From positions 2,134 to 66,133 of the forward strand of contig DASUBU010000211.1 in NCBI GenBank assembly GCA_035763125.1: DNA of 64,000 bases. Reading direction: 5' to 3'. Position 1 is the first letter of the stretch, and the number at the start of each line of letters is the position of its first letter. Below are positions 1-64,000 of this stretch, piece by piece. This stretch comes from Ktedonobacterales bacterium. Lineage in GTDB: Bacteria > Chloroflexota > Ktedonobacteria > Ktedonobacterales > JADMIN01. Below the pieces are notes generated by a model. It was not told the DNA's origin, searched no databases, and saw nothing but the letters and a program-made list of their open reading frames with translations. Made by a program: the position numbers and the translations under genes.

Positions 1-500
1 CGGAGCGTGCTGACGTGGTTGCGGATGACGTGCGGCGGAAGCTGGCGGTCAGGGCGGCTGGCGTTGCGCTCGCGGCAGAGGCGCTCGTCGAGATTGAGGA
101 CGATGGCGACGGGCAGCACGTCGTGCTGGCGGGCAAGGTGAACCAGCCCCGCGCGATCCTGCGGCTTGACGTTGGTGGCGTCAACCACGGTGAGACGGCC
201 AAGCGCGAGGCGCAGGCCGGCGATGTGATGCAGCGCGTCGAAAGCGGCGGTGGTGACGGTCTGATCGTTGGGGTCGTCGCCGACCACGGCGCGGTAGTAG
301 TCGGAGTTGAGGATTTCAGTCGGCCGGAAGTGGCGCGCGGCGAAGGTGCTCTTGCCGGAGCCAGAGGCGCCGACGAGCACGACGAGGCTGAGCGCGGGGA
401 TCGTGATGACGCGCTCGCGTGGGGTTGGGCTCTTCGGCTCGGTCTCCGTGGAGACGGCCGCATTGTCATTGTCAATGGACTCGTCGGACATAGGAGGCAT
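1..500 (-). CDS. pnkp: Polynucleotide kinase-phosphatase Pnkp, N-terminal kinase domain. Partial: the 3' part runs off the window.
   Basis: Hand translation of the minus strand gives MPPMSDESIDN...ITIPALSLVVLVGASGSGKSTFAARHFRPTEILNSDYYR...RLTVVDATNVKPQDR...VAIVLNLDERLCRERN. It has a P-loop (GASGSGKST) and is colinear with the Clostridium thermocellum Pnkp kinase domain as I recall it. It is absent from the ORF track because it is open at the window edge. The start is ATG at 500 or at 491. Confidence 0.85.
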   Translation of the reverse strand, partial: MPPMSDESIDNDNAAVSTETEPKSPTPRERVITIPALSLVVLVGASGSGKSTFAARHFRPTEILNSDYYRAVVGDDPNDQTVTTAAFDALHHIAGLRLALGRLTVVDATNVKPQDRAGLVHLARQHDVLPVAIVLNLDERLCRERNASRPDRQLPPHVIRNHVSTL

Positions 501-540
501 TCTATCCTAGCTCAGCCGCGGCTGCCAAATCTGGATGGTG

Positions 541-1944
541 CTAAAGCCGGTCGAAGATGACGAGCTGGGAGGGGGCGCCGAGGTCGGGGTCGGTCGGGCC
601 GAGGTCCTGGCGCGTGGCGCGGTAGCCATGGGCAGCGGCAACACGCTCGGCCCAGGCCGCGCACTCGGCGCGGGTCCACTCAAAGCGGTGGTCGCCATGA
701 CGCAGCCGCGTCTCGCCCACCGTCGCCCAATGGACGTTGTATTCGCGGTTGGGCGTGGTGACGACGACGCGCCGTGGCCGGGCATGCGCAAAGACGACCC
801 GCTCCAGCGCCTCCAGTCGCGGCGGATCGAGATGCTCGATCACCTCGACCAGTGCCGCGGCGTCGAAGCCCTCCAGTCGCGTGTCACGATAGAGCAGCGA
901 GCCCTGGGCCAGCTCGAGACGCGCGCGCTGGGCCGGCGGCAGGGTGTCGTAGTGCAGGCGCCGGCGGGCGCGGGCCAGTGCCACCGACGAAACGTCCATG
1001 CCGAAGATGCGGGTGAGGCTGCGTTCGTTGAGCGCCAGCGCGAGCAGGCGCCCCTCGCCGCAGCCGAGGTCAACGAGCGAGTGCGCGCCAGCCTCGCGGA
1101 CGGCCGCCAGCACAGCGGCAAGGCGCTGCTCGTGAAGCCCCTGCACAGGCTCGTCGGTCTCCTGCGGCTCTGCGCCCTCTGCGGACTGATCTTCCCCAGC
1201 TTCCTCTGCGAGCGCTGGATCGCTCTCGGCGAGACGGGCTAGCGCGGAGGCGACCAGCGGGCGCTTGTAGCGCAGATAGCGCCGCGCGATCAGCTCGCGC
1301 TCCGGGTGCGCGGCCAGCCAGTCGCCGCCGTGGGCGAGCAGCTTCTCCGTCTCTGCGGCGTCCACGAAGTAGTGCTTGCTGTTGTCGAGCACCGGCAGCA
1401 GCACGTAGAGGTGGCCGAGCACGCCGCGCACGGTCTGCTCGCCGGCCAGCGTGACGCCGTAGAGATTGGACTCGCCCCAGGCGGGGAATTGTGGATCGAG
1501 CGGCAAGCGCGTGGTGGTGACCGCGTAGCCGAGCGGCGCGAAGACGCGCTCGATCAGCTCGGCGCCGCCATCACACGACACCGCCGGCAGGCGGACCTGC
1601 CAGGCGTAGCGGCGGTCGAGCAGCTCAGGATGCTCCTTGGAGTGTCCGGCGAGGGCGCTGGCGAAGGCCGTGCGCAGCGCGACACTCACCAGGCTAGAGG
1701 CGACGTAGGGCCGGTTGTTGACGTATTGATCGAGCTGGGTGAGGGCAGCTGGGCCGCGCACGAGACCGATGGGGTCCACGTCTACGACCAGCGCGACGGT
1801 CACCCGATCGTCGTTGACCTCTGGATAGAACGCCCAGACGGTGCCGGCCGAGAACTCGCGCCGGAAGACCGACGCAGGGTGCTTGCCGAGCAGGTAGCCG
1901 ACCTCGGGCGCATTCGGCGCGGAGCAGGTGAGCGTGAGGAGCAT
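541..1944 (-). CDS. hen1: Bacterial Hen1, 3'-terminal RNA ribose 2'-O-methyltransferase
   Basis: Internal ATG of ORF 541..2283, starting MLLTLTCSAPNAPEVGYLLGKHP, a typical bacterial Hen1 N-terminus. C-terminal SAM motif VDLGCGEGRLL. About 467 aa. Lies immediately upstream of pnkp on the same strand. Confidence 0.85.
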   Translation of the reverse strand: MLLTLTCSAPNAPEVGYLLGKHPASVFRREFSAGTVWAFYPEVNDDRVTVALVVDVDPIGLVRGPAALTQLDQYVNNRPYVASSLVSVALRTAFASALAGHSKEHPELLDRRYAWQVRLPAVSCDGGAELIERVFAPLGYAVTTTRLPLDPQFPAWGESNLYGVTLAGEQTVRGVLGHLYVLLPVLDNSKHYFVDAAETEKLLAHGGDWLAAHPERELIARRYLRYKRPLVASALARLAESDPALAEEAGEDQSAEGAEPQETDEPVQGLHEQRLAAVLAAVREAGAHSLVDLGCGEGRLLALALNERSLTRIFGMDVSSVALARARRRLHYDTLPPAQRARLELAQGSLLYRDTRLEGFDAAALVEVIEHLDPPRLEALERVVFAHARPRRVVVTTPNREYNVHWATVGETRLRHGDHRFEWTRAECAAWAERVAAAHGYRATRQDLGPTDPDLGAPSQLVIFDRL

Positions 1945-2029
1945 GGGGGGCCGCCAATCCAGGAAAGAAGCAAGGATGCCAGGGCAGTGTGCCACGGAAA
2001 CGGCTGCGATGCAAGCGGCAGGCTGGTGA

Positions 2030-2737
2030 CTAACTGCGGGTAGCGTCTGCGGGCGCACGGACGGGATGCGGCCAGGCGAAGAAGATGGCCAGCAGCACAT
2101 TGAGGGCGAGGCTGGCGGGCACGCTGAGGAAGGCCAGCGCGGTGCAGAGCAGATAGAGCAGCGGGCCAAAGCGATACCGGCGTGTGATGGCCTGGATAGC
2201 GGCTGGATCGTGGTCCGCAGTGAGCAGACGTCCGCGATGCGACGCGTACCACCATAAGACATTGAACGCGATCGCGAGCACAAAGTAGTTGCCGCTGTAG
2301 ATGACGGCGGCGGTAGTCTCGTCGCGCGGATTCGTATAGTGTGGCAGCAGGCCGGTCGTGAAGGGCACGAGTGTTACGAAGAGCAGCAGCAAGCCGTTGA
2401 GCAACAGGAAAAGGTGGTCAGTTCCGCGAATTACGCGGAACATGTTGTGGTGATTGACCCACATGATGAGGATGAAGGCGAAGCTGATCACGTAGGCCAC
2501 GTAATCACGCCAGCCGTCGAGCAGCTTCCCCGCCAGATCGCCACTGGCGGCCGGGACCTTCAAATTGAGCACCAACAGCGTGACGGCGATGGCAAAGACG
2601 CCGTCGCTGAAGGCCTCGACACGGCCGGTATCGCGCAGCAGGGGATGCGCCGTGCGCCCGCTCAGCCGCTTGCCGTCGCCGTCACGCTGGGCCGCGGCAT
2701 CTGGTTCTGTTGCTGGCCGGTTCATTCGCCGGAACAT
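2030..2737 (-). CDS. TMEM175 / DUF1211-family membrane protein (putative K+ channel)
   Basis: Signature RVEAFSDGVFAIAVTLLVL plus several TM helices. GGAGGA RBS upstream of the ATG at 2737. Confidence 0.75.
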   Translation of the reverse strand: MFRRMNRPATEPDAAAQRDGDGKRLSGRTAHPLLRDTGRVEAFSDGVFAIAVTLLVLNLKVPAASGDLAGKLLDGWRDYVAYVISFAFILIMWVNHHNMFRVIRGTDHLFLLLNGLLLLFVTLVPFTTGLLPHYTNPRDETTAAVIYSGNYFVLAIAFNVLWWYASHRGRLLTADHDPAAIQAITRRYRFGPLLYLLCTALAFLSVPASLALNVLLAIFFAWPHPVRAPADATRS

Positions 2738-2752
2738 CGGTCCTCCGTCAGC

Positions 2753-3010
2753 TCACACCACCATCTCATCCACATAGCACCAGCGCCAGTCTTCGCCCGG
2801 CTCGAACGACTGGATGATCGGGTGGCTGGTGGCGTGGAAGTGCTTGGTGGCGTGCTTGTTCTTCGAGTCGTCGCAGCAGCCGACGTGGCCGCACTCCAGG
2901 CAGAGGCGCAGATGCACCCACGTATCGCCAATCTTCAGACAATCCTCGCAGCCTTGCGCGCTCGGCGTCACGTCGCGGATCTGATCGAGATGGGTACACT
3001 GCTGAGCCAT
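2753..3010 (-). CDS. UBP-type zinc-finger domain protein
   Basis: CTHLDQI...CEDC...WVHLRLCLECGHVGCCDDSKNKHATKHFHATSHP, a Cys/His pattern typical of ZnF-UBP. AAGGAGAG RBS favours the ATG at 3010 over the GTG at 3016. The stop overlaps the RBS of the next gene. Confidence 0.75.
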   Translation of the reverse strand: MAQQCTHLDQIRDVTPSAQGCEDCLKIGDTWVHLRLCLECGHVGCCDDSKNKHATKHFHATSHPIIQSFEPGEDWRWCYVDEMVV

Positions 3011-3206
3011 GGTCACCTCTCCTTGCGGCCTGAATGGAGCTGGACAGTCCTGACAGCCTCGCTGCCCTGCCAGAGTGTGGCACAGGCCGCGCGCATGTGT
3101 CGAGGCTCAGCGCGCCAATTCCGCCAGAAGCTGCCCGCATGTGCAGGTGATCCTGGACCTATGGCGAGGCGAACGGCGCCGCGATGCGAGTTGCCGCATG
3201 CTCACG

Positions 3207-3950
3207 CTACGGCAGCCGGTAGCCGCCATAGAGCGCGTGTCCCGCGCGCTCCCAGAAGACGTTGGCCGCGCCGCAGCCGGCCGCCGCGAGCCACTCCAGA
3301 TGCTCGGGCAGCGTGGAGGGCATATCCATCGGGTCCGGGTAGTCGTACAGGTTCCAGTGATCGTCGAGGAACTGCTGGTAGGCCCGCGGCGACCCGGTAA
3401 GCGCGAGGGACTGGCGCTTCACCTCGGCATCCCACGCGCGCGCCATCATGCGCCGCTCCCACTCGCTGCGTGGAGCGACGAGGTCAGCGATGAGGATCGC
3501 GCCGCCCGGCTCCAGATGCGCGGCGAGGTTGCGGTAGAGCGCCTGTTTGCCGGCGCCATCCAGGTGGTGGACGACCAGCGAGCTGACGAAGCAGCGGACG
3601 TCGCTTCCAATCTCCGCCAGCCACGAGCTGTCCTCCAGCCGGAAGGGCCGCAGCTCGAAGCGCCCCGCAAAGGGCGCGAGCCGCTTCTGAGTCTCGCGCA
3701 GCATCTCTGCCGAGCCGTCCAGGCCGAGCACCCGCGCCGCCGGGAAGCGCTCCAGAATCGCCGCGCTGAGCCAGCCGCCGCCTACCCCCAGCTCGACCGC
3801 CAGGAAGGCCTCGGATGCCTCGGCGGGGATCAGATCGAGGATGGTTTCCTGTATCTCATCGCGCGACGGCGTGTAGATGCGGCCCAGCTCGATGAAGTGC
3901 CGCGAGCTCTCTTCGCTCCAGGCGGGCTCTGTGCTGTCTGGTGACGGCAT
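3207..3950 (-). CDS. Class I SAM-dependent methyltransferase
   Basis: Motif I VELGVGGGWLS and post-I LGLDGS. Internal ATG at 3950 preceded by GAGGAGG. Confidence 0.7.
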   Translation of the reverse strand: MPSPDSTEPAWSEESSRHFIELGRIYTPSRDEIQETILDLIPAEASEAFLAVELGVGGGWLSAAILERFPAARVLGLDGSAEMLRETQKRLAPFAGRFELRPFRLEDSSWLAEIGSDVRCFVSSLVVHHLDGAGKQALYRNLAAHLEPGGAILIADLVAPRSEWERRMMARAWDAEVKRQSLALTGSPRAYQQFLDDHWNLYDYPDPMDMPSTLPEHLEWLAAAGCGAANVFWERAGHALYGGYRLP

Positions 3951-4036
3951 CCGCGTCCTCCTCGTTGGTCTTCGCGCTGTTCCGGCCACGTTCTACCACA
4001 TGTACCCGCGAGGGAGGAGGCAGGAATCTGCGCGAA

Positions 4037-4516
4037 TTAGCCGGCGGCCACCGCGGCGAGAATCGCCTCGCGCAGCCTGGCGGCGTCGCCCTGGCGGACG
4101 AGCTTGCCAGTCGAGTCGAGGCCATGCTCGCGGACGATCGCGCGCAGCGTGCCCAGGCGCAGCTCGTCCAGCGCGGCGCGCAGGCCGTCGAGGCCGAGCC
4201 GATCGCGCAGCGCGAAGGGATCGGGGATGCCGGTGCCAAGCTCTGGTCCCGCGCCGGTGACGAGCCGCGGCGTGAAGGCGCGCGGGGCGCGCTTGGGCGC
4301 TTTGGGCGCGGCTGGCTCGGAGGTGCTGGTGTCGGCAGGCGTGTCAATGCGGTCGGGCCGTTCGGCGGGAGTATCCGGGCGTCCACCGAACGGCACGACG
4401 GATTCACCATCGCTGCTGGCGGAAACGGCCGAGGCGACGCGGCGGGCCAGCGCGGGGTCGCGCTCGAGCTCGGCGGCGACGGCGCGCAGTGTGCGGGCGA
4501 GCGTCTCCACGCTCAT
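4037..4516 (-). CDS. Hypothetical protein downstream of parA. The C-terminus resembles a Rho_N/SAP-like helix-extended-helix motif.
   Basis: C-terminal LDELRLGTLRAIVREHGLDSTGKLVRQGDAARLREAILAAV. The start is uncertain: the ATG at 4516 has no obvious RBS. The upstream part of ORF 4037..4942 overlaps parA and is rejected. Confidence 0.45.
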   Translation of the reverse strand: MSVETLARTLRAVAAELERDPALARRVASAVSASSDGESVVPFGGRPDTPAERPDRIDTPADTSTSEPAAPKAPKRAPRAFTPRLVTGAGPELGTGIPDPFALRDRLGLDGLRAALDELRLGTLRAIVREHGLDSTGKLVRQGDAARLREAILAAVAAG

Positions 4517-4664
4517 CGGCAGCGTTGTGTCCGCGCGCAATTCCGCACTCCCAGCCGGCGGCGTCTCACTGGCGCGCGCATCCGATCGCGGCCGCTTTCC
4601 TCGCGACGCAGCGGCCTTGACCGCGCCTGCCTGCGATGACTGCTCGGCGCCAGTGGCGCCGGCC

Positions 4665-5453
4665 CTACGCGCGGCGGCGCCGGTCGTATGGCTTCGGGTG
4701 CGCTGGGACAAGGCGTTTGACCTCCCGGGCGAGCTGCATGTAGGCTTGGCCGCCGCTGCTGTTGGGCGCGAAGCTGAGGATGCTCTCGTTCTCGCGATGG
4801 GCCTTCTCCAGGTCGAGATTCTTGGGGATACGCGTGTCGAGCAGCCGTCCCTCGAACTTCTTCTCCAGGATGCCCCAGGTGTCGTTGGCGGTGGTGGTGT
4901 TCTCGAAGAAGGTAGCGACCACACCGGCGATCTCGAGGTCATCCAGGTCGAGCTGGTAGCGCAGGTCCTCGATGGTCGCCTCCAGCTTGTCCATGCCGAT
5001 CAGGCTGAACTCGGTGAGCGAGACTGGCACCAGCACGCGATGCGAGGCCGCCAGCGCGTTCTGTGTCAACACGCCGAGCGAGGGAGGCGTATCAAGGATG
5101 ATATAGTCGAAATCCTGGCCGTTGAGCGCGCGGGCCAGCCGCCACTCGCGCCCTGGCCGTGAGGCCAGCTCGACGTCGGCGTTTTGCAGGCGCCCATCGG
5201 CGGGCACGATCCAGACGTTCTCCTCGTTGGTCTTCCAGACGACCGTTTCGAGGTTGCGCTCGCCACACAGCACGTCGTAGAGCGAGGGGACGGGGTGGAC
5301 ACGGCCGGTGAGGGCGTAGGTGGCGTTGGCCTGGCCGTCCACATCCACCACCAGCACGCGATTACCCAGGCGCGCAAGCCCGGCGGCGAGATTGACGGCG
5401 GTGGTGGTCTTGCCGACGCCGCCCTTGTTATTCGCGATACAGATCGCGGTCAT
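4665..5453 (-). CDS. parA: ParA/Soj-family P-loop ATPase
   Basis: MTAICIANNKGGVGKTTTAVNLAAGLA, a deviant Walker A, followed by VLVVDVDGQANAT. Confidence 0.85.
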   Translation of the reverse strand: MTAICIANNKGGVGKTTTAVNLAAGLARLGNRVLVVDVDGQANATYALTGRVHPVPSLYDVLCGERNLETVVWKTNEENVWIVPADGRLQNADVELASRPGREWRLARALNGQDFDYIILDTPPSLGVLTQNALAASHRVLVPVSLTEFSLIGMDKLEATIEDLRYQLDLDDLEIAGVVATFFENTTTANDTWGILEKKFEGRLLDTRIPKNLDLEKAHRENESILSFAPNSSGGQAYMQLAREVKRLVPAHPKPYDRRRRA

Positions 5454-5759
5454 CAGCGGACCTCCTGGCGCGGGGCGCTCTCCAGCTCGTCACGGCCGTT
5501 CACCGGCCGGCACAGGCCGCCGCTCTGCCCAGGGTGCGCCGAAAAAGCGAGGCGGCAACGGCCGTCAGCGTAGCATGGGATGGGCGCTGGCGTCAAAGCA
5601 TGGGTGACGTTTTGGCGAGGCTAACGTCGGGTGATGGTGATGACGAGCAGGCGGCACACGAGAACGGCAAAGGAGGCTTGCGCCAGACCGGCGGACCTGC
5701 TACCCTGGACGCGGCTTCGCGTGCGTAGATCGGGCTGCGAGATTCCGAGGAGGCAGGCG

Positions 5760-6536
5760 ATGGCCTTCGTTCCCATCAGCAGCGACCCCGCCAACCGGCG
5801 CTCGTTTCCCTTCGTCAACTACCTGCTGATCCTCGCCAATGTCGGCGTCTTCGTCTACGAGCTGGTCCAGGGGCCGGCGTTCACGAGCTGCCTCACGCGG
5901 GCCTACGCGCTGGTGCCCAACGACATCGTGCACAACACGACGCATGCCACAGGCTGCGCGATTCACGAGCCGGCGCCAGTCTACCTCACGCTGCTCACGG
6001 CGCTCTTTCTGCACGCGGGGCTGCTGCACATCGGCGGGAACATGCTCTTCCTGTGGGCGTTCGGCGGCAACGTCGAGGATGCGCTCGGCCACTTCTGGTA
6101 TCTGATCTTCTACCTCTTCTGCGGGCTAGCTGCCTCGGCGGCGCAGATCATCTTCAGCCTCTACGCTGGCGAGGCAAACATCCTCAATTTGGGCGCGAGC
6201 GGCGCCATCGCAGGCGTGCTGGGCGCGTATCTGGTGTTCTTCCCCAGCTCGAAGATTCGCACCATCATCTTCATCGGTATCTTCATCACCTTCGCACGGG
6301 TCTACGCCTTTATCCTGATCGTCGTCTTCATCCTGCTCCAACTGCTGGACGCCTACGTCGAGGTGGTGAACATCACCAACGGCCAAGTCAGCAGCGGAGG
6401 CGGCGTGGCGTTCTTCGCACACATCGGCGGCTTCGCCGTCGGACTGCTGATCGGCCTGCTGGTCAAGCTGTTCGGCGGACCGCGCAAGCGCGACGCGTCG
6501 GCCAGCTATCCGTACTGGCCGCGCTACGCCTCGTAG
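5760..6536 (+). CDS. Rhomboid-family intramembrane serine protease
   Basis: LHAGLLHIGGNMLFLWAFG, catalytic GASGAIAGVLGAY, and FFAHIGGFAVG. ATG at 5760 preceded by GAGGAGG. Confidence 0.85.
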   Translation: MAFVPISSDPANRRSFPFVNYLLILANVGVFVYELVQGPAFTSCLTRAYALVPNDIVHNTTHATGCAIHEPAPVYLTLLTALFLHAGLLHIGGNMLFLWAFGGNVEDALGHFWYLIFYLFCGLAASAAQIIFSLYAGEANILNLGASGAIAGVLGAYLVFFPSSKIRTIIFIGIFITFARVYAFILIVVFILLQLLDAYVEVVNITNGQVSSGGGVAFFAHIGGFAVGLLIGLLVKLFGGPRKRDASASYPYWPRYAS

Positions 6537-6712
6537 CAACCTGCTGAACTGGCTGGCTAAGAGAGAGATTGCCAAGCCGGTCAACACTACCAGACGATAG
6601 CCCCACGGCATGTCCTGGACAGTCGCGCGCGCTGCGGGTATCGTTGGAATGTGATGCCAGGGCTGCGCGGCACTGCGGCCGGACGAATTGAGATCGAAGG
6701 GGAGGGGATCCC

Positions 6713-7780
6713 ATGAGCGAGCAGGCGCGGGTGAAGAATAGCGTCGGCATCTGGGCGTTCGGCCCTAACGCGACGCGGTTCGTGCCGCCGGGCTACCATC
6801 CTGAGGTGGCGGGCGAAGACATGGTGACGCGCACGCGGCGAGTGGTGGATGGCCTGGCGGATCTGGTGGACGGCCTGGAGTACCACTATCCTGGCGAGAT
6901 CCACGAGGACACGCTGGACGCCATCAAGGCGGCGCTTGGCCCGATGGATATCTACTGCATCGCGGCAGGGTTGCACCCCGATCCCACGTACAAGCTGGGC
7001 GTGCTGATCAATCCCGACGAGCAGCTGCGCGCGCGCGGCATCGAGACGCTCAAGCGCGGGATAGACCTGGCGGCGGCAGTGGGGGCACACTTCATCATCT
7101 GGCCGGGCGCGGAAGGCTACAACTACAACTTCCAGCGCGAGTACCGCGCGACGTGGGACCGCTTCATCGCGGGCATCGCCGAGCTGGTGGCGCACGCCGC
7201 CGAGAAGGGCGTGACGGTCTTTCTGGAGCACAAGAACTCCGAGCCGGCGATGAACATCCTGATGCGTAACATCGGCATGTGCCTCTACGTCATTGATCGG
7301 GTGCGCCGTGAGGGCGTGGATACCAGCCGCCTGCAGGTGAACATGGACTGGCAGCACCTCATTATGAACGGCGAGAATCTGGCGGAATACGCGGCGCTGC
7401 TGGCGAGCGAAGGCAAGATGGGCCATCACCACGCCAATTCGGGATGGGGTACCTTCGACGACGACAACATGGCCGGGGCGAGCTTCTTCATGCAGACGCT
7501 GGAGCTGGCGATGGTGCTGCAAGACGCCGGCTACGGCGCGGGCGGCGAGCGCATCGGCTTCGACCTGTATCCCTACACCGAGGACCAGATCGCGGCGGTG
7601 CGGCGCTCGGTGCTGCAGTGGGAGTTCATTGACGACCTGGCGCGCACCATTGACCGGCAGAAGCTGGCCGAGGCGCGCTCGCGGGCCGATGCGATCGGCG
7701 GCTACACCGAGGTCTTCCGCACGCTGGGGCTGACGCCGGAGTACGAGCGGCGCATCATCGAGCGGCACGCCCGTAGCTGA
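6713..7780 (+). CDS. Xylose-isomerase-like TIM-barrel protein (sugar isomerase/epimerase family)
   Basis: The motif order parallels class I XylA: FLEHKNSEP vs FAIEPKPNEP, VNMDWQHLIMNG vs VNPEVGHEQMAG, and FDLYPYTED vs FDFKPPRTED. The exact substrate is unknown. Confidence 0.65.
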   Translation: MSEQARVKNSVGIWAFGPNATRFVPPGYHPEVAGEDMVTRTRRVVDGLADLVDGLEYHYPGEIHEDTLDAIKAALGPMDIYCIAAGLHPDPTYKLGVLINPDEQLRARGIETLKRGIDLAAAVGAHFIIWPGAEGYNYNFQREYRATWDRFIAGIAELVAHAAEKGVTVFLEHKNSEPAMNILMRNIGMCLYVIDRVRREGVDTSRLQVNMDWQHLIMNGENLAEYAALLASEGKMGHHHANSGWGTFDDDNMAGASFFMQTLELAMVLQDAGYGAGGERIGFDLYPYTEDQIAAVRRSVLQWEFIDDLARTIDRQKLAEARSRADAIGGYTEVFRTLGLTPEYERRIIERHARS

Positions 7781-7807
7781 CGCCGGCCACGAGCGTGGCA
7801 GTGCACC

Positions 7808-8029
7808 TCATGCCGCCGCGGTGACGGGCGGCAGCTCCTCGCCGTGCTGCCTGGCAACCTCGATTAGCTCATCTAGCGCGTCCTGGCCATTGGCGGCGGC
7901 TTCGGCGTAGGTGGCGCCGTCTGTGACTGGCCCGCCAATGCGACCATCTGCTTCCCACTCAGGCAAACGCACCAGATAGGCGGAGTCCTTATCAGACCAC
8001 GCAATCATCATCGTATAGTGCGGTTGCAT
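7808..8029 (-). CDS. hicB: HicB-family antitoxin (short form, no obvious DNA-binding domain)
   Basis: YTMMIAWSDKDSAYLVRLPEW...TDGATYAEAAANGQDALDELIE. Starts 2 nt after the hicA stop. Confidence 0.7.
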   Translation of the reverse strand: MQPHYTMMIAWSDKDSAYLVRLPEWEADGRIGGPVTDGATYAEAAANGQDALDELIEVARQHGEELPPVTAAA

Positions 8030-8031
8030 GA

Positions 8032-8268
8032 CTAAGTCCCCCTGTGCTTTCGTTCCGCTTCGCGTGCGAGGCGGATGCCTTCTCGCACTTCGGTTTCTTG
8101 GTAGTGTTTGGCGTCCTCCCCGTCCTTATCCTTACCCGGTAAGTTGACGTTGTATCGTCCCAACAATGGATGACGCCACACGGTGTGGTCACCCTTGCCT
8201 CGGCCGCGTTGCTGTTCAAAGCCAGCTTGTCGCAGATCGCGCTTCAGCTCGCGAATCTTCCGCGGCAT
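8032..8268 (-). CDS. hicA: HicA-family toxin (mRNA interferase)
   Basis: Internal ATG of ORF 8032..8490: MPRKIRELKRDLRQAGFEQQRGRGKGDHTVWRHP. This fits the YcfA/HicA pattern G-x-H...W. Confidence 0.7.
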   Translation of the reverse strand: MPRKIRELKRDLRQAGFEQQRGRGKGDHTVWRHPLLGRYNVNLPGKDKDGEDAKHYQETEVREGIRLAREAERKHRGT

Positions 8269-8278
8269 TATACCCTCA

Positions 8279-9727
8279 CTACCCTCGCGCCTGCGTGCCC
8301 AGCATCGCTTCGGCCGAGGTGCCCAGCGCGGCGACGTCCTTCGCGTAGAAGCGGCTGCCCCAGATGCCGACGATGCCCGAGGCGACGAGTACAACGGGGC
8401 AGGTGAGCAGCAGTGCGATGCCGAGATGTTGGCTGCCGACAAACGCCAGCGCATCGGAGAGGCTCCCGACCGCGAACGCCGCGTAGACATCGCCGAAGAG
8501 ATGCGAGAGGGTGAGTGTCAGACCGCCCGCATAGGCGCGTCCGCTCGGCGGGACGACATCCTGGACGGCGGCGCTGGCCGGTCCGTTGTAGAAGTTCAGC
8601 GTCGTGGACGCCAGCAACCCGAAGACTATGAAGATGGCGACGCCGATGGTGATCTGCGTGCCGGGCGTGAGTGCTGTGTAGGCGGGAATGGCGCGGAGCA
8701 CGAGCGGCGCCGCGAGTGTGATGGCCACCGTTGGCGCGGAGAGCAGGAAGCCGAGGCCGCTTACACGCACCCGCGCGCCGGTGATGCGGCGGCTCATGCG
8801 GTCAGCTAGCGCGCCGCCGAGCAGATTGCCGGCAATGCCGCCTATCAGCAGAATCACGCTCGGCAGCAGCACCGTAATCGTGTCAGGCAGGCCGTTTGCG
8901 CCGTATGGCCCCGACTGCCCATAGATGTCGCTGAGATAGATGATCAGGAACGTCGCAATGGAAAAGAGCGCGAAGAAGCCGAGCGCCTGCATGGCGATCA
9001 CGACGCGCACCGTGGGGATGCCCAGGTATTCGCGGGTCGCGCGGTAGAAGCGAGCCTCCGCTGCGCTCTGCTCGGCCACGGGATCCTCCTCGTGGCGAAT
9101 CTTCTCGCGCGTGCGGAAGAACAGCACGGCGAGGATCAAACCGGGCACGGCGGCCACGTAGAAGCCGACGCGCCAGTAGTCGCGGCCAAGCGAAACGAGA
9201 ATCGCCTCAGTGATGAGGAATCCGACGGCCCCGCCAACCAGCGAGCCGACACTCCAGCGCGAGAGGACTCGCGCCCGGCGCGAGGGCGGAAAGTAGGCGG
9301 CGAGCATCGGCGTACCGGCGGGGTAGTAGCTGCCCTCGCCAATGCCGACGATCGTGCGCGCGAAGAGCATCGTCCCGAAGCTTCCGGCGAGTGCGGTTAG
9401 CGCCGTCGCCAGGCTCCAGACTGCCACACCGGCGGCGACGATGTTCTTCCGGCTGGTGCGGTCGGCGATGAACCCAAACGCGAAGGCGACCAGCGCGTAG
9501 ACCAGCAGGAAGCCGCTCGCGAGAAAGCCGATCTGAGAGTCGTTGAAGTTAAACTCGTCTTGAATGATCTTTGAAAAGCCCGAGAAGACGAAACGGTCGG
9601 CGTAATTCACCAGATTGATCAGGAACATCAGCCAGAAGATGTAGCGCGCGTACCGTGTGGCGCGACGCAGGGCGCCGGCGTCGGCGGGACGGGATGGGGC
9701 GGCCTGCAGCGGGGTAGCCTCGCTCAT
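8279..9727 (-). CDS. MFS transporter
   Basis: 12-TM-like hydrophobic profile. MFS motif A-like GFIADRTSRKN. GAGGAG RBS. Confidence 0.8.
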   Translation of the reverse strand: MSEATPLQAAPSRPADAGALRRATRYARYIFWLMFLINLVNYADRFVFSGFSKIIQDEFNFNDSQIGFLASGFLLVYALVAFAFGFIADRTSRKNIVAAGVAVWSLATALTALAGSFGTMLFARTIVGIGEGSYYPAGTPMLAAYFPPSRRARVLSRWSVGSLVGGAVGFLITEAILVSLGRDYWRVGFYVAAVPGLILAVLFFRTREKIRHEEDPVAEQSAAEARFYRATREYLGIPTVRVVIAMQALGFFALFSIATFLIIYLSDIYGQSGPYGANGLPDTITVLLPSVILLIGGIAGNLLGGALADRMSRRITGARVRVSGLGFLLSAPTVAITLAAPLVLRAIPAYTALTPGTQITIGVAIFIVFGLLASTTLNFYNGPASAAVQDVVPPSGRAYAGGLTLTLSHLFGDVYAAFAVGSLSDALAFVGSQHLGIALLLTCPVVLVASGIVGIWGSRFYAKDVAALGTSAEAMLGTQARG

Positions 9728-9970
9728 TTGGGGGACTCCTCGGCGATCGGCGGCGATTACTCGCGACGTAGGAAGCTAACGGCAGGACATCTGGCCAGCA
9801 GTATAGGATGATGCAGTGGAGAAGGCCGTGTGGACGCGCCTCATGACGCGGTGGCAGCGTTGGCGGCCATTCTAGCATGCCGCCGGCAGCCGCACAAGCG
9901 CCGACTCTGTCAGCATTTGCGCGCAAGAATTGCGGCGGCACTTTACGCAGCCACCACGGCATGCTATCCT

Positions 9971-9986
9971 GTACTATGAAAAGTAC
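9971..9986. promoter_or_regulatory. Perfect inverted repeat GTACT-N6-AGTAC in the divergent MFS/HxlR intergenic region (candidate HxlR operator)
   Basis: gtactatgaaaagtac read directly, about 85 bp upstream of the HxlR ATG. Confidence 0.3.
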
Positions 9987-10068
9987 CAGCTAGAACCGTT
10001 CATTTCGGGCGATTCCCACTGTGGATTCGCCACGCAGCTCGCCTGGGCACGGGCAGGAGCAGAAGCGT

Positions 10069-10428
10069 ATGACACACCAGAGTTCGGCGGTCCAGGATAG
10101 CCCGCCCACCACCCATGAGCAGGTCGTCTGCCCCGTTGCCCGCACAGCTGAGATTGTGAGCGGCAAGTGGACGCTCCTCATCCTCCGCGACCTGACGACT
10201 GGCACGAAGCGCTTCAGCGAGCTCGAGCGCTCGCTGATTGGCATCAGCCCCAAGACGCTTTCCGAGCGGCTCTCGTCGCTCGAGCGTGAGGGCGTGTTGC
10301 ATCGCCGCACCTACGCCGAGGTGCCGCCCAAGGTCGAGTACTCGCTGACCGAGAAGGGTCAGGCACTGGCAGACCTGATTGACGCCATGCGCGCGTATGG
10401 CAATCGCTGGCTCTGCTGCGGCGAGTAG
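10069..10428 (+). CDS. HxlR-family winged-helix transcriptional regulator
   Basis: CPVARTAEIVSGKWTLLILRDL...RFSELERSL.GISPKTLSERLSSLEREGVL.R...EVPPKVEYSLTEKG. The start is ATG 10069 or GTG 10021. Confidence 0.8.
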   Translation: MTHQSSAVQDSPPTTHEQVVCPVARTAEIVSGKWTLLILRDLTTGTKRFSELERSLIGISPKTLSERLSSLEREGVLHRRTYAEVPPKVEYSLTEKGQALADLIDAMRAYGNRWLCCGE

Positions 10429-10447
10429 TCTTCTTCCCCCACACGGC

Positions 10448-11011
10448 CTACTGTACGCGCTCCCAGCCGCCGGGATAGTCCACCACCAGGCCCACATCGT
10501 CCACCGTCAGCTCAGCCATGAATCCGGTGGCGCTCTCGTAGCGATAGCGGCGCTCGTCGAGCCTGGTGTAGCGCTGTGGCAGCGGCTCGATGGTCAGTTC
10601 GGGGAAACGCACCCAGGCGGCAGTGACATCGCAGCTTTCGCCGATGGCAAGCGCCAGCCGGCGCAGTGGCAGCGTATTAGTCGCCGGTGTCATGCCCAGA
10701 TCTACGTCAACACAGCCATGTACCACTTCCAGCTCGCGGCCGTCGCCGTCGAACCAGCGCCGATTGTGTGCGCGCAGCTCGATATAGCGTTGCGCGGAGG
10801 GCGTGCGCAGCTCGACCCTGGCAGTGCGCGTGGCCCAGTCTGCGTCGCAGCCGACGGCGTAGCGCACCTGCGCTGGCTCGCCGTGATAGTCCGTGACCAC
10901 CAGCCCCTCTAGCCGCCACCCGCGGGAGTCGCGCCACAGCGCACACTCATCGCTGCCCGTTCCACGTCCCGCCGCTGGCCGCCAGATAGCGGTCCGGTCT
11001 GCCTCTTTCAT
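10448..11011 (-). CDS. DUF1089 (putative glycolipid-binding) family protein
   Basis: GCVDVDLGMTPATNTLPLRRLAL and VDDVGLVVDYPGGWERV resemble the DUF1089 signature as I recall it. Internal ATG at 11011. Confidence 0.6.
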   Translation of the reverse strand: MKEADRTAIWRPAAGRGTGSDECALWRDSRGWRLEGLVVTDYHGEPAQVRYAVGCDADWATRTARVELRTPSAQRYIELRAHNRRWFDGDGRELEVVHGCVDVDLGMTPATNTLPLRRLALAIGESCDVTAAWVRFPELTIEPLPQRYTRLDERRYRYESATGFMAELTVDDVGLVVDYPGGWERVQ

Positions 11012-11015
11012 ATCG

Positions 11016-11597
11016 TTATCCGTCCCTGTCCTGGTCCTGGCGCGTCCCGCTCGCCTCGTCCGCACTGTCCGCGGTCTCCGCGCCGCCCATGTCCGCCAGC
11101 AGGCGCCTGTAGGTAATGTAGGCATCGTCGCTGAAGCAGACGAAGATGATCGCGCGGAGCGAGGTGGGCCGCGCCAAGAAGCGCCGCGCCTCGGTCAGCG
11201 CAATACGTGTCGCCGGCTCGAGTGGGTAGCCGTAGATGCCGGTGCTGATGGCCGGGAAGGCGATGGTCTCGACGCCGTGCGCGGCGGCCAGCGCCAGACT
11301 GTTGCGATAGCAGCTCGCCAGCAGCTCCGGCTCACCATGGTTGCCGCCATTCCAGACGGGTCCGACGACGTGGATGACGTAGCGCGCCGGCAGACGGTGG
11401 CCGCCGGTCAGCTTAGCCTCGCCGGTGCGGCAGCCGCCGAGCGTACGGCATTCCGCGAGCAGCTCCGGCCCCGCCGCGCGGTGAATCGCGCCGTCTACCC
11501 CGCCGCCGCCCAGCAGCGAGCTGTTGGCCGCGTTGACGATGGCGTCCACCGCCAGCCGCGTGATGTCGCCCTGCACAATCTCGATGCGGCCCTGCAT
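11016..11597 (-). CDS. Macro-domain protein (O-acetyl-ADP-ribose deacetylase / ADP-ribosylhydrolase, YmdB-like)
   Basis: [39 protein letters not shown] and [14 protein letters not shown]. Confidence 0.85.
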
Positions 11598-11599
11598 GC

Positions 11600-12244
11600 C
11601 TACCTCCCAAGCGCGTCGCGGGCGAGCAGCAAGCCGATGACCGACTTGCTGTCATCAATGGCGCCGTCGCGGACGAGGTTGAGTGCCTCGGCCAGTGGCA
11701 TCCACTCGAGCGAGTCAATCTCATGCGGGTCGGGCGCCGCGCCGGGGATTTGCTCCAGGCTGCGGGCCAGATAGATGGAGATCGCCTCGTTGGTGAAGCC
11801 GGGCGACGTGAAGACGCGCGTCAGCAGCTGCCAGTCGCTCGCCAGGAAGCCCGTCTCCTCGCGCAGCTCGCGCACGGCGGTCAAATCAGGGTGGTCACGC
11901 TCCTCCGGCTCGACTAGGCCGGCGGGGATCTCCAGCAGGTCTTTGCCAACCGCTGGCCGGCGCTGCCGGACCAATGCCACACGCGGCTCCGCATACGGCT
12001 CACGCGTGGGGGCAGGATCGTAGCGTATGGCGACGATGGCCACGGCGTCGGGGTGGCCCACGATCTCGTAGGGTGTGGTGCTGCCGTCGGCGTGCGTCAC
12101 AGGTATCTGCCGGATGGTAATCAGCTTGCCTGTGTAGATCGTCCGCGCACGCGGCCGTGCGGCTCGCGCCGAGCCAGCCGCCGCACTTCGGCTCGTCCCG
12201 ACCTTCTTCATTCCCCGTTTGGACGCCGTCGTCCGCTCGCTCAT
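11600..12244 (-). CDS. NUDIX hydrolase (ADP-ribose pyrophosphatase-like)
   Basis: Nudix box GLVEPEE....[14 protein letters not shown] at 12244 with a GGAGAGG RBS. The stop is 2 nt from the macro-domain gene start. Confidence 0.8.
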
Positions 12245-12337
12245 GGCCTTCGCCTCTCCGGCCCCACGTGCGCGCTCCACGTGCACGCCTCGCCGCAGCA
12301 TAACACGCGCGGCGCTGCGCAAGCCAGCGGGCGGCGG

Positions 12338-13600
12338 CTACACGGTCAGCGCGCCGCGGACGAAGTATTGCGTCTGCACGACGAGCAACAGCGTGAAGAC
12401 CGCCAGCACGAGCGCTGTCTGCCACGGACGGCGAGTGAGTCGCGCGAGCAGCAGCAGGCACGGGAAAATTTCGAGCATGTAGCGCGCGTCGGAGAGCAGC
12501 GGCCAGCCGTTGGTGGGGTAGGTGAGCACGAGCACAAAGATCGCCACGCTGAAGAGCAGATCACCCACGGGCAAGCGACGGATGCCGAGGATGAGCAGGA
12601 TAGCGAAGAGCACGACGCAGAAGATATCTATCAGCTCGTCCGCGCGGAAGCGTGGGTTGGTCTGGCCCAAGAAGAATGGCACGGCATAGGCGAGGGTGGC
12701 CCAGGGCGCCGTGAGCTTGTGGTGCCAGTAGCGCTCGGCGTGCTCGAAGGCCAGGGGATCGCCGACGGCGAGCCAGAGCCACGCCATGAAGAGCAGCAAC
12801 CCACCAGGAATCAGCACGATTGCCAGCGCATCGGCATGGAGACGCGACATCTGGCGTGGTAAGTGAGGAAGATGGAGCGGGTGGGGCCAGCGCCAGCCGT
12901 GGGCACTGGCGTACGAGAAGGCGAAGGGCAGGACGAGGAAGAGGCCCATCTGGCGCGTCGTCGCGGCCAGCAAGCCGAGCGCGCCAGCCAGCCACCAGCG
13001 CTGGTGACGCAGCGCTACCACGCACCAGATGGCCAGCGCCAGGAAGAGCGATTCGGCGTAGCCGGCGAAGAGGAAGAGGGCGGAGGGGAAGAGGGTGAGG
13101 TAGAGCATGGCTCGGCGGGCAGTGGGGAGGTCGGCGTCGCGTGCGGCCAGCGCGGCCAGCCCCAGCAGCGCGACGAGATAGGCGGCGTTCGAGACGACCA
13201 GTGTGGCGATGTAGTCAGCGTGGTAGCGGGGACCAAGCGGCTCGAAGGGCAGTGCGACGAGGTGCACGAGCCACGGCATCAGCGGGAAGAACGCGTCGCG
13301 CCAGGGTGTGGCGGCCAAGTAGCCATCGGCCGCCAGCCGCGCGTAGTAGCTGGCATCGTAGCGCACCCAGGTGCCGACAAACGAGCTGGTGCCGCTGCCG
13401 ATAGGCGCCAGGAAGCGCTGCGCAAGCAGCGTGAGCAGCACGAAGCCGGCACGCGAGATGGCGAAGATCGCCAGGGCGAACCGCACGAGCTCCGGCGTGA
13501 GCCCCAGCCGGCGCAGCGTGCCTGCCAGCCACAGCCGTCCTGCCAGCGGGCGCTCCGCCGCGGCCTCGCGCTTCGCGGTGATCGCCGGGGTGTCGCTCAC
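12338..13600 (-). CDS. Polytopic membrane glycosyl/mannosyltransferase, PIG-V-like (GT-C type)
   Basis: WVRYDASYYARLAADGYLAATPWRDAFFPLMPWL resembles the PIG-V family motif. More than 10 TM helices. Confidence 0.55.
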   Translation of the reverse strand: MSDTPAITAKREAAAERPLAGRLWLAGTLRRLGLTPELVRFALAIFAISRAGFVLLTLLAQRFLAPIGSGTSSFVGTWVRYDASYYARLAADGYLAATPWRDAFFPLMPWLVHLVALPFEPLGPRYHADYIATLVVSNAAYLVALLGLAALAARDADLPTARRAMLYLTLFPSALFLFAGYAESLFLALAIWCVVALRHQRWWLAGALGLLAATTRQMGLFLVLPFAFSYASAHGWRWPHPLHLPHLPRQMSRLHADALAIVLIPGGLLLFMAWLWLAVGDPLAFEHAERYWHHKLTAPWATLAYAVPFFLGQTNPRFRADELIDIFCVVLFAILLILGIRRLPVGDLLFSVAIFVLVLTYPTNGWPLLSDARYMLEIFPCLLLLARLTRRPWQTALVLAVFTLLLVVQTQYFVRGALTV

Positions 13601-13898
13601 GTCACGTGCTCCTCATGGCCGCGCTCGGCGTCTCCGTCGTACTCCCTGGCGTCACCGCCGTCTGTCGCGGCCCGCATAGGCGGATACTGCCGCCGTGACG
13701 CTCTCACACGCCACTATAGCGAAGGGTGGGGTCGAGGACAAGCAAGGGCGGCATTCGTGCTGGGTGCTGCGGTATGCTCTGGGCGAGCGGCCGGCTGAAG
13801 GGTGCTGGCTATCGGAGCCGCCGGCCGGTGCGGGCCGGCGGAGGCAGAGTGCCGCGCGGCGCGTGGCGCATAGCGAGCGCGGCGGGAGGGAGCGACCT

Positions 13899-14279
13899 GT
13901 GGCGGTGCGGATCGCGGCGATGACCCTGCGTGTGATCTTCCTGGTCAATTTGGTGTTGGGCATGCTCTTCTGGACACACACGCTCGTCGGACAGTCGGCG
14001 GCGGGCTGGAAGCTGCTGCACATGGCGCTCGGCATCCTCTTCGTCGCGGCGCTGTGGCTGCTGGGAGCCCTGCAAGCGATGCGCGGCGGGCCTATCGGTC
14101 TGATGGTGGGCACCTTCGTTCTCGGACTGTTGCTGGCCATCATTGGCTTCGTGCAGGACGAGACGGCCTGGCTGCAGATCATCCATGTGCTGCTGGCGCT
14201 CGGGGCCATTGGGCTGGGCGAGATGAGCGGGGCGCGCTACCGCCGGCTGAGCGCAGGTGCGGCTGCGCGCGGCGCGTAG
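13899..14279 (+). CDS. Small membrane protein (about 4 TM), hypothetical
   Basis: Hydrophobic MTLRVIFLVNLVLGMLFW... GTG at 13899 preceded by GGGAGGGAG. The alternative start is ATG 13920. Confidence 0.5.
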   Translation: MAVRIAAMTLRVIFLVNLVLGMLFWTHTLVGQSAAGWKLLHMALGILFVAALWLLGALQAMRGGPIGLMVGTFVLGLLLAIIGFVQDETAWLQIIHVLLALGAIGLGEMSGARYRRLSAGAAARGA

Positions 14280-14283
14280 ACCG

Positions 14284-15510
14284 ATGGCGCGCGGGGATGG
14301 CAGCACGGCGCGCGATGAGACCCTTGTTCGTCTGATCGCCGTCGGCAACCGCATTCGTATTCCCGCCAGTGAGGCCGCCTTTCGCGCTGAGCTTGAGCGC
14401 ATCGTCGGGCTGGCCGTTCCGCACATCGCAGACGACCGTCCAACGCTGGTGGCGCTGGGCGAGCTGCTGGGGCTGCCGGCCGCGCTGGCCGGGCCGCGCG
14501 GCGCTCTGGCTCGCCGCGCGCACCGCTCGCGCACGGCGCTGAGTTTGCTCGCGCTGGCCTCTCTACCGCGCGTGCTGGCCTACCGCCGCCGCTGGCCGGG
14601 CATCTCGCTGCCCCGCGCGCTGCTGCTCGCGCTGACCGATGCGCTCTACCGTCCGTTTGCCGAAATGCTCTCGGCGCTGGCCCACCGCCATCACATCACC
14701 ATCGCCGCCACCACACTCGCGCCGCGCGTGCGGCGCTCGACCGACCCCCGCGTGATCCGCCGCTTCAGCCGCCGCGGCGCGAATGCCGTCTACCTGCCCA
14801 CCGGCCCGGAAGTCTACAACGCCGCGCTGGTCTTTGGTCCCGACGGCGCGCTTCTCGGCCGCGTGGAAAAGGTCTTCCTCACACCATCCGAGCGCGAGAC
14901 GCTGGATCTGTCGCCGGGGCGACTGGAGGACGTGCAGGTGATCGAGTCGCCGGCTGGGCGGCTGGGCGTGGCGATCAGCCTGGATGCCTTCACGCCGGAG
15001 TATCTGCGCCGGCTCGACGCGCTGGGCGCCGAGATCGTGGTGCAGAACGACGCCAACGACGCGCCCTGGGCAGGGCCGGGTGGGCGCGGCGCCTGGCAGC
15101 CGCTGGAATGGCTCGACGCGGTGCTCGGCGCGCTCCAGCCGGCGTATCCGAATCTGCGCTACGACGTGTGCCCAATGCAGACCGGCAATTTCTTCGACAT
15201 CGTCTTCGACGGCCAGTCCACCTTCACCGCCCGTGCCGAGACGCCTCCAGAGCGCCCGCGCGCCCTGATCGGCGTGGACGAGTACGTCTCGGTGGCGACC
15301 GGCGAGCCGCTGGTGGGGCGCTTCCTGGCTGTCGCGCCGTGGGTGGCGCCCGATCCAGCCGACGAGGAGCCGGCGCTCTCGCTGGAGGAGCGCCGCGCGC
15401 GACTCGCCGCGATCAGCCGCGAGCTACGGCCCGGCGGCTCGCGCGCGAACGCCTACCGCGAGTCGGTGATCTGGGCCGACGTGCCCGTGCGCAGCGCAAC
15501 TAGTGGATGA
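14284..15510 (+). CDS. Carbon-nitrogen hydrolase (nitrilase-superfamily)-like protein
   Basis: LVALGELLGLP (Glu), GRVEKVFLTPSE (Lys), and GVAISLDAFTPEY, where the nucleophile Cys is normally found. Confidence 0.55.
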   Translation: MARGDGSTARDETLVRLIAVGNRIRIPASEAAFRAELERIVGLAVPHIADDRPTLVALGELLGLPAALAGPRGALARRAHRSRTALSLLALASLPRVLAYRRRWPGISLPRALLLALTDALYRPFAEMLSALAHRHHITIAATTLAPRVRRSTDPRVIRRFSRRGANAVYLPTGPEVYNAALVFGPDGALLGRVEKVFLTPSERETLDLSPGRLEDVQVIESPAGRLGVAISLDAFTPEYLRRLDALGAEIVVQNDANDAPWAGPGGRGAWQPLEWLDAVLGALQPAYPNLRYDVCPMQTGNFFDIVFDGQSTFTARAETPPERPRALIGVDEYVSVATGEPLVGRFLAVAPWVAPDPADEEPALSLEERRARLAAISRELRPGGSRANAYRESVIWADVPVRSATSG

Positions 15511-15522
15511 TCTTGCTTAGCG

Positions 15523-15855
15523 CTAAGAGGCCACGAATGCGAGCGCTTCGCGTGCCAGCAGCAGCCATTCCTCGTCGGAGGCTGGGTCTATGGCGATCCA
15601 CTCCTTCATCGGCCGGCCGCGATTGGCGGTGAAGCGCTCGCCCGCGCCGGAAACGACGAGAGCATCTACCCGCGCCTTCGGCAGCTTGACGACCAGTTGG
15701 CCGCGGACGAGCATGGCGAAGATCTTGCCGTGGAACTTCAGCCCCGCCGAGCCGAAGGCCTTGCCTTCGGTGGGTGGCGTGACACCGGGCGTGCCGAGGA
15801 ATCCCTCGACGAGCGCGGCAAAGCGCGCTTCGGGCGTGATTGGTGATTGGCTCAT
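15523..15855 (-). CDS. TfoX N-terminal-domain-like small protein
   Basis: C-terminal 110 aa of ORF 15523..16419, starting MSQSPITPEARFAALVEGF... ATG at 15855 preceded by GGAGGAGG. The remainder of that ORF is antisense to the tetR gene. Confidence 0.55.
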   Translation of the reverse strand: MSQSPITPEARFAALVEGFLGTPGVTPPTEGKAFGSAGLKFHGKIFAMLVRGQLVVKLPKARVDALVVSGAGERFTANRGRPMKEWIAIDPASDEEWLLLAREALAFVAS

Positions 15856-15963
15856 GAAACGGAAGCCTCCTCCATAGAGAGCGATAGCGGGCCCTGGACG
15901 GTCAGATGCCGCGACCGGCCAACGCAGCACAGCGATGGCCCTAATTCCTTTTGAGGGTTCTCC

Positions 15964-15993
15964 TTGACAGGCGCTCTTGCGGTCAGGTATGCT
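15964..15993 (+). promoter_or_regulatory. Sigma-70-like promoter for the tetR gene (TTGACA-18 nt-TATGCT)
   Basis: Read directly: ttgaca at 15964..15969 and tatgct at 15988..15993. Confidence 0.4.
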
Positions 15994-16002
15994 TGCCGTA
16001 GA

Positions 16003-16015
16003 TTCACTGAGTGAA
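16003..16015. promoter_or_regulatory. Inverted repeat TTCAC-TGA-GTGAA just downstream of the -10 (candidate TetR operator)
   Basis: ttcactgagtgaa read directly. It shares the core ACTGAGT with the palindrome at 16688..16707. Confidence 0.4.
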
Positions 16016-16047
16016 CGTTCAGCCAACGAAATTTGGAGGGAGGCGAG

Positions 16048-16635
16048 ATGGTGGCGTCTACCCCTTCCAAGCGCGGCGCGCAGGCCCAAGAGCGGCGCAA
16101 CCAACTGATCGACGTGGCGCGCTCCCTCTTTGCCGAGAAGGGGATGGAGCGCACCAGTATCAAAGAGATCGCCGCGGCGGCCGATGTGGCGCAAGGGCTG
16201 ATCTACCACTATTTCCGCAGCAAAGACGAGCTGTTCTGGGCGATCATTCAGCGCGACAACCCGATGCCGGTGATGATGGACGTCTATGCGCACGCCGAGG
16301 GGATGCCCGTCCGTGACTTCTTGATCTACGCCGCCAGGACCGCCTTTGCCACGGCCAGCGAGCGGCGTGATCTGATTCGCATCATCATCCACGAGACGAT
16401 GGCGCATCCTGAGATGCAACAGAGCTTGCGGGGGCTACAGCAGATGGCCATTGGGATGCTGAGCGGCTATCTGACCGGCCGCGTCGCCGCCGGTGAGCTG
16501 CGCCCGCACGATACGCAGGTCAGCGCGCGCATGCTCATGGGCTCGGTGATCGCAATGCTCGTGACTGGCCTGCCGCCGGAGCCATATATCGAGCAGGTGG
16601 TCGAGAACCTGCTGCACGGCATCGGGGCGCAATAG
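16048..16635 (+). CDS. TetR/AcrR-family transcriptional regulator
   Basis: RRNQLIDVARSLFAEKGMERTSIKEIAAAADVAQGLIYHYFRSKDELF. Confidence 0.85.
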   Translation: MVASTPSKRGAQAQERRNQLIDVARSLFAEKGMERTSIKEIAAAADVAQGLIYHYFRSKDELFWAIIQRDNPMPVMMDVYAHAEGMPVRDFLIYAARTAFATASERRDLIRIIIHETMAHPEMQQSLRGLQQMAIGMLSGYLTGRVAAGELRPHDTQVSARMLMGSVIAMLVTGLPPEPYIEQVVENLLHGIGAQ

Positions 16636-16687
16636 TTCGGCGCGCAGCCGCCGCAAAGGGAGGTAGACATACACCGCGGCCAATTAA

Positions 16688-16707
16688 CTGACTGAGTACT
16701 CACTCAG
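16688..16707. promoter_or_regulatory. 20-bp near-perfect palindrome CTGACTGAGTACTCACTCAG upstream of the ABC ATPase gene (candidate TetR operator)
   Basis: Read directly. The central 10 bp, TGAGTACTCA, are perfectly palindromic. Lies about 40 bp upstream of the ATG at 16744. Confidence 0.4.
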
Positions 16708-16743
16708 CACTCATCTTCGAACCGCCTTTCAGGAGGCTCGCCC

Positions 16744-17556
16744 ATGCAGGCAAATCGCCCAGATGCGCCAGTCGTGCTCGACGGCGTGACGAAAGTCTTC
16801 GGCAAACTGCGCGCGCTGGACGGCGTCAGCTTCGATGTCGCGGCCGGCGAGACGTTCGGCTTGATTGGTCCCAACGGCTCCGGCAAGACGACGCTGATCC
16901 GTCTGCTGCTCGGGCTGGCGCGCCCCACCGCTGGCACGATTCGCGTGCTCGGCCGCCCGATGCCTGCCCGTTCGGTCGCCCTGCGCATTGGCTACATGAC
17001 GCAGGCCAATGCGCTCTACGGCGATCTGACGGCGCGCGAGAATCTGACCTTCTTCGGCGCGATCTATGGCCTGCATGGCGCGCGGCTGCGGCGACGCATC
17101 GAGGCGGTGCTCGAGCTGGTTGGCCTGACCGAGCGTGGCGGGGCGACGGTCGGCACGCTCAGCGGCGGGATGCGCCAGCGCGTCTCGCTGGCCTGCGCGC
17201 TGATCCACGAGCCGCGGCTGCTCTTCCTCGACGAGCCGACGGTCGGCATAGACCCGGAGCTGCGGCTGACGTTCTGGGACTACTTCAAGCGGCTGAACGC
17301 TGAAGGCGTCACGATTCTGGTCTCGACGCACCACCTGGATGAGGCGGCACGCTGCGACCGGCTGGCGCTGCTGCGCTTCGGTAGGCTGCTGGCGGTGGAT
17401 AGTCCGGACGCCCTGCGCCGCCAGTCGGGCGAGGATGACTTCGACCGCGCCTTCCTCTACTTTGCCCAGCGGCCGGAGGCGGAGAGAGAACGCGCCACCG
17501 GAGACACCGGAGACACGGAGGTGCACAGAGCGGGGAGAGAGTGGCAGACCGAATAG
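16744..17556 (+). CDS. ABC transporter ATP-binding protein
   Basis: Walker A GPNGSGKTT, signature LSGGMRQRV, Walker B LLFLDEPT. Confidence 0.9.
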   Translation: MQANRPDAPVVLDGVTKVFGKLRALDGVSFDVAAGETFGLIGPNGSGKTTLIRLLLGLARPTAGTIRVLGRPMPARSVALRIGYMTQANALYGDLTARENLTFFGAIYGLHGARLRRRIEAVLELVGLTERGGATVGTLSGGMRQRVSLACALIHEPRLLFLDEPTVGIDPELRLTFWDYFKRLNAEGVTILVSTHHLDEAARCDRLALLRFGRLLAVDSPDALRRQSGEDDFDRAFLYFAQRPEAERERATGDTGDTEVHRAGREWQTE

Positions 17557-17615
17557 GGTGGATATGGAGAGCGTGAAGAAGGCGAACGGGGTGAACAGGG
17601 GAAGGACGGTATCGC

Positions 17616-18017
17616 ATGCCGCTGCCACAAACAGTTGCGCGTTTCAATCGCCGCGTGACCAATCGTATCACAGGCCAATTTGCCGACCAGTTGCCGGGGT
17701 TCGGCATCGTGATCCACAAAGGGCGCCGGTCGGGGCGGATGTACCACACGCCTCTCAATGTCTTCCGCGCTGGGAATGACTACATCATCGCGCTGACCTA
17801 CGGCGCTGAGACGGACTGGGTGCGCAACGTGCTCGCGGCAGACGGGTGCGAGATCGTGACACGCGGTCGGCGCATCCGCCTCGCCCATCCGCGCCTCATC
17901 ACGGACCCGCCCATGCCATGGGCGCCGTTGCCCGTGCGCCTGATCCTCAGAGCGACTGGCGTGACGGAGTACATGCGATTGACGCGCGTCGCGGCCGAGG
18001 GTGGAGAGCCGCGATGA
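17616..18017 (+). CDS. Deazaflavin (F420)-dependent nitroreductase-family protein (DUF385-like)
   Basis: FNRRVTNRITG...GIVIHKGRRSGRMYHTPLNVF..GNDYIIALTYGAETDWVRNVLA. Confidence 0.65.
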   Translation: MPLPQTVARFNRRVTNRITGQFADQLPGFGIVIHKGRRSGRMYHTPLNVFRAGNDYIIALTYGAETDWVRNVLAADGCEIVTRGRRIRLAHPRLITDPPMPWAPLPVRLILRATGVTEYMRLTRVAAEGGEPR

Positions 18018-18091
18018 CGCTCAATCTGCCGTACCTCCTGGCGCTGGCGGCGGTCCTCTGGGTGCTGGGCGCGTGGGTCGCCTCGCTCTGA
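18014..18091 (+). CDS. Possible 25-aa hydrophobic micro-protein
   Basis: MTLNLPYLLALAAVLWVLGAWVASL. Its ATG overlaps the stop of the preceding gene (ATGA). There is no other support. Confidence 0.25.
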   Translation: MTLNLPYLLALAAVLWVLGAWVASL

Positions 18092-18148
18092 CTCGTATGC
18101 TTATGCAAGCCCATGTGGCATGAGACGGTGAGGGGAGGGTGGAAAGCC

Positions 18149-19366
18149 ATGTCCATCCGTCGTGTGCTCGCGCTCTCGATCCGCATCGTGCGGCAGTTCG
18201 CCCGCGACCGGCGCACGCTCGCGCTGCTCTTCGGCGCGCCGCTGCTGGTGATGACGCTGCTGAACTTCGTGCTGAACAACAGCACTGCGAGTCTCACACT
18301 CGGCATCGTGCCGCCAGATGGGCCTGTCGGCCAGGGAGTGACGGGGCAGATCCAGGAGCTGCTCGCCTCCCAATCGGAGCTGACGATCAAGCCCATCGCG
18401 CGCGACGATGTGGACGCGGCCATCAAGCGCGGCGACGCCGACGGCGTGCTGGTCTTCCCGCCGGTGCTCGCGTTCGGCGCGCCGGCTCCGGTGCTGCGCC
18501 TGGACGGCTCGAATCCAGCCGCCGCGCGCCAACTGAGCGGCCTCGTCGCGCAGCTCGTCACCGCGCTCCAGCACCAATATCAGTTCGCACCCAGCGCGCT
18601 TGCCAGCCCCAGTGCGTCTACCTCGTCCGCCGCCGCGAGTGCCCAGGAAACGCAGGCCGCGGTCCAGGCCGCGCCGCGACCCGTGCCGATCACCACGCCG
18701 CCGCCGACGGTGGTGCCGCAGGGCCAGGCGCTGGCGGTCAGCTATCTCTACGGCGGGCCGGAGTACACGCAGACCGACGCGTTCGCGCCGCTGCTGATCG
18801 GCATCTTCGCGTTCTTCTTCGTCTTCCTGCTGACCTCGGTGGCGTTCCTGCGCGAACGCTCGCAGGGGACCATCGAGCGGCTGATGGTCTCGCCGCTGAG
18901 CAAGGCGGAGCTGGTGCTGGGCTACGTGCTGGGCTTCACGCTCTTCGCTCTGCTGCAATCCCTCATCATCCTGCTCTTCGTGGTGGGCGTGCTGCGTGTG
19001 CACTACGCTGGCAACCTGGGGCTGATCTTCCTGGTGACGCTGGTGCTGACGATCGGCGGGGTGAACATGGGTATCTTCGCCTCGGCCTTCGCGCGCAACG
19101 AGCTACAGGTGATCCAGTTCATTCCGCTGCTGCTGGTGCCGCAGATATTGCTGGGCGGGCTGTTCTTCCCGGTGGCGACGCTGCCGGTGGTGCTCAAGCA
19201 GCTCGCCTACGCCTTCCCGCTGACCTACGCCAACTTCGCGCTGAAGGATGTGATGCTCAAAGGAATGGGGCTGTCCGACGTGTGGCCCGATCTGGTCTTC
19301 ATTGCCGGCTTCGCCGTGCTGATGGTGCTGCTGGCCGCGCTCTCGCTGCGCCAGGAGCGCGCATAG
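18149..19366 (+). CDS. ABC-2-type transporter permease
   Basis: An N-terminal TM, then a large extracytoplasmic loop, then 5 to 6 C-terminal TM helices. ATG at 18149 preceded by GAGGGGAGGG. Confidence 0.8.
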   Translation: MSIRRVLALSIRIVRQFARDRRTLALLFGAPLLVMTLLNFVLNNSTASLTLGIVPPDGPVGQGVTGQIQELLASQSELTIKPIARDDVDAAIKRGDADGVLVFPPVLAFGAPAPVLRLDGSNPAAARQLSGLVAQLVTALQHQYQFAPSALASPSASTSSAAASAQETQAAVQAAPRPVPITTPPPTVVPQGQALAVSYLYGGPEYTQTDAFAPLLIGIFAFFFVFLLTSVAFLRERSQGTIERLMVSPLSKAELVLGYVLGFTLFALLQSLIILLFVVGVLRVHYAGNLGLIFLVTLVLTIGGVNMGIFASAFARNELQVIQFIPLLLVPQILLGGLFFPVATLPVVLKQLAYAFPLTYANFALKDVMLKGMGLSDVWPDLVFIAGFAVLMVLLAALSLRQERA

Positions 19367-19377
19367 GGGACCGGCAC

Positions 19378-19508
19378 GTGGGCGTGCGCAGCACGCCCCT
19401 ACGGATGCCAAGGGTAGTGCGCGTGCGACATTCTGTAGGGGCGTCTTGCGGACGCCCTGCCCGCAGCCGCGTATGCTGTCTGTAGGGGCGATGCACGCAT
19501 CGCCCGCT
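19378..19508. repeat. Cluster of three REP-like GC-rich hairpin units (TGTAGGGGCG-stem-loop-CGCCC), one in inverted orientation
   Basis: Unit A, 19378..19402, contains gggcgtgc-gca-gcacgccc followed by ctac. Unit B, 19434..19460, reads tgtaggggcgtc-ttgcg-gacgccc. Unit C, 19481..19508, reads tgtaggggcgatg-cacg-catcgccc. All lie directly 3' of the ABC permease stop. Confidence 0.6.
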
Positions 19509-20295
19509 CGCCCGTCCCTCGCGCGCGACACCTCGCGCGCAGGCGCCTCGCCTCACCGCACCGCCCGAACGGGCACCACCGCCGCCTTGGCGTCGTCGGC
19601 GCCAGCTCGGTAAGCGCACCCGCTGCCACAGCGACTACGTGCGATGCTCGTGGCCCGGGATTCGTTCTCCGGCACTGCAGGCGAGAATCATAGTCCCTTG
19701 TCCGCGGTGCCAGCCACAGCCGCACTTTAGACTGGCGAGGTGCGAGTTGGCCCTCATTTGTGTGGCCGCTCGTGCATACTTGGCATGTGGCGTGCGGAGA
19801 TGCGGCCACTACGCTGTCGCGTCTGCTCCGCAGCACTGCCGCCAGGGACGGGGAGAAGGGCGAGCCAAGGGCTGAGGACCGTGCTTCCGCATTCCCGCTT
19901 GACCGCTGTATCACCAAGATGGAGGATTCAGCGGAGTCCAGTGTCTCTCTCCAAGAAGGGCAGCCGCGGACGCGGCAGCCTCCCTCGTGTGGCTGCAGAC
20001 GCGCGGGGGTGTCAGCCAGATGCCGGGTTGTGGTCGCCGTCTGCCCGCGGCGCCCGCCCGGCGTTTCTGTGCCGGCTGTGTCTGCGCGGTGCTGGTTCCG
20101 CTCGTGTCGTTCCCAGGTGGACGCCGATTGGGCTAGCTCCCCCGTGCCCCGCCGGCGCCCTGTGTGACGATCATGGCCGCACACACGTCGCAGTCCCCAG
20201 GACCGCGTTGACCCTCGCCCCGGCGGGCGCGTACACTGCGAGCGTGCCCGCATGGCCGCTTGAGGGCCGGCACGGCGCCGAGGGAAGGCAGATTC

Positions 20296-23196
20296 ATGGC
20301 AGCCACGACCAACGAGACGACTGTGCGGCGGACGCGCACCCGGCAGCGGACACCTGAGCCCACGCCAGATGCCGCGCCCTCCGTGCCCACACCGGACGCG
20401 AGTGCAGCGCAGACGGCCTCCGCGCTGGTGGATGCGTCCGTGGATCGCCCAGCCCTTCCCGCCGCTCGCGGGCGCGCACTCGCGCCTGCGCACGACTCCG
20501 TTCCTGCTGCCGACCCCGCGGCTCTATCCGCTGCCAGTGGGTCGTCCGCCGAGGTAGCCGTCGAGGTGGCACCCTCGTCGCCGGCTGCCAAACGCGTGCG
20601 CCGCACATCCGGTCCGGCTCGCGCGAGCCATATTCCAGGGCTGGCCGAGCGTGCCCGCCAGGCTTCCGCGCTGCCGCCGCTGCTGCCCCTCTCCGATTCG
20701 CTCGCGCTGGCGCTGCCCGGCATGCGCCACGCTCTGCTCAATCGTCCGTTCGACGACGCCGTACGGATCGTGGCGGAGAGCTTCGCCGTCGCGCTGGCGC
20801 CAGCCGCGATCCAGATCTGGATCGCCGATCCCGCGGCCTGGAGCGCCGAGCAGGATCGCGCCGGCGGTCACGAGCTGAGCCCGCTGCTGCGCACTCGTGC
20901 TGTCGCCGCCGTCCCTGCCCCTGCCCCTGCCCCTGCCCCTGCCCCTGCCCTCGCCGCCGAGATGCCTGAAGCCGAGACCACAGAGCCAGCGCCAGCCGTG
21001 CAGCCCGATGCGCTGATCGCCGAGGTCGCCGCGCACCGCCGGCCGCTGCTGCTCTTCGACGCCGCCGCGCATCCACTGGCGGGCGACTGGCCCGCGCGCA
21101 TCGCGTCCCTCACCAGCGCCCACACGCCCGCCGGCGGCTCTGGTCCCGCGGAAACACCTGCCGCGGGCACGCGCGATACAGGCAGCCCGCTCGACCCGCT
21201 CGGCACGCTCGCCGCCTATCCGCTGCGCGTGCGCGGGCAGTTGCTGGGCGCGCTGGTGGTCGGCAGTGCCGCTCGGCTCGGGCCGCGCCAGCTCCAGTCG
21301 CTCGACGAGATCGCCGATCTCACCGCGCTGGCCGCCGACCGCGATCGCCTGCTCAGCTACTCGCAGAGCCAGGAGGTTGTCGCGCAGACGGTGGTGCGCC
21401 ACGCGCCGGTCGCCATCGCCGCACTCACCGGTCGCGAGCATAGCGTTGCGCTTGCCAACGCCGCCTTCGGCCAGTTGATCGGCCACGACGGCGCATCCCC
21501 AGTTTCCGGCCGCTGTCTGCGCGAGATCGTTCCCCAGCGTGCCGCCGAGCTGGCCGCCAGTCTGCGGCTGGATGCCGTGCTGGAGGGCGGCGAGCCGCAG
21601 GCGATGATCGAGCTGCCGCTGCACTCGCCCGAGCGTGGCCTCAGCTACTGGAACGTCACCAGCTCGCCGCTGCCCGGATCTGGAACGGGCGCCGGTGGCG
21701 TGCTGGTGGCCGCGGTGGATGTCACGCGGCAGGTGCTCGCCCGCCAGCGCGCCCAGGAGGTGGCCGAGGTCGCCCAGGAGCGCATCGGCCAGATGCTCGC
21801 GCTGCACGCCACCTCGCTCGACGTCGCCAGCCAGCTCGGCGCTGATCCCAGCGAGCTGCTGGCCGACATCCTGCGCCGCTCGATCGCCCTGCTCGGCGCG
21901 CGCGCTGGTGCCGTCTACGTGCGCGATCCACGCCATGACGAGCTGGAGGTGATCGTCTGCCAGGGCTTGCGCGGCGATTATGCCGGCAGCCGGATGCGGC
22001 TGGGCGAGGGACTGGCCGGCCGTGTGGCGCAGACCGGCAAGGGCGTGATCGTTGACGACTACCCGACCTCGCCGCTGCGCGACGCGATCTACGAGGGTGA
22101 AGCTTTCCGCTCGGTGATCGCCGTCCCGCTGCGCCATCGCAGCCAGGTGGTCGGCGTGCTGGATGTGCTGGACGATGCCGAGCGCCGCACCTTCACCGAT
22201 GACGATCTGTGGCTGCTAGACCTCTTCGCAGCGCAGGCCGCCCAGGCGATTGAGAACGCCCGCACGTATGTCGAGCTGGAGCGCGCCTACCGCAAGCAGC
22301 GCGAGCTTGACCGCCTGAAGGACGACTTCATCGCCACGGCTTCGCACGAGCTGCGCACTCCGCTGACGGGCATTCAGGGCTTCATTGATCTGCTGCTGGA
22401 TTATCCCGGCTCGCGCGACGATCCCCGCGCGCTCGATTTCCTGCGCCGCGCGGCGGCCTCCACCGAGGAGCTGGCCGAGATTGCCGAGCGACTGCTCCAG
22501 ACGTCGCGGCTCGACTCCGGCCGGCTGGAGCTGCACATCGGGCCGGTGCGACTGGCGCCTGTGGTGGACGAGGTGCTGCGCGCGTACCGCGAGTTGCAGG
22601 CCGCGCAGGGCGGCACGCACGAGCTGGTTGCCGAAGTGCCGCCGCAGCTCTACGTCCGCGCCGATCTCGGCCGGCTCAAAGAAGTGCTCGATAATCTGGT
22701 GGGCAACGCGATCAAGTATAGCCCGCGTGGGGGGGTGGTGCTGGCGCGCTGCGTGCCGGCGCAGTTCGATGCACCCGCCGCCGAGGATGGGCTTGCCGAC
22801 CGGCCAACGCTCGTCCTGCGGCAGGTGTCGGAGGCGCAGTCGGCCGCCGAGCACGACCCGGAGGCGCCGCTACCTGCGGTGGCCGCGGCAGCGGCGGCCG
22901 AGCCATACTACATCATCAGTGTGCGCGACGAAGGAATGGGCATCCCGCCAGGCGAGCGCGAACGGCTCTTCGGGCGCTTCTCGCGCGGCGACTCGGCGCG
23001 CGCGAGCCAGATTCGCGGCACGGGCCTGGGGCTCTACATCTGCCGGCAGATCATGCGCGCGATGGCCGGAGACATCTGGCTGCAGGAGAGCACGCCGGGC
23101 CAGGGCAGCACGTTCGCGCTCGTACTGCCAGCCGGCATCCCAACCGGCGACGGCGCGACGCTGGTCACCGCGCCTGAGGCGGCCCTGGAGCGCTAA
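20296..23196 (+). CDS. Cytoplasmic GAF-domain sensor histidine kinase with a long low-complexity N-terminal region
   Basis: HisKA H-box FIATASHELRTPLTGI, HATPase N-box DNLVGNAIKYSP, and G-boxes GTGLGLYICR and GQGSTF. GAF-like segments are present. ATG at 20296 preceded by GAGGGAAGG. Confidence 0.85.
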   Translation: MAATTNETTVRRTRTRQRTPEPTPDAAPSVPTPDASAAQTASALVDASVDRPALPAARGRALAPAHDSVPAADPAALSAASGSSAEVAVEVAPSSPAAKRVRRTSGPARASHIPGLAERARQASALPPLLPLSDSLALALPGMRHALLNRPFDDAVRIVAESFAVALAPAAIQIWIADPAAWSAEQDRAGGHELSPLLRTRAVAAVPAPAPAPAPAPALAAEMPEAETTEPAPAVQPDALIAEVAAHRRPLLLFDAAAHPLAGDWPARIASLTSAHTPAGGSGPAETPAAGTRDTGSPLDPLGTLAAYPLRVRGQLLGALVVGSAARLGPRQLQSLDEIADLTALAADRDRLLSYSQSQEVVAQTVVRHAPVAIAALTGREHSVALANAAFGQLIGHDGASPVSGRCLREIVPQRAAELAASLRLDAVLEGGEPQAMIELPLHSPERGLSYWNVTSSPLPGSGTGAGGVLVAAVDVTRQVLARQRAQEVAEVAQERIGQMLALHATSLDVASQLGADPSELLADILRRSIALLGARAGAVYVRDPRHDELEVIVCQGLRGDYAGSRMRLGEGLAGRVAQTGKGVIVDDYPTSPLRDAIYEGEAFRSVIAVPLRHRSQVVGVLDVLDDAERRTFTDDDLWLLDLFAAQAAQAIENARTYVELERAYRKQRELDRLKDDFIATASHELRTPLTGIQGFIDLLLDYPGSRDDPRALDFLRRAAASTEELAEIAERLLQTSRLDSGRLELHIGPVRLAPVVDEVLRAYRELQAAQGGTHELVAEVPPQLYVRADLGRLKEVLDNLVGNAIKYSPRGGVVLARCVPAQFDAPAAEDGLADRPTLVLRQVSEAQSAAEHDPEAPLPAVAAAAAAEPYYIISVRDEGMGIPPGERERLFGRFSRGDSARASQIRGTGLGLYICRQIMRAMAGDIWLQESTPGQGSTFALVLPAGIPTGDGATLVTAPEAALER
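20913..20950 (+). repeat. Hexanucleotide microsatellite (CCTGCC)x6 inside the kinase CDS, encoding (PA)6
   Basis: Read directly. The in-frame translation is PAPAPAPAPAPA. Confidence 0.8.
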
Positions 23197-23357
23197 CTAC
23201 CGTGGTGCGGGATAACAGGCGGTGTGCTGCGTGCCCGACGCGGATGTGATACGGTTGATCTCGCATAGCTCAAGTAGCGTACACCTGAGCCAGACGGGGC
23301 AAACACGCCGGTGACGACTGCGATCCCTGCTTCAGAAGCAGCAGACGGGAGGAAATC

Positions 23358-23744
23358 GTGGACGGCGAGAATGCGAATAGGGACAACCTCAATGAGGATG
23401 ATCAGGGAGATCTCCGTCACCCTGATGACGCAATCAAACGCATTGTCGGCCACGAAGTGTCAGCCCTCAACCGTCACCCTGGGACGTACACGCTGAGCGG
23501 TTCATTCGTGTTTGTACCCTTAGTTGGCAAACCTTCCCAGCCCGCTGGGATGCCCATAAGTGGGGACAGCCCCATTGAGGCGCTGGAACTAATGCCTCGG
23601 ACATATAGTTGTCTGACGCGCGCGGGCTTGTGGCGTGTGTCGGACGTAGCATCACTCAGCGACGAACAGTTGCTCGGGATTCGCAACTTTACCGCCGAGT
23701 GTCTGGACGATCTCCGCGAGCGATTGAGCGTCTCTTTTACATAG
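23358..23744 (+). CDS. Stand-alone RNA polymerase alpha-subunit C-terminal-domain (alpha-CTD, HhH)-like protein
   Basis: C-terminus PIEALELMPRTYSCLTRAGLWRVSDVASLSDEQLLGIRNFTAECLDDLRERL, compared with B. subtilis RpoA [25 protein letters not shown]...MMKVRNLGRKSLEEVKAKL. GTG start preceded by GGGAGGA. The gene is visibly AT-richer than its neighbours. Confidence 0.6.
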   Translation: MDGENANRDNLNEDDQGDLRHPDDAIKRIVGHEVSALNRHPGTYTLSGSFVFVPLVGKPSQPAGMPISGDSPIEALELMPRTYSCLTRAGLWRVSDVASLSDEQLLGIRNFTAECLDDLRERLSVSFT

Positions 23745-23817
23745 AACGCCCACCATAGTCACGCCATTTCACTTGGGGGAGCCTGCGCTTGGCCCCATCC
23801 CATCGCCAACACTACAC

Positions 23818-24654
23818 ATGCGCATGAGTTCATCAAACGCTGCATCGGCGCTCGCGCGGCTGCGTGCCCGACTCGCGCACCTCTACGCCCTCGCCGATGA
23901 GACGCTGCCGATTCCCGGCACGTCCCGCCCCTATACCATCACATTGCCCGCCAGCCCCGACGATCCGCTCGACCGTTTTGCCGCTAGTACTCAGCCGCGC
24001 GTTTCGGCGCAGTCCACGCGACGGGCAGAGCCCCGTGAGCTCTCGGCGGTTGCGCTCGCGGCGGGGCAGGCGCGCCTCACCGTCGCGGCGGGCGTTCATA
24101 TGCCGTACTGGGCGCTCCTATGGCCGAGCGGACTGGCGCTGGCGGAAGCGCTGCTGGCAGAATCGGAGGCCGTCCAGGGCCGGCGCGCGCTGGAGCTAGG
24201 CTGCGGGCTGGGTGTGACGGCCACCGCCGCGCTGGCGGCCGGCGCCCGCTTGACTGCCGCGGACTGCTATGCCGAGGCGCTACTCTTCGCCCGCTACAAC
24301 GCGCTGCGCAACGCCGGCCGCGCCCCGCGCACGCTGCTGCTCGACTGGCGCACGGAGGCGGGCCGTGCCGCTTGCCTTGCCGCCGGACCGTTTGATCTGC
24401 TGTTGGCCGCCGACGTGCTCTACGAGATGGAGAATCTCGCGCCACTGCTTGGGCTTGTGCCGCGCTTGCTCGTGCCCGGCGGCGCATGCTGGCTGGCGGA
24501 GCCGGGCCGGCGCGTCTCGCTGGCGTTCGTCGCGGCGGCGCGCGAGGCCGGCTGGCGGGATCATGAGACGATCTTCGATCGCGCCTGGCCGCCAGATGGC
24601 GACGAGGCGCGGGTCGCCGTCCACCGCTTCACGCTGCCGGATTTGTCGGGCTAG
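23818..24654 (+). CDS. Class I SAM-dependent methyltransferase (protein-lysine / Methyltransf_16-like)
   Basis: LWPSGLALAEAL...GRRALELGCGLGVTATAALAAGARLTAADC. Confidence 0.6.
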   Translation: MRMSSSNAASALARLRARLAHLYALADETLPIPGTSRPYTITLPASPDDPLDRFAASTQPRVSAQSTRRAEPRELSAVALAAGQARLTVAAGVHMPYWALLWPSGLALAEALLAESEAVQGRRALELGCGLGVTATAALAAGARLTAADCYAEALLFARYNALRNAGRAPRTLLLDWRTEAGRAACLAAGPFDLLLAADVLYEMENLAPLLGLVPRLLVPGGACWLAEPGRRVSLAFVAAAREAGWRDHETIFDRAWPPDGDEARVAVHRFTLPDLSG

Positions 24655-24660
24655 CCGGCG

Positions 24661-25230
24661 CTACCTGCCGAGCAGGTGCTGCAACCCAAGGGGGCTGAGG
24701 GCAGTGAGCAGCCAGCCTACCACCAGTGAGGCCACGCTGAGCACGCCCGAGAAGATGCGCTGCCGCCGCTCGGCCGCCTGCACCTGCTGGCCAATCAGGC
24801 TATCCACCAGCCGGCCAAAGGCGGGATCGTCGCGCATCCAACTACGCAGTGTCTCCAGCCGGCCGATCTGCATGCTGAGATTGCTCGCGATAACCTCTGG
24901 CGGCGGAGGCGCGGCAGCGGGCGGTGCGGACGGCGGCGCGTAGGGCACGCCACCATAGGAAGCCCCTGGCGCGGGCGCCTGAGCTGGGGCAGGGGGTGGC
25001 GGTGGGTAGGGCGCTGGCTGTGCCTCGGTTGCCGGCGGTGCGCTGCTCGCCACGGGGGATGGCGCCTGCTCTTCCTCGCGCGCCGCGCCGTAGCCCACGC
25101 CTGCCGGTGCGCCGCGTGCCCGCTGGCGGTCCGCCTGCTCACCCGCTTGCTTACTCGCTGCGCGCTCCAGCTCGGCGATTGCCTCGTCCAACGCCGAGGC
25201 CAGCCCCTTCGCATATGTGCCGTCTGCCAT
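24661..25230 (-). CDS. Hypothetical Pro/Ala-rich protein with a C-terminal TM anchor
   Basis: GGGAGGA RBS. A coiled N-terminus, a PAPYPPPPPAPAQAPAP linker and a C-terminal hydrophobic helix. Confidence 0.55.
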   Translation of the reverse strand: MADGTYAKGLASALDEAIAELERAASKQAGEQADRQRARGAPAGVGYGAAREEEQAPSPVASSAPPATEAQPAPYPPPPPAPAQAPAPGASYGGVPYAPPSAPPAAAPPPPEVIASNLSMQIGRLETLRSWMRDDPAFGRLVDSLIGQQVQAAERRQRIFSGVLSVASLVVGWLLTALSPLGLQHLLGR

Positions 25231-25461
25231 CGAACATCCTCCCTTGTGGTGGGGTGCGCTCCCTCAGAGCGCATCATCCGCACCCGCCAGCGCATCCTAC
25301 ACAGCCCATAATGGCCCGTCAACGGTCCGGCACGCTGGCATGGGCGTCGGGCGCGTGGCCCGCGAGATGCATAGTGCTGCGCTGGCAGAGGAGCCGCGCA
25401 CAGCGCCACAGCCGAAGGGCAGCCGGACGCCGATGGCCGCGCGACGAGCAGGGAGGCGCGC

Positions 25462-26172
25462 ATGGACGACGGGCAGCAGCCCTTTGACGACTCAGATCAG
25501 CCGACGGAGCCACAGCCGATCGTGCGGCCGCCGCAGCCGCCACGCCAGCCCCGTCACACACCTGGTCTCGGCGCTTCACGCGGCCGGCCGTCGTCCGCTC
25601 CGCGTGGTCCAGGCAGCCAGGGCGCTGGGCCGTCGCTGCCGTCGCTGCCCCCCCTGCCGCCCACCGCCAGGCGTTGGCAGCCGGAAGGCGGTGTGCGCCC
25701 TGAGTGGCCAACCGAGGGACGAGACACGCGCTCGCGAGCACGATTCGAGCGCGCCATTGCCGCCGCGCGCCAGCGCCAGCTCAGCCTCGGCTGTGGCGCG
25801 CTGGCGACGCTGCTGCTGCTGGGGACGCTGGTGCTCGCCGCGCTCACAGGCAGCTTCTCCGGCCTTGGCGGCTCGCCGCTCGTGCCGCAGCCCAGCATCC
25901 AGGCCGCTCCGCACCCGACCGTGACGCCGCTGCCGACGCCCACCGCCACGCGCACCCCGACCCCGACGCCCACCCCGCCGCCGACTCCCACTCCATCTCC
26001 CAGCCCCACGGCCACGCCTGAGCCAAGCCCGACCGAGAGCCCGGTTCCGACCGACACGCCGGAAGCAACGCCCAGTGATACGCCTGAGCCGTTCCCGACT
26101 GACACGCCTGAACAAATCCCGACCGAGCTACCGGTCCCGACTGAGATGCCGACTCCACCTTCGGGGCCCTAA
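25462..26172 (+). CDS. Hypothetical single-pass membrane protein with an extracytoplasmic Pro/Thr-rich tail
   Basis: GGGAGG RBS. TM segment LGCGALATLLLLGTLVLAAL, followed by TPTPTPTPPPTPTPSPSPTATPEPSPTE... Confidence 0.55.
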   Translation: MDDGQQPFDDSDQPTEPQPIVRPPQPPRQPRHTPGLGASRGRPSSAPRGPGSQGAGPSLPSLPPLPPTARRWQPEGGVRPEWPTEGRDTRSRARFERAIAAARQRQLSLGCGALATLLLLGTLVLAALTGSFSGLGGSPLVPQPSIQAAPHPTVTPLPTPTATRTPTPTPTPPPTPTPSPSPTATPEPSPTESPVPTDTPEATPSDTPEPFPTDTPEQIPTELPVPTEMPTPPSGP

Positions 26173-26318
26173 TGCGCTCCGCATGATGGCCCTTGCCTGC
26201 CCAACGAACAGCCGATATACTGGCCCCGCGAGACGTCCGCTCGGCAGGCGCCGGCTATGTAATGCCACCGCGCCGCACTCGGCCGAATGCTAGGGCGTCT
26301 CGTCGGGGGAGGGTGGGC

Positions 26319-27581
26319 ATGAGAAAGCGCACGTTCGCGCGCAGGGCGCTGGCGAGGGCCGTGGGGGCGCTGTGGCTGCTGCTCGGCACCGCGAGCGCCA
26401 CCGGGCTGGCGGCGGTCCCGGTCGCGCACGCCGCCGGCTCGTGCGACAACGGCTGCATTCATTGGGATTCAAGTATGATCTACGCCGGCCAGAACAACGG
26501 CTATCCTGAGGGGCCGGTCGGAGAGCATGCGCTGGTACATGGGGAGGGTTTCAGCGCCGAGACGGGGCAGGCGCTCACGTTCAAGGTGGTCAAGGGTGAC
26601 GTCAACAATAGTACTGATTCGGAGTTCTGCAAGCTCGAGCCCACCAAGGTGCCGCTCAATGGCACTGCGACGCCCGACGGCTCCGGAAACTTCGACTTCG
26701 GCTTCGACTGGCCGGGAGGCGCTGGCAGCGGCCAGTGGAGCATCTGCGCCTACCGCGCCGCCGACAGCTCGACCATCTTCAACGTAGATGACGGCCCCTT
26801 TGCGGTGCTCTCGTCGCAGCCGCCTTCGCTCAGCCTCTCAAAGAGTACGGTCGCGCCTGGCGCGCATCTGACCATCACCGGAAAACACTGGCTGCCTGCG
26901 CAGGGCAACATCTTCGTCTATGTCGGCCCCTGCGCCGATTGCGATGGCGCACCGGTGGCTTCGGCGATGGTCAGCTCCGCCGCCGACGGCTCGTTCTCGG
27001 TCACGCTGCCGATTCCGGCCAATACGTCGCCCAATAGCTACATCGCTAGCGCGCATACCCAGACCGGCGTGCTCGATATCGGCCCCCATGGTCCACACGT
27101 CAAGATTGCCATACCGGCGCCGACAGCTACGCCCAAACCGACAGCCACCGCAACCAGCGCGCCAACCGCGACCGCTGTGCCGTCCGCTGGCACCGGGAGC
27201 ACGTCTACGAGCGGTGGGGCCGGCGGCTCGGCGACGGTGATCGCACTACTGGCATTCGCGGCGCTGCTGCTGGCGGTGATCACTGTGCTGGTCGTGACGC
27301 TGGTGCGCCGGGGCAAGCGGCCGCAAACCGGACCACCGGGCAACTTCGGCGGACCAGGCGGGCCTGGTGGCGGCTACGGGCAGGCTCCAGTAGGTGCCTA
27401 TCCGCCCGCGCCGGGGACCTATCCGCCGGCGGGCGGCGCCTATCCGACGCCACCTGGGAGCTACCCAACGCCTCCTGGCGGCCAGACGATGCCGGGCCAG
27501 TATGGCCAGCCCGAGCCCTGGCATCCAGGCGACAACGACGCGCCGACCATCCAGACGCCGGCCGACCCCTACGGGCGCTGA
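26319..27581 (+). CDS. Hypothetical secreted, membrane-anchored protein with a Gly/Tyr/Pro-rich cytoplasmic tail
   Basis: Signal-peptide-like N-terminus MRKRTFARRALARAVGALWLLLGTASATG. Cys-containing beta-rich ectodomain. TM segment VIALLAFAALLLAVITVLVVTLV. Tail GAYPPAPGTYPPAGGAYPTPPGSYPTPPGG. Confidence 0.6.
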   Translation: MRKRTFARRALARAVGALWLLLGTASATGLAAVPVAHAAGSCDNGCIHWDSSMIYAGQNNGYPEGPVGEHALVHGEGFSAETGQALTFKVVKGDVNNSTDSEFCKLEPTKVPLNGTATPDGSGNFDFGFDWPGGAGSGQWSICAYRAADSSTIFNVDDGPFAVLSSQPPSLSLSKSTVAPGAHLTITGKHWLPAQGNIFVYVGPCADCDGAPVASAMVSSAADGSFSVTLPIPANTSPNSYIASAHTQTGVLDIGPHGPHVKIAIPAPTATPKPTATATSAPTATAVPSAGTGSTSTSGGAGGSATVIALLAFAALLLAVITVLVVTLVRRGKRPQTGPPGNFGGPGGPGGGYGQAPVGAYPPAPGTYPPAGGAYPTPPGSYPTPPGGQTMPGQYGQPEPWHPGDNDAPTIQTPADPYGR

Positions 27582-28498
27582 GGCGGATCCTCGACCGGGG
27601 CGATCTCCAGCACTTTGTGCGGCAGCCACGCTCCGGCCGCGGCCTCCCAGCGCGCCAGCCCCAGGAAACGCCCATCGGTCGAATACGCGCGCAGCAGCTC
27701 GCCTTCGGCTGGCGGCTCGGCAATCAGCGACGTCGCGGCGAAGCGCAGCGGCTGGCCGTTCTTCAGGCGTGCCGCCTGGTCCGGCCCCAGGATCGCCGCA
27801 CGGCGGTCCAGCAGCGCCTCGTCGGGCGCGTAGAGGTGATCGCGCCACGCCTCGCCCGCCAGCGCCTCTTCGAGTGCTTCCAGCGCGAGCGCCTGGCGTA
27901 GGGAAAAGGGGCCACTGCGTGTGCGCACGAGGCCCGCCAGGTGGGCGCCGGTGCCCAGGCGCGCGCCGAGATCGTGCGCCAGCGAGCGAATATAAGTGCC
28001 CTTGCCACACTCGACGTCCAGCACGAGGTCTGGCGGCTCCCAGGCCACCGGCCGCAGCGCGTAGATCACTACCGGGCGTGGCTCAGGCGTCACCTGCTCG
28101 CCGGCGCGCGCCAGCTTATAGAGCGGCTGCCCCCCTCGCTTGATCGCCGAGTAGAGCGGCGGCACCTGGAGCTGCTCGCCCAGGAACGCCGGCAGCGCCG
28201 CCTCGATCTCGGCCAGCGTGAGGGCGACCGGCGCCTCGCGCACGACCGTTCCTTCGGCATCGTAGGTATCGGTCTCGACGCCGAAGCGCACCGTCGCGCG
28301 GTAGGCTTTGCCGCTCTCGCTGAGGTATTCCGCCACGCGCGTGGCCTGGCCCGCCAGCACCGGCAGCACGCCGGTGGCCAGCGGATCGAGTGTGCCGGCG
28401 TGGCCGACGCGTTTCTGCCCCAGCAGCCGGCGCACGCGCGCCACCACGTCGTGCGAGGTCATGCCGGCTGCTTTGTGAATCACGAAGATGCCATCCAT
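27569..28498 (-). CDS. truB: tRNA pseudouridine(55) synthase
   Basis: GIFVIHKAAGMTSHDVVARVRRLLG.KRVGHAGTLDPLATGVLPV, the catalytic Asp motif. Confidence 0.9.
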   Translation of the reverse strand: MDGIFVIHKAAGMTSHDVVARVRRLLGQKRVGHAGTLDPLATGVLPVLAGQATRVAEYLSESGKAYRATVRFGVETDTYDAEGTVVREAPVALTLAEIEAALPAFLGEQLQVPPLYSAIKRGGQPLYKLARAGEQVTPEPRPVVIYALRPVAWEPPDLVLDVECGKGTYIRSLAHDLGARLGTGAHLAGLVRTRSGPFSLRQALALEALEEALAGEAWRDHLYAPDEALLDRRAAILGPDQAARLKNGQPLRFAATSLIAEPPAEGELLRAYSTDGRFLGLARWEAAAGAWLPHKVLEIAPVEDPPQRP

Positions 28499-28548
28499 GG
28501 CAGGAAGTATAGCAGCGCCCCCGCAGACTCAGTGTGCGGTGTGCGGCC

Positions 28549-29757
28549 TCAGTCATCAATCGCCTGATAGGCCAGCGTCCAGAAGTCGAGGCAGACATTC
28601 GGAGCGCTGGGGGATGTCCAGGCGCGCTGCGTCATCAAGATGGTGACCATATCTTCACGGGGATCCGCATACCAGGAGGTGCCGAGGCCACCGTCCCAGC
28701 CGAACCGGCCGGGCACCTCGGCCACGCCGGTGCGCCGCGTGACGATGGAGACGCCGAAGCCCCAGCCGTGGCTGGCAAAATAGCCCGGCACGAGACCGGA
28801 GACCGCCTTCTGCTCGGGCGTGAGCTGATCCGTCGTCATGGTCTCGACTGAGAGCCTTGACAGGAGGCGCCCGCCGCCGTACGTGCCCTGCCTCAGCATC
28901 ATCTGCCCGAAGGCCAGGTAGTCGTCTACGGTCGAGAGCAGCCCGCCGGCGCCGGAGGGGAAGGCGGGCGGGTGGCTCCACTGGCCGCCCATGGCCTCGT
29001 CATAGACCGCGAGCGCGCCGGTTTCGGGATCGTTCGCGTAGCTGGTTGCCAGCCGGTCGAGGTTGGCGGCTGGCACGCTGAAGCTGGTATCTCGCATGCC
29101 GAGCGGCTCGAAGATGCGCTCGCGAAAGTACGTCTCCAATGGCTTGCCGGAGGCCCGCGCGATCAACACACCCAACACGTCGGACCCCGTGTTGTACATC
29201 CAGCGCTCGCCCGGCTGGTGCATGAGTGACAGCGTGCCCAGGCGGCGCATCCACTCGTCCGGCCCAGGCATCGCCCCCGGCGCCGGCGGACCCATGCCGA
29301 TCTGCAGCTCGCTGGCGGCCCGCAGGATTGGATAGGCATCGGGTGGCGCGAGCATCTGGCCGAAGCCCATGCGGAAGGTGAGCAGATCGCGGACGGTGAT
29401 CGGCCGGTGTGCTGGCACCGTGTCGTCGAGCGGCCCGTCGAGCCGCTTCAGGACGCGGCGGCCGGCTAGCTCGGGCAGCAGGCGATCTACCGGCTCGTCC
29501 AGCCGCAGCGCGCATTCCTCCACCAGGAGCATCGTCGCCACGGCGGTAATCGGCTTGGTCATCGAGGAGATGCGGAAGATTGTGTCGCGCTGGATTGGGT
29601 CGCCGCCGGCAGCCTTCGCGCCAAGCGCGTCCACATGCACCTCGCCACGCCGGCTGACCAGCATGACGAGCCCGGGCACCTCGCCGCGCTCGATATAGCC
29701 AGCCATGACGTCACGCAGACGGTCGAGCCGCGTCTTGGAGAGTCCTGCGCTGTTCAT
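28549..29757 (-). CDS. Serine hydrolase, beta-lactamase / PBP4* family
   Basis: SxxK motif FRISSMTKPITAV. The length and overall pattern are typical of class C-like esterases. Confidence 0.8.
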   Translation of the reverse strand: MNSAGLSKTRLDRLRDVMAGYIERGEVPGLVMLVSRRGEVHVDALGAKAAGGDPIQRDTIFRISSMTKPITAVATMLLVEECALRLDEPVDRLLPELAGRRVLKRLDGPLDDTVPAHRPITVRDLLTFRMGFGQMLAPPDAYPILRAASELQIGMGPPAPGAMPGPDEWMRRLGTLSLMHQPGERWMYNTGSDVLGVLIARASGKPLETYFRERIFEPLGMRDTSFSVPAANLDRLATSYANDPETGALAVYDEAMGGQWSHPPAFPSGAGGLLSTVDDYLAFGQMMLRQGTYGGGRLLSRLSVETMTTDQLTPEQKAVSGLVPGYFASHGWGFGVSIVTRRTGVAEVPGRFGWDGGLGTSWYADPREDMVTILMTQRAWTSPSAPNVCLDFWTLAYQAIDD

Positions 29758-29987
29758 TGTCCCAGTCCTTCCTGCTTGGCTCCCGTCGGGGCTGCTCTGC
29801 TTCTTTTACTCGCATAGTTGCCGCCATCTGCCGCATCCTTTTGTCGTCAGCCGCCTCGTTGCTCGTTGTTGGCGAACGAGAGCCTCTGCGCGCTAAAGGC
29901 ACGACGGAGCTGGCTTGAGCGCCGTTGGCCCCATACCGTACCCACCGGCGTACGTCAGTTTGGGCGCGGCGGCCGTAGCTCTCAGCG

Positions 29988-30434
29988 CTAGATACGCCCC
30001 TCGTGCAGCATGCTGACCGCTTTGGCGATGCGCCGCTGCCGCGTCTCGTCGGTCTTCGCGTCTTCGATTGGGAGCACGACGCGCCGTTTGTTGCTGTAGG
30101 ATAAGCCGTCGAAGAAGCGTTTGGCGTGTGGGTCACGGTCGAGGGCGTCCGCGAAGTCAGGCGGTACGCTTACTTCGCGCAGCTCCGTGTCCAGCTCGAG
30201 GTCAACGTCCACTTCGTCGCCCGCGGCGACCCCCGCGTGCTCGCGGACGTCCGAACTGATGCCGAGCATGAATTCCCCGCCCATGGTCGCCACGGTGTTG
30301 CGGTAGGTGTAGCCGTTGATGGTGACGCGGACCGCCGGCTTCTTACTGGATCCGAGGCTCGTCACCACCTCAGGTGGAACGCGAATTCCCGTCGCGGTCT
30401 TGCCGTTGAGCTGGATGGTGGCCCGAAACTTCAT
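29988..30434 (-). CDS. DUF1905 + YdeI/OmpD-associated family protein
   Basis: MKFRATIQLNGKTATGIRVPPEV...VRVTINGYTYRNTVATMGGEFMLGIS. C-terminus ...RRVVLPIEDAKTDETRQRRIAKAVSML. Confidence 0.7.
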   Translation of the reverse strand: MKFRATIQLNGKTATGIRVPPEVVTSLGSSKKPAVRVTINGYTYRNTVATMGGEFMLGISSDVREHAGVAAGDEVDVDLELDTELREVSVPPDFADALDRDPHAKRFFDGLSYSNKRRVVLPIEDAKTDETRQRRIAKAVSMLHEGRI

Positions 30435-30696
30435 ACGACCTCCTCGAACAGAATGGCCTCTAGCAGTCTGGAGTCGTCATCGGTCCGGCATTCCCAGTTG
30501 GGGGCTTTCCCCCAGATGTTGACGTATGCTACCAGAGCCAGCGCGAGCGACATCAGGGCAGGGCAGCGCCATGGTCTTTGCCCTCAATTGTGCGCTGTCC
30601 TGGATTCGGGAGGCTGGCTGTGGGCTCGCGGCGTTCACCATCCAACGTGCCAGTACCGCTACCGCGTACCCGGGGCCGGTCGGACGCAGAGACTCA

Positions 30697-32220
30697 CTAT
30701 GCGCACACTTCTTCCTCGACGGCACGCTCGACGACGTTGGTCGCGTCCTCAGAAGCGCCTTCTGTCGCGGCTGGCGATTCGCGGGTCAGCAGGGTGGCCG
30801 CCAGCACAAGCGCCACCAGCACCAGTCCGGCGCTGATTGCCCAGGTGAGGTGATAGCCGCCGCTGAGCGCCACAATGGCTTTCTGGCCGTCGCCAGCGAG
30901 CTGGTCCGTGCGGCCAGCCGAGATGGTGGCGAGGATAGCGAGGCCGAGCGCCGCACCTACCTGGGTGGTCGTATTCAGCAGGCCGGAGGCCAGCCCCGCG
31001 TCGCTGGGTGTGACGTCCGCCATCGCGAGGAGGCTCAGCGCCGTGAAGGACATCCCCGCGCCGATGCCAAGCAGCACCATCGGCAGCAACAGGTCGCGCA
31101 CGTAGTCGGCGTTCAGCGGGGAGCGCGCGAAGAGCGCAAGCCCGGCCACGATGAACGCGAGGCCGGCCAGCAGTGCCCTGCGCGACCCGAACCGCGTGAT
31201 CAGGCGAGCCGCCAGGCCAATCGAGAACGCTGCCATCGCGATGGTGTTCGGCAGAAACGCGAGGCCAATCGCCAGCGGGCCGTAATGCAGAACACGCTGC
31301 ATGTCGAGCGAGCCGAGGAAGAAGAAGCCGAAGAAGGCGCTGACCATCAACGCCTGGATCAGGTTCGCGCCTGACAAATTGCGCCCACGGAACAAGCGCA
31401 GCGGCATGAGCGGGTTGGAGGCCATCGCCTGGCGGATGATGAATGCCACCAGCAGCGCCAGCGCGAGGCCGCCCAGCCCGAGCGTATGCAGCGAGCCCAG
31501 GCCATAGACGTCGGACTCGACAATGGTGTAGACACCCAGCATCAGCGCGGCGGTGACCAGGACGGCGCCGAGCACGTCCGCTCCGTGGCCCAGGCCAAGG
31601 CCTTCATCGGACTCGATCAGGCGGGCGCCCAATGCCATGGTTGCCAGCCCAATCGGCAGGTTGACGAAGAAGATCCAGTGCCAGCTAATCGCCTGGGTGA
31701 TGAGCCCGCCGGCCATCAGGCCGATCGCGCCGCCCGCCGAGGCGACGAAGGCGAAGATGCCCATCGCCTGCGCCCGCTCCTTGGGCTCTGGGAACAGTGT
31801 CACGATCATTCCCAGAATCACGGCGGAGCTCACCGCGCCGCCGACGCCCTGTATGAACCGCGCGGCGACCAGCACCGGCTGGCTGAACGATAGCCCTGAT
31901 AGCAGCGAGGCTACGATGAATATCGCCAGCCCAATCAGGAAGATGCGCTTGTGTCCGATCAGATCGCCGAGACGCCCCGCCAGCAGCATGATGCCGGCGA
32001 AGGCGATCAGGTAGGCGTTCACGACCCAGGCCAGGCCGGATTGCGAGAAGCCGAGATCACGCTGGATCGAGGGGAGTGCGACGTTGACGATGGTCGTATC
32101 CACGACGATCATGAGAAAACCGATGCACAGAACGATCAGCGACAGCCAGCGTGAGCTGACGGGCCGTGCGCGCTCCAAGATGCGCAGCCTCACATCGGTC
32201 AGTCCTGCAGTCGTACTCAC
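30697..32220 (-). CDS. MFS transporter, DHA2 (EmrB/QacA, 14-TM) family
   Basis: LIVLCIGFLMIVVDTTIVNVALPSIQRDLGFS. GTG at 32220 preceded by the strong RBS AGGAGGAGAGG. The ORF-track start at 32313 is probably too far upstream. Confidence 0.8.
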   Translation of the reverse strand: MSTTAGLTDVRLRILERARPVSSRWLSLIVLCIGFLMIVVDTTIVNVALPSIQRDLGFSQSGLAWVVNAYLIAFAGIMLLAGRLGDLIGHKRIFLIGLAIFIVASLLSGLSFSQPVLVAARFIQGVGGAVSSAVILGMIVTLFPEPKERAQAMGIFAFVASAGGAIGLMAGGLITQAISWHWIFFVNLPIGLATMALGARLIESDEGLGLGHGADVLGAVLVTAALMLGVYTIVESDVYGLGSLHTLGLGGLALALLVAFIIRQAMASNPLMPLRLFRGRNLSGANLIQALMVSAFFGFFFLGSLDMQRVLHYGPLAIGLAFLPNTIAMAAFSIGLAARLITRFGSRRALLAGLAFIVAGLALFARSPLNADYVRDLLLPMVLLGIGAGMSFTALSLLAMADVTPSDAGLASGLLNTTTQVGAALGLAILATISAGRTDQLAGDGQKAIVALSGGYHLTWAISAGLVLVALVLAATLLTRESPAATEGASEDATNVVERAVEEEVCA

Positions 32221-32366
32221 GCCTCTCCTCCTATCGCTCTCGCATAGCACGTAATCTGTTGTCACCCTATTCTGATTGTCGGGCGGATTATTGACGCTCG
32301 CTCCAGCAGGCACGCGCGCACAGTCATCCGTACGGCGTACACTCTTCGGCCTTCACCCACGCCAAG

Positions 32367-32415
32367 ACTTCATTTTGTGAAGTAATGAATATGGCGCGGG
32401 AGGCAGCTATGTCAA
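32367..32415 (-). promoter_or_regulatory. Putative sigma-70 promoter (TTGACA-17/18 nt-TATTCA) with an adjacent perfect inverted repeat ACTTCA-N5-TGAAGT, upstream of the DHA2 MFS gene
   Basis: On the minus strand: ttgaca (plus-strand 32410..32415), tattca (32386..32391) and the palindrome at 32367..32383. Confidence 0.35.
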
Positions 32416-32509
32416 GGTCATGGCAAGCTGGGGGTGGGGATACTAGACGAAAGGACGGGGACCCAGGGAAGCAAACGAGCGAGATGATCCCCTGTCTGGC
32501 CGAGCGCGC

Positions 32510-33295
32510 TCAGCGGGCGAAGAACTCTGTCAGCACAGGCGCGAGGGCCTCCGCGGCGACCTCGTGCGTCTGCCCTTCTAGCTCGCGATGCTGAGCATGG
32601 GGGAGCGCGCCGGCGAGGGCTTGCGCAGCTTGCCGTATAAAGGGGAACGTGGCCCCGCCGGCCATCACGAGCGTGGGTATGGTGACCGAGGCGGCACGGT
32701 CGGTGGGCACGGAGCTATCGCCCAGCGCGGCTGCGTCGTATGCCAATGTGGGTGCGACGGCCTCGAACAGCGGCCATATCGGCGCCTGTCGCATCCGGGC
32801 CACACCCTCGTCCCCCGCGCCGACCAGGCGCATCATGAGCTCGACCGCGTCACCTTTGCGCCCCTCTGCAAGTAGCTCCGTGAGCCGTACCCGGTACTCG
32901 TTGAATCCCTGCACACGGTCTGGGTCGACGGTGTACGGTGGCTCGTACAGCGCCAGCTTCGTGATCTTGGTGGGAAGCATGCGCGCAGCCTCGAAGGCCA
33001 GGGCCGCGCCGGAGGAGATACCATAGACGAAGGTCGATCCGCCGGCCTCATTGATGAAGGCCTCGATGTCTTCAATCTCGCGCTCGACCGCGAAGGGCTG
33101 CGTATCGCCACTGTCGCCGCGGCCTCGCCGGTCATACGTGTACACCGTGAAGTGCGGCGTCAGTTGTGCCGCGAGCGGCCCCATCGGCCCGAACGAGCGA
33201 CTGCACAGCGCTCCATCCACCAGGAGGACCGCAGGTCCGGTCCCGGAGCGATCGAAGGCAATAGGTGTGCCGTCTTTCGATGTGACGGTTGGCAT
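32510..33295 (-). CDS. Alpha/beta-fold hydrolase
   Basis: Nucleophile elbow VYGISSGAAL. N-terminus GPAVLLVDGAL. Confidence 0.8.
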   Translation of the reverse strand: MPTVTSKDGTPIAFDRSGTGPAVLLVDGALCSRSFGPMGPLAAQLTPHFTVYTYDRRGRGDSGDTQPFAVEREIEDIEAFINEAGGSTFVYGISSGAALAFEAARMLPTKITKLALYEPPYTVDPDRVQGFNEYRVRLTELLAEGRKGDAVELMMRLVGAGDEGVARMRQAPIWPLFEAVAPTLAYDAAALGDSSVPTDRAASVTIPTLVMAGGATFPFIRQAAQALAGALPHAQHRELEGQTHEVAAEALAPVLTEFFAR

Positions 33296-33313
33296 CGGAA
33301 TGTCCCCCCTGTC

Positions 33314-33790
33314 CTACTTGGCCCGCGTGTACGTGAGGTCGAAATCGTGCTCCCACGTCGTGCCGTCAAACGACTTTTCCCAGCGGGCAGTAATCGTGTT
33401 GCCATCCTCGCTCAAGGTGCCGGCAAAGCGCTGAGAGAAGCCCGGAGCGTCCCGCCACTGCTTCCACTCGCGCCCCTCCAGGCGCATCTGATAGATCCGC
33501 GACACACCGCGCCAGTCGAAGTAGAGCATGGTGTAGGTTTCACTCGCATCATCTCGACCGATGATGGAGAGCGACCAGGGAGAGGTTCCCGCTCGGTCGC
33601 CCATGCGCATGTTGAGATAGGCACCCTCCGCCAGCCACTCGAACGTGGCGTGTCCGCGCGCCGTGCTCAACGGGTCGGCGGGAAACGACATCTCGACGTC
33701 CCATTCGCCAACCAGCACGTCAAGACCTTTCAGCGCGGGATTCGGCTCGGGAGCCTTCTGTCTGGTATGAGCGTTCACGTCGTCGGTCAT
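33314..33790 (-). CDS. Hypothetical beta-barrel protein (DUF1579-like)
   Basis: LKGLDVLVGEWDVEM... ATG at 33790 preceded by GGGAGGG. The family call is tentative. Confidence 0.5.
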   Translation of the reverse strand: MTDDVNAHTRQKAPEPNPALKGLDVLVGEWDVEMSFPADPLSTARGHATFEWLAEGAYLNMRMGDRAGTSPWSLSIIGRDDASETYTMLYFDWRGVSRIYQMRLEGREWKQWRDAPGFSQRFAGTLSEDGNTITARWEKSFDGTTWEHDFDLTYTRAK

Positions 33791-33868
33791 CGCGATCCCT
33801 CCCGCTGAATACGATAGCCTCCCGCGGCTCAACACACTTCTTCCAGCTTGCGCACTTGGTGCGCCGCT

Positions 33869-34723
33869 TCATGCCAGGACGCGCGTCTCGCGCACAACAG
33901 GTGTCGTCAGAAGGGGCGGGAACACGCCGAGAATGGGCGGATCAGCCGCGCGGTGTGGGCGTAAGGCCAGCGCCACTGGTGCGTCCGCCCGGCCGTTGCG
34001 TACACGCACCGGTTGCTCGGCAGCCGCGACGAGCAGACCCGATTCTGGCAACAGGTAGTTCAGCGCGCCCAGTGACCACGGCAAGGCGGCGGCGCGGAGA
34101 TAGTAGAGCCCATCGGGCACAGGGCCGAGCTGAAAGTGACCCGGCGCGGCGAGGGTCGTACAGGCTATCGGATGCCCCTGCGGGACAGGTCTGGGAAAGA
34201 GGCCGACGAAGATCAAGCCGCCAAAGGAATCTGGCGCGGCGATCGTGCCCTGTATGCCCTCCTCGTGGAGTGCGGTGAGGCTCTGGGGTTTGTGGATGCG
34301 GGCCTCCAGTGGCGCGAGGGGGGCCGCAGCGAGCTCGTCGGCCAATTGACGCAGCTGCACCGGCGAGAGCCCGACCAACTGCTTGAAGCGAGTGGTAAAC
34401 GTGCCGAGGCTGGTATAGCCAAGATCGAAGCAGACATCCGTCACACTCAGCGATGTTGTCAGCACGAGCCGCTTTGCCGCATCCAGGCGCAGCGCGGCCA
34501 GAAACTCGCCGGGTGGAATACTGGTGATCGAGCGGAAGACGCGATTGAAATGAAACGGACTCTGGCACGCGATCTCGGCCATCTCTTCGAGTGAGAGCGG
34601 CTCCGAGAGCTGCGCGCGCATGGTCTGAATCACACGTTCGACAGCCAGTGCATAGGAGGTGAGGGTGCTTGCGCGGTACGCTCTGGCAGAGGTGAGCTGA
34701 TCTGGCGGCTGTAGCAAAGGCAT
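33869..34723 (-). CDS. AraC-family transcriptional regulator with an N-terminal HTH and an uncharacterised C-terminal domain
   Basis: LSLEEMAEIACQSPFHFNRVFRSITSIPPGEFLAALRLDAAKRLV.TTSLSVTDVCFDLGYTSLGTFTTRFKQLVGLSP. ATG at 34723 preceded by GGAGGAGG. Confidence 0.8.
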   Translation of the reverse strand: MPLLQPPDQLTSARAYRASTLTSYALAVERVIQTMRAQLSEPLSLEEMAEIACQSPFHFNRVFRSITSIPPGEFLAALRLDAAKRLVLTTSLSVTDVCFDLGYTSLGTFTTRFKQLVGLSPVQLRQLADELAAAPLAPLEARIHKPQSLTALHEEGIQGTIAAPDSFGGLIFVGLFPRPVPQGHPIACTTLAAPGHFQLGPVPDGLYYLRAAALPWSLGALNYLLPESGLLVAAAEQPVRVRNGRADAPVALALRPHRAADPPILGVFPPLLTTPVVRETRVLA

Positions 34724-34895
34724 AGACCTGCCTCCTCCATCGCTCTCTCCGCGGGCGTAGATTGCCGCGCACTGCGGCGATGTGGCTCCTTTCTCGTCGT
34801 CATGGGCATTTCCGGAAGGCAAGCCTGTGCTAGCGATGCGACGCGGCAACCCTAGGACTCGGCGGCGTCATGCTGCCCGCGCTCGTACTGGATTG

Positions 34896-35330
34896 CTATT
34901 CGTGCGCGTGGCGCACGACGATCGGCGTCTGGCCGCTGAAGACCTCGGCCTCCAGGCTGTGCTGCGCGGGGCTGGGCGTCATCGTCACCAGCACGACGGC
35001 GTTGGTGCGCGCGGTGATGCCGTGTGGCACGCGGGCCTCCAGCGCGAAGAGCGTGCCCACGCGGCCCTCAGTGCTGTGCTGGCCCGCGGTGAACGTGATC
35101 TGCCCGCGCACCACCTGCACCAGGATCTGGCTGGAAGTCGTATGGGACTTCAGGATCTGCCCCGCCTTGAAGGCAAAGAGCACCACACGCGCTGCCCCCG
35201 TGTCCGCTAGTATCCGCACGGATGGGCCGTCCTCCTGAAAGCGCGTGAGCGCGCGCAGATCGAGCGCCACCAGTGCGCCCTCATCCTCTTGCGGCTGCCC
35301 GTCGGCAGCATTGTCTTGCACAGCGTTCAT
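34896..35330 (-). CDS. Cupin-domain protein
   Basis: AARVVLFAFKAGQILKSHTTSSQILVQVVRGQITF...LEARVPHGITA. ATG at 35330 preceded by GGGAGAA. Confidence 0.7.
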   Translation of the reverse strand: MNAVQDNAADGQPQEDEGALVALDLRALTRFQEDGPSVRILADTGAARVVLFAFKAGQILKSHTTSSQILVQVVRGQITFTAGQHSTEGRVGTLFALEARVPHGITARTNAVVLVTMTPSPAQHSLEAEVFSGQTPIVVRHAHE

Positions 35331-35440
35331 CTGAGTTCTCCCACTTTCGTGTGTCGTGAGCGCCCCCAAATCAGCGGAGCGGCTGGCATGCCCGCGGAAG
35401 ACCTGCCGCCGCCGCCCGCCGCTCCGCCAAGGTTGCCTGG

Positions 35441-35707
35441 TCAGTCTCTCGTTGCTTCTGGCGTCGCGCCCAGTCGCGTGATGCGAATCGCCCAGCGGTC
35501 CGGTCCCTGCTCTTCGGGCGCCCAATCGAAGGCGCCAGGTCGCTCGGCCATCAGCTGGTAGTATAGCGGGCGCGGATCGTGATCGTTGACGAGCATCAGT
35601 GCTTCGTCTGGCTGCAGCGCATCGAGGCGCTCGAAGATCAGCGCATGCCGGTCGCGCGGCACGAGGGGGCGTACGTCCAGTACCGTCGCCTTGGAGGATG
35701 TTGCCAT
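35441..35707 (-). CDS. DUF2249 domain protein
   Basis: TVLDVRPLVPRDRHALIFERLDALQPDEALMLVNDHDPRPLYYQL, an 88-aa single-domain protein. Confidence 0.75.
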   Translation of the reverse strand: MATSSKATVLDVRPLVPRDRHALIFERLDALQPDEALMLVNDHDPRPLYYQLMAERPGAFDWAPEEQGPDRWAIRITRLGATPEATRD

Positions 35708-35804
35708 AGCGTGGTGTCTCCACTCCTGATGACTAATGACGACTCGACTCCACCGCCGAATCGCCGTGCTGCATAGAGTGTGTCGCGGCGAGTGGTATGG
35801 GCGC

Positions 35805-35820
35805 TGCGACCTTTGTCGCA
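35805..35820. promoter_or_regulatory. CRP/FNR-type palindrome TGCGACCTTTGTCGCA (site 1)
   Basis: Perfect 16-bp palindrome read directly. Lies in the divergent region between the DUF2249 start (35707, minus strand) and the DUF59 start (35930, plus strand). Confidence 0.6.
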
Positions 35821-35929
35821 GCCGTTGCAGCGGTCGGGGCGCTATCGTTCGAGCGACCCCGGTGGGAGCGCAGCTCGTTGCGAATGGGAAGCTGGCGCCG
35901 GCGGGGCCGCTAGGCGAGGAGACCCAACG

Positions 35930-36259
35930 ATGGCGCTGGACGGCGACGAGCGCGACAACACGCGCGCGAAGATTATGGAAGCACTGAAGAACGTCTACGA
36001 TCCCGAGCTAGGCGTGAACGTGGTGGACCTCGGCCTAGTCTACGATGTTGAGCTGCAACCCGAGGGCCACGTCTTGATTACTATGACACTCACCACGCCA
36101 GGCTGCCCGATGCACGAGTCCATCGGGATGGGTGTCTCCGCCGCGCTGGATACTGTGCCGGGCATCACCGGCGGCGAGATTCGCATTGTCTGGAACCCAC
36201 CCTGGGAGCCGGCTATGATGACGGAGGAGGGCCGCCGCCAACTGGGCTTCTGGGACTGA
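35930..36259 (+). CDS. DUF59 / MIP18-family metal-sulfur cluster assembly factor (SufT/PaaD-like)
   Basis: IMEALKNVYDPELGVNVVDLGLVYDVE......ITMTLTTPGCPMHE. Confidence 0.8.
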   Translation: MALDGDERDNTRAKIMEALKNVYDPELGVNVVDLGLVYDVELQPEGHVLITMTLTTPGCPMHESIGMGVSAALDTVPGITGGEIRIVWNPPWEPAMMTEEGRRQLGFWD

Positions 36260-36402
36260 TGCTGATTCCGGCATGTTCAACACGTTCGTCGCAGCGTGGC
36301 AGTTGCCTATACTCGAAACGGTCGAATGTAGAGCGATATCAAGCCGACCTCGATACGTGTCCTCGTTGCCCCCACGCGACGAGTCACGCAGCCACCATCG
36401 CC

Positions 36403-37110
36403 TCAATACTCATGAGCAGCCGCCACACAGCCGCCCGCGTCAGTGTAGAGCGGCGTAGTGTCCACCGGCCGATTGCGATCGGGATTGAGCACGATGCTGT
36501 CGTTCTCCGCCTGATCTTTGGTGGCGTCGTTCTCACAGGCCACCACGCCGGATCGCAGCGAAGGGGGCATGTACAGGTCAACGTGGTGGAAGTGATCGGC
36601 GCCCCAGTCAGCCTCGCACTCGACGCATTGGTCTTCCATGATGAAGTACTTGTGCCAGCGCGGCGCATACACGATGGTGCCGACTGGCAGCCAGCGCTCG
36701 TCGGCAGCCAGGGTGATGGGATCGGCGTAGGTGCCGGTGCCGCCGGCTCGCGCGTGTTTCCCCTGCGGCGCCGGGTAGGCGATGTTACGCGAGCCGGCGG
36801 GATCGTTATCGGCCGCGGCGTAGAATGTCTGCCAGACCTTCTGCGTGGTTCCCCGCCGGCTTGGTGGCGTCGTTGGGCGGGGGGTGGCGCTGCTCGCACC
36901 TGTAGCGGTAGCGGTGGGCTCCGGCGTCCCCATGCCGTTTGCGGTGCCTGACGCGATCGCGGTGGCAGCGGCGGCCGTGGCGGTGGCTCCGCTGCTTCCA
37001 TGTGGCGCGCGGCCAGCGCCCGTGCCAGCGGCGCCGGATGGGAAGGTGGTGGCACATGCCTGGAGGACCAGCAGCACGAGCGACAAAGCGAGCACGCGGT
37101 AGCGATTCAT
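36403..37110 (-). CDS. Secreted protein with a Thr/Ala-rich linker and a possible 3D/DPBB-fold (MltA-like) C-terminal domain
   Basis: N-terminus MNRYRVLALSLVLLVLQAC, which is lipobox-like. C-terminal part AGGTGTYADPITLAADERWLPVGTIVYAP.WHKYFIMEDQC..C....HVDLYM. The fold assignment is tentative. Confidence 0.5.
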   Translation of the reverse strand: MNRYRVLALSLVLLVLQACATTFPSGAAGTGAGRAPHGSSGATATAAAATAIASGTANGMGTPEPTATATGASSATPRPTTPPSRRGTTQKVWQTFYAAADNDPAGSRNIAYPAPQGKHARAGGTGTYADPITLAADERWLPVGTIVYAPRWHKYFIMEDQCVECEADWGADHFHHVDLYMPPSLRSGVVACENDATKDQAENDSIVLNPDRNRPVDTTPLYTDAGGCVAAAHEY

Positions 37111-37198
37111 GATGAGCACCCAGCCAGTGAACGAGCAGCACTCTTGCGGCGTTATTGCCAATCTCAGCCATGCTACCCCGCACACTGGCGCGTGCTGA

Positions 37199-37399
37199 CA
37201 AAAGTACTGGGAGCGGTCTAATGCAGACGACTGGCTCAACCGCTTTCGGCGCCTCAGCGTCCGCTACGCGCGCAGCGCCAACATCCATCAGGCGTTCCTC
37301 TCCCTTGGCCGCTCGCTTATCTGCTGGCAGACGTTGTATAGGCAAGGGATGCAATGCCACCGGGGAGAAGACCGGCAATCAACCGCGACAGATTTCTGA
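37199..37399 (+). pseudogene. Relic of the C-terminus of an IS5-family (DDE) transposase
   Basis: Hand translation gives KYWERSNADDWLNRFRRLSVRYARSANIHQAFLSLGRSLICWQTL. This matches the conserved C-terminal block of IS5-family transposases (Y..RN..E..FN.LK.FRR.ATRY.K...N). There is no upstream catalytic part. Confidence 0.55.
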
Positions 37400-37487
37400 G
37401 GGGACACCTGCCGCGCGCGGCGCTATCGTTGGGGGGATGCGCGCACATGCTGCCGTGCGGCGCGCTCTCATTGGAGGGGAGGATGAC

Positions 37488-37985
37488 ATGGCGGAAGGGC
37501 GCCCCCCGCGGTTAATTCTGCTGTGCGGACTGCCTGGCGTGGGGAAGACAACGCTCGCTCGACGGCTGGCGGATGAAGTCTCAGCCGTACGTCTGGGCGC
37601 CGACGAGTGGATGGCACACCTGGGCATCAATTTGCATGACGAGGCGATGCGCGACCGGCTCGAACGGTTGTTGTGGCAGCTCGCCCAAGACCTCCTCCGG
37701 CTCGGCCAGAGTGTCATCCTGGAGTGCGGGTTCTGGGCACGCGTGGAGCGAGACGAGAAACGGCTCGGCGCCCGTGCGCTGGGAGCGGGCGTGGAGCTCT
37801 ACTATCTCGATGTGCCCATCGAGGAGCTCTGGCGGCGGATCGAGCAGCGCAATGCCGAGAGCACCGTCGGGAGCGTGCCGATCACGCGCGAGCAGTTCGA
37901 CAGCTACCTGCCCTACTTTGAGGCACCGCAGCGCGCTGAGCTCGATCTGTTCGATGACCCTGCCGTTGCTTCGACTGATCCATAG
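37488..37985 (+). CDS. P-loop kinase-like ATP-binding protein (AAA_33 / zeta-toxin-like fold)
   Basis: LILLCGLPGVGKTTLARRLA. ATG at 37488 preceded by GGAGGGGAGGA. Confidence 0.65.
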   Translation: MAEGRPPRLILLCGLPGVGKTTLARRLADEVSAVRLGADEWMAHLGINLHDEAMRDRLERLLWQLAQDLLRLGQSVILECGFWARVERDEKRLGARALGAGVELYYLDVPIEELWRRIEQRNAESTVGSVPITREQFDSYLPYFEAPQRAELDLFDDPAVASTDP

Positions 37986-38093
37986 CCAGCGCACGATGCG
38001 AGCCGATGTCACCGTCCCAACAGCCTCCGCGGCCTGCATGCATGCGCAGCCCTAGCACAGCTCAGAGATGGCGAGATGCGTGTTAACCTGGGT

Positions 38094-39473
38094 TCAGCGG
38101 CGCAGCACCGCGAAGACGTTCGCCGCCGCCAGCGCCAGCCCGGCGCCCAGCGCGGCGCACGCGAGGCGTAGCGGCCAGAGCCAGCCTGCCGGGGCGCAGA
38201 GGACCGCGCAGAGCAGTCCGACGTTGATCAGCCACCAGCTCGCCTCGGCCCAGCGGCTATGGATCATGTCGCGCATCAGCGGCACCTGACGCCGGCCCAC
38301 CAGCGGGGCGTAGCGCTCCTGCCACAGCAGGAACGGCACGATCTTGTAGAGGTACCCGACTGTGCTTTGGCCCAGCCAGCCGACGAAGGCCGCCAGCCCG
38401 AGCGCGAAGAGCAACGGAGGCGTGGTCTGGCCAGAGACCACCACAGCCACCCCAACCGGCGTGAGGATTACCAGCCACGCCACCGCGGCGATGCCGTGGC
38501 GCTGGGTCACGTCGAGCGGCTTGCGCCGCCGGGCGCGCAGCATGCGCCGGTAGTCGTACGCGAAGAGCCACACGGCGCCACAGAAGACGGCGCCGCCCGC
38601 CGCCACGAGCGCGCCGATCCCCATCACGAAGCCGGCTGCCATCGTGAGCAGGCCACCATTGAGCAGCGCGAAGACCCAGCGTCCGAGCCGGTCGTCGTGG
38701 CTGTGGGCGAGCGCGAACATGCGCACCAACGTATACGAGACGCCCATCAGCGTGCAGGTCAGCCAGCCAGCCACGCCCAGCGCGATGTGTGCCGGGAGCA
38801 CGCGTCCCAACCCCGTACCGAGGAAGCCGAGCCGCAGATCGAGGGCGGCTGTCAGGCCAAGCGCGACGACGGCACAGAGATAGCCAGCCGCCGCGGCCAG
38901 ATAGCGTGCCGTCAGCGGGCGCTGGCGCGCGCTGGCGATCGTCATCCACAGCACGGCCACATGGTGCCCGATAGCCACGAGCACGAGCGTGCCCCCCGCG
39001 GCGATCGCCAGCGGCTGCATGATCCAGAAGCCGGAGACCAGGATCGCGACACCCGTTACGAACACGGGGTATTCCCAGCGGACCAGCCGCGTCGCACGCA
39101 GCGGCGCGACCAGCACAACTGGCGCAAGCTGGAGCGACGCCCCCAGGATGATCATCGTGAGCCAGCCGAGGGTGGCGACATGAACCAGCGCCAGGACATG
39201 CGGCGCCAGCGGGCCGGCGGTTGCGTCAGCGGCAAGCCAGGGGAGCGCCAGGCCAAAGAGCGCCGCGGCGCCGATGCCCGTCAGCAGAAACGGCAACGGC
39301 ACGCTGAGTGGCACACCACCGCGTGTTCCCATGCCGCCCAGCCCCGAGACGGTGATGCCAGGGGTGGCCGCGGCGCGCATCGGCGCGGGTGCGGCGGGAG
39401 GGGGGGCGTGCGGAGAACCACCATTGGAAGGCGCGGGCGCCGCTGGACGCCCGTCTTGCTGCTGCATCGCCAT
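38094..39473 (-). CDS. Uncharacterised polytopic membrane protein (about 12 TM)
   Basis: The hydrophobic profile extends across the whole ORF. Recurrent motif H..(A/G).GW....(L/M)G.....(V/A)P. Probably co-transcribed with the DUF2249 gene immediately upstream. The start is ATG 39473, with 39503 as the alternative. Confidence 0.7.
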   Translation of the reverse strand: MAMQQQDGRPAAPAPSNGGSPHAPPPAAPAPMRAAATPGITVSGLGGMGTRGGVPLSVPLPFLLTGIGAAALFGLALPWLAADATAGPLAPHVLALVHVATLGWLTMIILGASLQLAPVVLVAPLRATRLVRWEYPVFVTGVAILVSGFWIMQPLAIAAGGTLVLVAIGHHVAVLWMTIASARQRPLTARYLAAAAGYLCAVVALGLTAALDLRLGFLGTGLGRVLPAHIALGVAGWLTCTLMGVSYTLVRMFALAHSHDDRLGRWVFALLNGGLLTMAAGFVMGIGALVAAGGAVFCGAVWLFAYDYRRMLRARRRKPLDVTQRHGIAAVAWLVILTPVGVAVVVSGQTTPPLLFALGLAAFVGWLGQSTVGYLYKIVPFLLWQERYAPLVGRRQVPLMRDMIHSRWAEASWWLINVGLLCAVLCAPAGWLWPLRLACAALGAGLALAAANVFAVLRR

Positions 39474-39613
39474 GACGCCATCGCTCCTCACGTGTGGGCG
39501 CAAGACTGCTCGTATCTGGCATACCCCTTTGGGGCGAGTGGAAGCGCGCCGCAGTCAGCGGGAGCGTGCCGCTCTGCCGCTCTCTGTTTCTTCCGCGGTC
39601 TTGAGAGGGGCGC

Positions 39614-39883
39614 TTAGCGCGCGGCAGCCGGCTCGCGTGTGAAGCGCACGATCCACTCGTCGGCGGCCACGCGCTCCGTCTCGTAGGTGAAGCCGCGGCC
39701 GCCGAGCACGCCATAGAGCGGTTGCGGCTCGAAGGGCGCGATCAGCACGAAGGCCTCGCCCGGCTGCAGCCTCTCGGCGGCCTCCAGAATCCGCACGAAC
39801 GGCTCATCGCCGCGCTCCAGATCGGGCCGCACGTCCACAATCTCGCGCGCGTGGGCTTGCCAGGTCTCGCTCAGCGTCGTCAT
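39614..39883 (-). CDS. DUF2249 domain protein (second copy)
   Basis: REIVDVRPDLERGDEPFVRILEAAERLQPGEAFVLIAPFEPQPLYGVL. ATG at 39883 preceded by GGAGGAG. Confidence 0.75.
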   Translation of the reverse strand: MTTLSETWQAHAREIVDVRPDLERGDEPFVRILEAAERLQPGEAFVLIAPFEPQPLYGVLGGRGFTYETERVAADEWIVRFTREPAAAR

Positions 39884-40004
39884 CGTTGTTCTCCTCCGCG
39901 AACGGTCGCATAGCATGTCGGTGTCGTCATGTGGACCCTCGCCGCCGGACCCGAACGACCGCCGCCTTGCGCTGGTACCGTATCGTAGGCGACACTGAGG
40001 GTGC

Positions 40005-40020
40005 AGCGACCTTTGTCGCA
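40005..40020. promoter_or_regulatory. CRP/FNR-type palindrome AGCGACCTTTGTCGCA (site 2)
   Basis: 15 of 16 positions identical to site 1. Lies in the divergent region between the DUF2249 start (39883, minus strand) and the crp/fnr start (40090, plus strand). Confidence 0.6.
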
Positions 40021-40089
40021 TCTTGGTGAAATGTGGAGGTGTTGCCCGCGCACACCGCGCGGCTTGCCGGAAGGCGAGGCGAGGCCTGT

Positions 40090-40755
40090 ATGCCGATTGA
40101 GCTCGACGTGCTCCGGCGGATTCCGCTCTTTGCCGAGCTGGAGCCCGCGGACCTGACGCACGTAGCCGCCGTGACACGCGAGCGCCGCTATGACCGCGGC
40201 GAAATCATCCTGGTCGAAGGGGAGCGCGCGGGAGCGTTCCAGTACGTCTATTCCGGGCTGGTCAAGGTCTACAAGACCTCGCCGGAGGGCAAGGAACAGG
40301 TGCTGCGGCTGATCGGATCGGGCCACACCTTCAACGACGTGCCCGCGTTCGATGGCGGGCCCAATCCTGCCAGCGCCGCCGCCATGGAGCCAAGCGTCAT
40401 CTATTCGGTGGGCCGCGCACAGCTTCAGCAGCTCATGCTGGAGCGCCCCGCCATCGCCGCGGGGGCCGTTCGCACGCTGGCGAGCGCGCTGCGCCACCTC
40501 GTCTCGCTGGTTGAGGATCTCTCGTTCCGCCACGTCACAGAGCGCGTTGCCAAGATTCTGCTCGACCAGGAAGAAGCGGCTGCCGAGGGCCAGCCGCCGC
40601 ACCGGCTGACGCAACAAGAGATGGCCGCGATGGCTGGCACCGCCCGCGAGATGGTCGGTCGTGCGCTCAAAGACCTGGAGGCATCCGGCGCGATTGCCAT
40701 GCGCCAGGGACGGGCCGTGGTGCTCGACCGCGAGCGCCTGCGCCTGCTCGCTTAA
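40090..40755 (+). CDS. Crp/Fnr-family transcriptional regulator
   Basis: cNMP-binding-like N-terminus: LRRIPLFAELEPADLTHVAAVTRERRYDRGEIILVEGE. C-terminal HTH: LTQQEMAAMAGTAREMVGRALKDLEASG. No N-terminal Cys cluster is visible, so it is probably not an O2-sensing [4Fe-4S] FNR. Confidence 0.85.
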   Translation: MPIELDVLRRIPLFAELEPADLTHVAAVTRERRYDRGEIILVEGERAGAFQYVYSGLVKVYKTSPEGKEQVLRLIGSGHTFNDVPAFDGGPNPASAAAMEPSVIYSVGRAQLQQLMLERPAIAAGAVRTLASALRHLVSLVEDLSFRHVTERVAKILLDQEEAAAEGQPPHRLTQQEMAAMAGTAREMVGRALKDLEASGAIAMRQGRAVVLDRERLRLLA

Positions 40756-40836
40756 GCGCTCGCGTATCTCAAACGCATCACGCTCCTTCTCGTATGCCTC
40801 ACGCTCGCATCACGCTTCGACTGCACACTCAGAGTT

Positions 40837-40852
40837 TGTGACTTTTGTCACT
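40837..40852. promoter_or_regulatory. CRP-type palindrome TGTGACTTTTGTCACT (site 3), upstream of nirK
   Basis: Matches TGTGA-N6-TCACA at 9 of 10 positions and shares the GAC-YTTT-GTC core with sites 1 and 2. Lies 107 bp upstream of the nirK ATG. Confidence 0.6.
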
Positions 40853-40958
40853 CTCGTCCATTCTCCCTCCGCACTACGCTGCGAACCAATGCATCGTTGA
40901 CATTGTTCGCCCGGCCTCACTCGCCTCAAGGGGCCAGTGGCGTGAGAGGGAGAGACAG

Positions 40959-42185
40959 ATGAGCAAGCAGCTCTTGGACAAGCCCGACTCGGTGGAGGCG
41001 GGCGCTGACGGAGCAAAATCCATCCGAGCAGCGGCACCGACACCAACAGCGGCCGCACCAACAGCGACCACGACGCCGAGAGCGACGCCAACCGTGACCG
41101 CGACCCGCGTCGCGCCTCGTCCCTCCGGCCAGGAGATGTCCGCCTGGTGGCGCGAGGACAGCAGCAAACGACTGAAGGTGACGGCTGCCGGCTCAGTCGC
41201 TGGTCTGCTGATCCTGGTTGCGCTGGTCGTCGCGCTGATCGCCAATGCCGGCGGCGGTACACAGACGGCCTCCAACACGAGCGGGATGACTGGGATGAGC
41301 GGCGCAAGCAATACCAGCCCCATCACCACCAGCCCCAATGCGCCGGCACATCAGCTGTACAATCCGGCGCTGCCGCCTGTGGCGCAAGGCGACACCGTCA
41401 ATGTCACACTGACCGCCAAGGAATCGTTGATTAGCATCTCGAAGGGCATCGCCTACCACGCCTGGACCTTCAACGGCACAGTGCCGGGGCCTGCGCTGCA
41501 CGTGCGGCAGGGCCAGCGCATCCACTTCACGCTGGTCAACGGCACCAACATGCCGCACTCGATTGACTTCCACGCCGCGCAAACGCCCTGGAACGTGAAC
41601 TACAAGCCAATTGGGCCGGGCCAGAGCTTCAGCTTCGACTGGACCGCCAATTATCCTGGCGTCTTCATGTATCACTGCGGCACGCCGCCCGTCATGGAGC
41701 ACATCGCCAACGGCATGTACGGCGCGATCATCGTTGATCCGGCCAATGGCTGGGCGCCCGCGCAGGAATACGTGCTGGTGCAGAGCGAGTTCTACCTCCA
41801 GAAGCAGGCGGATGGCAGCTACGTCTACAATGCCACCAAGGCGATGGCCAGCACCCCCGACTTCGTGGTCTTTAACGGCTACGACGGCCAGTATCGCGAC
41901 CAGCCGATCCAGGTCAAAGCTGGGCAGCGCGTTCGCCTCTACATTGTCAACGCCGGACCGTCCGCCTTCTCAGGCTTCCACGTGATCGGCGGGATCTTCA
42001 GTGATGTCTATGCTGACGGCAACCCTGCCAACCACACGGTCGGCGACCAGACGGTTACCATTCCGCCAGGTGGCGGCACGGTGGTGGAGCTGACGATGCC
42101 CGAGGCCGGCCAGTATCCCTTCGTCACACACGCCTTCTCCGCGGCCATGAAGGGCGCCATCGGGGTCCTCCAGGCGTCGAAGTAG
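40959..42185 (+). CDS. nirK: Copper-containing nitrite reductase (NirK), N-terminally membrane-anchored
   Basis: Cu ligands NMPHSIDFHAA, FMYHCGTPPVMEHIANGMYG, FSGFHVIGG and FVTHAF. N-terminal TM helix VAGLLILVALVVALIA after a Thr/Ala-rich segment. Confidence 0.85.
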   Translation: MSKQLLDKPDSVEAGADGAKSIRAAAPTPTAAAPTATTTPRATPTVTATRVAPRPSGQEMSAWWREDSSKRLKVTAAGSVAGLLILVALVVALIANAGGGTQTASNTSGMTGMSGASNTSPITTSPNAPAHQLYNPALPPVAQGDTVNVTLTAKESLISISKGIAYHAWTFNGTVPGPALHVRQGQRIHFTLVNGTNMPHSIDFHAAQTPWNVNYKPIGPGQSFSFDWTANYPGVFMYHCGTPPVMEHIANGMYGAIIVDPANGWAPAQEYVLVQSEFYLQKQADGSYVYNATKAMASTPDFVVFNGYDGQYRDQPIQVKAGQRVRLYIVNAGPSAFSGFHVIGGIFSDVYADGNPANHTVGDQTVTIPPGGGTVVELTMPEAGQYPFVTHAFSAAMKGAIGVLQASK

Positions 42186-42243
42186 ACCGCCGCGTCACCC
42201 GCTACGGGCAGTAAGCCACTCGGCAGATAACCCATCGCAATCG

Positions 42244-42271
42244 CTCGGGCCTCCCTTCGCGGAGGCCCGAG
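42244..42271. terminator. Strong GC hairpin between the convergent nirK and LLM oxidoreductase genes (putative bidirectional terminator)
   Basis: ctcgggcctcc-cttcgc-ggaggcccgag, a perfect 11-bp stem. There is no clear U-tract. Confidence 0.5.
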
Positions 42272-42386
42272 TCGTGGTGGTGGAAATGGCAGCATACTCA
42301 GTTCGCGGGGCGTGCTCATGGCAGTCGCGCTGGCCGAGACGCTTGGGTCCGGCTTCCGGAGGCTCCTGTCCGCCCCAGCCTACGGG

Positions 42387-43325
42387 TTAGCGGATGATCT
42401 CTCGCGCGAAGAAGCGAAGCGGCTCCAGGTCCAGCACGTCGGGGAAGCTGAGGACGACCTCCTGAACGCCGGCTGCCTCGAGCTCGTCCAGACGCGGGCG
42501 GATCATATCGGGGGTGCCGATCAGCGCGCCTGCGTAGACCGGGCGGGAGAGCAGCTCGAAGGGAATCTTCGCTCGCGCCTGCTCTTCGGTCTCCCCAATG
42601 GCGCAAGGAAGTCCTGCCGTGCGGTGGATGGCGCGGTAATCCCGCCCAACAATCTCGCAATGGCGTTTCAGGACGGCCAGCTTATGCTGAATCGCCGGCA
42701 CATCCCCGGTGATGTTGCAGGCGTCTCCGTACTGCGCGACCAGCTTGAGCGTCACCTGCTCGCCGCCGCCGGCGATCAGCAGAGGAATGTGAGGCTTCTG
42801 GACTCCTTTGGGCTGGTTGATGGCGCCGCGCACGTGGTAGTACTGGCCCTCGAAGACTGCTTCGTCCTGCGTCCACATCGCCAGGATGATCTTCACCGCC
42901 TCGCGCAGCCTTCGCAAGCGTTCCGCCGTGTCAGGATAGTTGTAGCCGTAGGCGCGATACTCGTGCTCGTACCATCCCGCGCCAATCCCGCACGTCAGCC
43001 GCCCATGCGAGAGCACGTCTACGGTACTCGCCATGTGCGCGAGCAGTGCGGGATTGCGATAGCCGTTGCACGTCACCTGGTTGATGCGCACGCGCGTCGT
43101 GTCGCGCGCCAGCGCCGCCGTCGTCGTCCAGCACTCGAACGCCTTTTCCTGCACAGGGCGAGGAACAGTATGGAAGTGATCGGCCAGCCAGACGGAGGAG
43201 AACCCCAGCTCGTCCGCCGTCCGGGCGACACGAGTCATCGCCTCATATGCTTCTACAGGATCGCTGATGCTGGCCAGATCCATGATCCAGCCTTGCGGTA
43301 GAGAGACGCCGAATTGTAGTGGCAT
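42387..43325 (-). CDS. LLM-class (luciferase-like) F420-dependent oxidoreductase
   Basis: FGVSLPQG........MTRVARTADELGFSSVWLADHF. Confidence 0.75.
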   Translation of the reverse strand: MPLQFGVSLPQGWIMDLASISDPVEAYEAMTRVARTADELGFSSVWLADHFHTVPRPVQEKAFECWTTTAALARDTTRVRINQVTCNGYRNPALLAHMASTVDVLSHGRLTCGIGAGWYEHEYRAYGYNYPDTAERLRRLREAVKIILAMWTQDEAVFEGQYYHVRGAINQPKGVQKPHIPLLIAGGGEQVTLKLVAQYGDACNITGDVPAIQHKLAVLKRHCEIVGRDYRAIHRTAGLPCAIGETEEQARAKIPFELLSRPVYAGALIGTPDMIRPRLDELEAAGVQEVVLSFPDVLDLEPLRFFAREIIR

Positions 43326-43506
43326 GCACACCCCAGCATTCTACTGACTGATCGAGCAGCACTCCCCTGCCCGCTGGGAGCTATTCGCGCCAGCACACGA
43401 ATGGCCTCGCGCGTAGTTGCTCCACCTGAGTATGCTTGCCGTGTGATAATGGGACCAGAGTCTCTCGATCATAGGTCTCGGACCACCACTATGAGGAGCG
43501 GCCGCG

Positions 43507-44337
43507 ATGCAGGAGCGCGATCGTCGCCAGGCCCTCGCCGATTTCCTGCGCCAGCGACGGGCCAGCCTTACTCCCGCCGATGTGGGGCTGCCAGATGGCC
43601 TCAGGCGTCGAACGCCAGGGCTGCGTCGTGAGGAGGTTGCACAGCTTGCCAGCATCGGCACGTCCTGGTACGTCTGGCTGGAACAGGGGCGCGACGTCCA
43701 CCCGTCAGCTCAGGTCCTGGAAAGCCTCGCTCAGGCGCTCAAGCTTAGCCTGAACGAACGCCGGCATCTGTTCCTGCTGGCTGGGTTGGCCCCGCCCCCA
43801 CAGGGCTCGCCGTCGGAGGAGCGCGTCAGTCCGGCTCTCCGGCGGGTGCTGGATGAGCTCGATCCTGCCCCAGCGTGCGTCATCGGGCGACGGTGGGATT
43901 ATCTGGCCTGGAACAAAGCAGCCGATGCGCTCTATGCTATTTCAGAGGCATCGTCTCCTTACGCGCGCAACGTGGTCTGGCAGCTCTTCACCAGCCTGGC
44001 GCGGCGGAATCGGCCACACTGGGAGCAGATCGCGCAGGCCACTCTGGCGGAGTTTCGCGCGTCCAGCGCCCGCTATCCGGGAGATGGATGGTTTGAGGAG
44101 CTCATCGAGGACCTGAAACAGGCGAGCCCGGATTTCTGCCGGCTGTGGCCTCATCACGAAGTGCGCCGCTCGCTCGACGGCCACAAGATCATAGAGCATG
44201 CGACGCTGGGTCGCCTGGAGTTCGAGCACATCAACTTGCAGGTGCTCAGCGAGCCGGATATCCGCATCATGATCTACATGCCCGACGCCACGACGCGCGC
44301 GAAATTCGAGCAGTATCTCGCGGCAGCGCAAGGCTGA
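43507..44337 (+). CDS. XRE-type HTH regulator with an MmyB-like ligand-binding domain
   Basis: LADFLRQRRASLTPADVGLP.G.RRRTPGLRREEVAQLASIGTSWYVWLEQGR. Confidence 0.75.
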   Translation: MQERDRRQALADFLRQRRASLTPADVGLPDGLRRRTPGLRREEVAQLASIGTSWYVWLEQGRDVHPSAQVLESLAQALKLSLNERRHLFLLAGLAPPPQGSPSEERVSPALRRVLDELDPAPACVIGRRWDYLAWNKAADALYAISEASSPYARNVVWQLFTSLARRNRPHWEQIAQATLAEFRASSARYPGDGWFEELIEDLKQASPDFCRLWPHHEVRRSLDGHKIIEHATLGRLEFEHINLQVLSEPDIRIMIYMPDATTRAKFEQYLAAAQG

Positions 44338-44427
44338 GCGAGCGAGGGTGCGCAGAGTGCTGGAATTGTGCGCTATGCTATCCCCATTCCTGTCTCATCG
44401 TCTCTCGTCCCGTTAGGAGTCTCCTGC

Positions 44428-45651
44428 ATGCAGACTACCCGCCGCCACGATTCGGCCCCTGAGGTCGAGACCGCCGACGAGCTGCACGCCGCCATCGCCG
44501 AGCGCGCGGACGACCTGATCGCCCGCCGCCGCCACTTCCACCAGCATCCTGAGCTCTCGCATGAGGAGCGCGAGACCGCCGCGGCGATTGCCGAGCACCT
44601 GCGTGGGCTGGGCCTCGATGTGACGGCAGGAGTCGGCGGCCACGGTGTGGTTGGGCTACTGCGCGGGACCGTCGAGGGCGCGGCAGAGGGACCGACGCTG
44701 ATGGTGCGCGCAGATATTGACGCGCTGCCAATCACCGAGCAGAGCGGCGCGCCATACGCCTCGCAGCGGCCTGGCGTCATGCACGCCTGCGGACACGACG
44801 GGCACATCGCGATTGCCATGACGCTGGCGGAGGTACTCACTGCGCGGCGCGACCGCCTGCGCGGTTCAGTCAAGTTCGTCTTCCAGCCGGCGGAGGAGCG
44901 CGCGGCGGGCGCCGAGCCGATGATCGCGGCGGGGGTGATGCAGGGCGTGGACGCCGTGATCGGGCTGCATCTGTGGAGCCAGGTGCCGGTGGGCGAGGTT
45001 GCCGTGCGGCCGGGCGCGTTCTTCGCCAGCGCCGACGAGCTGCATCTGCGGGTGCGCGGGCGCGGCGGGCATGGCGCGGAGCCGCACCTGACGGTGGATC
45101 CGGTGGTCGTCACCGCCCAGATCATCACGGCGCTACAGACGCTGGTGAGCCGCGAGATCAATCCGCTGCACAGCGCCGTGGTCACGTTCGGCACGATCCA
45201 TGGCGGCACGGCCGGCAACGTCGTCGCCGATGAGGTGGAGCTGAAGGGCACGCTGCGCACCTACGATCCTGCCGACCGCGAGTATCTGCTGCGGCGCATC
45301 GGCGAGGTGACGCGCGGCGTAGCGGCGAGCCTGCGCGCGGAGGCGATCTTCGAGCCGGGGATGAGCTGCCCCGCCTGCATCAACGACGAGACGGTCGCCG
45401 CGCTGGTGCGCCGCGCGGCCGCGGCGACGGTGGGCGAGGGGCACATCCTGGGCGAGCGGCGCTTCTCGGTCAGCGACGACATGGCGCGCTTCCTCCAAGA
45501 GGCGCCGGGCTGCTACTTCGTCGTCGGCGGCGGCAATGTCGAGCGCGGCATCACCGCGCCGCACCACAACGCGCGCTTCGATCTGGACGAGGCGTGTCTG
45601 CCGATCGGCGTCGAGGTGCTCGCCCGCGCCGCGCTAGAGTATCTGGCGTAA
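44428..45651 (+). CDS. M20-family amidohydrolase (N-acyl-amino-acid / hippurate hydrolase-like)
   Basis: FHQHPELSHEERETAAAIAEHL, MHACGHDGH and FQPAEE. Confidence 0.8.
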   Translation: MQTTRRHDSAPEVETADELHAAIAERADDLIARRRHFHQHPELSHEERETAAAIAEHLRGLGLDVTAGVGGHGVVGLLRGTVEGAAEGPTLMVRADIDALPITEQSGAPYASQRPGVMHACGHDGHIAIAMTLAEVLTARRDRLRGSVKFVFQPAEERAAGAEPMIAAGVMQGVDAVIGLHLWSQVPVGEVAVRPGAFFASADELHLRVRGRGGHGAEPHLTVDPVVVTAQIITALQTLVSREINPLHSAVVTFGTIHGGTAGNVVADEVELKGTLRTYDPADREYLLRRIGEVTRGVAASLRAEAIFEPGMSCPACINDETVAALVRRAAAATVGEGHILGERRFSVSDDMARFLQEAPGCYFVVGGGNVERGITAPHHNARFDLDEACLPIGVEVLARAALEYLA

Positions 45652-45685
45652 CCGATGGCCCCACGGCTCTGGACATCTGGGCATG

Positions 45686-45717
45686 TGTAGGGGCGAGGTC
45701 TGCCTCGCCCGCTGTAG
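45686..45717. repeat. REP-like hairpin unit of the same family as 19378..19508
   Basis: tgtaggggcgagg-tctg-cctcgccc-gctgtag, located 35 bp after the M20 gene stop. Confidence 0.55.
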
Positions 45718-45776
45718 CTGGCAAGGGGATGGGGATAGAGTCTGCCTGTCGTCCACCTTGTGCAGCGAAGTCGGTA

Positions 45777-46073
45777 TCACTGCGGCCAAATGAGAATTGC
45801 GACCACGAAAGCCATGAATCCGAGCAGCAAGAGGACGGGCTGCAGCCACTCGAGTATACCCAAGTCGAGCGTCACCCAGCCCAGGGACTGCATAGACGAA
45901 AGCGCCATGTCGGAGAGGAGGAATTCTAGCCCAATACACAGCGCCCACGCTTGCCGGCGGCGGAGTGGATTGCGGATGAATCGGGTTGGTCGGGCATAGC
46001 TTGCGTACGCTACTGACGCCAGCAAACAGGCAACCACGGCATACGCGGCTAGCTCGATCTCACCGGATTTCAC
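45777..46073 (-). CDS. Small hypothetical membrane protein (about 3 TM)
   Basis: GTG at 46073 preceded by AGAGGGG. Hydrophobic segments AAYAVVACLLASVAYASYA and LQPVLLLLGFMAFVVAILIW. Lies in an AT-richer stretch. Confidence 0.4.
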   Translation of the reverse strand: MKSGEIELAAYAVVACLLASVAYASYARPTRFIRNPLRRRQAWALCIGLEFLLSDMALSSMQSLGWVTLDLGILEWLQPVLLLLGFMAFVVAILIWPQ

Positions 46074-46139
46074 TTTTGCCCCTCTTTTGCAGCCTCGCGG
46101 TTGGCCACTATCATTATAGAGGGCATGGTAATACGACAC

Positions 46140-46952
46140 TCAGGAGAAGCCGGGCAGCCCAACCGCGAGGACCGTGGCGCGCGAACCGCAGCTCTTGCAC
46201 GCGGTGAATCCCGCCGCCGCCGCCTCGTCGGCATCGCGGAAGAAGCGCGCCGGCAGTGCCGCATGGCGCCGGGCGACGGCGCACTCCGGCTGGCAGGCGG
46301 TTCGCGTCGCGCGCACGCCCAGCAGCAGCCCTTGGCCGTAGCGCTCGCGCAGCCGCGCGACCCACGCCGTGTAGCCGTCTGCAACCGCGTTCGCTGGCAG
46401 TGCGCCCTCCATCTCCAGCAAGAGTTGCTTGAGCGGCAGACCGGGACCATACCCTGTGAGGCGGCCGTTGCTGCCGACGATGCGGTGGCACGGCACAAAA
46501 GGCGCGACGGGGTTGGCACCATTCGCCGCGCCAACCGCGCGAGCCGCATCTGGCTGGCCCACCGCCCGCGCGATCTCGCCGTAGCTGCGCGTCTCTCCGT
46601 ACGGCACGCGCGCCACGTCGTTCCAGATTGCTACAAAGAAGTCCGGACCGTGCGGATCGAGTGCCACTGTGAACTCGCGCCGCCGTCCGGTTAAAAACTC
46701 GTCCAGCTCGTCCAGCGCCTGGCGCAGATGCGCGAGCGCCGCGGGATCGTCGCCGCTTTCGATCACACTTTCCACCGGGCCCGTGGACACGCGTCCGGCA
46801 TCCTCATGCCGCGCGCCGTTCCGCCAGCTCGGCAGCCAGACGGAGCGCACGCCCGCCGCTGAGGCGGTCACGCGCGTCGTGCCAGCCCAGGTCATCACGC
46901 GGCCGTGAGCCATCGCCTCGTCGCGCCCGTCATGCCCATTCACATGCCCCAT
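46140..46952 (-). CDS. ogt: Methylated-DNA-protein-cysteine methyltransferase (Ogt/MGMT) fused to a C-terminal Ada-type Zn-binding domain
   Basis: MGMT active site VPCHRIVGSNG. C-terminal GVRATRTACQPECAVARRHAALPARFFRDADEAAAAGFTACKSC, compared with E. coli N-Ada AVRTTGIFCRPSCRARHALRENVSFYANASEALAAGFRPCKRC. Confidence 0.75.
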   Translation of the reverse strand: MGHVNGHDGRDEAMAHGRVMTWAGTTRVTASAAGVRSVWLPSWRNGARHEDAGRVSTGPVESVIESGDDPAALAHLRQALDELDEFLTGRRREFTVALDPHGPDFFVAIWNDVARVPYGETRSYGEIARAVGQPDAARAVGAANGANPVAPFVPCHRIVGSNGRLTGYGPGLPLKQLLLEMEGALPANAVADGYTAWVARLRERYGQGLLLGVRATRTACQPECAVARRHAALPARFFRDADEAAAAGFTACKSCGSRATVLAVGLPGFS

Positions 46953-47110
46953 GCGACTCTCCTCCTTCGCGCTGTCCTGCCACTGCGCGTCGCGCGCCGC
47001 TCACGCGCACGAAGTATAACAGCGCCCTGCGGCGTGGGGTTGCCGGTAGGCGCTGCGCCGAGCCATTCTCCGCGATGCTTTGCTACAGCGGCACCTTGTT
47101 TTCGCTCTAA

Positions 47111-47972
47111 GAGCGTGTTTGGCAGAATAGATAAGCGGCGGCATGCGGTACACTCCAAGGCATGCGCACTAGCTATCCAAGCAATCTCTCTGATACTGAG
47201 TGGGACTGCTTACAACGGTTCTTGCCACCCAGGTCGCCGCGGAGCAGACTCCGCCGCCACTCCCTCCGCTCGGTCTTCGACGCCCTCTTTTACCTGTTGC
47301 GTACGGGCTGCCCTTGGCGGTATCTGCCCAGTAATTTCCCGCCGTGGCAGACCGTGTACTACCACTTCAAGCAGTGTTGCCGGACCGGCCTCTGGACCCG
47401 CCTCTATAGGGCATTGCGAGATGTCGAACGTCGACGCCAAGGGAAGGATCCGGATCCCAGTGCAGCTATCATCGACGCCCAGAGCGTGAAAACGATAGAG
47501 GAATCTGGTCGCAACCGTGGGTACGATGCCCACAAATGCATAAAGGGACGGAAGCGGCATCTGTTGGTCGATACTCTGGGCCTGCCGATCGCCGCCCGCG
47601 TCACTCCTGCTGATATGCACGGCACCCAGGGCGCCCGTCGTCTGCTGGCCGGACTGAAGCCCTTTGTCCCCAGGCTGAAGAAGATCTGGGCGGACGCTGC
47701 GTACCGCGGCCAAGAGTTGGCGGACTGGTGTCACGCCCAAGGCGATTGGGACCTGGAAGTGGTCGAGCGCACGCCAGGGGTGCGCGGCTTCGCTGTGCTG
47801 CCGAAGCGGTGGATTGTGGAACGCACATTGGGCTGGCTCTCGCGCAATCGACGCATGAGCAAGGACTACGAACGCAAGGTCCAGACGAGTGAAACGCTCA
47901 TTGAGATGGCGATGATTCGGCTGCTGATCGCGCGCCAGGGACCGAGGAGGTAGCGCCTGCCCAAACAGGCTC
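47111..47972 (+). mobile_element. IS5-family insertion sequence, about 0.86 kb, with imperfect terminal inverted repeats
   Basis: IRL gagcgtgtttggcag at 47111..47125. IRR ctgcccaaacaggctc at 47957..47972, whose reverse complement is gagcctgtttgggcag. A single transposase ORF lies between them. The flanks are taa on the left and gaa on the right, so there is no matching direct repeat. Confidence 0.75.
47162..47953 (+). CDS. IS5-family DDE transposase (DUF4096 N-terminal domain + DDE_Tnp_1-like)
   Basis: LSDTEWDCLQRFLPP....R.....RSVFDALFYLLRTGCPWRYLPSNFPPWQTVYYHF. DDE region IIDAQSVKT, LLVDTLGLP and IWADAAYRG. C-terminus RWIVERTLGWLSRNRRMSKDYER. Confidence 0.9.
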   Translation: MRTSYPSNLSDTEWDCLQRFLPPRSPRSRLRRHSLRSVFDALFYLLRTGCPWRYLPSNFPPWQTVYYHFKQCCRTGLWTRLYRALRDVERRRQGKDPDPSAAIIDAQSVKTIEESGRNRGYDAHKCIKGRKRHLLVDTLGLPIAARVTPADMHGTQGARRLLAGLKPFVPRLKKIWADAAYRGQELADWCHAQGDWDLEVVERTPGVRGFAVLPKRWIVERTLGWLSRNRRMSKDYERKVQTSETLIEMAMIRLLIARQGPRR

Positions 47973-48041
47973 GAAGAACTCTTCCAGCGCGTTCTGGATA
48001 CTGGGGTTGCTGATACCACCCGAGGTGAGCAGTAGTTTCAT
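47973..48041 (-). pseudogene. 5' stump (23 codons) of a peptidase E / S51-like (type 1 glutamine amidotransferase-like) gene, cut off by the IS
   Basis: Hand translation gives MKLLLTSGGISNPSIQNALEEFF, preceded by the strong RBS GAGGAGAGG. The reading frame runs straight into IRR. No continuation is found on the other side of the IS. Confidence 0.55.
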
Positions 48042-48278
48042 GATGCCTCTCCTCGTCCTTGCTCGTCACTGCAAGCAGGGCCAACGGTCTCCACAGCCCG
48101 GGACAGACGCTAGCCGCATCGACGTTCGAACCGGCTGGTAGGTCACCCGCCGGCATTGGATCGGTCTGTGCAGCGGCACGACGCGGGCACGCATCCGGCC
48201 GCACGTTCCCAGCGGCCCTCTGTCCACCTGGTCACGGCGGCGCCAACCGGCGAAGATGGGCATCGATGGGCAATCCAT

Positions 48279-48857
48279 CTACAAGCCCTGACGCAATCCT
48301 TCTTCAACCGAGCTCATGTGCTCGGTCGCATGCCCCGCTCTCCCGGCAAAAAGGTCGCTGGGGGTCGCCTCACCATCGATCCCGGGAAACGTAGCGGCCA
48401 GCTGCTCATCGGTAAACTGGTGCAGGAGGTCCACGGTGTCCTGCCGCGCCGCCAGGAAATCTGCTACCAAGCTCTCCAGCGTGTCGTCCTGGTGCGCGTT
48501 CACGGTGGTTTGATTGAGCTGGGCGATGGCCAGCCCCAGCCGCTCCTCCTCCTCTGAGGTCAGCGCACTCAGATTGCCCAGAACGCCCGGCAGCGGCATA
48601 CCTTCCGGGTATTGACCGCGCAAAATAACGTCTCGCGGCTCGCCGGCGAGGACACGGCGTAGCAACTGCTGGATGTTGCGCTCGTTTTGCACCAGGTGAG
48701 CCAAATGATCCTTGGCGCGCCACGAAGGGGCTCCGGGAACACCACTCGCCGTGGCCGGGCGCTCCAGGTCTTCTGGGCTCAGCCCGTGAAAAAACGCCAG
48801 GACCTCGGTCTGCGACGCCGCCAGGGTATCCAGAATCTCTGCGCGCGTGGGCACCAT
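48279..48857 (-). CDS. DinB/YfiT-like (DinB_2) four-helix-bundle protein
   Basis: ILDTLAASQTEVLAFFHGLSPEDLERP...WRAKDHLAHLV and C-terminal GHATEHMSSV. ATG at 48857 preceded by TAGGAGGG. Confidence 0.65.
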   Translation of the reverse strand: MVPTRAEILDTLAASQTEVLAFFHGLSPEDLERPATASGVPGAPSWRAKDHLAHLVQNERNIQQLLRRVLAGEPRDVILRGQYPEGMPLPGVLGNLSALTSEEEERLGLAIAQLNQTTVNAHQDDTLESLVADFLAARQDTVDLLHQFTDEQLAATFPGIDGEATPSDLFAGRAGHATEHMSSVEEGLRQGL

Positions 48858-49199
48858 GACCCTCCTAGCAACCGGAGCAAAGCACCAGGCGGTTCCAAAC
48901 GACTCCGCCAGGCCCAGAGACAAGAGGCACGAGGTCCGGCCCCCGTCTCCTAGAACAATATATCTAGGATACCACCTTGGCCTGGTGAGCAACCAGTGGA
49001 GGGTAGGACCTGGTAGTAGTGGCGTGTTCGGCAGTCAGACGGGCAGGTTGTGTAGACGGCATTCCGCCCAATCAGTGTGGCGCTTACCTATGTGGCAAGC
49101 GGTCCAACCGGCAACACACAGCATCGCTAGCTAGGCAGATGGTGGGGTGGCTAAGCTCATTGGAGGCCCACGATCTGCGGCACGGCTTGGTTACCTTCG

Positions 49200-49232
49200 C
49201 TACAAAACACGCTCTCAGAGCGTGTTTGGCAG
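49200..49232. repeat. 33-bp palindrome made of two IS5-type terminal repeats abutting back to back (IRR-like | IRL)
   Basis: ctacaaaacacgctct-c-agagcgtgtttggcag. The 11-bp arms are perfect, and the extended 16-bp arms have 2 mismatches. The right half is identical to IRL of the IS at 47111. Confidence 0.6.
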
Positions 49233-49302
49233 TTCCTGTGTCATGATTGATTCAGGATGGGCGTTGCTTTGTCTGAAGAGTAAACGAGGGGAGATACCTG
49301 CC

Positions 49303-50274
49303 ATGCGTGCTACGCTCATTGATCAGCACCGTGGCTTGCCGCGTGTCGGCGAGGTCAGCACGCCGCAACCGGCAGGCGGGCAGTCCCTCGTCGCCGTGAA
49401 GGCGGCTGCACTCAACCCCTTGGACGTGGACTTCGCCTCCGGCCAGCATCGCGTGAGACCGACGCAGTTCCCCTATATCCCCGGCTTCGAGGGTGTAGGA
49501 GTGGTCGTCGAGTCCGAGGCCCTGCCGATTGGCCAACGGGTTCGCTTCGAGTGCCGCCCGACGTTCGCAACTGGGGGCAGTCTGGCCGAGTATGCGGTGG
49601 TGGCCAATGAGTGGGCTTTCCCACTCCCCGACGGCGTCCCGGATGCGACTGCCGCCGCGCTCGGCCAAGTTGGGATCACGGTGTGGACGGCGCTCGAATG
49701 GCGCGCGGGGCTGCGCCAAGGCGAAGCGGTGCTGGTGCTCGGAGCGACCGGCGCCACCGGCCAACTCGCTGTGCAGGTGGCTCGCCTGCTCGGCGCGCGT
49801 CGCATCGTCGCCGCCGGCCGCCATGCCGCGGCCCTGGCCCGCACCCGCGAACTGGGCGCCGATGCGACCGTCGAGCTCGGGCGTGAACGCTCGGCAGATG
49901 AGTTGACGCAGGCGCTTCGCCACGCGGCCGCCGGGCCGATCGATGTCGTCCTCGATGCCTTGTGGGGAGCGTCCCTGGCCGCCGCCCTCCCGATCGTCGC
50001 GCGCGGCGCCCGCATCGTCAATTACGGGAGCGCCGCCTCGCCCATGGCGGACCTGCCATCGGCGCTGCTCCGCTTCCAGGGGATGACACTCCTCGGCCAT
50101 AATAGCATGCTGCCGCCGCGTGAGGTGGTGGCCGACACCTATCGCCGGCTGGTGGAACATGCAGCGCGCGGCGAAGTGACCATCGCGCTTGAAGAGATCC
50201 CGCTCACGCGGATTGCCGAGGCGTGGCAGCGCCAGCACTCCTCAATTCACACTAAGCTGGTGATCGTCCTGTAG
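49303..50274 (+). CDS. Zinc-type alcohol dehydrogenase / quinone oxidoreductase (MDR superfamily)
   Basis: VAVKAAALNPLD, Rossmann motif VLVLGATGATGQLAVQVARLLGA. ATG at 49303 preceded by GAGGGGAG. Confidence 0.8.
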   Translation: MRATLIDQHRGLPRVGEVSTPQPAGGQSLVAVKAAALNPLDVDFASGQHRVRPTQFPYIPGFEGVGVVVESEALPIGQRVRFECRPTFATGGSLAEYAVVANEWAFPLPDGVPDATAAALGQVGITVWTALEWRAGLRQGEAVLVLGATGATGQLAVQVARLLGARRIVAAGRHAAALARTRELGADATVELGRERSADELTQALRHAAAGPIDVVLDALWGASLAAALPIVARGARIVNYGSAASPMADLPSALLRFQGMTLLGHNSMLPPREVVADTYRRLVEHAARGEVTIALEEIPLTRIAEAWQRQHSSIHTKLVIVL

Positions 50275-50298
50275 CTGACGTGTGGATGGCGCCGCTGA

Positions 50299-50312
50299 GA
50301 GCGTGTCTGGCG
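50299..50312. repeat. Degenerate solo copy of the IS5-type terminal repeat
   Basis: gagcgtgtctggcg compared with gagcgtgtttggca, 13 of 14 positions identical. Lies 25 bp after the MDR gene stop. Confidence 0.35.
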
Positions 50313-50570
50313 AAGCTGGCAGTACGGACGGGCCGGGATGCAGCGAGCCGAGAGGCCCCGAAGAATCGCACAGATGGTGGCCGGTGGCTGGCGCTCACGT
50401 GAGAGTCGCGCGCTTACCGGACCGATGGAGCGTGGTGGGAATGGACTCCCACTGAGCGCTGGAGGGGCCGCATTGACTTTCGACGTGCGTGTCACCTACC
50501 ATCCCTCATGTTCGTAGACCGACCAGATGGTACGCGAACAAACGGAACGGACTGAAAGGAGACGCGAGAC

Positions 50571-51536
50571 GTGACGATGATCGAGACGCGCGGGCTGGCC
50601 AAGACCTTCCGTGCGCGCGGCAAGACCGTGCAGGCGGTGCGCGGCGTGGACCTGGACGTGCGCGAAGGCGAGATCTTCGGGTTTCTGGGTCCCAACGGCG
50701 CCGGCAAGACGACCACCATGCGCATGCTGGCGACGCTGCTGCCGCCGTCGGGCGGGCAGGCCAAGGTCGCCGGCTTCGACCTGCGGCGCGCGGCGGGCGA
50801 GGTGCGGCGGCACATCGGCTATGTCGGCCAGCAGGGCGGCGCCGAGCCAGCGGAGACGGGCCGCGAGAATCTGCTGCTGCAGGGGCGGGTCTACGGGATG
50901 CGCGCGGCCGAGGCGCGCGAGCGGGCCGCCGAGCTGATCGCCAAGCTCGATATGCAGTCCTTCGCCGATCGGCTCGTGAAGACCTATTCGGGCGGCCAGC
51001 GCCGCCGGCTGGACGTGGCGCTGGGCATCATGCACCGGCCGCGGGTGCTCTTTCTGGACGAGCCGACCACCGGCCTCGACCCGCAGAGCCGCGCCCGCAT
51101 CTGGGACGAGGTGCGCGCGCTGCACGCCAGTGGCATGACGATCTTCCTCACCACCCACTACATGGACGAGGCCGATGGCCTCTGCGACCGCCTGGCGATC
51201 ATAGACGACGGGCGCATCGTCAGTCTGGATACGCCCGATGCGCTCAAGCGCAGCCTTGCTGGCGACATCATCACGCTGGGGCTGGACGCCTCCGGCGAGG
51301 TGCTGGCCCGCGCGACCGATGCTCTGCGCGCACAGCCGTTCCTGCGCGAGCTGCAGCTCACCGAGCATGGCGTGCAGCTCTATGTCGAGCGTGGCGAGCA
51401 GGTGCTGCCAGAAGTGCTGCGTCTGCTGGACGGCCTGCGCGTGCCAATTCGCTCAGCCACGCTCGCCCGCCCGACGCTGGAGGATGTCTTCCTGCGGCTG
51501 ACCGGGCGCTCGCTGCGCGAGTCTGACGCCGCCTGA
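50571..51536 (+). CDS. ABC transporter ATP-binding protein (DrrA-like, ABC-2 subfamily)
   Basis: GFLGPNGAGKTTTMRML, YSGGQRRRLDVA and LFLDEPTTGLD. Confidence 0.9.
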   Translation: MTMIETRGLAKTFRARGKTVQAVRGVDLDVREGEIFGFLGPNGAGKTTTMRMLATLLPPSGGQAKVAGFDLRRAAGEVRRHIGYVGQQGGAEPAETGRENLLLQGRVYGMRAAEARERAAELIAKLDMQSFADRLVKTYSGGQRRRLDVALGIMHRPRVLFLDEPTTGLDPQSRARIWDEVRALHASGMTIFLTTHYMDEADGLCDRLAIIDDGRIVSLDTPDALKRSLAGDIITLGLDASGEVLARATDALRAQPFLRELQLTEHGVQLYVERGEQVLPEVLRLLDGLRVPIRSATLARPTLEDVFLRLTGRSLRESDAA

Positions 51537-51603
51537 GTGGTGTGCGGGCCTCTGCTCTCGAATGACACGACAAGACGAAAAGAAACCGAAGGAGTTTCCG
51601 ACC

Positions 51604-52368
51604 ATGCCCCGCCTGATCCGCGATAGCTGGCTGATGTTCCTCTCGCAGCTACGTGTCTCGCTGCGTAACCCTGTCTGGCTCTTTATCGGTCTCTTCCAGC
51701 CGATCTGCTATATGCTGCTCTTCGCGCCGCTGCTGAAGAACCTCGTCGGCGTGCCGGGCTTTCCGGGTGGCGGCGCGTACAACGTCTTCACGCCAGGCCT
51801 GATGATGATGATGGCGATCTTCGGCACCGGCTTCGCCGGCTTCAACCTGATCGAGCGTTTGCGCAGCGGGGTGATCGAGCGCCTGCGCGTGACGCCAATC
51901 AATCGCCTGGCGCTGCTGCTGGGGATCGTCGCGGTGGATCTGCTGAATCTGCTCGTCCAGACGGCGCTGCTGGTGGGCGTGGCGCTGCTGCTGGGCTTTC
52001 GGCCGGATGCGGGCGGACTGGCGCTATTGCTGGGGCTGCTGCTGATCGGCGGGCTGATGATGGCCTCGTGCTCGTATGCGCTGGCCCTGCTGGTCAAGGA
52101 CCAGGGCGCGCTGGCGGCGACCATCAATCTCTTCGTCCTCCCGCTGTTGCTGCTTTCGGGGATCATGCTGCCGCTCTCGCTGGCTCCGGAGATCCTGCGC
52201 AACATTGCCAAGGCCAACCCGTTCGCCTATGCGGTGGACGCCTCGCGCGCGCTGGTGGCGGGTCACCCCGGCGACGTGACCGTAGTCCAGGCGTTCGTCA
52301 TCCTCGGCGTGCTGGCCGTGCTAGCGCTCACCTGGGCCACGCGCTCGATTCGCCAGGCGACGATGTAG
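51604..52368 (+). CDS. ABC-2-type transporter permease
   Basis: Six TM helices. ATG at 51604 preceded by AAGGAG. Confidence 0.85.
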   Translation: MPRLIRDSWLMFLSQLRVSLRNPVWLFIGLFQPICYMLLFAPLLKNLVGVPGFPGGGAYNVFTPGLMMMMAIFGTGFAGFNLIERLRSGVIERLRVTPINRLALLLGIVAVDLLNLLVQTALLVGVALLLGFRPDAGGLALLLGLLLIGGLMMASCSYALALLVKDQGALAATINLFVLPLLLLSGIMLPLSLAPEILRNIAKANPFAYAVDASRALVAGHPGDVTVVQAFVILGVLAVLALTWATRSIRQATM

Positions 52369-52561
52369 CTGGCCTGGCTGTATCACTGCTGCCCCGCGGC
52401 GCCAGGCATGGGACGTGCGCGTGAAATCGGGCGACGAAGTGTGACGATCCTGTGAGCGGCCGGTGCGTATCATACCAGCAGGGATGCTTGCGTGGCCCGC
52501 TGCGCGGCAGCCCATCACGCGCGCTCTTCATCGGCTGGCACATATGGGAAAGGAAACCACG

Positions 52562-53533
52562 ATGTTCACCCAGATCCTGGTGCCGCTGGACGGCTCGACC
52601 CGCGCTGAGCAGGCGCTGCCCCTCGCGGCCCGCATCGCCCGCGCATCTGGCGCCCGCATCTTGCTCGTGCGCGCCGTCGTGGTTCCCGTGACCTACGGCG
52701 TAATGATGGAGGGCGAGTCGCTGCACTGGCGCTTGGCGCACGATGAGACCGAAGAGGCGCAGACGTATCTGAACACGCTGGCGCAATCGGAGCAGCTCAA
52801 AGGTCTGCCGGTCGAGAGCCTCGTCAAAGTCGGAGTTGCCGCCAACGTCATCCTTGATGCGGCCGCGGAGCGTGGCGCGGATCTCGTCGTGTTGACGAGC
52901 CATGGCCGCACGGGATTTACCCGCTGGATGCTGGGAAGCGTAGCGCAACACATCGCCCACCATTCGACTGCGCCGGTGCTGGTGCTACGCAGGCACGGCG
53001 AGAGCGTGGCTGAAGGGGAAGACTTCTCGCATGTGCTCGTGCCGCTGGACGGCTCGCCGCTGGCGGAGGCGGCCCTGGAGCCGGCGCGCGGGCTCGCGCT
53101 GGCGCTCAGCGCCCCCGGGCAGGCTCGCATCCACCTCGTGCTGGTGGTCGCGCCATACGAGAGCGTGCCGGAGAACATGCCCGATGCGCTGATCATGGAG
53201 GGCGCGCGGTCCTACCTGGAGCGCGTGGGACAGCGCCTGGCCGCTGAGGGCGAAGGAGGACAGTTGGCCGTCACCTGGTCGGTCGTGGCGAATCTCGACA
53301 TCGCGCAGGGCATCCTGGTGGTGGCGGAGGCGGCACAAGGCGCAGAAGGCACGCCACCGTTCGGCCGCGCGGGTGTGATCGCGATGGCGACGCATGGCTA
53401 TGGCGGTGTGGAGCGCTGGGCGCTGGGCAGCATCGCCGAGCGAGTGCTGCATGCGTCGAAGCACCCCATGCTGATCGTGCGGCCTCCTGAGGTGGTCGCC
53501 CGGGCGCGTGGCGCGGGCCAGCCATCGGCGTAA
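52562..53533 (+). CDS. Tandem universal stress protein (2 x UspA domains)
   Basis: ILVPLDGS...VLTSHGRTGFTRWMLGSVAQHIAHHSTAPVLVLR, repeated as VLVPLDGS...MATHGYGGVERWALGSIAERVLHASKHPMLIVRP. Confidence 0.85.
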   Translation: MFTQILVPLDGSTRAEQALPLAARIARASGARILLVRAVVVPVTYGVMMEGESLHWRLAHDETEEAQTYLNTLAQSEQLKGLPVESLVKVGVAANVILDAAAERGADLVVLTSHGRTGFTRWMLGSVAQHIAHHSTAPVLVLRRHGESVAEGEDFSHVLVPLDGSPLAEAALEPARGLALALSAPGQARIHLVLVVAPYESVPENMPDALIMEGARSYLERVGQRLAAEGEGGQLAVTWSVVANLDIAQGILVVAEAAQGAEGTPPFGRAGVIAMATHGYGGVERWALGSIAERVLHASKHPMLIVRPPEVVARARGAGQPSA

Positions 53534-54140
53534 GGCTGGTAGCAGCGAGATATCCATCAGGCGACCAAGAGCCTCGCACGAAGGCGTGACGCGCTCCTCG
53601 TGGACACTCTTGTCCAGGGGGAGCGCGTCAATTCTTGTGTCGGTGTCATAGCTAGCTCTATTTATACGCAGGCGCAGATGTGAGCAGGTGTGCCTCAGCG
53701 AGCCATTGACACCGCAGCCACTATCGGCGTATTGTCCTTGTGGACTCATCTTGCCGTGGCGCGTGAGGCGGGGCGGTACGATTGCCCGTTGAAGGGAAAC
53801 TGGACGCTGGAGCGCGCCAGTCGAGCATACCGACGTTGGGTGAAGTGTCTTCGTGGGCGCCCAGGGAAGAGGGCGCGTCGGCAGGTAGCTCGTACTTTGG
53901 ACCGGCGTGAGGGATCACTCGCGCCGAGAGATGGGCATGGCCGGCGGCACAGTGGCGCTGAAGAGCCGCGCCAGCCAGCCGGCACATGCCGTTGGGCACG
54001 TTCTGCGGCCCAGGATGTCCTCCCAGATAGGCCCACACGGTACTCGGCGAGGCCTGGTTGCGTTCGCGCGAGGCTTCGCGAGGTGATGGTGGCGCTCAGC
54101 ACATACTGGACGCCGGTCGAGTTGCCCCGAGGTACAGATC

Positions 54141-56261
54141 ATGGATGCTGAGGAAGTCGCGCTGATCACCGCTGCCGTAGAGTCGTCCACCAGCCAGGAG
54201 CGGCTCCATATTCTGGTAGTTGAGAACGACGAGGCCAATCGCCTGGCTGTGCGGCGTTCGTTGCGGCGCTCTGATGTCGTAGCGGCGGTGGACGAGGCCG
54301 CTTCGGCGGGCGAGGCGCTGGAATGCGTAGACTCCGCAGTCTACGATTGCGTGCTTCTCGACTACCACATCTCCGGCACTGACGGCCTCGCGCTGCTGCG
54401 CGCGATCCGCGACAGCGCCCCCGAAACACCCGTCGTGATGGTCACCACACGTGGCGACGAGAAGGTTGCCGCCGAACTGATGAAAGCCGGGGCAGCGGAC
54501 TATCTACCCAGGACGTCGCTGACACCCCCGCGGGTCGCCTCCACCCTGCGGCATGTGTTGGCGCTCGCGCGCATGGCAGCGGAGCGGCGGCGGGCGAAGG
54601 ACGAGCTGCGCGCGCAGCGGGAGCGCATTCGTCGCGCGCTGCAGATTGAGACCGTGGGCATCGTGTTCTCTACCATGGATGGTCAGATCGCCGACGCCAA
54701 CGATGCCTTTCTGCGTATGACCGGCTGTAGCCGTGACGATCTGGCCGCGGGGCGCGTGCGATGGGATGAGCTGACGGCGCCAGAGGGGATCCCGCGGGCG
54801 TTCGAGACCATCGAGGAGCTGCGGACAACCGGCCGGGTGACGCCCTACGAGCGGGAATACGTTCGCGGAGATGGAACGCGCTGGTGGGGGCTGTACGCTG
54901 CAACGCGGCTTGCAGACAACCGGAGCGTGGGGTTTGTCCTCGATATCACCGCCCGCAAGCGCACGGAGATGGAGCGCGAGCGCCTGCTGGAGCGCGAGCA
55001 GGTGGCCCATGCAGCCGCCGAGCGGGCGACCGAGCGCATCGCTGCTCTTCAGTCCGTGACCGTGGCCCTGGCCCAGGCCGGCAGCCCAGCGGATGTCGGC
55101 GCGGTCGTTACCGGGCAGGCGATCACGGCGCTGGGAGCCGCTGCTGGGGCGATGTTCCTCGTGGATGCGAACGCCGACGCGCTGGAGGTCGCGCACATCG
55201 TCGGCTACACCGATGAGGTACGCGAGGCGTTCCGGCGTGTTCCCCTCTCCGCTCGCGGTCCCCTCACCGACGCGATTCGCGCTGAAGAGTCTGCTTTCTA
55301 CGGCACACGTGAGGCTTTGCTGGGCGCCTATCCGGACCTGGCCGCATATGTGGCTGCTGAGAGCCACATCAGCCACGCGATTATGCCGATGATCCTCGAC
55401 CGCCGGGCGCTCGGCGCGCTCCGGCTCAGCTTCGCCGAACCGCGGGCATTTGCCTCGCAGGACCAGGCATTCATGGTGGCGCTGGCGCAACAGTGCGCGC
55501 AGGCGCTGGAGCGGGCGCGCCTCTTCGCGGCGGAGCAGGCGGCACGGGCAGAGGCCGAGGCGGCTGTGCAGGCCCGCGACAACTTCGTCACGATCATCTC
55601 GCACGATCTGCGCAATCCAATGACGGCCATTCAGTCTCAGATGGACCTGTTGCGGCGCCGCGCCACGCAAGGCGTTGCCCCCACCGCCAAACGGCTCGTG
55701 ACCTGGCTGTTGATGGTCGGAAAGAGCGTCAAGCGCCTCTCGGCGCAGATTGACGAGCTGCACGACGCAACGCGCATGCAGGCCGGCCGGGCACTCGATC
55801 TGCAGCGCCACCCCACGGACCTGGTGGCGCTCGCTCGTGAGGCTGCCACGCAGTATCGGCACTTATCGGAGGCGCATCGGATACGCATTGAGACGGCTGT
55901 GCCCTCGCTCATCGGTATCTGGGATGCCAGTCGCTTGGAGCGTGTCCTCGTCAACCTGCTATCCAACGCGATTAAGTACAGTCCCGCTGGCGGTCTCATC
56001 AGCGTCAAAGTGACTCACGATGGCGACTGGGGCATCCTGTCGGTCAAAGACCGCGGCATCGGCGTCCCCGCACAGGATACCGAGCGCATCTTCCAGCGCT
56101 ACGAGCGCGCCAGCAACGTGACGAACGCGATCCCAGGGGCCGGGCTAGGACTGGCAGGCGCGCGAGATATCATCGCCTTGCACGGAGGGAGCATCGCAGT
56201 GCAGAGCGAGGAAGGCGTGGGAACCACCTTTGTCGTGCGCCTGCCCATGACGATCGAGTAG
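54141..56261 (+). CDS. Hybrid sensor: N-terminal receiver (REC) + PAS + GAF + HisKA/HATPase histidine kinase
   Basis: REC ILVVENDEANR...DCVLLDYHISGTDGLALL, PAS-like IADANDAFLRMTGCSRDDL, H-box FVTIISHDLRNPMTAI, N-box NLLSNAIKYSP, G-box GAGLGLAGARD. Confidence 0.85.
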   Translation: MDAEEVALITAAVESSTSQERLHILVVENDEANRLAVRRSLRRSDVVAAVDEAASAGEALECVDSAVYDCVLLDYHISGTDGLALLRAIRDSAPETPVVMVTTRGDEKVAAELMKAGAADYLPRTSLTPPRVASTLRHVLALARMAAERRRAKDELRAQRERIRRALQIETVGIVFSTMDGQIADANDAFLRMTGCSRDDLAAGRVRWDELTAPEGIPRAFETIEELRTTGRVTPYEREYVRGDGTRWWGLYAATRLADNRSVGFVLDITARKRTEMERERLLEREQVAHAAAERATERIAALQSVTVALAQAGSPADVGAVVTGQAITALGAAAGAMFLVDANADALEVAHIVGYTDEVREAFRRVPLSARGPLTDAIRAEESAFYGTREALLGAYPDLAAYVAAESHISHAIMPMILDRRALGALRLSFAEPRAFASQDQAFMVALAQQCAQALERARLFAAEQAARAEAEAAVQARDNFVTIISHDLRNPMTAIQSQMDLLRRRATQGVAPTAKRLVTWLLMVGKSVKRLSAQIDELHDATRMQAGRALDLQRHPTDLVALAREAATQYRHLSEAHRIRIETAVPSLIGIWDASRLERVLVNLLSNAIKYSPAGGLISVKVTHDGDWGILSVKDRGIGVPAQDTERIFQRYERASNVTNAIPGAGLGLAGARDIIALHGGSIAVQSEEGVGTTFVVRLPMTIE

Positions 56262-56303
56262 TCTCGGATTGGCCCCAGCCAGACCCGAGACGGCGGGAGA
56301 ACG

Positions 56304-57368
56304 CTAGATCACTTCACGCAGCGACTGCCCGGCGGTGGCGGTGCGCAGCTTGGCCAGCGCCACCATTTCGAGCTGCCGCACCCGCTCGCGCGAGATGCCC
56401 AGCTCCTTGCCCACCTCCAGCAGGGTCCGACTGCGCCCATCGCCGATGCCATAGCGCAGGATGACCACCGAGCGCTCGCGCGGTGTGAGCTGGTTCAGCG
56501 CGCGATGCAGCTCTTCGCCCAGCAGATGTCGCGAGGCGATATCGGCCGGCGCCTGGATGCCGGGATCTTCGAGGGTGTCGGAGAGCGAGAGGCGATTGTC
56601 GGTGTCGGCCGGCGCGTCGAGCGAGACAGGCTGCTCCGTCACGTGCAGCAGGTCGTCCACCTCTTCGGACGGCATGCCGGCGGCCTCGGCGATCTGCTCG
56701 GTCAGCGGATCGCCGCCGTTCTCCTGTGAGAGCTGGCTGGCGATGCGGCGCACCTTGCGCAGGCGCGTTGCCACATGCTCCGGCAGGTGAATCAAGCGCG
56801 ACTGCTCGCCCGCCGCGCGGCTGATCGCCTGGCGAATCCACCACGTCGCGTAGGTGCCGAAGTGGCAGCCACGGCGCCAGTCGAACTTCTCGGCGGCGCG
56901 CATCAGGCCCAGATTGCCTTCCTGGATCAGATCAATCAGCGGCACGCCCGAGTTCGTGTAGCGCCGCGCGATGGAGATGACCAAACGCAGATTGGCCTCG
57001 ATCAGCCGCCGCCGCGCCCTGGTGTCGCCAGCTTGCCCGCGCTTGGCGAGGATGATCTCCTCTTCATGTGAGAGCAGCGAGAGCCCACGGATATCATGCA
57101 GATAGCTCTGGAAGGCGTCCTCGGTGCCATCGGCGCCGCCGTAGAAACCCGCACCCTTGCCGTACAGCGCGTCCTCTTCCTCCGCACTCAGCTCAGCCAG
57201 CTCCGCATCGGTCGGCTCGACCTCTTCGGCGGCCGCGGTTGACGCCGGAGCCACAGCGAGCGTGTCCGCACCTTGCGCACCAGGGGTGGCCGGGGCAGAG
57301 GTAGCAGCGAACACTTGCCGCAAAAGCCGCTCGGCGGTGGTGTCGTGCTCTGATCGCGTTGCAGCCAT
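56304..57368 (-). CDS. Sigma-70-family RNA polymerase sigma factor (RpoD-like, regions 1.2 to 4)
   Basis: YLHDIRGLSLLSHEEE, RRLIEANLRLVISIARRY, DLIQEGNLGLMRAAEKFDWRRG.HFGTYATWWIRQAI, TLLEVGKELGISRERVRQLE. ATG at 57368 preceded by GGGAGGAGG. Confidence 0.85.
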   Translation of the reverse strand: MAATRSEHDTTAERLLRQVFAATSAPATPGAQGADTLAVAPASTAAAEEVEPTDAELAELSAEEEDALYGKGAGFYGGADGTEDAFQSYLHDIRGLSLLSHEEEIILAKRGQAGDTRARRRLIEANLRLVISIARRYTNSGVPLIDLIQEGNLGLMRAAEKFDWRRGCHFGTYATWWIRQAISRAAGEQSRLIHLPEHVATRLRKVRRIASQLSQENGGDPLTEQIAEAAGMPSEEVDDLLHVTEQPVSLDAPADTDNRLSLSDTLEDPGIQAPADIASRHLLGEELHRALNQLTPRERSVVILRYGIGDGRSRTLLEVGKELGISRERVRQLEMVALAKLRTATAGQSLREVI

Positions 57369-57738
57369 GTCGCGCAGTCCTCCTCCCGAATCTCGCAGTG
57401 GACCCGGGCTTTGTGGCATCGCCCGCTCTGGCATCACCTGGCGCGCGTTCGCGCACCTGCACAGATTTTGTTCATTCTCGCCGGTAGTATACACGGCTGC
57501 CTCAATCAATCGCTATCAGGTATTCACCTGACTTTTCAGCCGTCTTTGCTGTACTCTCTCTGACGGTTTGTGGTTGTCCCCTTTTACATGCTTCACTTTC
57601 TGAATGATGATTTTCCTGCGGCATGAGACCCCGTCGCTACGGCACGTCGTCTCCGCCAGGCACATCTCATCCGCTCACTCTTCTCTACGTCCGCCTACGC
57701 GCGCGGTTACGCATACGCCCCTCCATGGGCGCGTCCGT

Positions 57739-57757
57739 CTGTACACAGTTTGTACAG
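57739..57757. promoter_or_regulatory. Perfect inverted repeat CTGTACA-N5-TGTACAG in the long sigma-factor/kinase intergenic region
   Basis: ctgtacacagtttgtacag read directly. The function is unknown. Confidence 0.25.
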
Positions 57758-58330
57758 ATCGGCGCGCGGCACGCGCCGGCTGGCCCGCGACGATTGGGGG
57801 AGATTCAGCGTGTTTCGCCGGTGCCGGCAGCCGCGCCCCGGCACAAACCCCGGACAAACGTCCGATTTCGGCCGGCGAGCGTCGTACCCGCCCGACGGTC
57901 CGGCGACAAGCACCGAAAGTCAATTACGTCGTCCGGCACACGAATCTCACACCTCGCGTGCGTCGCATCTCCGCGGCGAGCGCCGTCCTTCCTATCGGGT
58001 TCCACAGCGCTCGCCCCCAGAGTGGGCACACGTCGCATCCCAGCGTGATAATCACATTCCCCCGCAAGTCTCGCGCCATTACGGCTGGTCGCTGGCCGTG
58101 CATGCACCTCCTGTCACGTTGGCCTGCGCGTGATCTCTTGCCCGCGCCGAATATGACGATGGTCACGCTGGACTGTCTGGCGAGCCAGCGCGGCGTGGGC
58201 GTGGAGCATGACGAACGACACAAGCGGCGGCGTGGGCAGAGCATCTATAATGAAGGCGGCACCGCGGCGGGCATGGCGCGCTTCGCCGCTGCTCGGTCCC
58301 ACATCTGTATCTGCACGGGAGAGGCATCCG

Positions 58331-59698
58331 ATGGCACGTAACGTCCTCTGGTCATGGCGGCCGCGGATCGCGCGACGTCCCGACGTGTTGTGCGCGCCGG
58401 TGGCAGCCGATGCACCCCGCTCCGGCTGGCATCTGGAGAATCTCTCAGGCGGCCGGATCAGCAGGTTGATGGATGTCAGCATCTACTTCACAGTCGCCGC
58501 CGGCTACCTCATCGCCGTTGTCCAGGCGACTGAGGTCACGCTGCCTGGGTTCCTTCTGCTAACCGGCGCCAATATCGCCTGGCTTGCCGTCTTCCAATTG
58601 ATGAGTCCCCGGGCCAACAGTCCCCGAACGCTGAGGCTCTACGCGATGAGCCTGGTGGCATGCGCGCTGCTCGCGCTGGGCGCGCTCTGGCTGGGCGGCT
58701 ACTACGATTGGATGCTGCCGGTGATCACCGTCTCGGGCGTCGCGAGCATGTTCCCGCCACGCTCCGCGCTGCTGTACGCCTCGGTGAATCTCGTTGCCGC
58801 GTTCGCTACCCTGGGGCTGCGCTATGACTTTGGCACCCTGCAAGAGGCGGTCACGCTGTTGCCCGCGTTCGTCTTCGCCTTCCTCTTCCCGTTCGTCATC
58901 CGCTGGCACGTCCAGCAGACCGAGCGCGCCGAGGCACTGGTCGCCCAGCTCGAGGAGGCACAAGAGCAGCTCCGCACGTACGCCAGCCAGGTCGAAGAGC
59001 TGACCGCCGATCGCGAGCGCAATCGCATTGCCCGCGAGATCCACGACACGCTCGGCCACTACCTCACCATCCTCGCGGTCGAGCTGGAGACCGCCCTCAA
59101 GCTCTACGACCGGGCGGACCCGCGTTTGCGCGACGAGCTGGTGGAGGCGCGGCGCGCCGCCGCCGAATGTCTGGGTGAGGTGCGCCGGTCGGTTGCGGCG
59201 CTGCGGCCCAACGATCCCACCGCGCGCTCCTTCGAGCAGGCGCTCGCCCGCCTGGCCGCCGAGTTCGAGGCCGTCGCGCCCGAAACGCAGATCGTCCTCG
59301 ACGCCGAAGGGCCGTTGCAGGAGCTGCCGGCGGAGCTGCGCGTCGCGCTCTATCGCTGTGTGCAGGAGGCGCTCACCAACGTCCGCAAGCACGCCGCCGC
59401 CAGCAAGGTGCTCGCGCGCCTGCGGGTGGACGACTGCCACGCCGAGCTGACGGTGCTCGACAATGGCGCGGGCGCTGCGTCGGGCGCCGACGGCCACGAG
59501 CCAGGCTTCGGCCTGCTGGGCATGCGCGAGCGGATCGCGTTGCTCGGGGGCACCGCCATGGCGCAGCCTGATCCTGGCCGCGGCTGGCGCGTGGAGGTAC
59601 GTGTGCCCGTCACCTGTCCGCTTGATGTGCCGCGCACGCCCATGCCAGCCCTTGTGGCATCTGCCCCGCGCGCCCTACCAGCAGCGGAGGATGGATAG
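58331..59698 (+). CDS. Membrane sensor histidine kinase, HisKA_3 (NarL-partner) type
   Basis: H-box RNRIAREIHDTLGHYLT. N-terminal TM helices. C-terminal HATPase. ATG at 58331 preceded by GGGAGAGG. Confidence 0.8.
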   Translation: MARNVLWSWRPRIARRPDVLCAPVAADAPRSGWHLENLSGGRISRLMDVSIYFTVAAGYLIAVVQATEVTLPGFLLLTGANIAWLAVFQLMSPRANSPRTLRLYAMSLVACALLALGALWLGGYYDWMLPVITVSGVASMFPPRSALLYASVNLVAAFATLGLRYDFGTLQEAVTLLPAFVFAFLFPFVIRWHVQQTERAEALVAQLEEAQEQLRTYASQVEELTADRERNRIAREIHDTLGHYLTILAVELETALKLYDRADPRLRDELVEARRAAAECLGEVRRSVAALRPNDPTARSFEQALARLAAEFEAVAPETQIVLDAEGPLQELPAELRVALYRCVQEALTNVRKHAAASKVLARLRVDDCHAELTVLDNGAGAASGADGHEPGFGLLGMRERIALLGGTAMAQPDPGRGWRVEVRVPVTCPLDVPRTPMPALVASAPRALPAAEDG

Positions 59699-59701
59699 GC
59701 C

Positions 59702-60418
59702 ATGAGCACAAGTGCCAACGAACACATTCGCGTGCTGCTGGTGGACGACCAAACGTTGCTGCGCGAGAGCTTCCACCGCCTGCTCGATCTCGAAGGCGGC
59801 GATATTCACGTCGTCGGCTCGGCTGGCGACGGACTGGAGGCTCTGGCGCTGGTGGAGCAGCTTGCGCGCGAGGGGCGCGCGCCGGACGTCGTGTTGATGG
59901 ACGTGCGGATGCCGCGGTTGGATGGCGTGCAGACCACGCGCCAGCTCCTCGCGCGCTTCCCCCGCACGCGCGTGATGATGCTGACCACCTTCGACGACGA
60001 GGAGTACATCGTCGAGGGGCTGCGCGCTGGCGCCACCGGCTATCTGCTCAAAGACGCCTCCTCCGAGCAGCTCGTCGAGGCCATCCGCGCGGTGCACCGG
60101 GGCGAGGCTCCGCTGCAGCCCTCCGTCGCCGCCAAGCTCGTCGCCCGCCTGGCCCGTGTGTCCGACGCGCCGCCCGCGCCCACAGCAGCATCCGCAGCGG
60201 CGGCGCCCGCATCCGGCCTGCCCGGCACCGAGCTGACCGAGCGCGAGCGCGAGATCCTGGCGCTGATTGCGCGCGGCGAGAGCAACCGCGAGATCGGCGA
60301 GGCGCTCTACATCACCGAAGGCACTGTCAAGAACCACGTCTCGAACATCCTCAGCAAGCTCGGTCTGCGCGACCGCACCCAGGCCGCCCTCTGGGCCCGC
60401 GGGCGCGGCCTAGCTTGA
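59702..60418 (+). CDS. NarL/FixJ (LuxR-type HTH) response regulator
   Basis: IRVLLVDDQTLLRE...DVVLMDVRMPRLDG. C-terminus LTEREREILALIARGESNREIGEALYITEGTVKNHVSNILSKLG. Confidence 0.9.
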   Translation: MSTSANEHIRVLLVDDQTLLRESFHRLLDLEGGDIHVVGSAGDGLEALALVEQLAREGRAPDVVLMDVRMPRLDGVQTTRQLLARFPRTRVMMLTTFDDEEYIVEGLRAGATGYLLKDASSEQLVEAIRAVHRGEAPLQPSVAAKLVARLARVSDAPPAPTAASAAAAPASGLPGTELTEREREILALIARGESNREIGEALYITEGTVKNHVSNILSKLGLRDRTQAALWARGRGLA

Positions 60419-60560
60419 AGAGCTGACAGCGTCAGCGGTCGGGAACGTGGCCACAGGCAGGGTTGGCGCAGACCATCTCGACGCCAGTTTCGCCCCGCTT
60501 GCACAGCAGTGTTACTCTGCCTGCGTGTTTTAGCTCAAACGCAGAGAGGCGGGAGGGCCA

Positions 60561-60929
60561 ATGGCGGATGTACTCACCTTCGCCTTGGATCTGCTCATCT
60601 TCGTCGTCCCGGTTGCCATCATTGCCCTGGCTTGTTACGGTTCGCGCGTAGTCAGGCTGGCTCCGAACCCAGAGACGTGGAGCCGCCTCGTCCGGAACGC
60701 TTGGGGTGCGGCCCTGTGCATCTTGATACTCCCATCCCTGATATTCTCGCCGCAGCATCGCGTGAGCTTCGCCCTGCACGACCTAACAACCACGTTTGGG
60801 TTGTGCGCTCTGGCGAGCCTTGCCCTAGCAGGGCTTTACGGCCTCGCTCGTAGCGTATGGCAATGTCGGAGGGAGGTTGTTCGCGTGCAGCAGAGCGCGG
60901 ACATCGCGCCATCAGACTCCCACCCCTAG
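60561..60929 (+). CDS. Hypothetical membrane protein (3 to 4 TM) downstream of the two-component pair
   Basis: GGGAGGG RBS. Hydrophobic segments LLIFVVPVAIIALACY and AALCILILPSLIF. Lies in an AT-richer stretch. Confidence 0.45.
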   Translation: MADVLTFALDLLIFVVPVAIIALACYGSRVVRLAPNPETWSRLVRNAWGAALCILILPSLIFSPQHRVSFALHDLTTTFGLCALASLALAGLYGLARSVWQCRREVVRVQQSADIAPSDSHP

Positions 60930-60989
60930 ATTGCTGATGCTCACCTCACGCAGACTCCGCCCGCATGAGGAAGTGGTCGAAGCGACACG

Positions 60990-62276
60990 CTACGTGCGCA
61001 GCCACAGCGAGACGTGCGCGGGCTGCATCGTGTCATCTACCACCCCCAGCAGATCGTCGCTGAGTCGCTCCAGGTCCACCTCGTTGCGCAACGCGGTGCT
61101 AAATGCCGCCAGGGTCTTGGCGGTGTCGTACTTGCGCCGGTAGAAGCGCCGATCAATCGTCGCCTGGATGCGGCGGCGCAACGGCTGGAAGAGCGCGGCG
61201 ATCAGCAGCGTCGAGAGCACGACGGCCAGCGGCTGCTGCGATGCCTGTCCCCCAATGAGCGCATGGGCGATCTGCTGCAGGGTGATCACGGTGGCGAAGT
61301 ACACGGCCGCCAGCAGCGCCGTCAGCGAGCCGTAGACCAGGGTGCGATTGATGAGGATATCAATGTCGTAGAGGTGGTAGCGCAGCACGGCGATCGCGAT
61401 CGTGAAAGGCGCACATAACAAACAGGCTGTGGCAGCCGCCGCGGCGAGCACGATATAAAGCGGGCTGAGCGACGGAAAGATCAGCCCGGGAAAGAGGATG
61501 GCGGCGGTTGCCAGGGTGCCAACCGCAAAGCCGAAGACCACCCACTTGGTCTGCACGCGCTGGATGGGTCCTGACACACGCCGATAGCGATAGACCTGGG
61601 CCGCTGCCGCACCCACCATCACCACAGACCATCCAAGTATCGCCGGCATGGGGTAGCGTGTCTGCTGCGGCGTGGCGTTGAGCACATAGACGGCATGGAG
61701 CGTGTCCACCGCGAGGTCGCCCACGACAATCAGCCAGGCCCACCGCGGTACGAAGCGTCCGTCGGGAAAGAGCGTGGCCACGAGGAAGGCGGCCACGAAC
61801 GTGAGCTTATTGATGAGGAGTGCCGGCACCTGCCACGGCGAGGGGCTCGCCTCCACCGTCTCGGTGACCAAGACGGTGCCTGTCATGACGAGCAGCACGG
61901 CAACCAGCAGCGCCATCCAGTCATCGGACTTGCGCCACACCAGCACAGCGCCAACCGTGGTGCAGACCACTGCGAAACAGACAGCGAGCGCCGTGCAGTA
62001 GACGGCGTAACCGCCGAGGGTGAAGCCGAGCTGGTCCATTAGCGCTTGCGCCTGCGCGGGTGAGACCTGCCAGAATGCGCAGGTAGTGCCGATGCAGGTG
62101 GTCTGGAGCTGCGCGTTGTATTCCGGCAGGCTGCCGGCGAAGATGCCCAGGGTGAGCAGGATCAAGCCCGCACACGCGCCGCCCGCGAGGCCTCTGTGCC
62201 ACCCGCGCAGACGTGTGTCTCGCCCGCGAGTCGCGGCCAGCGCTATTGTCTGTTTTCCTGCGGCCGCTCCTCGCAT
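60990..62276 (-). CDS. Polytopic membrane protein resembling the N-terminal sensor module of histidine kinases, but lacking any kinase domain
   Basis: About 9 TM helices followed by [63 protein letters not shown] at 62276 preceded by ACGGAGG. Confidence 0.65.
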
Positions 62277-62617
62277 CGCCAGCCTCCGTCATCGGCGCCT
62301 CTCTGATACGTCCTCAGGCGTGTCCCGAGCGGCCTGCCGTGAGTATACGCCAGGGTGTCCCAGTGCGCAGTGAGCCTGACTGTACTCAGGATAGCCGCAC
62401 GGCGTCCGGCAAGCGTTACGGGTGCCGTTACGGCGCGGTGAAGATCTGCCGCGTGCCCCGCTCGCACGCGTGTCGTACACTCTACATCGGCGGATCGGCG
62501 CGGCTCTCGCCGCTCTCTTCCGCCGCGCGGCGGCGATCTCCCCCTGTCCCACGCGCGATCTCTGGTACGATGCCGTCCCCCGCCGCGCCCCAGCCGCACG
62601 CAAAGGAGCGAGCGCCC

Positions 62618-63625
62618 ATGGGTAAGCCCAAGGTCTTCGTCAGCCGCATCATCCCCGACCAGGGCCTCTCCCTGATCACCGATCTGTGCGACGCCACCGT
62701 CTGGCAGGATGAGCTGCCGCCCCCGCGCGAGGTGCTGCTGCGCGAGACGCACGATTGCGACGGCCTGGTGAGCCTGCTGACCGATACGATTGATCCCGCC
62801 TTTATGGATGCCTGCCCGAAGCTGCGGGTGGTGAGCAATATGGCCGTCGGCTTCGACAACATTGATGTGCCGGCCGCCAGCGAGCGCGGGGTCCTGGCTG
62901 GCAACACGCCCGGCGTGCTCACCGAGACCACCGCCGACTTCGCCTTCGCCCTCTTGATGGCCGCCGCCCGCCGCATCCCCGAAGGCATTGACTACGTGCG
63001 CCACGGCCACTGGAAGACCTGGGGGCCGATGCTGCTGATGGGCGCCGACGTTCACCACGCCACGCTCGGCCTGGTTGGGCTGGGCCGCATCGGCGCCGAG
63101 ATGGCCAAGCGCGCCCGCGGCTTCGACATGCGCGTGCTCTACTATGACGTGTTCCGCCGCGAAGACCTGGAGCAGAGCCTCGATCTGGAATACCGCTCGC
63201 TCGACGAGGTACTCGCCGCCAGCGATTTCGTCAGCGTTCACACGCCGCTCACCCCCGAGACGCATCATCTGATGAACGGCGAGCGGCTGCGCAAGATGAA
63301 GTCCGGCGCGATCCTGATCAATACCTCGCGCGGCCCAGTGGTGGAGACCGACGCGCTGGTGGAGGCGCTCAAGAGCGGCCACCTGGCCGGCGCCGCGCTG
63401 GACGTGACCGAGCCGGAGCCGCTGCCCGCCGACCATCCGCTGGTTGGCATGCCCAATTGCATCGTCGTGCCCCACATTGCCAGCGCCAGCGCCGCCACGC
63501 GCGGCAAGATGGCCGAGATCGCGGCACGCAATCTGCTCGCCGGGTTGAACGGCCAGCCGCTGCCCAACGGACTCAACAATGATGCCCTCGGCCACGGCCG
63601 CAACGCCCTGCCACGCGATTGGTAG
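62618..63625 (+). CDS. D-isomer-specific 2-hydroxyacid dehydrogenase (glyoxylate/hydroxypyruvate reductase-like)
   Basis: [32 protein letters not shown], and [14 protein letters not shown]......[12 protein letters not shown] at 62618 preceded by AAAGGAG. Confidence 0.85.
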
Positions 63626-63724
63626 GCAGCGCGCCACGCCCGCGAACAGCAGAGGCACGTAGGGGCGGCGTGTGGCGCACGCCCTGGCCGGGGGTGAGGA
63701 CCCCAAGAAATTCGGGAGAGCTGT

Positions 63725-64000
63725 ATGAGATTCGCCAAACGCATGAGCCGCCTGGGCACCGAGACCGCCTTTGAGGTGCTTGTCCGCGCCAAAGCCCTTG
63801 AAGCGCAGGGCCGCGAGATCGTTCATCTGGAGATCGGCGAGCCGGACTTCGATACGCCCGCCAACATCGTGGACGCCGCAGCCGGTGCGCTGCGCGGTGG
63901 CGCGACGCACTACGTGCCGGCCGCCGGCATGCCGGAGCTGCGCGCTGCCATTGCCAGCGACGCCAACATGCGCCGCGGCCTGGACTTCAGCCCCGACAGC
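63725..64000 (+). CDS. Pyridoxal-phosphate-dependent aminotransferase, class I. Partial: the 3' end lies beyond the window.
   Basis: Hand translation gives MRFAKRMSRLGTETAFEVLVRAKALEAQGREIVHLEIGEPDFDTPANIVDAAAGAL. It is open to the window edge and therefore absent from the ORF track. Confidence 0.75.
   Translation, partial: MRFAKRMSRLGTETAFEVLVRAKALEAQGREIVHLEIGEPDFDTPANIVDAAAGALRGGATHYVPAAGMPELRAAIASDANMRRGLDFSPDS

Follow-up and report, generated by a model that had tools for sequence, protein, structure and literature searches.

The gene for a copper nitrite reductase in a 64-kb stretch of DNA from a soil ktedonobacterium (hereafter the window, meaning the whole stretch analysed) lies alongside genes for two DUF2249 proteins, a cupin, a DUF59 protein, a 12-helix membrane protein and a Crp-family regulator (Table 1). 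This raises the question of whether these genes form a single regulon and, if so, to what signal it responds. We find that the locus probably represents a denitrification or nitrosative-stress regulon of the Ktedonobacteria (Chloroflexota), in which a Crp-family protein would activate transcription from a shared palindrome in response to a signal of the NO/nitrite type.

Table 1. Features of the locus, in window coordinates
Feature	Position	Strand	Description
Cupin	34896..35330	-	144 aa; follows DUF2249a in its unit; Cupin_2 E 2e-5 (weak, under the Pfam cut-off)
DUF2249a	35441..35707	-	88 aa, NDHDPxPL type; PF10006 E 1e-29
-10-like hexamer, DUF2249a-cupin	35777..35782	-	CACACT, weaker; starts 30.5 bp from operator 1 centre; putative
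Operator 1	35805..35820	.	TGCGACCTTTGTCGCA (= cTGCGACCTTTGTCGCAg); flanked by the DUF2249a-cupin and DUF59 units, which diverge from it
-10-like hexamer, DUF59	35843..35848	+	TATCGT; starts 30.5 bp from operator 1 centre; putative promoter element
DUF59/FeS_assembly_P protein	35930..36259	+	109 aa, SufT/PaaD-like; PF01883 E 2e-21
Membrane protein	38094..39473	-	459 aa, 12 helices; haem-copper oxidase/NOR superfamily by predicted fold
DUF2249b	39614..39883	-	89 aa, APFEPxPLY type; heads the membrane-protein unit; PF10006 E 1e-18
-10-like hexamer, DUF2249b-membrane protein	39977..39982	-	TACGGT; starts 30.5 bp from operator 2 centre; putative
Operator 2	40005..40020	.	AGCGACCTTTGTCGCA; flanked by the DUF2249b-membrane protein unit and crp, which diverge from it
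Crp-family regulator (crp)	40090..40755	+	221 aa; cNMP_binding + HTH_Crp_2; candidate palindrome binder
Operator 3	40837..40852	.	TGTGACTTTTGTCACT; 5' of nirK
-10-like hexamer, nirK	40875..40880	+	TACGCT; starts 30.5 bp from operator 3 centre; putative
NirK, copper nitrite reductase	40959..42185	+	408 aa; TIGR02376 E 4e-59 (under the model cut-off)
G+C-rich hairpin	42244..42271	+	11-bp stem, 6-nt loop; 3' of nirK; probable transcript end

A conserved Crp-type palindrome

A preliminary description of the locus had reported three 16-bp palindromes lying 70-122 bp upstream of start codons. All three were located exactly where it had placed them, and the measured gaps between site and start agree (98 bp for DUF2249a, 110 bp for DUF59, 122 bp for DUF2249b, 70 bp for crp and 107 bp for nirK). 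Searching the whole 64 kb with TGYGACNTTTGTCRCA at up to two mismatches recovered these three sites and no other, against 0.23 matches expected, and none of 100 shuffles reached three. The window was also scored with a weight matrix derived from 80 unique sites of other genomes only, the window itself being left out; operators 1, 2 and 3 scored 25.1, 21.9 and 21.9 bits respectively, the next-best match in the window 7.1 bits, and the top score over 40 simulated windows was 17.3.

For phylogenetic footprinting we used 92 related Ktedonobacteria loci (1.09 Mb), including 48 genome loci for which the membrane protein served as anchor and a separate, independent anchoring on nirK. Cultured carriers are Thermogemmatispora carboxidivorans and Ktedonosporobacter rubrisoli. 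Across the 92 loci the motif takes the form cTGYGAC-W4-GTCRCAg; perfect TGYGAY-N4-RTCRCA sites number 69, where 1.3 would be expected. Allowing up to one mismatch gives 165 sites, of which 124 lie within 450 bp 5' of homologues of the regulon genes. A site precedes DUF59 in all 45 of 45 related loci, DUF2249b in 45 of 53, crp (divergent from DUF2249b in nearly all loci) in 43 of 55 and DUF2249a in 26 of 34. The footprint thus supports the earlier proposal of a single regulon in which the DUF2249 units, DUF59, crp and nirK share a Crp-type operator, and the palindrome is kept upstream of the DUF2249, DUF59 and nirK orthologues. The attachment of nirK stands in part: of the 37 loci in the nirK-anchored set, 27 have the site upstream of nirK, and crp is often its neighbour there, but about 10 of the 37 lack it, and most of the genome loci found through the membrane protein have no nirK within 10 kb. 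The core of the regulon accordingly comprises crp, DUF2249b-membrane protein, DUF59 and DUF2249a-cupin, with nirK as a frequent, not universal, member. Further genes flanked by such sites in other genomes code for NnrS-like proteins, hemerythrins (also as a DUF2249 fusion), ferredoxins and a small Cys-rich protein; this set matches known NO regulons (PMC1274295), the first three being typical members of such regulons.

Products of the proposed regulon and their module

The membrane protein had been described as unknown, and this holds to the extent that it matches no Pfam or NCBIfam model, including that of NnrS, from which it thereby differs. Its fold, by contrast, is recognizable: Foldseek searches with an AlphaFold2 model (pLDDT 82.8) recovered cbb3 CcoN (3mk7; E 8.5e-7, TM 0.69) and NorB (4xyd; TM 0.66), and on this predicted structure it is a homologue of the haem-copper oxidase/NOR superfamily. 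Only two of its histidines, H98 and H229, are invariant, and it is probably a single-haem protein. The combination of a 12-helix, three-unit haem-copper-oxidase fold with just two conserved histidines is shared with the HCO-homology (HCOH) proteins, NnrS included, reportedly treated by Pei, Li, Kinch and Grishin in 2014 (Protein Sci 23:1220). HCOH proteins also resemble it in having DUF2249 and denitrification genes as neighbours (PMC11218638).

With few exceptions among the 48 genome loci, DUF2249b precedes the membrane protein, and the cupin follows DUF2249a in many related loci. In locus L012 DUF2249a and a hemerythrin domain form a single protein; in L013, L019, L020, L025 and L031 its position is taken by DUF2249 ORFs of about 250 aa with hemerythrin-like matches just upstream. 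The DUF59 protein scores 110 bits against TIGR02945, under the cut-off of that model. In NirK, which is matched by the Geobacillus CuNiR (3x1e; E 4e-74), the copper-ligand motifs HSIDFHA, YHC...H...M, FHVIG and THAF are kept, and a long N-terminal extension includes a hydrophobic stretch.

The module is conserved across phyla. On Sinorhizobium meliloti pSymA a DUF2249/oxidase-like/2xDUF2249/DUF59 operon with a divergent cupin is placed between nnrR-nirV-nirK-nnrS and nor, and cupins likewise flank the module in L098 and L100. The DUF59 gene adjoins the oxidase-like gene in distant relatives, where the module takes the form of a cupin/oxidase-like/DUF59 operon or of an oxidase-like/DUF2249/DUF59 operon. 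The tie of these families to denitrification is already known and not new here. DUF2249 is, we presume, the family catalogued as COG4309. COG4309 has been assigned to the NnrR/NsrR regulons (PMC1274295), and in Haloferax DUF2249 genes are induced up to a log2FC of 8.65 under denitrifying conditions (PMC11218638).

The regulator and its likely signal

As had been noted, the regulator is the only Crp/Fnr protein encoded in the window and sits within the cluster. Its reported lack of an N-terminal Cys cluster extends to the entire protein, which contains no cysteine at all, and 38 of 49 orthologues are likewise cysteine-free; on this ground it is not an O2-sensing Fnr. The best match among solved structures is Mycobacterium tuberculosis CRP (E 9e-27), with DNR also recovered (E 5e-21), and by sequence the regulator is nearer to actinobacterial cAMP-CRP than to DNR. 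The cAMP-contact residues are replaced (pocket FNDVPAFDGGPNPASA versus FGELSIFDPGPRTSSA in M. tuberculosis CRP), those binding the phosphate among them, so that it is not a cAMP receptor either. Across the orthologues FND.PA.DGGPNPASA, in the ligand pocket, is strongly conserved. No His, Cys or Met suited to haem and no haem or Fe-S ligand residue is invariant, and none of the regulator's residues points to a particular effector.

Three characterized systems offer comparisons. The NnrR regulon of alpha-proteobacteria likewise has a Crp/Fnr-family activator encoded beside nirK and palindromes 5' of nirK, an NnrS-type membrane protein and accessory genes (PMC1274295). However, it belongs to a different phylum and includes nor, which was absent within 10 kb in all 92 of our loci; its box is TTGCG-N4-CGCAA rather than the CRP-like TGYGAC-N4-GTCRCA, and the ktedonobacterial regulator is no NnrR orthologue, being 25% identical to S. 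meliloti NnrR and scoring better against M. tuberculosis CRP. Desulfovibrio HcpR and Pseudomonas DNR are similar in being Crp/Fnr proteins free of a Cys cluster that control nitrosative-stress or denitrification genes, and HcpR further in its CRP-like box TGTGA-N6-TCACA (PMC1274295). Both are NO-responsive. Among the differences, our regulator has no evident conserved haem ligand, hcp did not turn up in the loci, and the DNR box is TTGAT-N4-ATCAA. In Thermus thermophilus the DUF2249 proteins DrpA and DrpB are made from a promoter dependent on DnrT, a Crp-family master regulator of denitrification, and feed back on that regulator, both points of likeness (PMC6282519). That system differs in controlling nitrate reductase and in its DrpB, which combines DUF1858 with two DUF2249 domains; in the passages of PMC6282519 consulted, no oxidase-like membrane protein, DUF59 or cupin partner is mentioned.

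Gene content points to NO, nitrite or a related cue as the most likely signal. The regulon could instead be real but respond to something else. A partner protein such as hemerythrin-DUF2249 or the cupin might relay oxygen limitation or the redox state, metal status might be the cue, or no ligand might be needed, with control only by the regulator's own expression level. The lack of invariant haem and Fe-S ligands, the frequent absence of nirK near the core module and the suggestion of metal-centre handling by DUF59 and the cupin speak for such a cue, as do the Thermus DUF2249 proteins, putative nitrate sensors that act ahead of the Crp-family regulator (PMC6282519). We regard it as unlikely, though the best of the alternatives, given that the genes whose membership varies (nirK and those for NnrS-like proteins, hemerythrin and ferredoxin) point to nitrogen oxides, as does the nir-nor setting in S. 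meliloti, and that the conserved pocket argues for a small-molecule effector.

Promoter geometry and proposed mechanism

A -10-like TAnnnT hexamer begins +29.5 or +30.5 from the centre of the site in 44 of 44 DUF59 promoters of the related loci, 43 of 44 orthologous DUF2249b promoters and 19 of 27 nirK promoters (about 106 of 115 taken together); in several of the DUF2249a orthologous promoters listed, CATACT occupies about the same offset, determined by hand for L014 only. No consensus -35/-10 pair was found in these promoter regions, which together with the fixed spacing indicates a class II Crp/Fnr activation layout. This geometry was not seen at the crp promoter, where the site centre lies a median of 70 bp from the start codon in the related loci and could overlap the promoter itself. 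The palindrome might therefore be a repression operator, at crp or similar promoters or even throughout, a reading that we consider improbable in view of the class II layout at the other three promoter types.

Under the activation reading, a dimer of the Crp-family protein would bind cTGYGAC-W4-GTCRCAg, centred about 41.5-42.5 bp 5' of where transcription would begin at four promoters (the class II position), and activate DUF2249b with the oxidase-like membrane protein, DUF59, DUF2249a with the cupin, and nirK. Operator 2 also fronts crp and would allow autoregulation of either sign. NirK converts nitrite to NO, and the remaining products, namely the putative single-haem membrane protein, its TusA-like DUF2249 partners, a DUF59 maturation factor and the cupin, may belong to a conserved module whose task is to deal with NO or to protect and mature metal centres.

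Probable identity of the binding protein

The recognition helix of the regulator reads REMVGR, which fits a TGTGA-type half-site; the aligned helix of M. tuberculosis CRP is RETVNK, and that of Escherichia coli CRP, which we take to be RETVGR, has the RExVGR pattern in common with the regulator. This helix and the position of crp next to the sites favour control by the adjacent regulator, as the preliminary description had suggested. Motifs are often common to several Crp/Fnr family members, and a paralogue encoded elsewhere in the genome might bind the palindrome with the adjacent crp merely a target; we give this little credence in light of the fitting helix, the crp-adjoining sites in 43 of 55 loci and the lack of a second family member in the window.

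In a genome of 67% G+C, so short a palindrome (6+6) might in theory fold into a hairpin, yet chance matches or structural elements (hairpin, terminator or dispersed repeat) can practically be dismissed: the match and matrix statistics above stand against them, sites hold fixed positions in the promoters of orthologues that share 38-80% identity, they are found between divergent genes, a place where transcripts do not end, and the arms do not covary, positions 3 and 14 being complementary in 54 of 124 sites against 0.525 expected under independence, which fits a protein-binding site rather than a hairpin. The hairpin that probably does mark a transcript end lies downstream of nirK; the terminator scan did not list it because it has no T-run.

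A conserved palindromic operator upstream of nirK and its neighbors

Examination of the gene cluster around nirK, in what is a metagenome-assembled genome of the Ktedonobacterales (Chloroflexota), recovered all three 16-bp palindromes of the preliminary description at exactly the coordinates reported there, every copy in an intergenic region. Operator 1 lies 98 bp from the start codon of the minus-strand gene for DUF2249a (an 88-residue protein of the NDHDPxPL type, encoded in a unit with a cupin) and 110 bp from that of the DUF59 gene. Operator 2 is 122 bp from the start of the minus-strand gene for DUF2249b (89 residues, APFEPxPLY type, in a unit with a 459-residue oxidase-like membrane protein) and 70 bp from that of crp, which codes for a Crp-family regulator, and operator 3 is 107 bp from that of nirK. 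Searching with TGYGACNTTTGTCRCA and allowing up to two mismatches gave three matches against 0.23 expected, with no further one in the 64 kb. A scan of the window for the core GYGAC-N4-GTCRC with one mismatch recovered 26 matches against 21.9 expected, i.e. no enrichment, which indicates that the signal depends on the whole motif of 16-18 bp and its A/T-rich center. When the window was scanned with a weight matrix trained on 80 unique sites from other genomes, the window itself being left out, the three operators ranked first with 25.1, 21.9 and 21.9 bits; the fourth-best site scored 7.1 bits, and the top score among 40 simulated windows was 17.3 bits. The flanking genes (an AraC regulator, a DUF1579 gene, a luciferase-like oxidoreductase and an MmyB-type regulator) are unrelated, and the cluster thus spans about 34896-42271.

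Operators, -10-like hexamers and selected genes of the cluster (window positions)
Feature	Position	Strand	Sequence	Remark
Operator 1 (DUF2249a/DUF59)	35805-35820		TGCGACCTTTGTCGCA	intergenic
Operator 2 (DUF2249b/crp)	40005-40020		AGCGACCTTTGTCGCA	intergenic
Operator 3 (nirK)	40837-40852		TGTGACTTTTGTCACT	intergenic
-10-like hexamer, DUF59	35843	+	TATCGT	+30.5 from operator 1 center
-10-like hexamer, DUF2249a-cupin	35782	-	CACACT	+30.5 from operator 1 center
-10-like hexamer, DUF2249b-membrane protein	39982	-	TACGGT	+30.5 from operator 2 center
-10-like hexamer, nirK	40875	+	TACGCT	+30.5 from operator 3 center
235-residue protein gene	36403-37110	-		signal-peptide-like N-terminus, no Pfam match
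IS5-family transposase C-terminal remnant	37163-37336	+		about 62% identity to annotated IS5 transposases, E about 1e-7
AAA_33 P-loop kinase gene	37488-37985	+		
Oxidase-like membrane protein gene	38094-39473	-		459 residues
crp	40090-40755	+		Crp-family regulator

We then collected related loci using the membrane protein as an anchor, which yielded 48 Ktedonobacteria genome loci, some of them from organisms in culture, namely Ktedonosporobacter rubrisoli SCAWS-G2 (L026) and three species of Thermogemmatispora, among them T. carboxidivorans PM5 (L039), and using NirK as an independent anchor, which yielded 44 metagenome loci. The common layout comprises crp (minus strand) and the DUF2249b-membrane protein unit (plus strand) on either side of one site, and DUF59 (minus strand) and the DUF2249a-cupin unit (plus strand) on either side of another; both divergent intergenic regions carry the palindrome in almost all of the 48 membrane-protein-anchored loci. 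In the 1.09 Mb of related loci, perfect TGYGAY-N4-RTCRCA sites number 69 where 1.3 would be expected. Allowing for one mismatch raises the count to 165 (46 expected), and 124 of these 165 lie within 450 bp upstream of homologs of the window's regulon genes. By family, an upstream site is present for 45/45 DUF59, 45/53 DUF2249b, 43/55 crp and 26/34 DUF2249a genes, and for nirK in 27 of the 37 loci with sufficient upstream DNA, where crp is often the immediately upstream gene. The preliminary description had tied the cluster into one putative nitrite/NO regulon through the shared palindrome, and this recurrence of the site upstream of orthologous DUF2249, DUF59 and nirK genes supports that reading. 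The symmetrized consensus from the related loci is cTG(C/T)GAC-WWWW-GTC(G/A)CAg. Positions 3 and 14 of the motif are complementary in 54 of the 124 sites, as against a fraction of 0.525 expected under independence; they vary independently between the two arms, as two protein-contacted half-sites do and a hairpin does not.

In nearly all related loci the membrane protein gene and DUF59 are adjacent. In the window they are separated by the segment 36403-37985, apparently inserted here with no damage to the operators. Its two protein-coding genes, for the 235-residue protein and the P-loop kinase, were rejected as regulon members, as they have no site and are missing from this position in nearly all related loci.

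Promoter geometry

Comparison of the promoters, each read in the direction of its target gene, revealed a TAnnnT hexamer beginning 29.5 or 30.5 bp from the center of the site in 43/44 DUF2249b, 44/44 DUF59 and 19/27 nirK promoters, and several of the listed DUF2249a promoters have CATACT at about the same offset (checked by hand in one locus). This geometry is missing at the crp promoter itself, where autoregulation might be either positive or negative. Class II activators of the Crp/Fnr family act from operators centered near -41.5 relative to the transcription start. If the hexamer is taken as a -10 element at -12 to -7, the predicted position of the operator is about -41.5 to -42.5, which would correspond to class II. 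A sigma-70 scan of the intergenic regions recovered no consensus -35/-10 promoter, and this is consistent with activator-dependent promoters without amounting to proof of them.

A Crp-family regulator with a replaced cAMP-binding cassette

The product of crp belongs to the Crp/Fnr family, as shown by matches of an N-terminal cNMP-binding-like barrel to PF00027 (E 4e-21) and of a C-terminal Crp-type helix-turn-helix to PF13545 (E 1e-15), and by a full-length alignment to M. tuberculosis CRP. The latter (E 9e-27) and GlxR are its closest solved relatives; DNR is further off (E 5e-21), and identity to S. meliloti NnrR is 25%, so that it does not qualify as an ortholog of either NnrR or DNR. The protein had been thought not obviously an O2-sensing FNR for want of an N-terminal Cys cluster, and in fact it contains no cysteine at all, as do 38 of 49 orthologs; it is hence not an Fnr, which is defined by the cysteine cluster that holds the [4Fe-4S] center. 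Among the orthologs we also found no invariant His, Cys or Met, a result that lends no support to heme binding of the DNR or HcpR kind and does not speak against it either. The phosphate-binding cassette for cAMP in M. tuberculosis CRP, FGELSIFDPGPRTSSA, aligns to FNDVPAFDGGPNPASA in the window regulator, with changes of G to N, E to D, R to N and T to P, and this replacement is conserved in the orthologs, which makes cAMP sensing unlikely and a defined ligand pocket, conserved as FND.PA.DGGPNPASA, likely. The recognition helix reads REMVGR (RETVNK in M. tuberculosis CRP) and retains the R-E-x-x-x-R pattern; it matches what we take to be the E. coli CRP helix, RETVGR, and judged by these residues would suit the TGYGA half-site.

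NirK and the small proteins of the module

NirK aligns with the Geobacillus copper nitrite reductase 3x1e at E 4e-74. The alignment to this structure shows that the ligands of the type 1 copper (His, Cys, His, Met) and of the type 2 copper (three His), along with the catalytic Asp/His motifs, are all kept in the conserved stretches PHSIDFHA, MYHCGT..MEHIANGM, FHVIG and VTHAF; its score to TIGR02376 is 200, below the cut-off of 296. The protein has an N-terminal extension of about 125 residues (40959-41340) in which Ala, Thr and Pro abound and whose hydrophobic part, at about residues 75-95, resembles a membrane anchor. Related NirK genes show little conservation of the extension, and tblastn alignments to them often start at residue 129. 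Two metagenome loci (L080 7276-8322 and L081 2427-3473) code for a second, divergent NirK-like protein (29% identity) convergent with the first, with no operator at either gene.

Both DUF2249 proteins are clear members of PF10006 (102.4 and 66.9 bits; cut-off 29.5). The DUF59 protein matches PF01883 (FeS_assembly_P) with 76.7 bits and has the TTPGCP motif with its conserved Cys; it falls below the cut-offs of the NCBIfam SUF_assoc and SufT equivalogs, and we accordingly do not assign it to SufT proper. The cupin gives a weak match to Cupin_2. In one related locus (L012 6576-7337) a hemerythrin domain precedes DUF2249a within a single protein of 254 residues, so that the NDHDPxPL-type DUF2249 is linked with a di-iron domain that binds O2/NO. 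At the same position, downstream of the operator on the DUF59 side, five other genomes (L013, L019, L020, L025 and L031) have DUF2249 ORFs some 250 residues long.

The oxidase-like membrane protein

The membrane protein encoded beside DUF2249b matched no model in Pfam or NCBIfam, and its profile recovered nothing from the PDB sequences even at E<=10; only fold comparison was informative. An AlphaFold2 model (pLDDT 82.8) contains 12 long transmembrane helices, and Foldseek searches with it recovered the cbb3 subunit CcoN (E 8.5e-7, TM 0.69), NorB of cNOR (TM 0.66) and CoxI of the aa3 oxidases, with TM 0.62-0.69 over the best nine matches and a probability of 1.00 to CcoN, NorB and CoxI. From the 12 helices and three-fold pseudo-symmetry of this model, the protein is predicted to adopt the fold of the heme-copper oxidase/NOR superfamily. 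A few homologs show weak matches to PF00115 that pair their helices 5-8 with the first four helices of COX1, an offset attributable to the internal three-fold repeat of the superfamily. The repeat is visible in the sequence of the membrane protein at residues 92-116 (H-x4-GWL...GAS.QL), 226-250 (H-x6-GWL...GVSYTL) and 361-378 (GWLGQS..GYLYK), the His of the first two units being lost in the third.

The six canonical histidines of heme-copper oxidases (one each in helices 2 and 6, two each in helices 7 and 10), which serve two hemes and CuB/FeB, are not retained. Within Ktedonobacteria the invariant histidines are H98, H170, H229, H257, H259 and H326; adding the S. meliloti homolog reduces these to H98 (helix 2) and H229 (helix 6), and helix 10 has no histidine. 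Alignments to S. meliloti NorB and FixN with hhalign were weak and non-significant (E 0.05-0.08, probability about 1%), and offer a hint that H98 and H229 may occupy a position of the helix-2 heme-His type. The NnrS profile (PF05940) did not match the window protein at E<=0.01. The family comprises 2,635 clusters at 50% identity (E<=1e-3). Pei et al. in 2014, in work cited in PMC11218638, reportedly described "HCO homology" proteins, NnrS among them, that have 12 helices, conserve two histidines and possibly bind one heme, and whose gene neighborhoods are said to connect them with denitrification and DUF2249; the membrane protein fits this description.

No NorB-type gene was found within 10 kb in any of the 92 loci, which leaves some room, at low probability, for the oxidase-like module itself to consume NO. 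That the membrane protein together with DUF2249, DUF59 and the cupin might form a previously unrecognized NO-handling heme enzyme or NO sensor, be it the NO consumer so far missing beside NirK in Ktedonobacteria or an auxiliary NO system in rhizobia, we regard as a speculative and rather improbable proposal.

The module beyond Ktedonobacteria and a predicted nitrogen-oxide regulon

The same module is present in S. meliloti pSymA, its operon at about 687,400-690,100 of the plasmid record. In the stretch 660000-709999 of this plasmid (L097), positions 27400-31119 carry an operon of DUF2249, the oxidase-like protein, 2xDUF2249 (TusA) and DUF59, along with a divergent gene for a pirin-type cupin, lodged between nnrR-nirV-nirK-nnrS and hemN-nor. 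The oxidase-like protein shows 31% identity to that of the window (E 6e-27). The PLSDB copy leaves all the module genes unannotated, and the literature searched yielded no paper on them. NnrR boxes number five in the pSymA stretch against 3.6 expected, i.e. not above chance, and we therefore do not claim co-regulation of the module there. A plasmid search with NirK matched Pseudomonas "multicopper oxidase" genes and no rhizobial nirK. Distant family members occur in cupin/oxidase-like/DUF59 or oxidase-like/DUF2249/DUF59 operons; the module predates the regulon.

The Ktedonobacterial system belongs with the denitrification and NO regulons governed by the Crp/Fnr family, such as those of NnrR, DNR, HcpR and DnrT; the searchable literature describes none from Chloroflexota. 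COG4309, one of the families in such regulons, we take to be the DUF2249 family. Members of NO-responsive regulons include nir, nor, nnrS, hemerythrin-type dnrN, ferredoxins and COG4309, and NnrR and DNR recognize Fnr-like boxes (TTGCG-N4-CGCAA or TTGAT-N4-ATCAA), both of which differ from the window motif (Rodionov et al., PMC1274295). The Thermus DUF2249 proteins DrpA and DrpB require the Crp-family regulator DnrT and in turn exert feedback on it (PMC6282519), and in Haloferax denitrification strongly induces the DUF2249 genes that adjoin nirK and nor (PMC11218638).

In the mechanism that we infer throughout, from binding by Crp and the sign of regulation to the signal and the biochemistry, the adjacent Crp-family protein, devoid of cysteines and of the cAMP-contact residues, would most likely activate four promoters in the class II manner. 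The activating cue, judged from the gene content of the regulon, would most likely be a nitrogen-oxide-related signal. The regulon would then couple NO production by NirK to a conserved, uncharacterized module that handles NO or metal centers.

A poorly studied class thereby gains a precisely defined operator together with a candidate regulator and a set of conserved targets, and four uncharacterized families, namely DUF2249, DUF59, the cupin and an oxidase-like membrane family for which no profile model exists, are now predicted to share one co-regulated unit. Ktedonobacteria are, to our knowledge, abundant in soil and carriers of nirK, and we know of essentially no study of their nitrogen-oxide metabolism or its regulation. 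Should NO prove to be consumed or sensed by the module, current figures for how much NO and N2O soil Chloroflexi turn over would have to be revised. Since the module is shared by the nir-nor island of S. meliloti and by distant relatives, its function can be tested in a tractable rhizobium or in cultured Thermogemmatispora or Ktedonosporobacter.

Additional genes behind the operator in related loci

In other Ktedonobacteria the operator also precedes NnrS-like genes, hemerythrin genes, a ferredoxin gene and a gene for a small Cys-rich protein. The NnrS-like product is a divergent 12-helix membrane protein of 476-505 residues that matches PF05940 only at E 0.011; its gene adjoins the cluster in 20 loci (L033 at 7075-8505, L022, L026, L029, L082 and 15 more), with the operator 5' of it in at least four, and is absent from the window. 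The Cys-rich family has no Pfam match and a motif of about MRCxECG...Y.RVD...F..VTL..G..LP.SFDGH.A.YR. It is found in L010 (8165-8524), L033 (12852-13148, followed by a hemerythrin gene), L007, L008, L011, L015, L044, L045 and L047, and its gene has the operator upstream in eight loci. Finally, in six loci (L010, L011, L015, L017, L043 from about 2432, and L045) a gene for a PhzF-family isomerase (PF02567, E 3e-40) replaces DUF2249a-cupin divergent from DUF59, behind the same operator.
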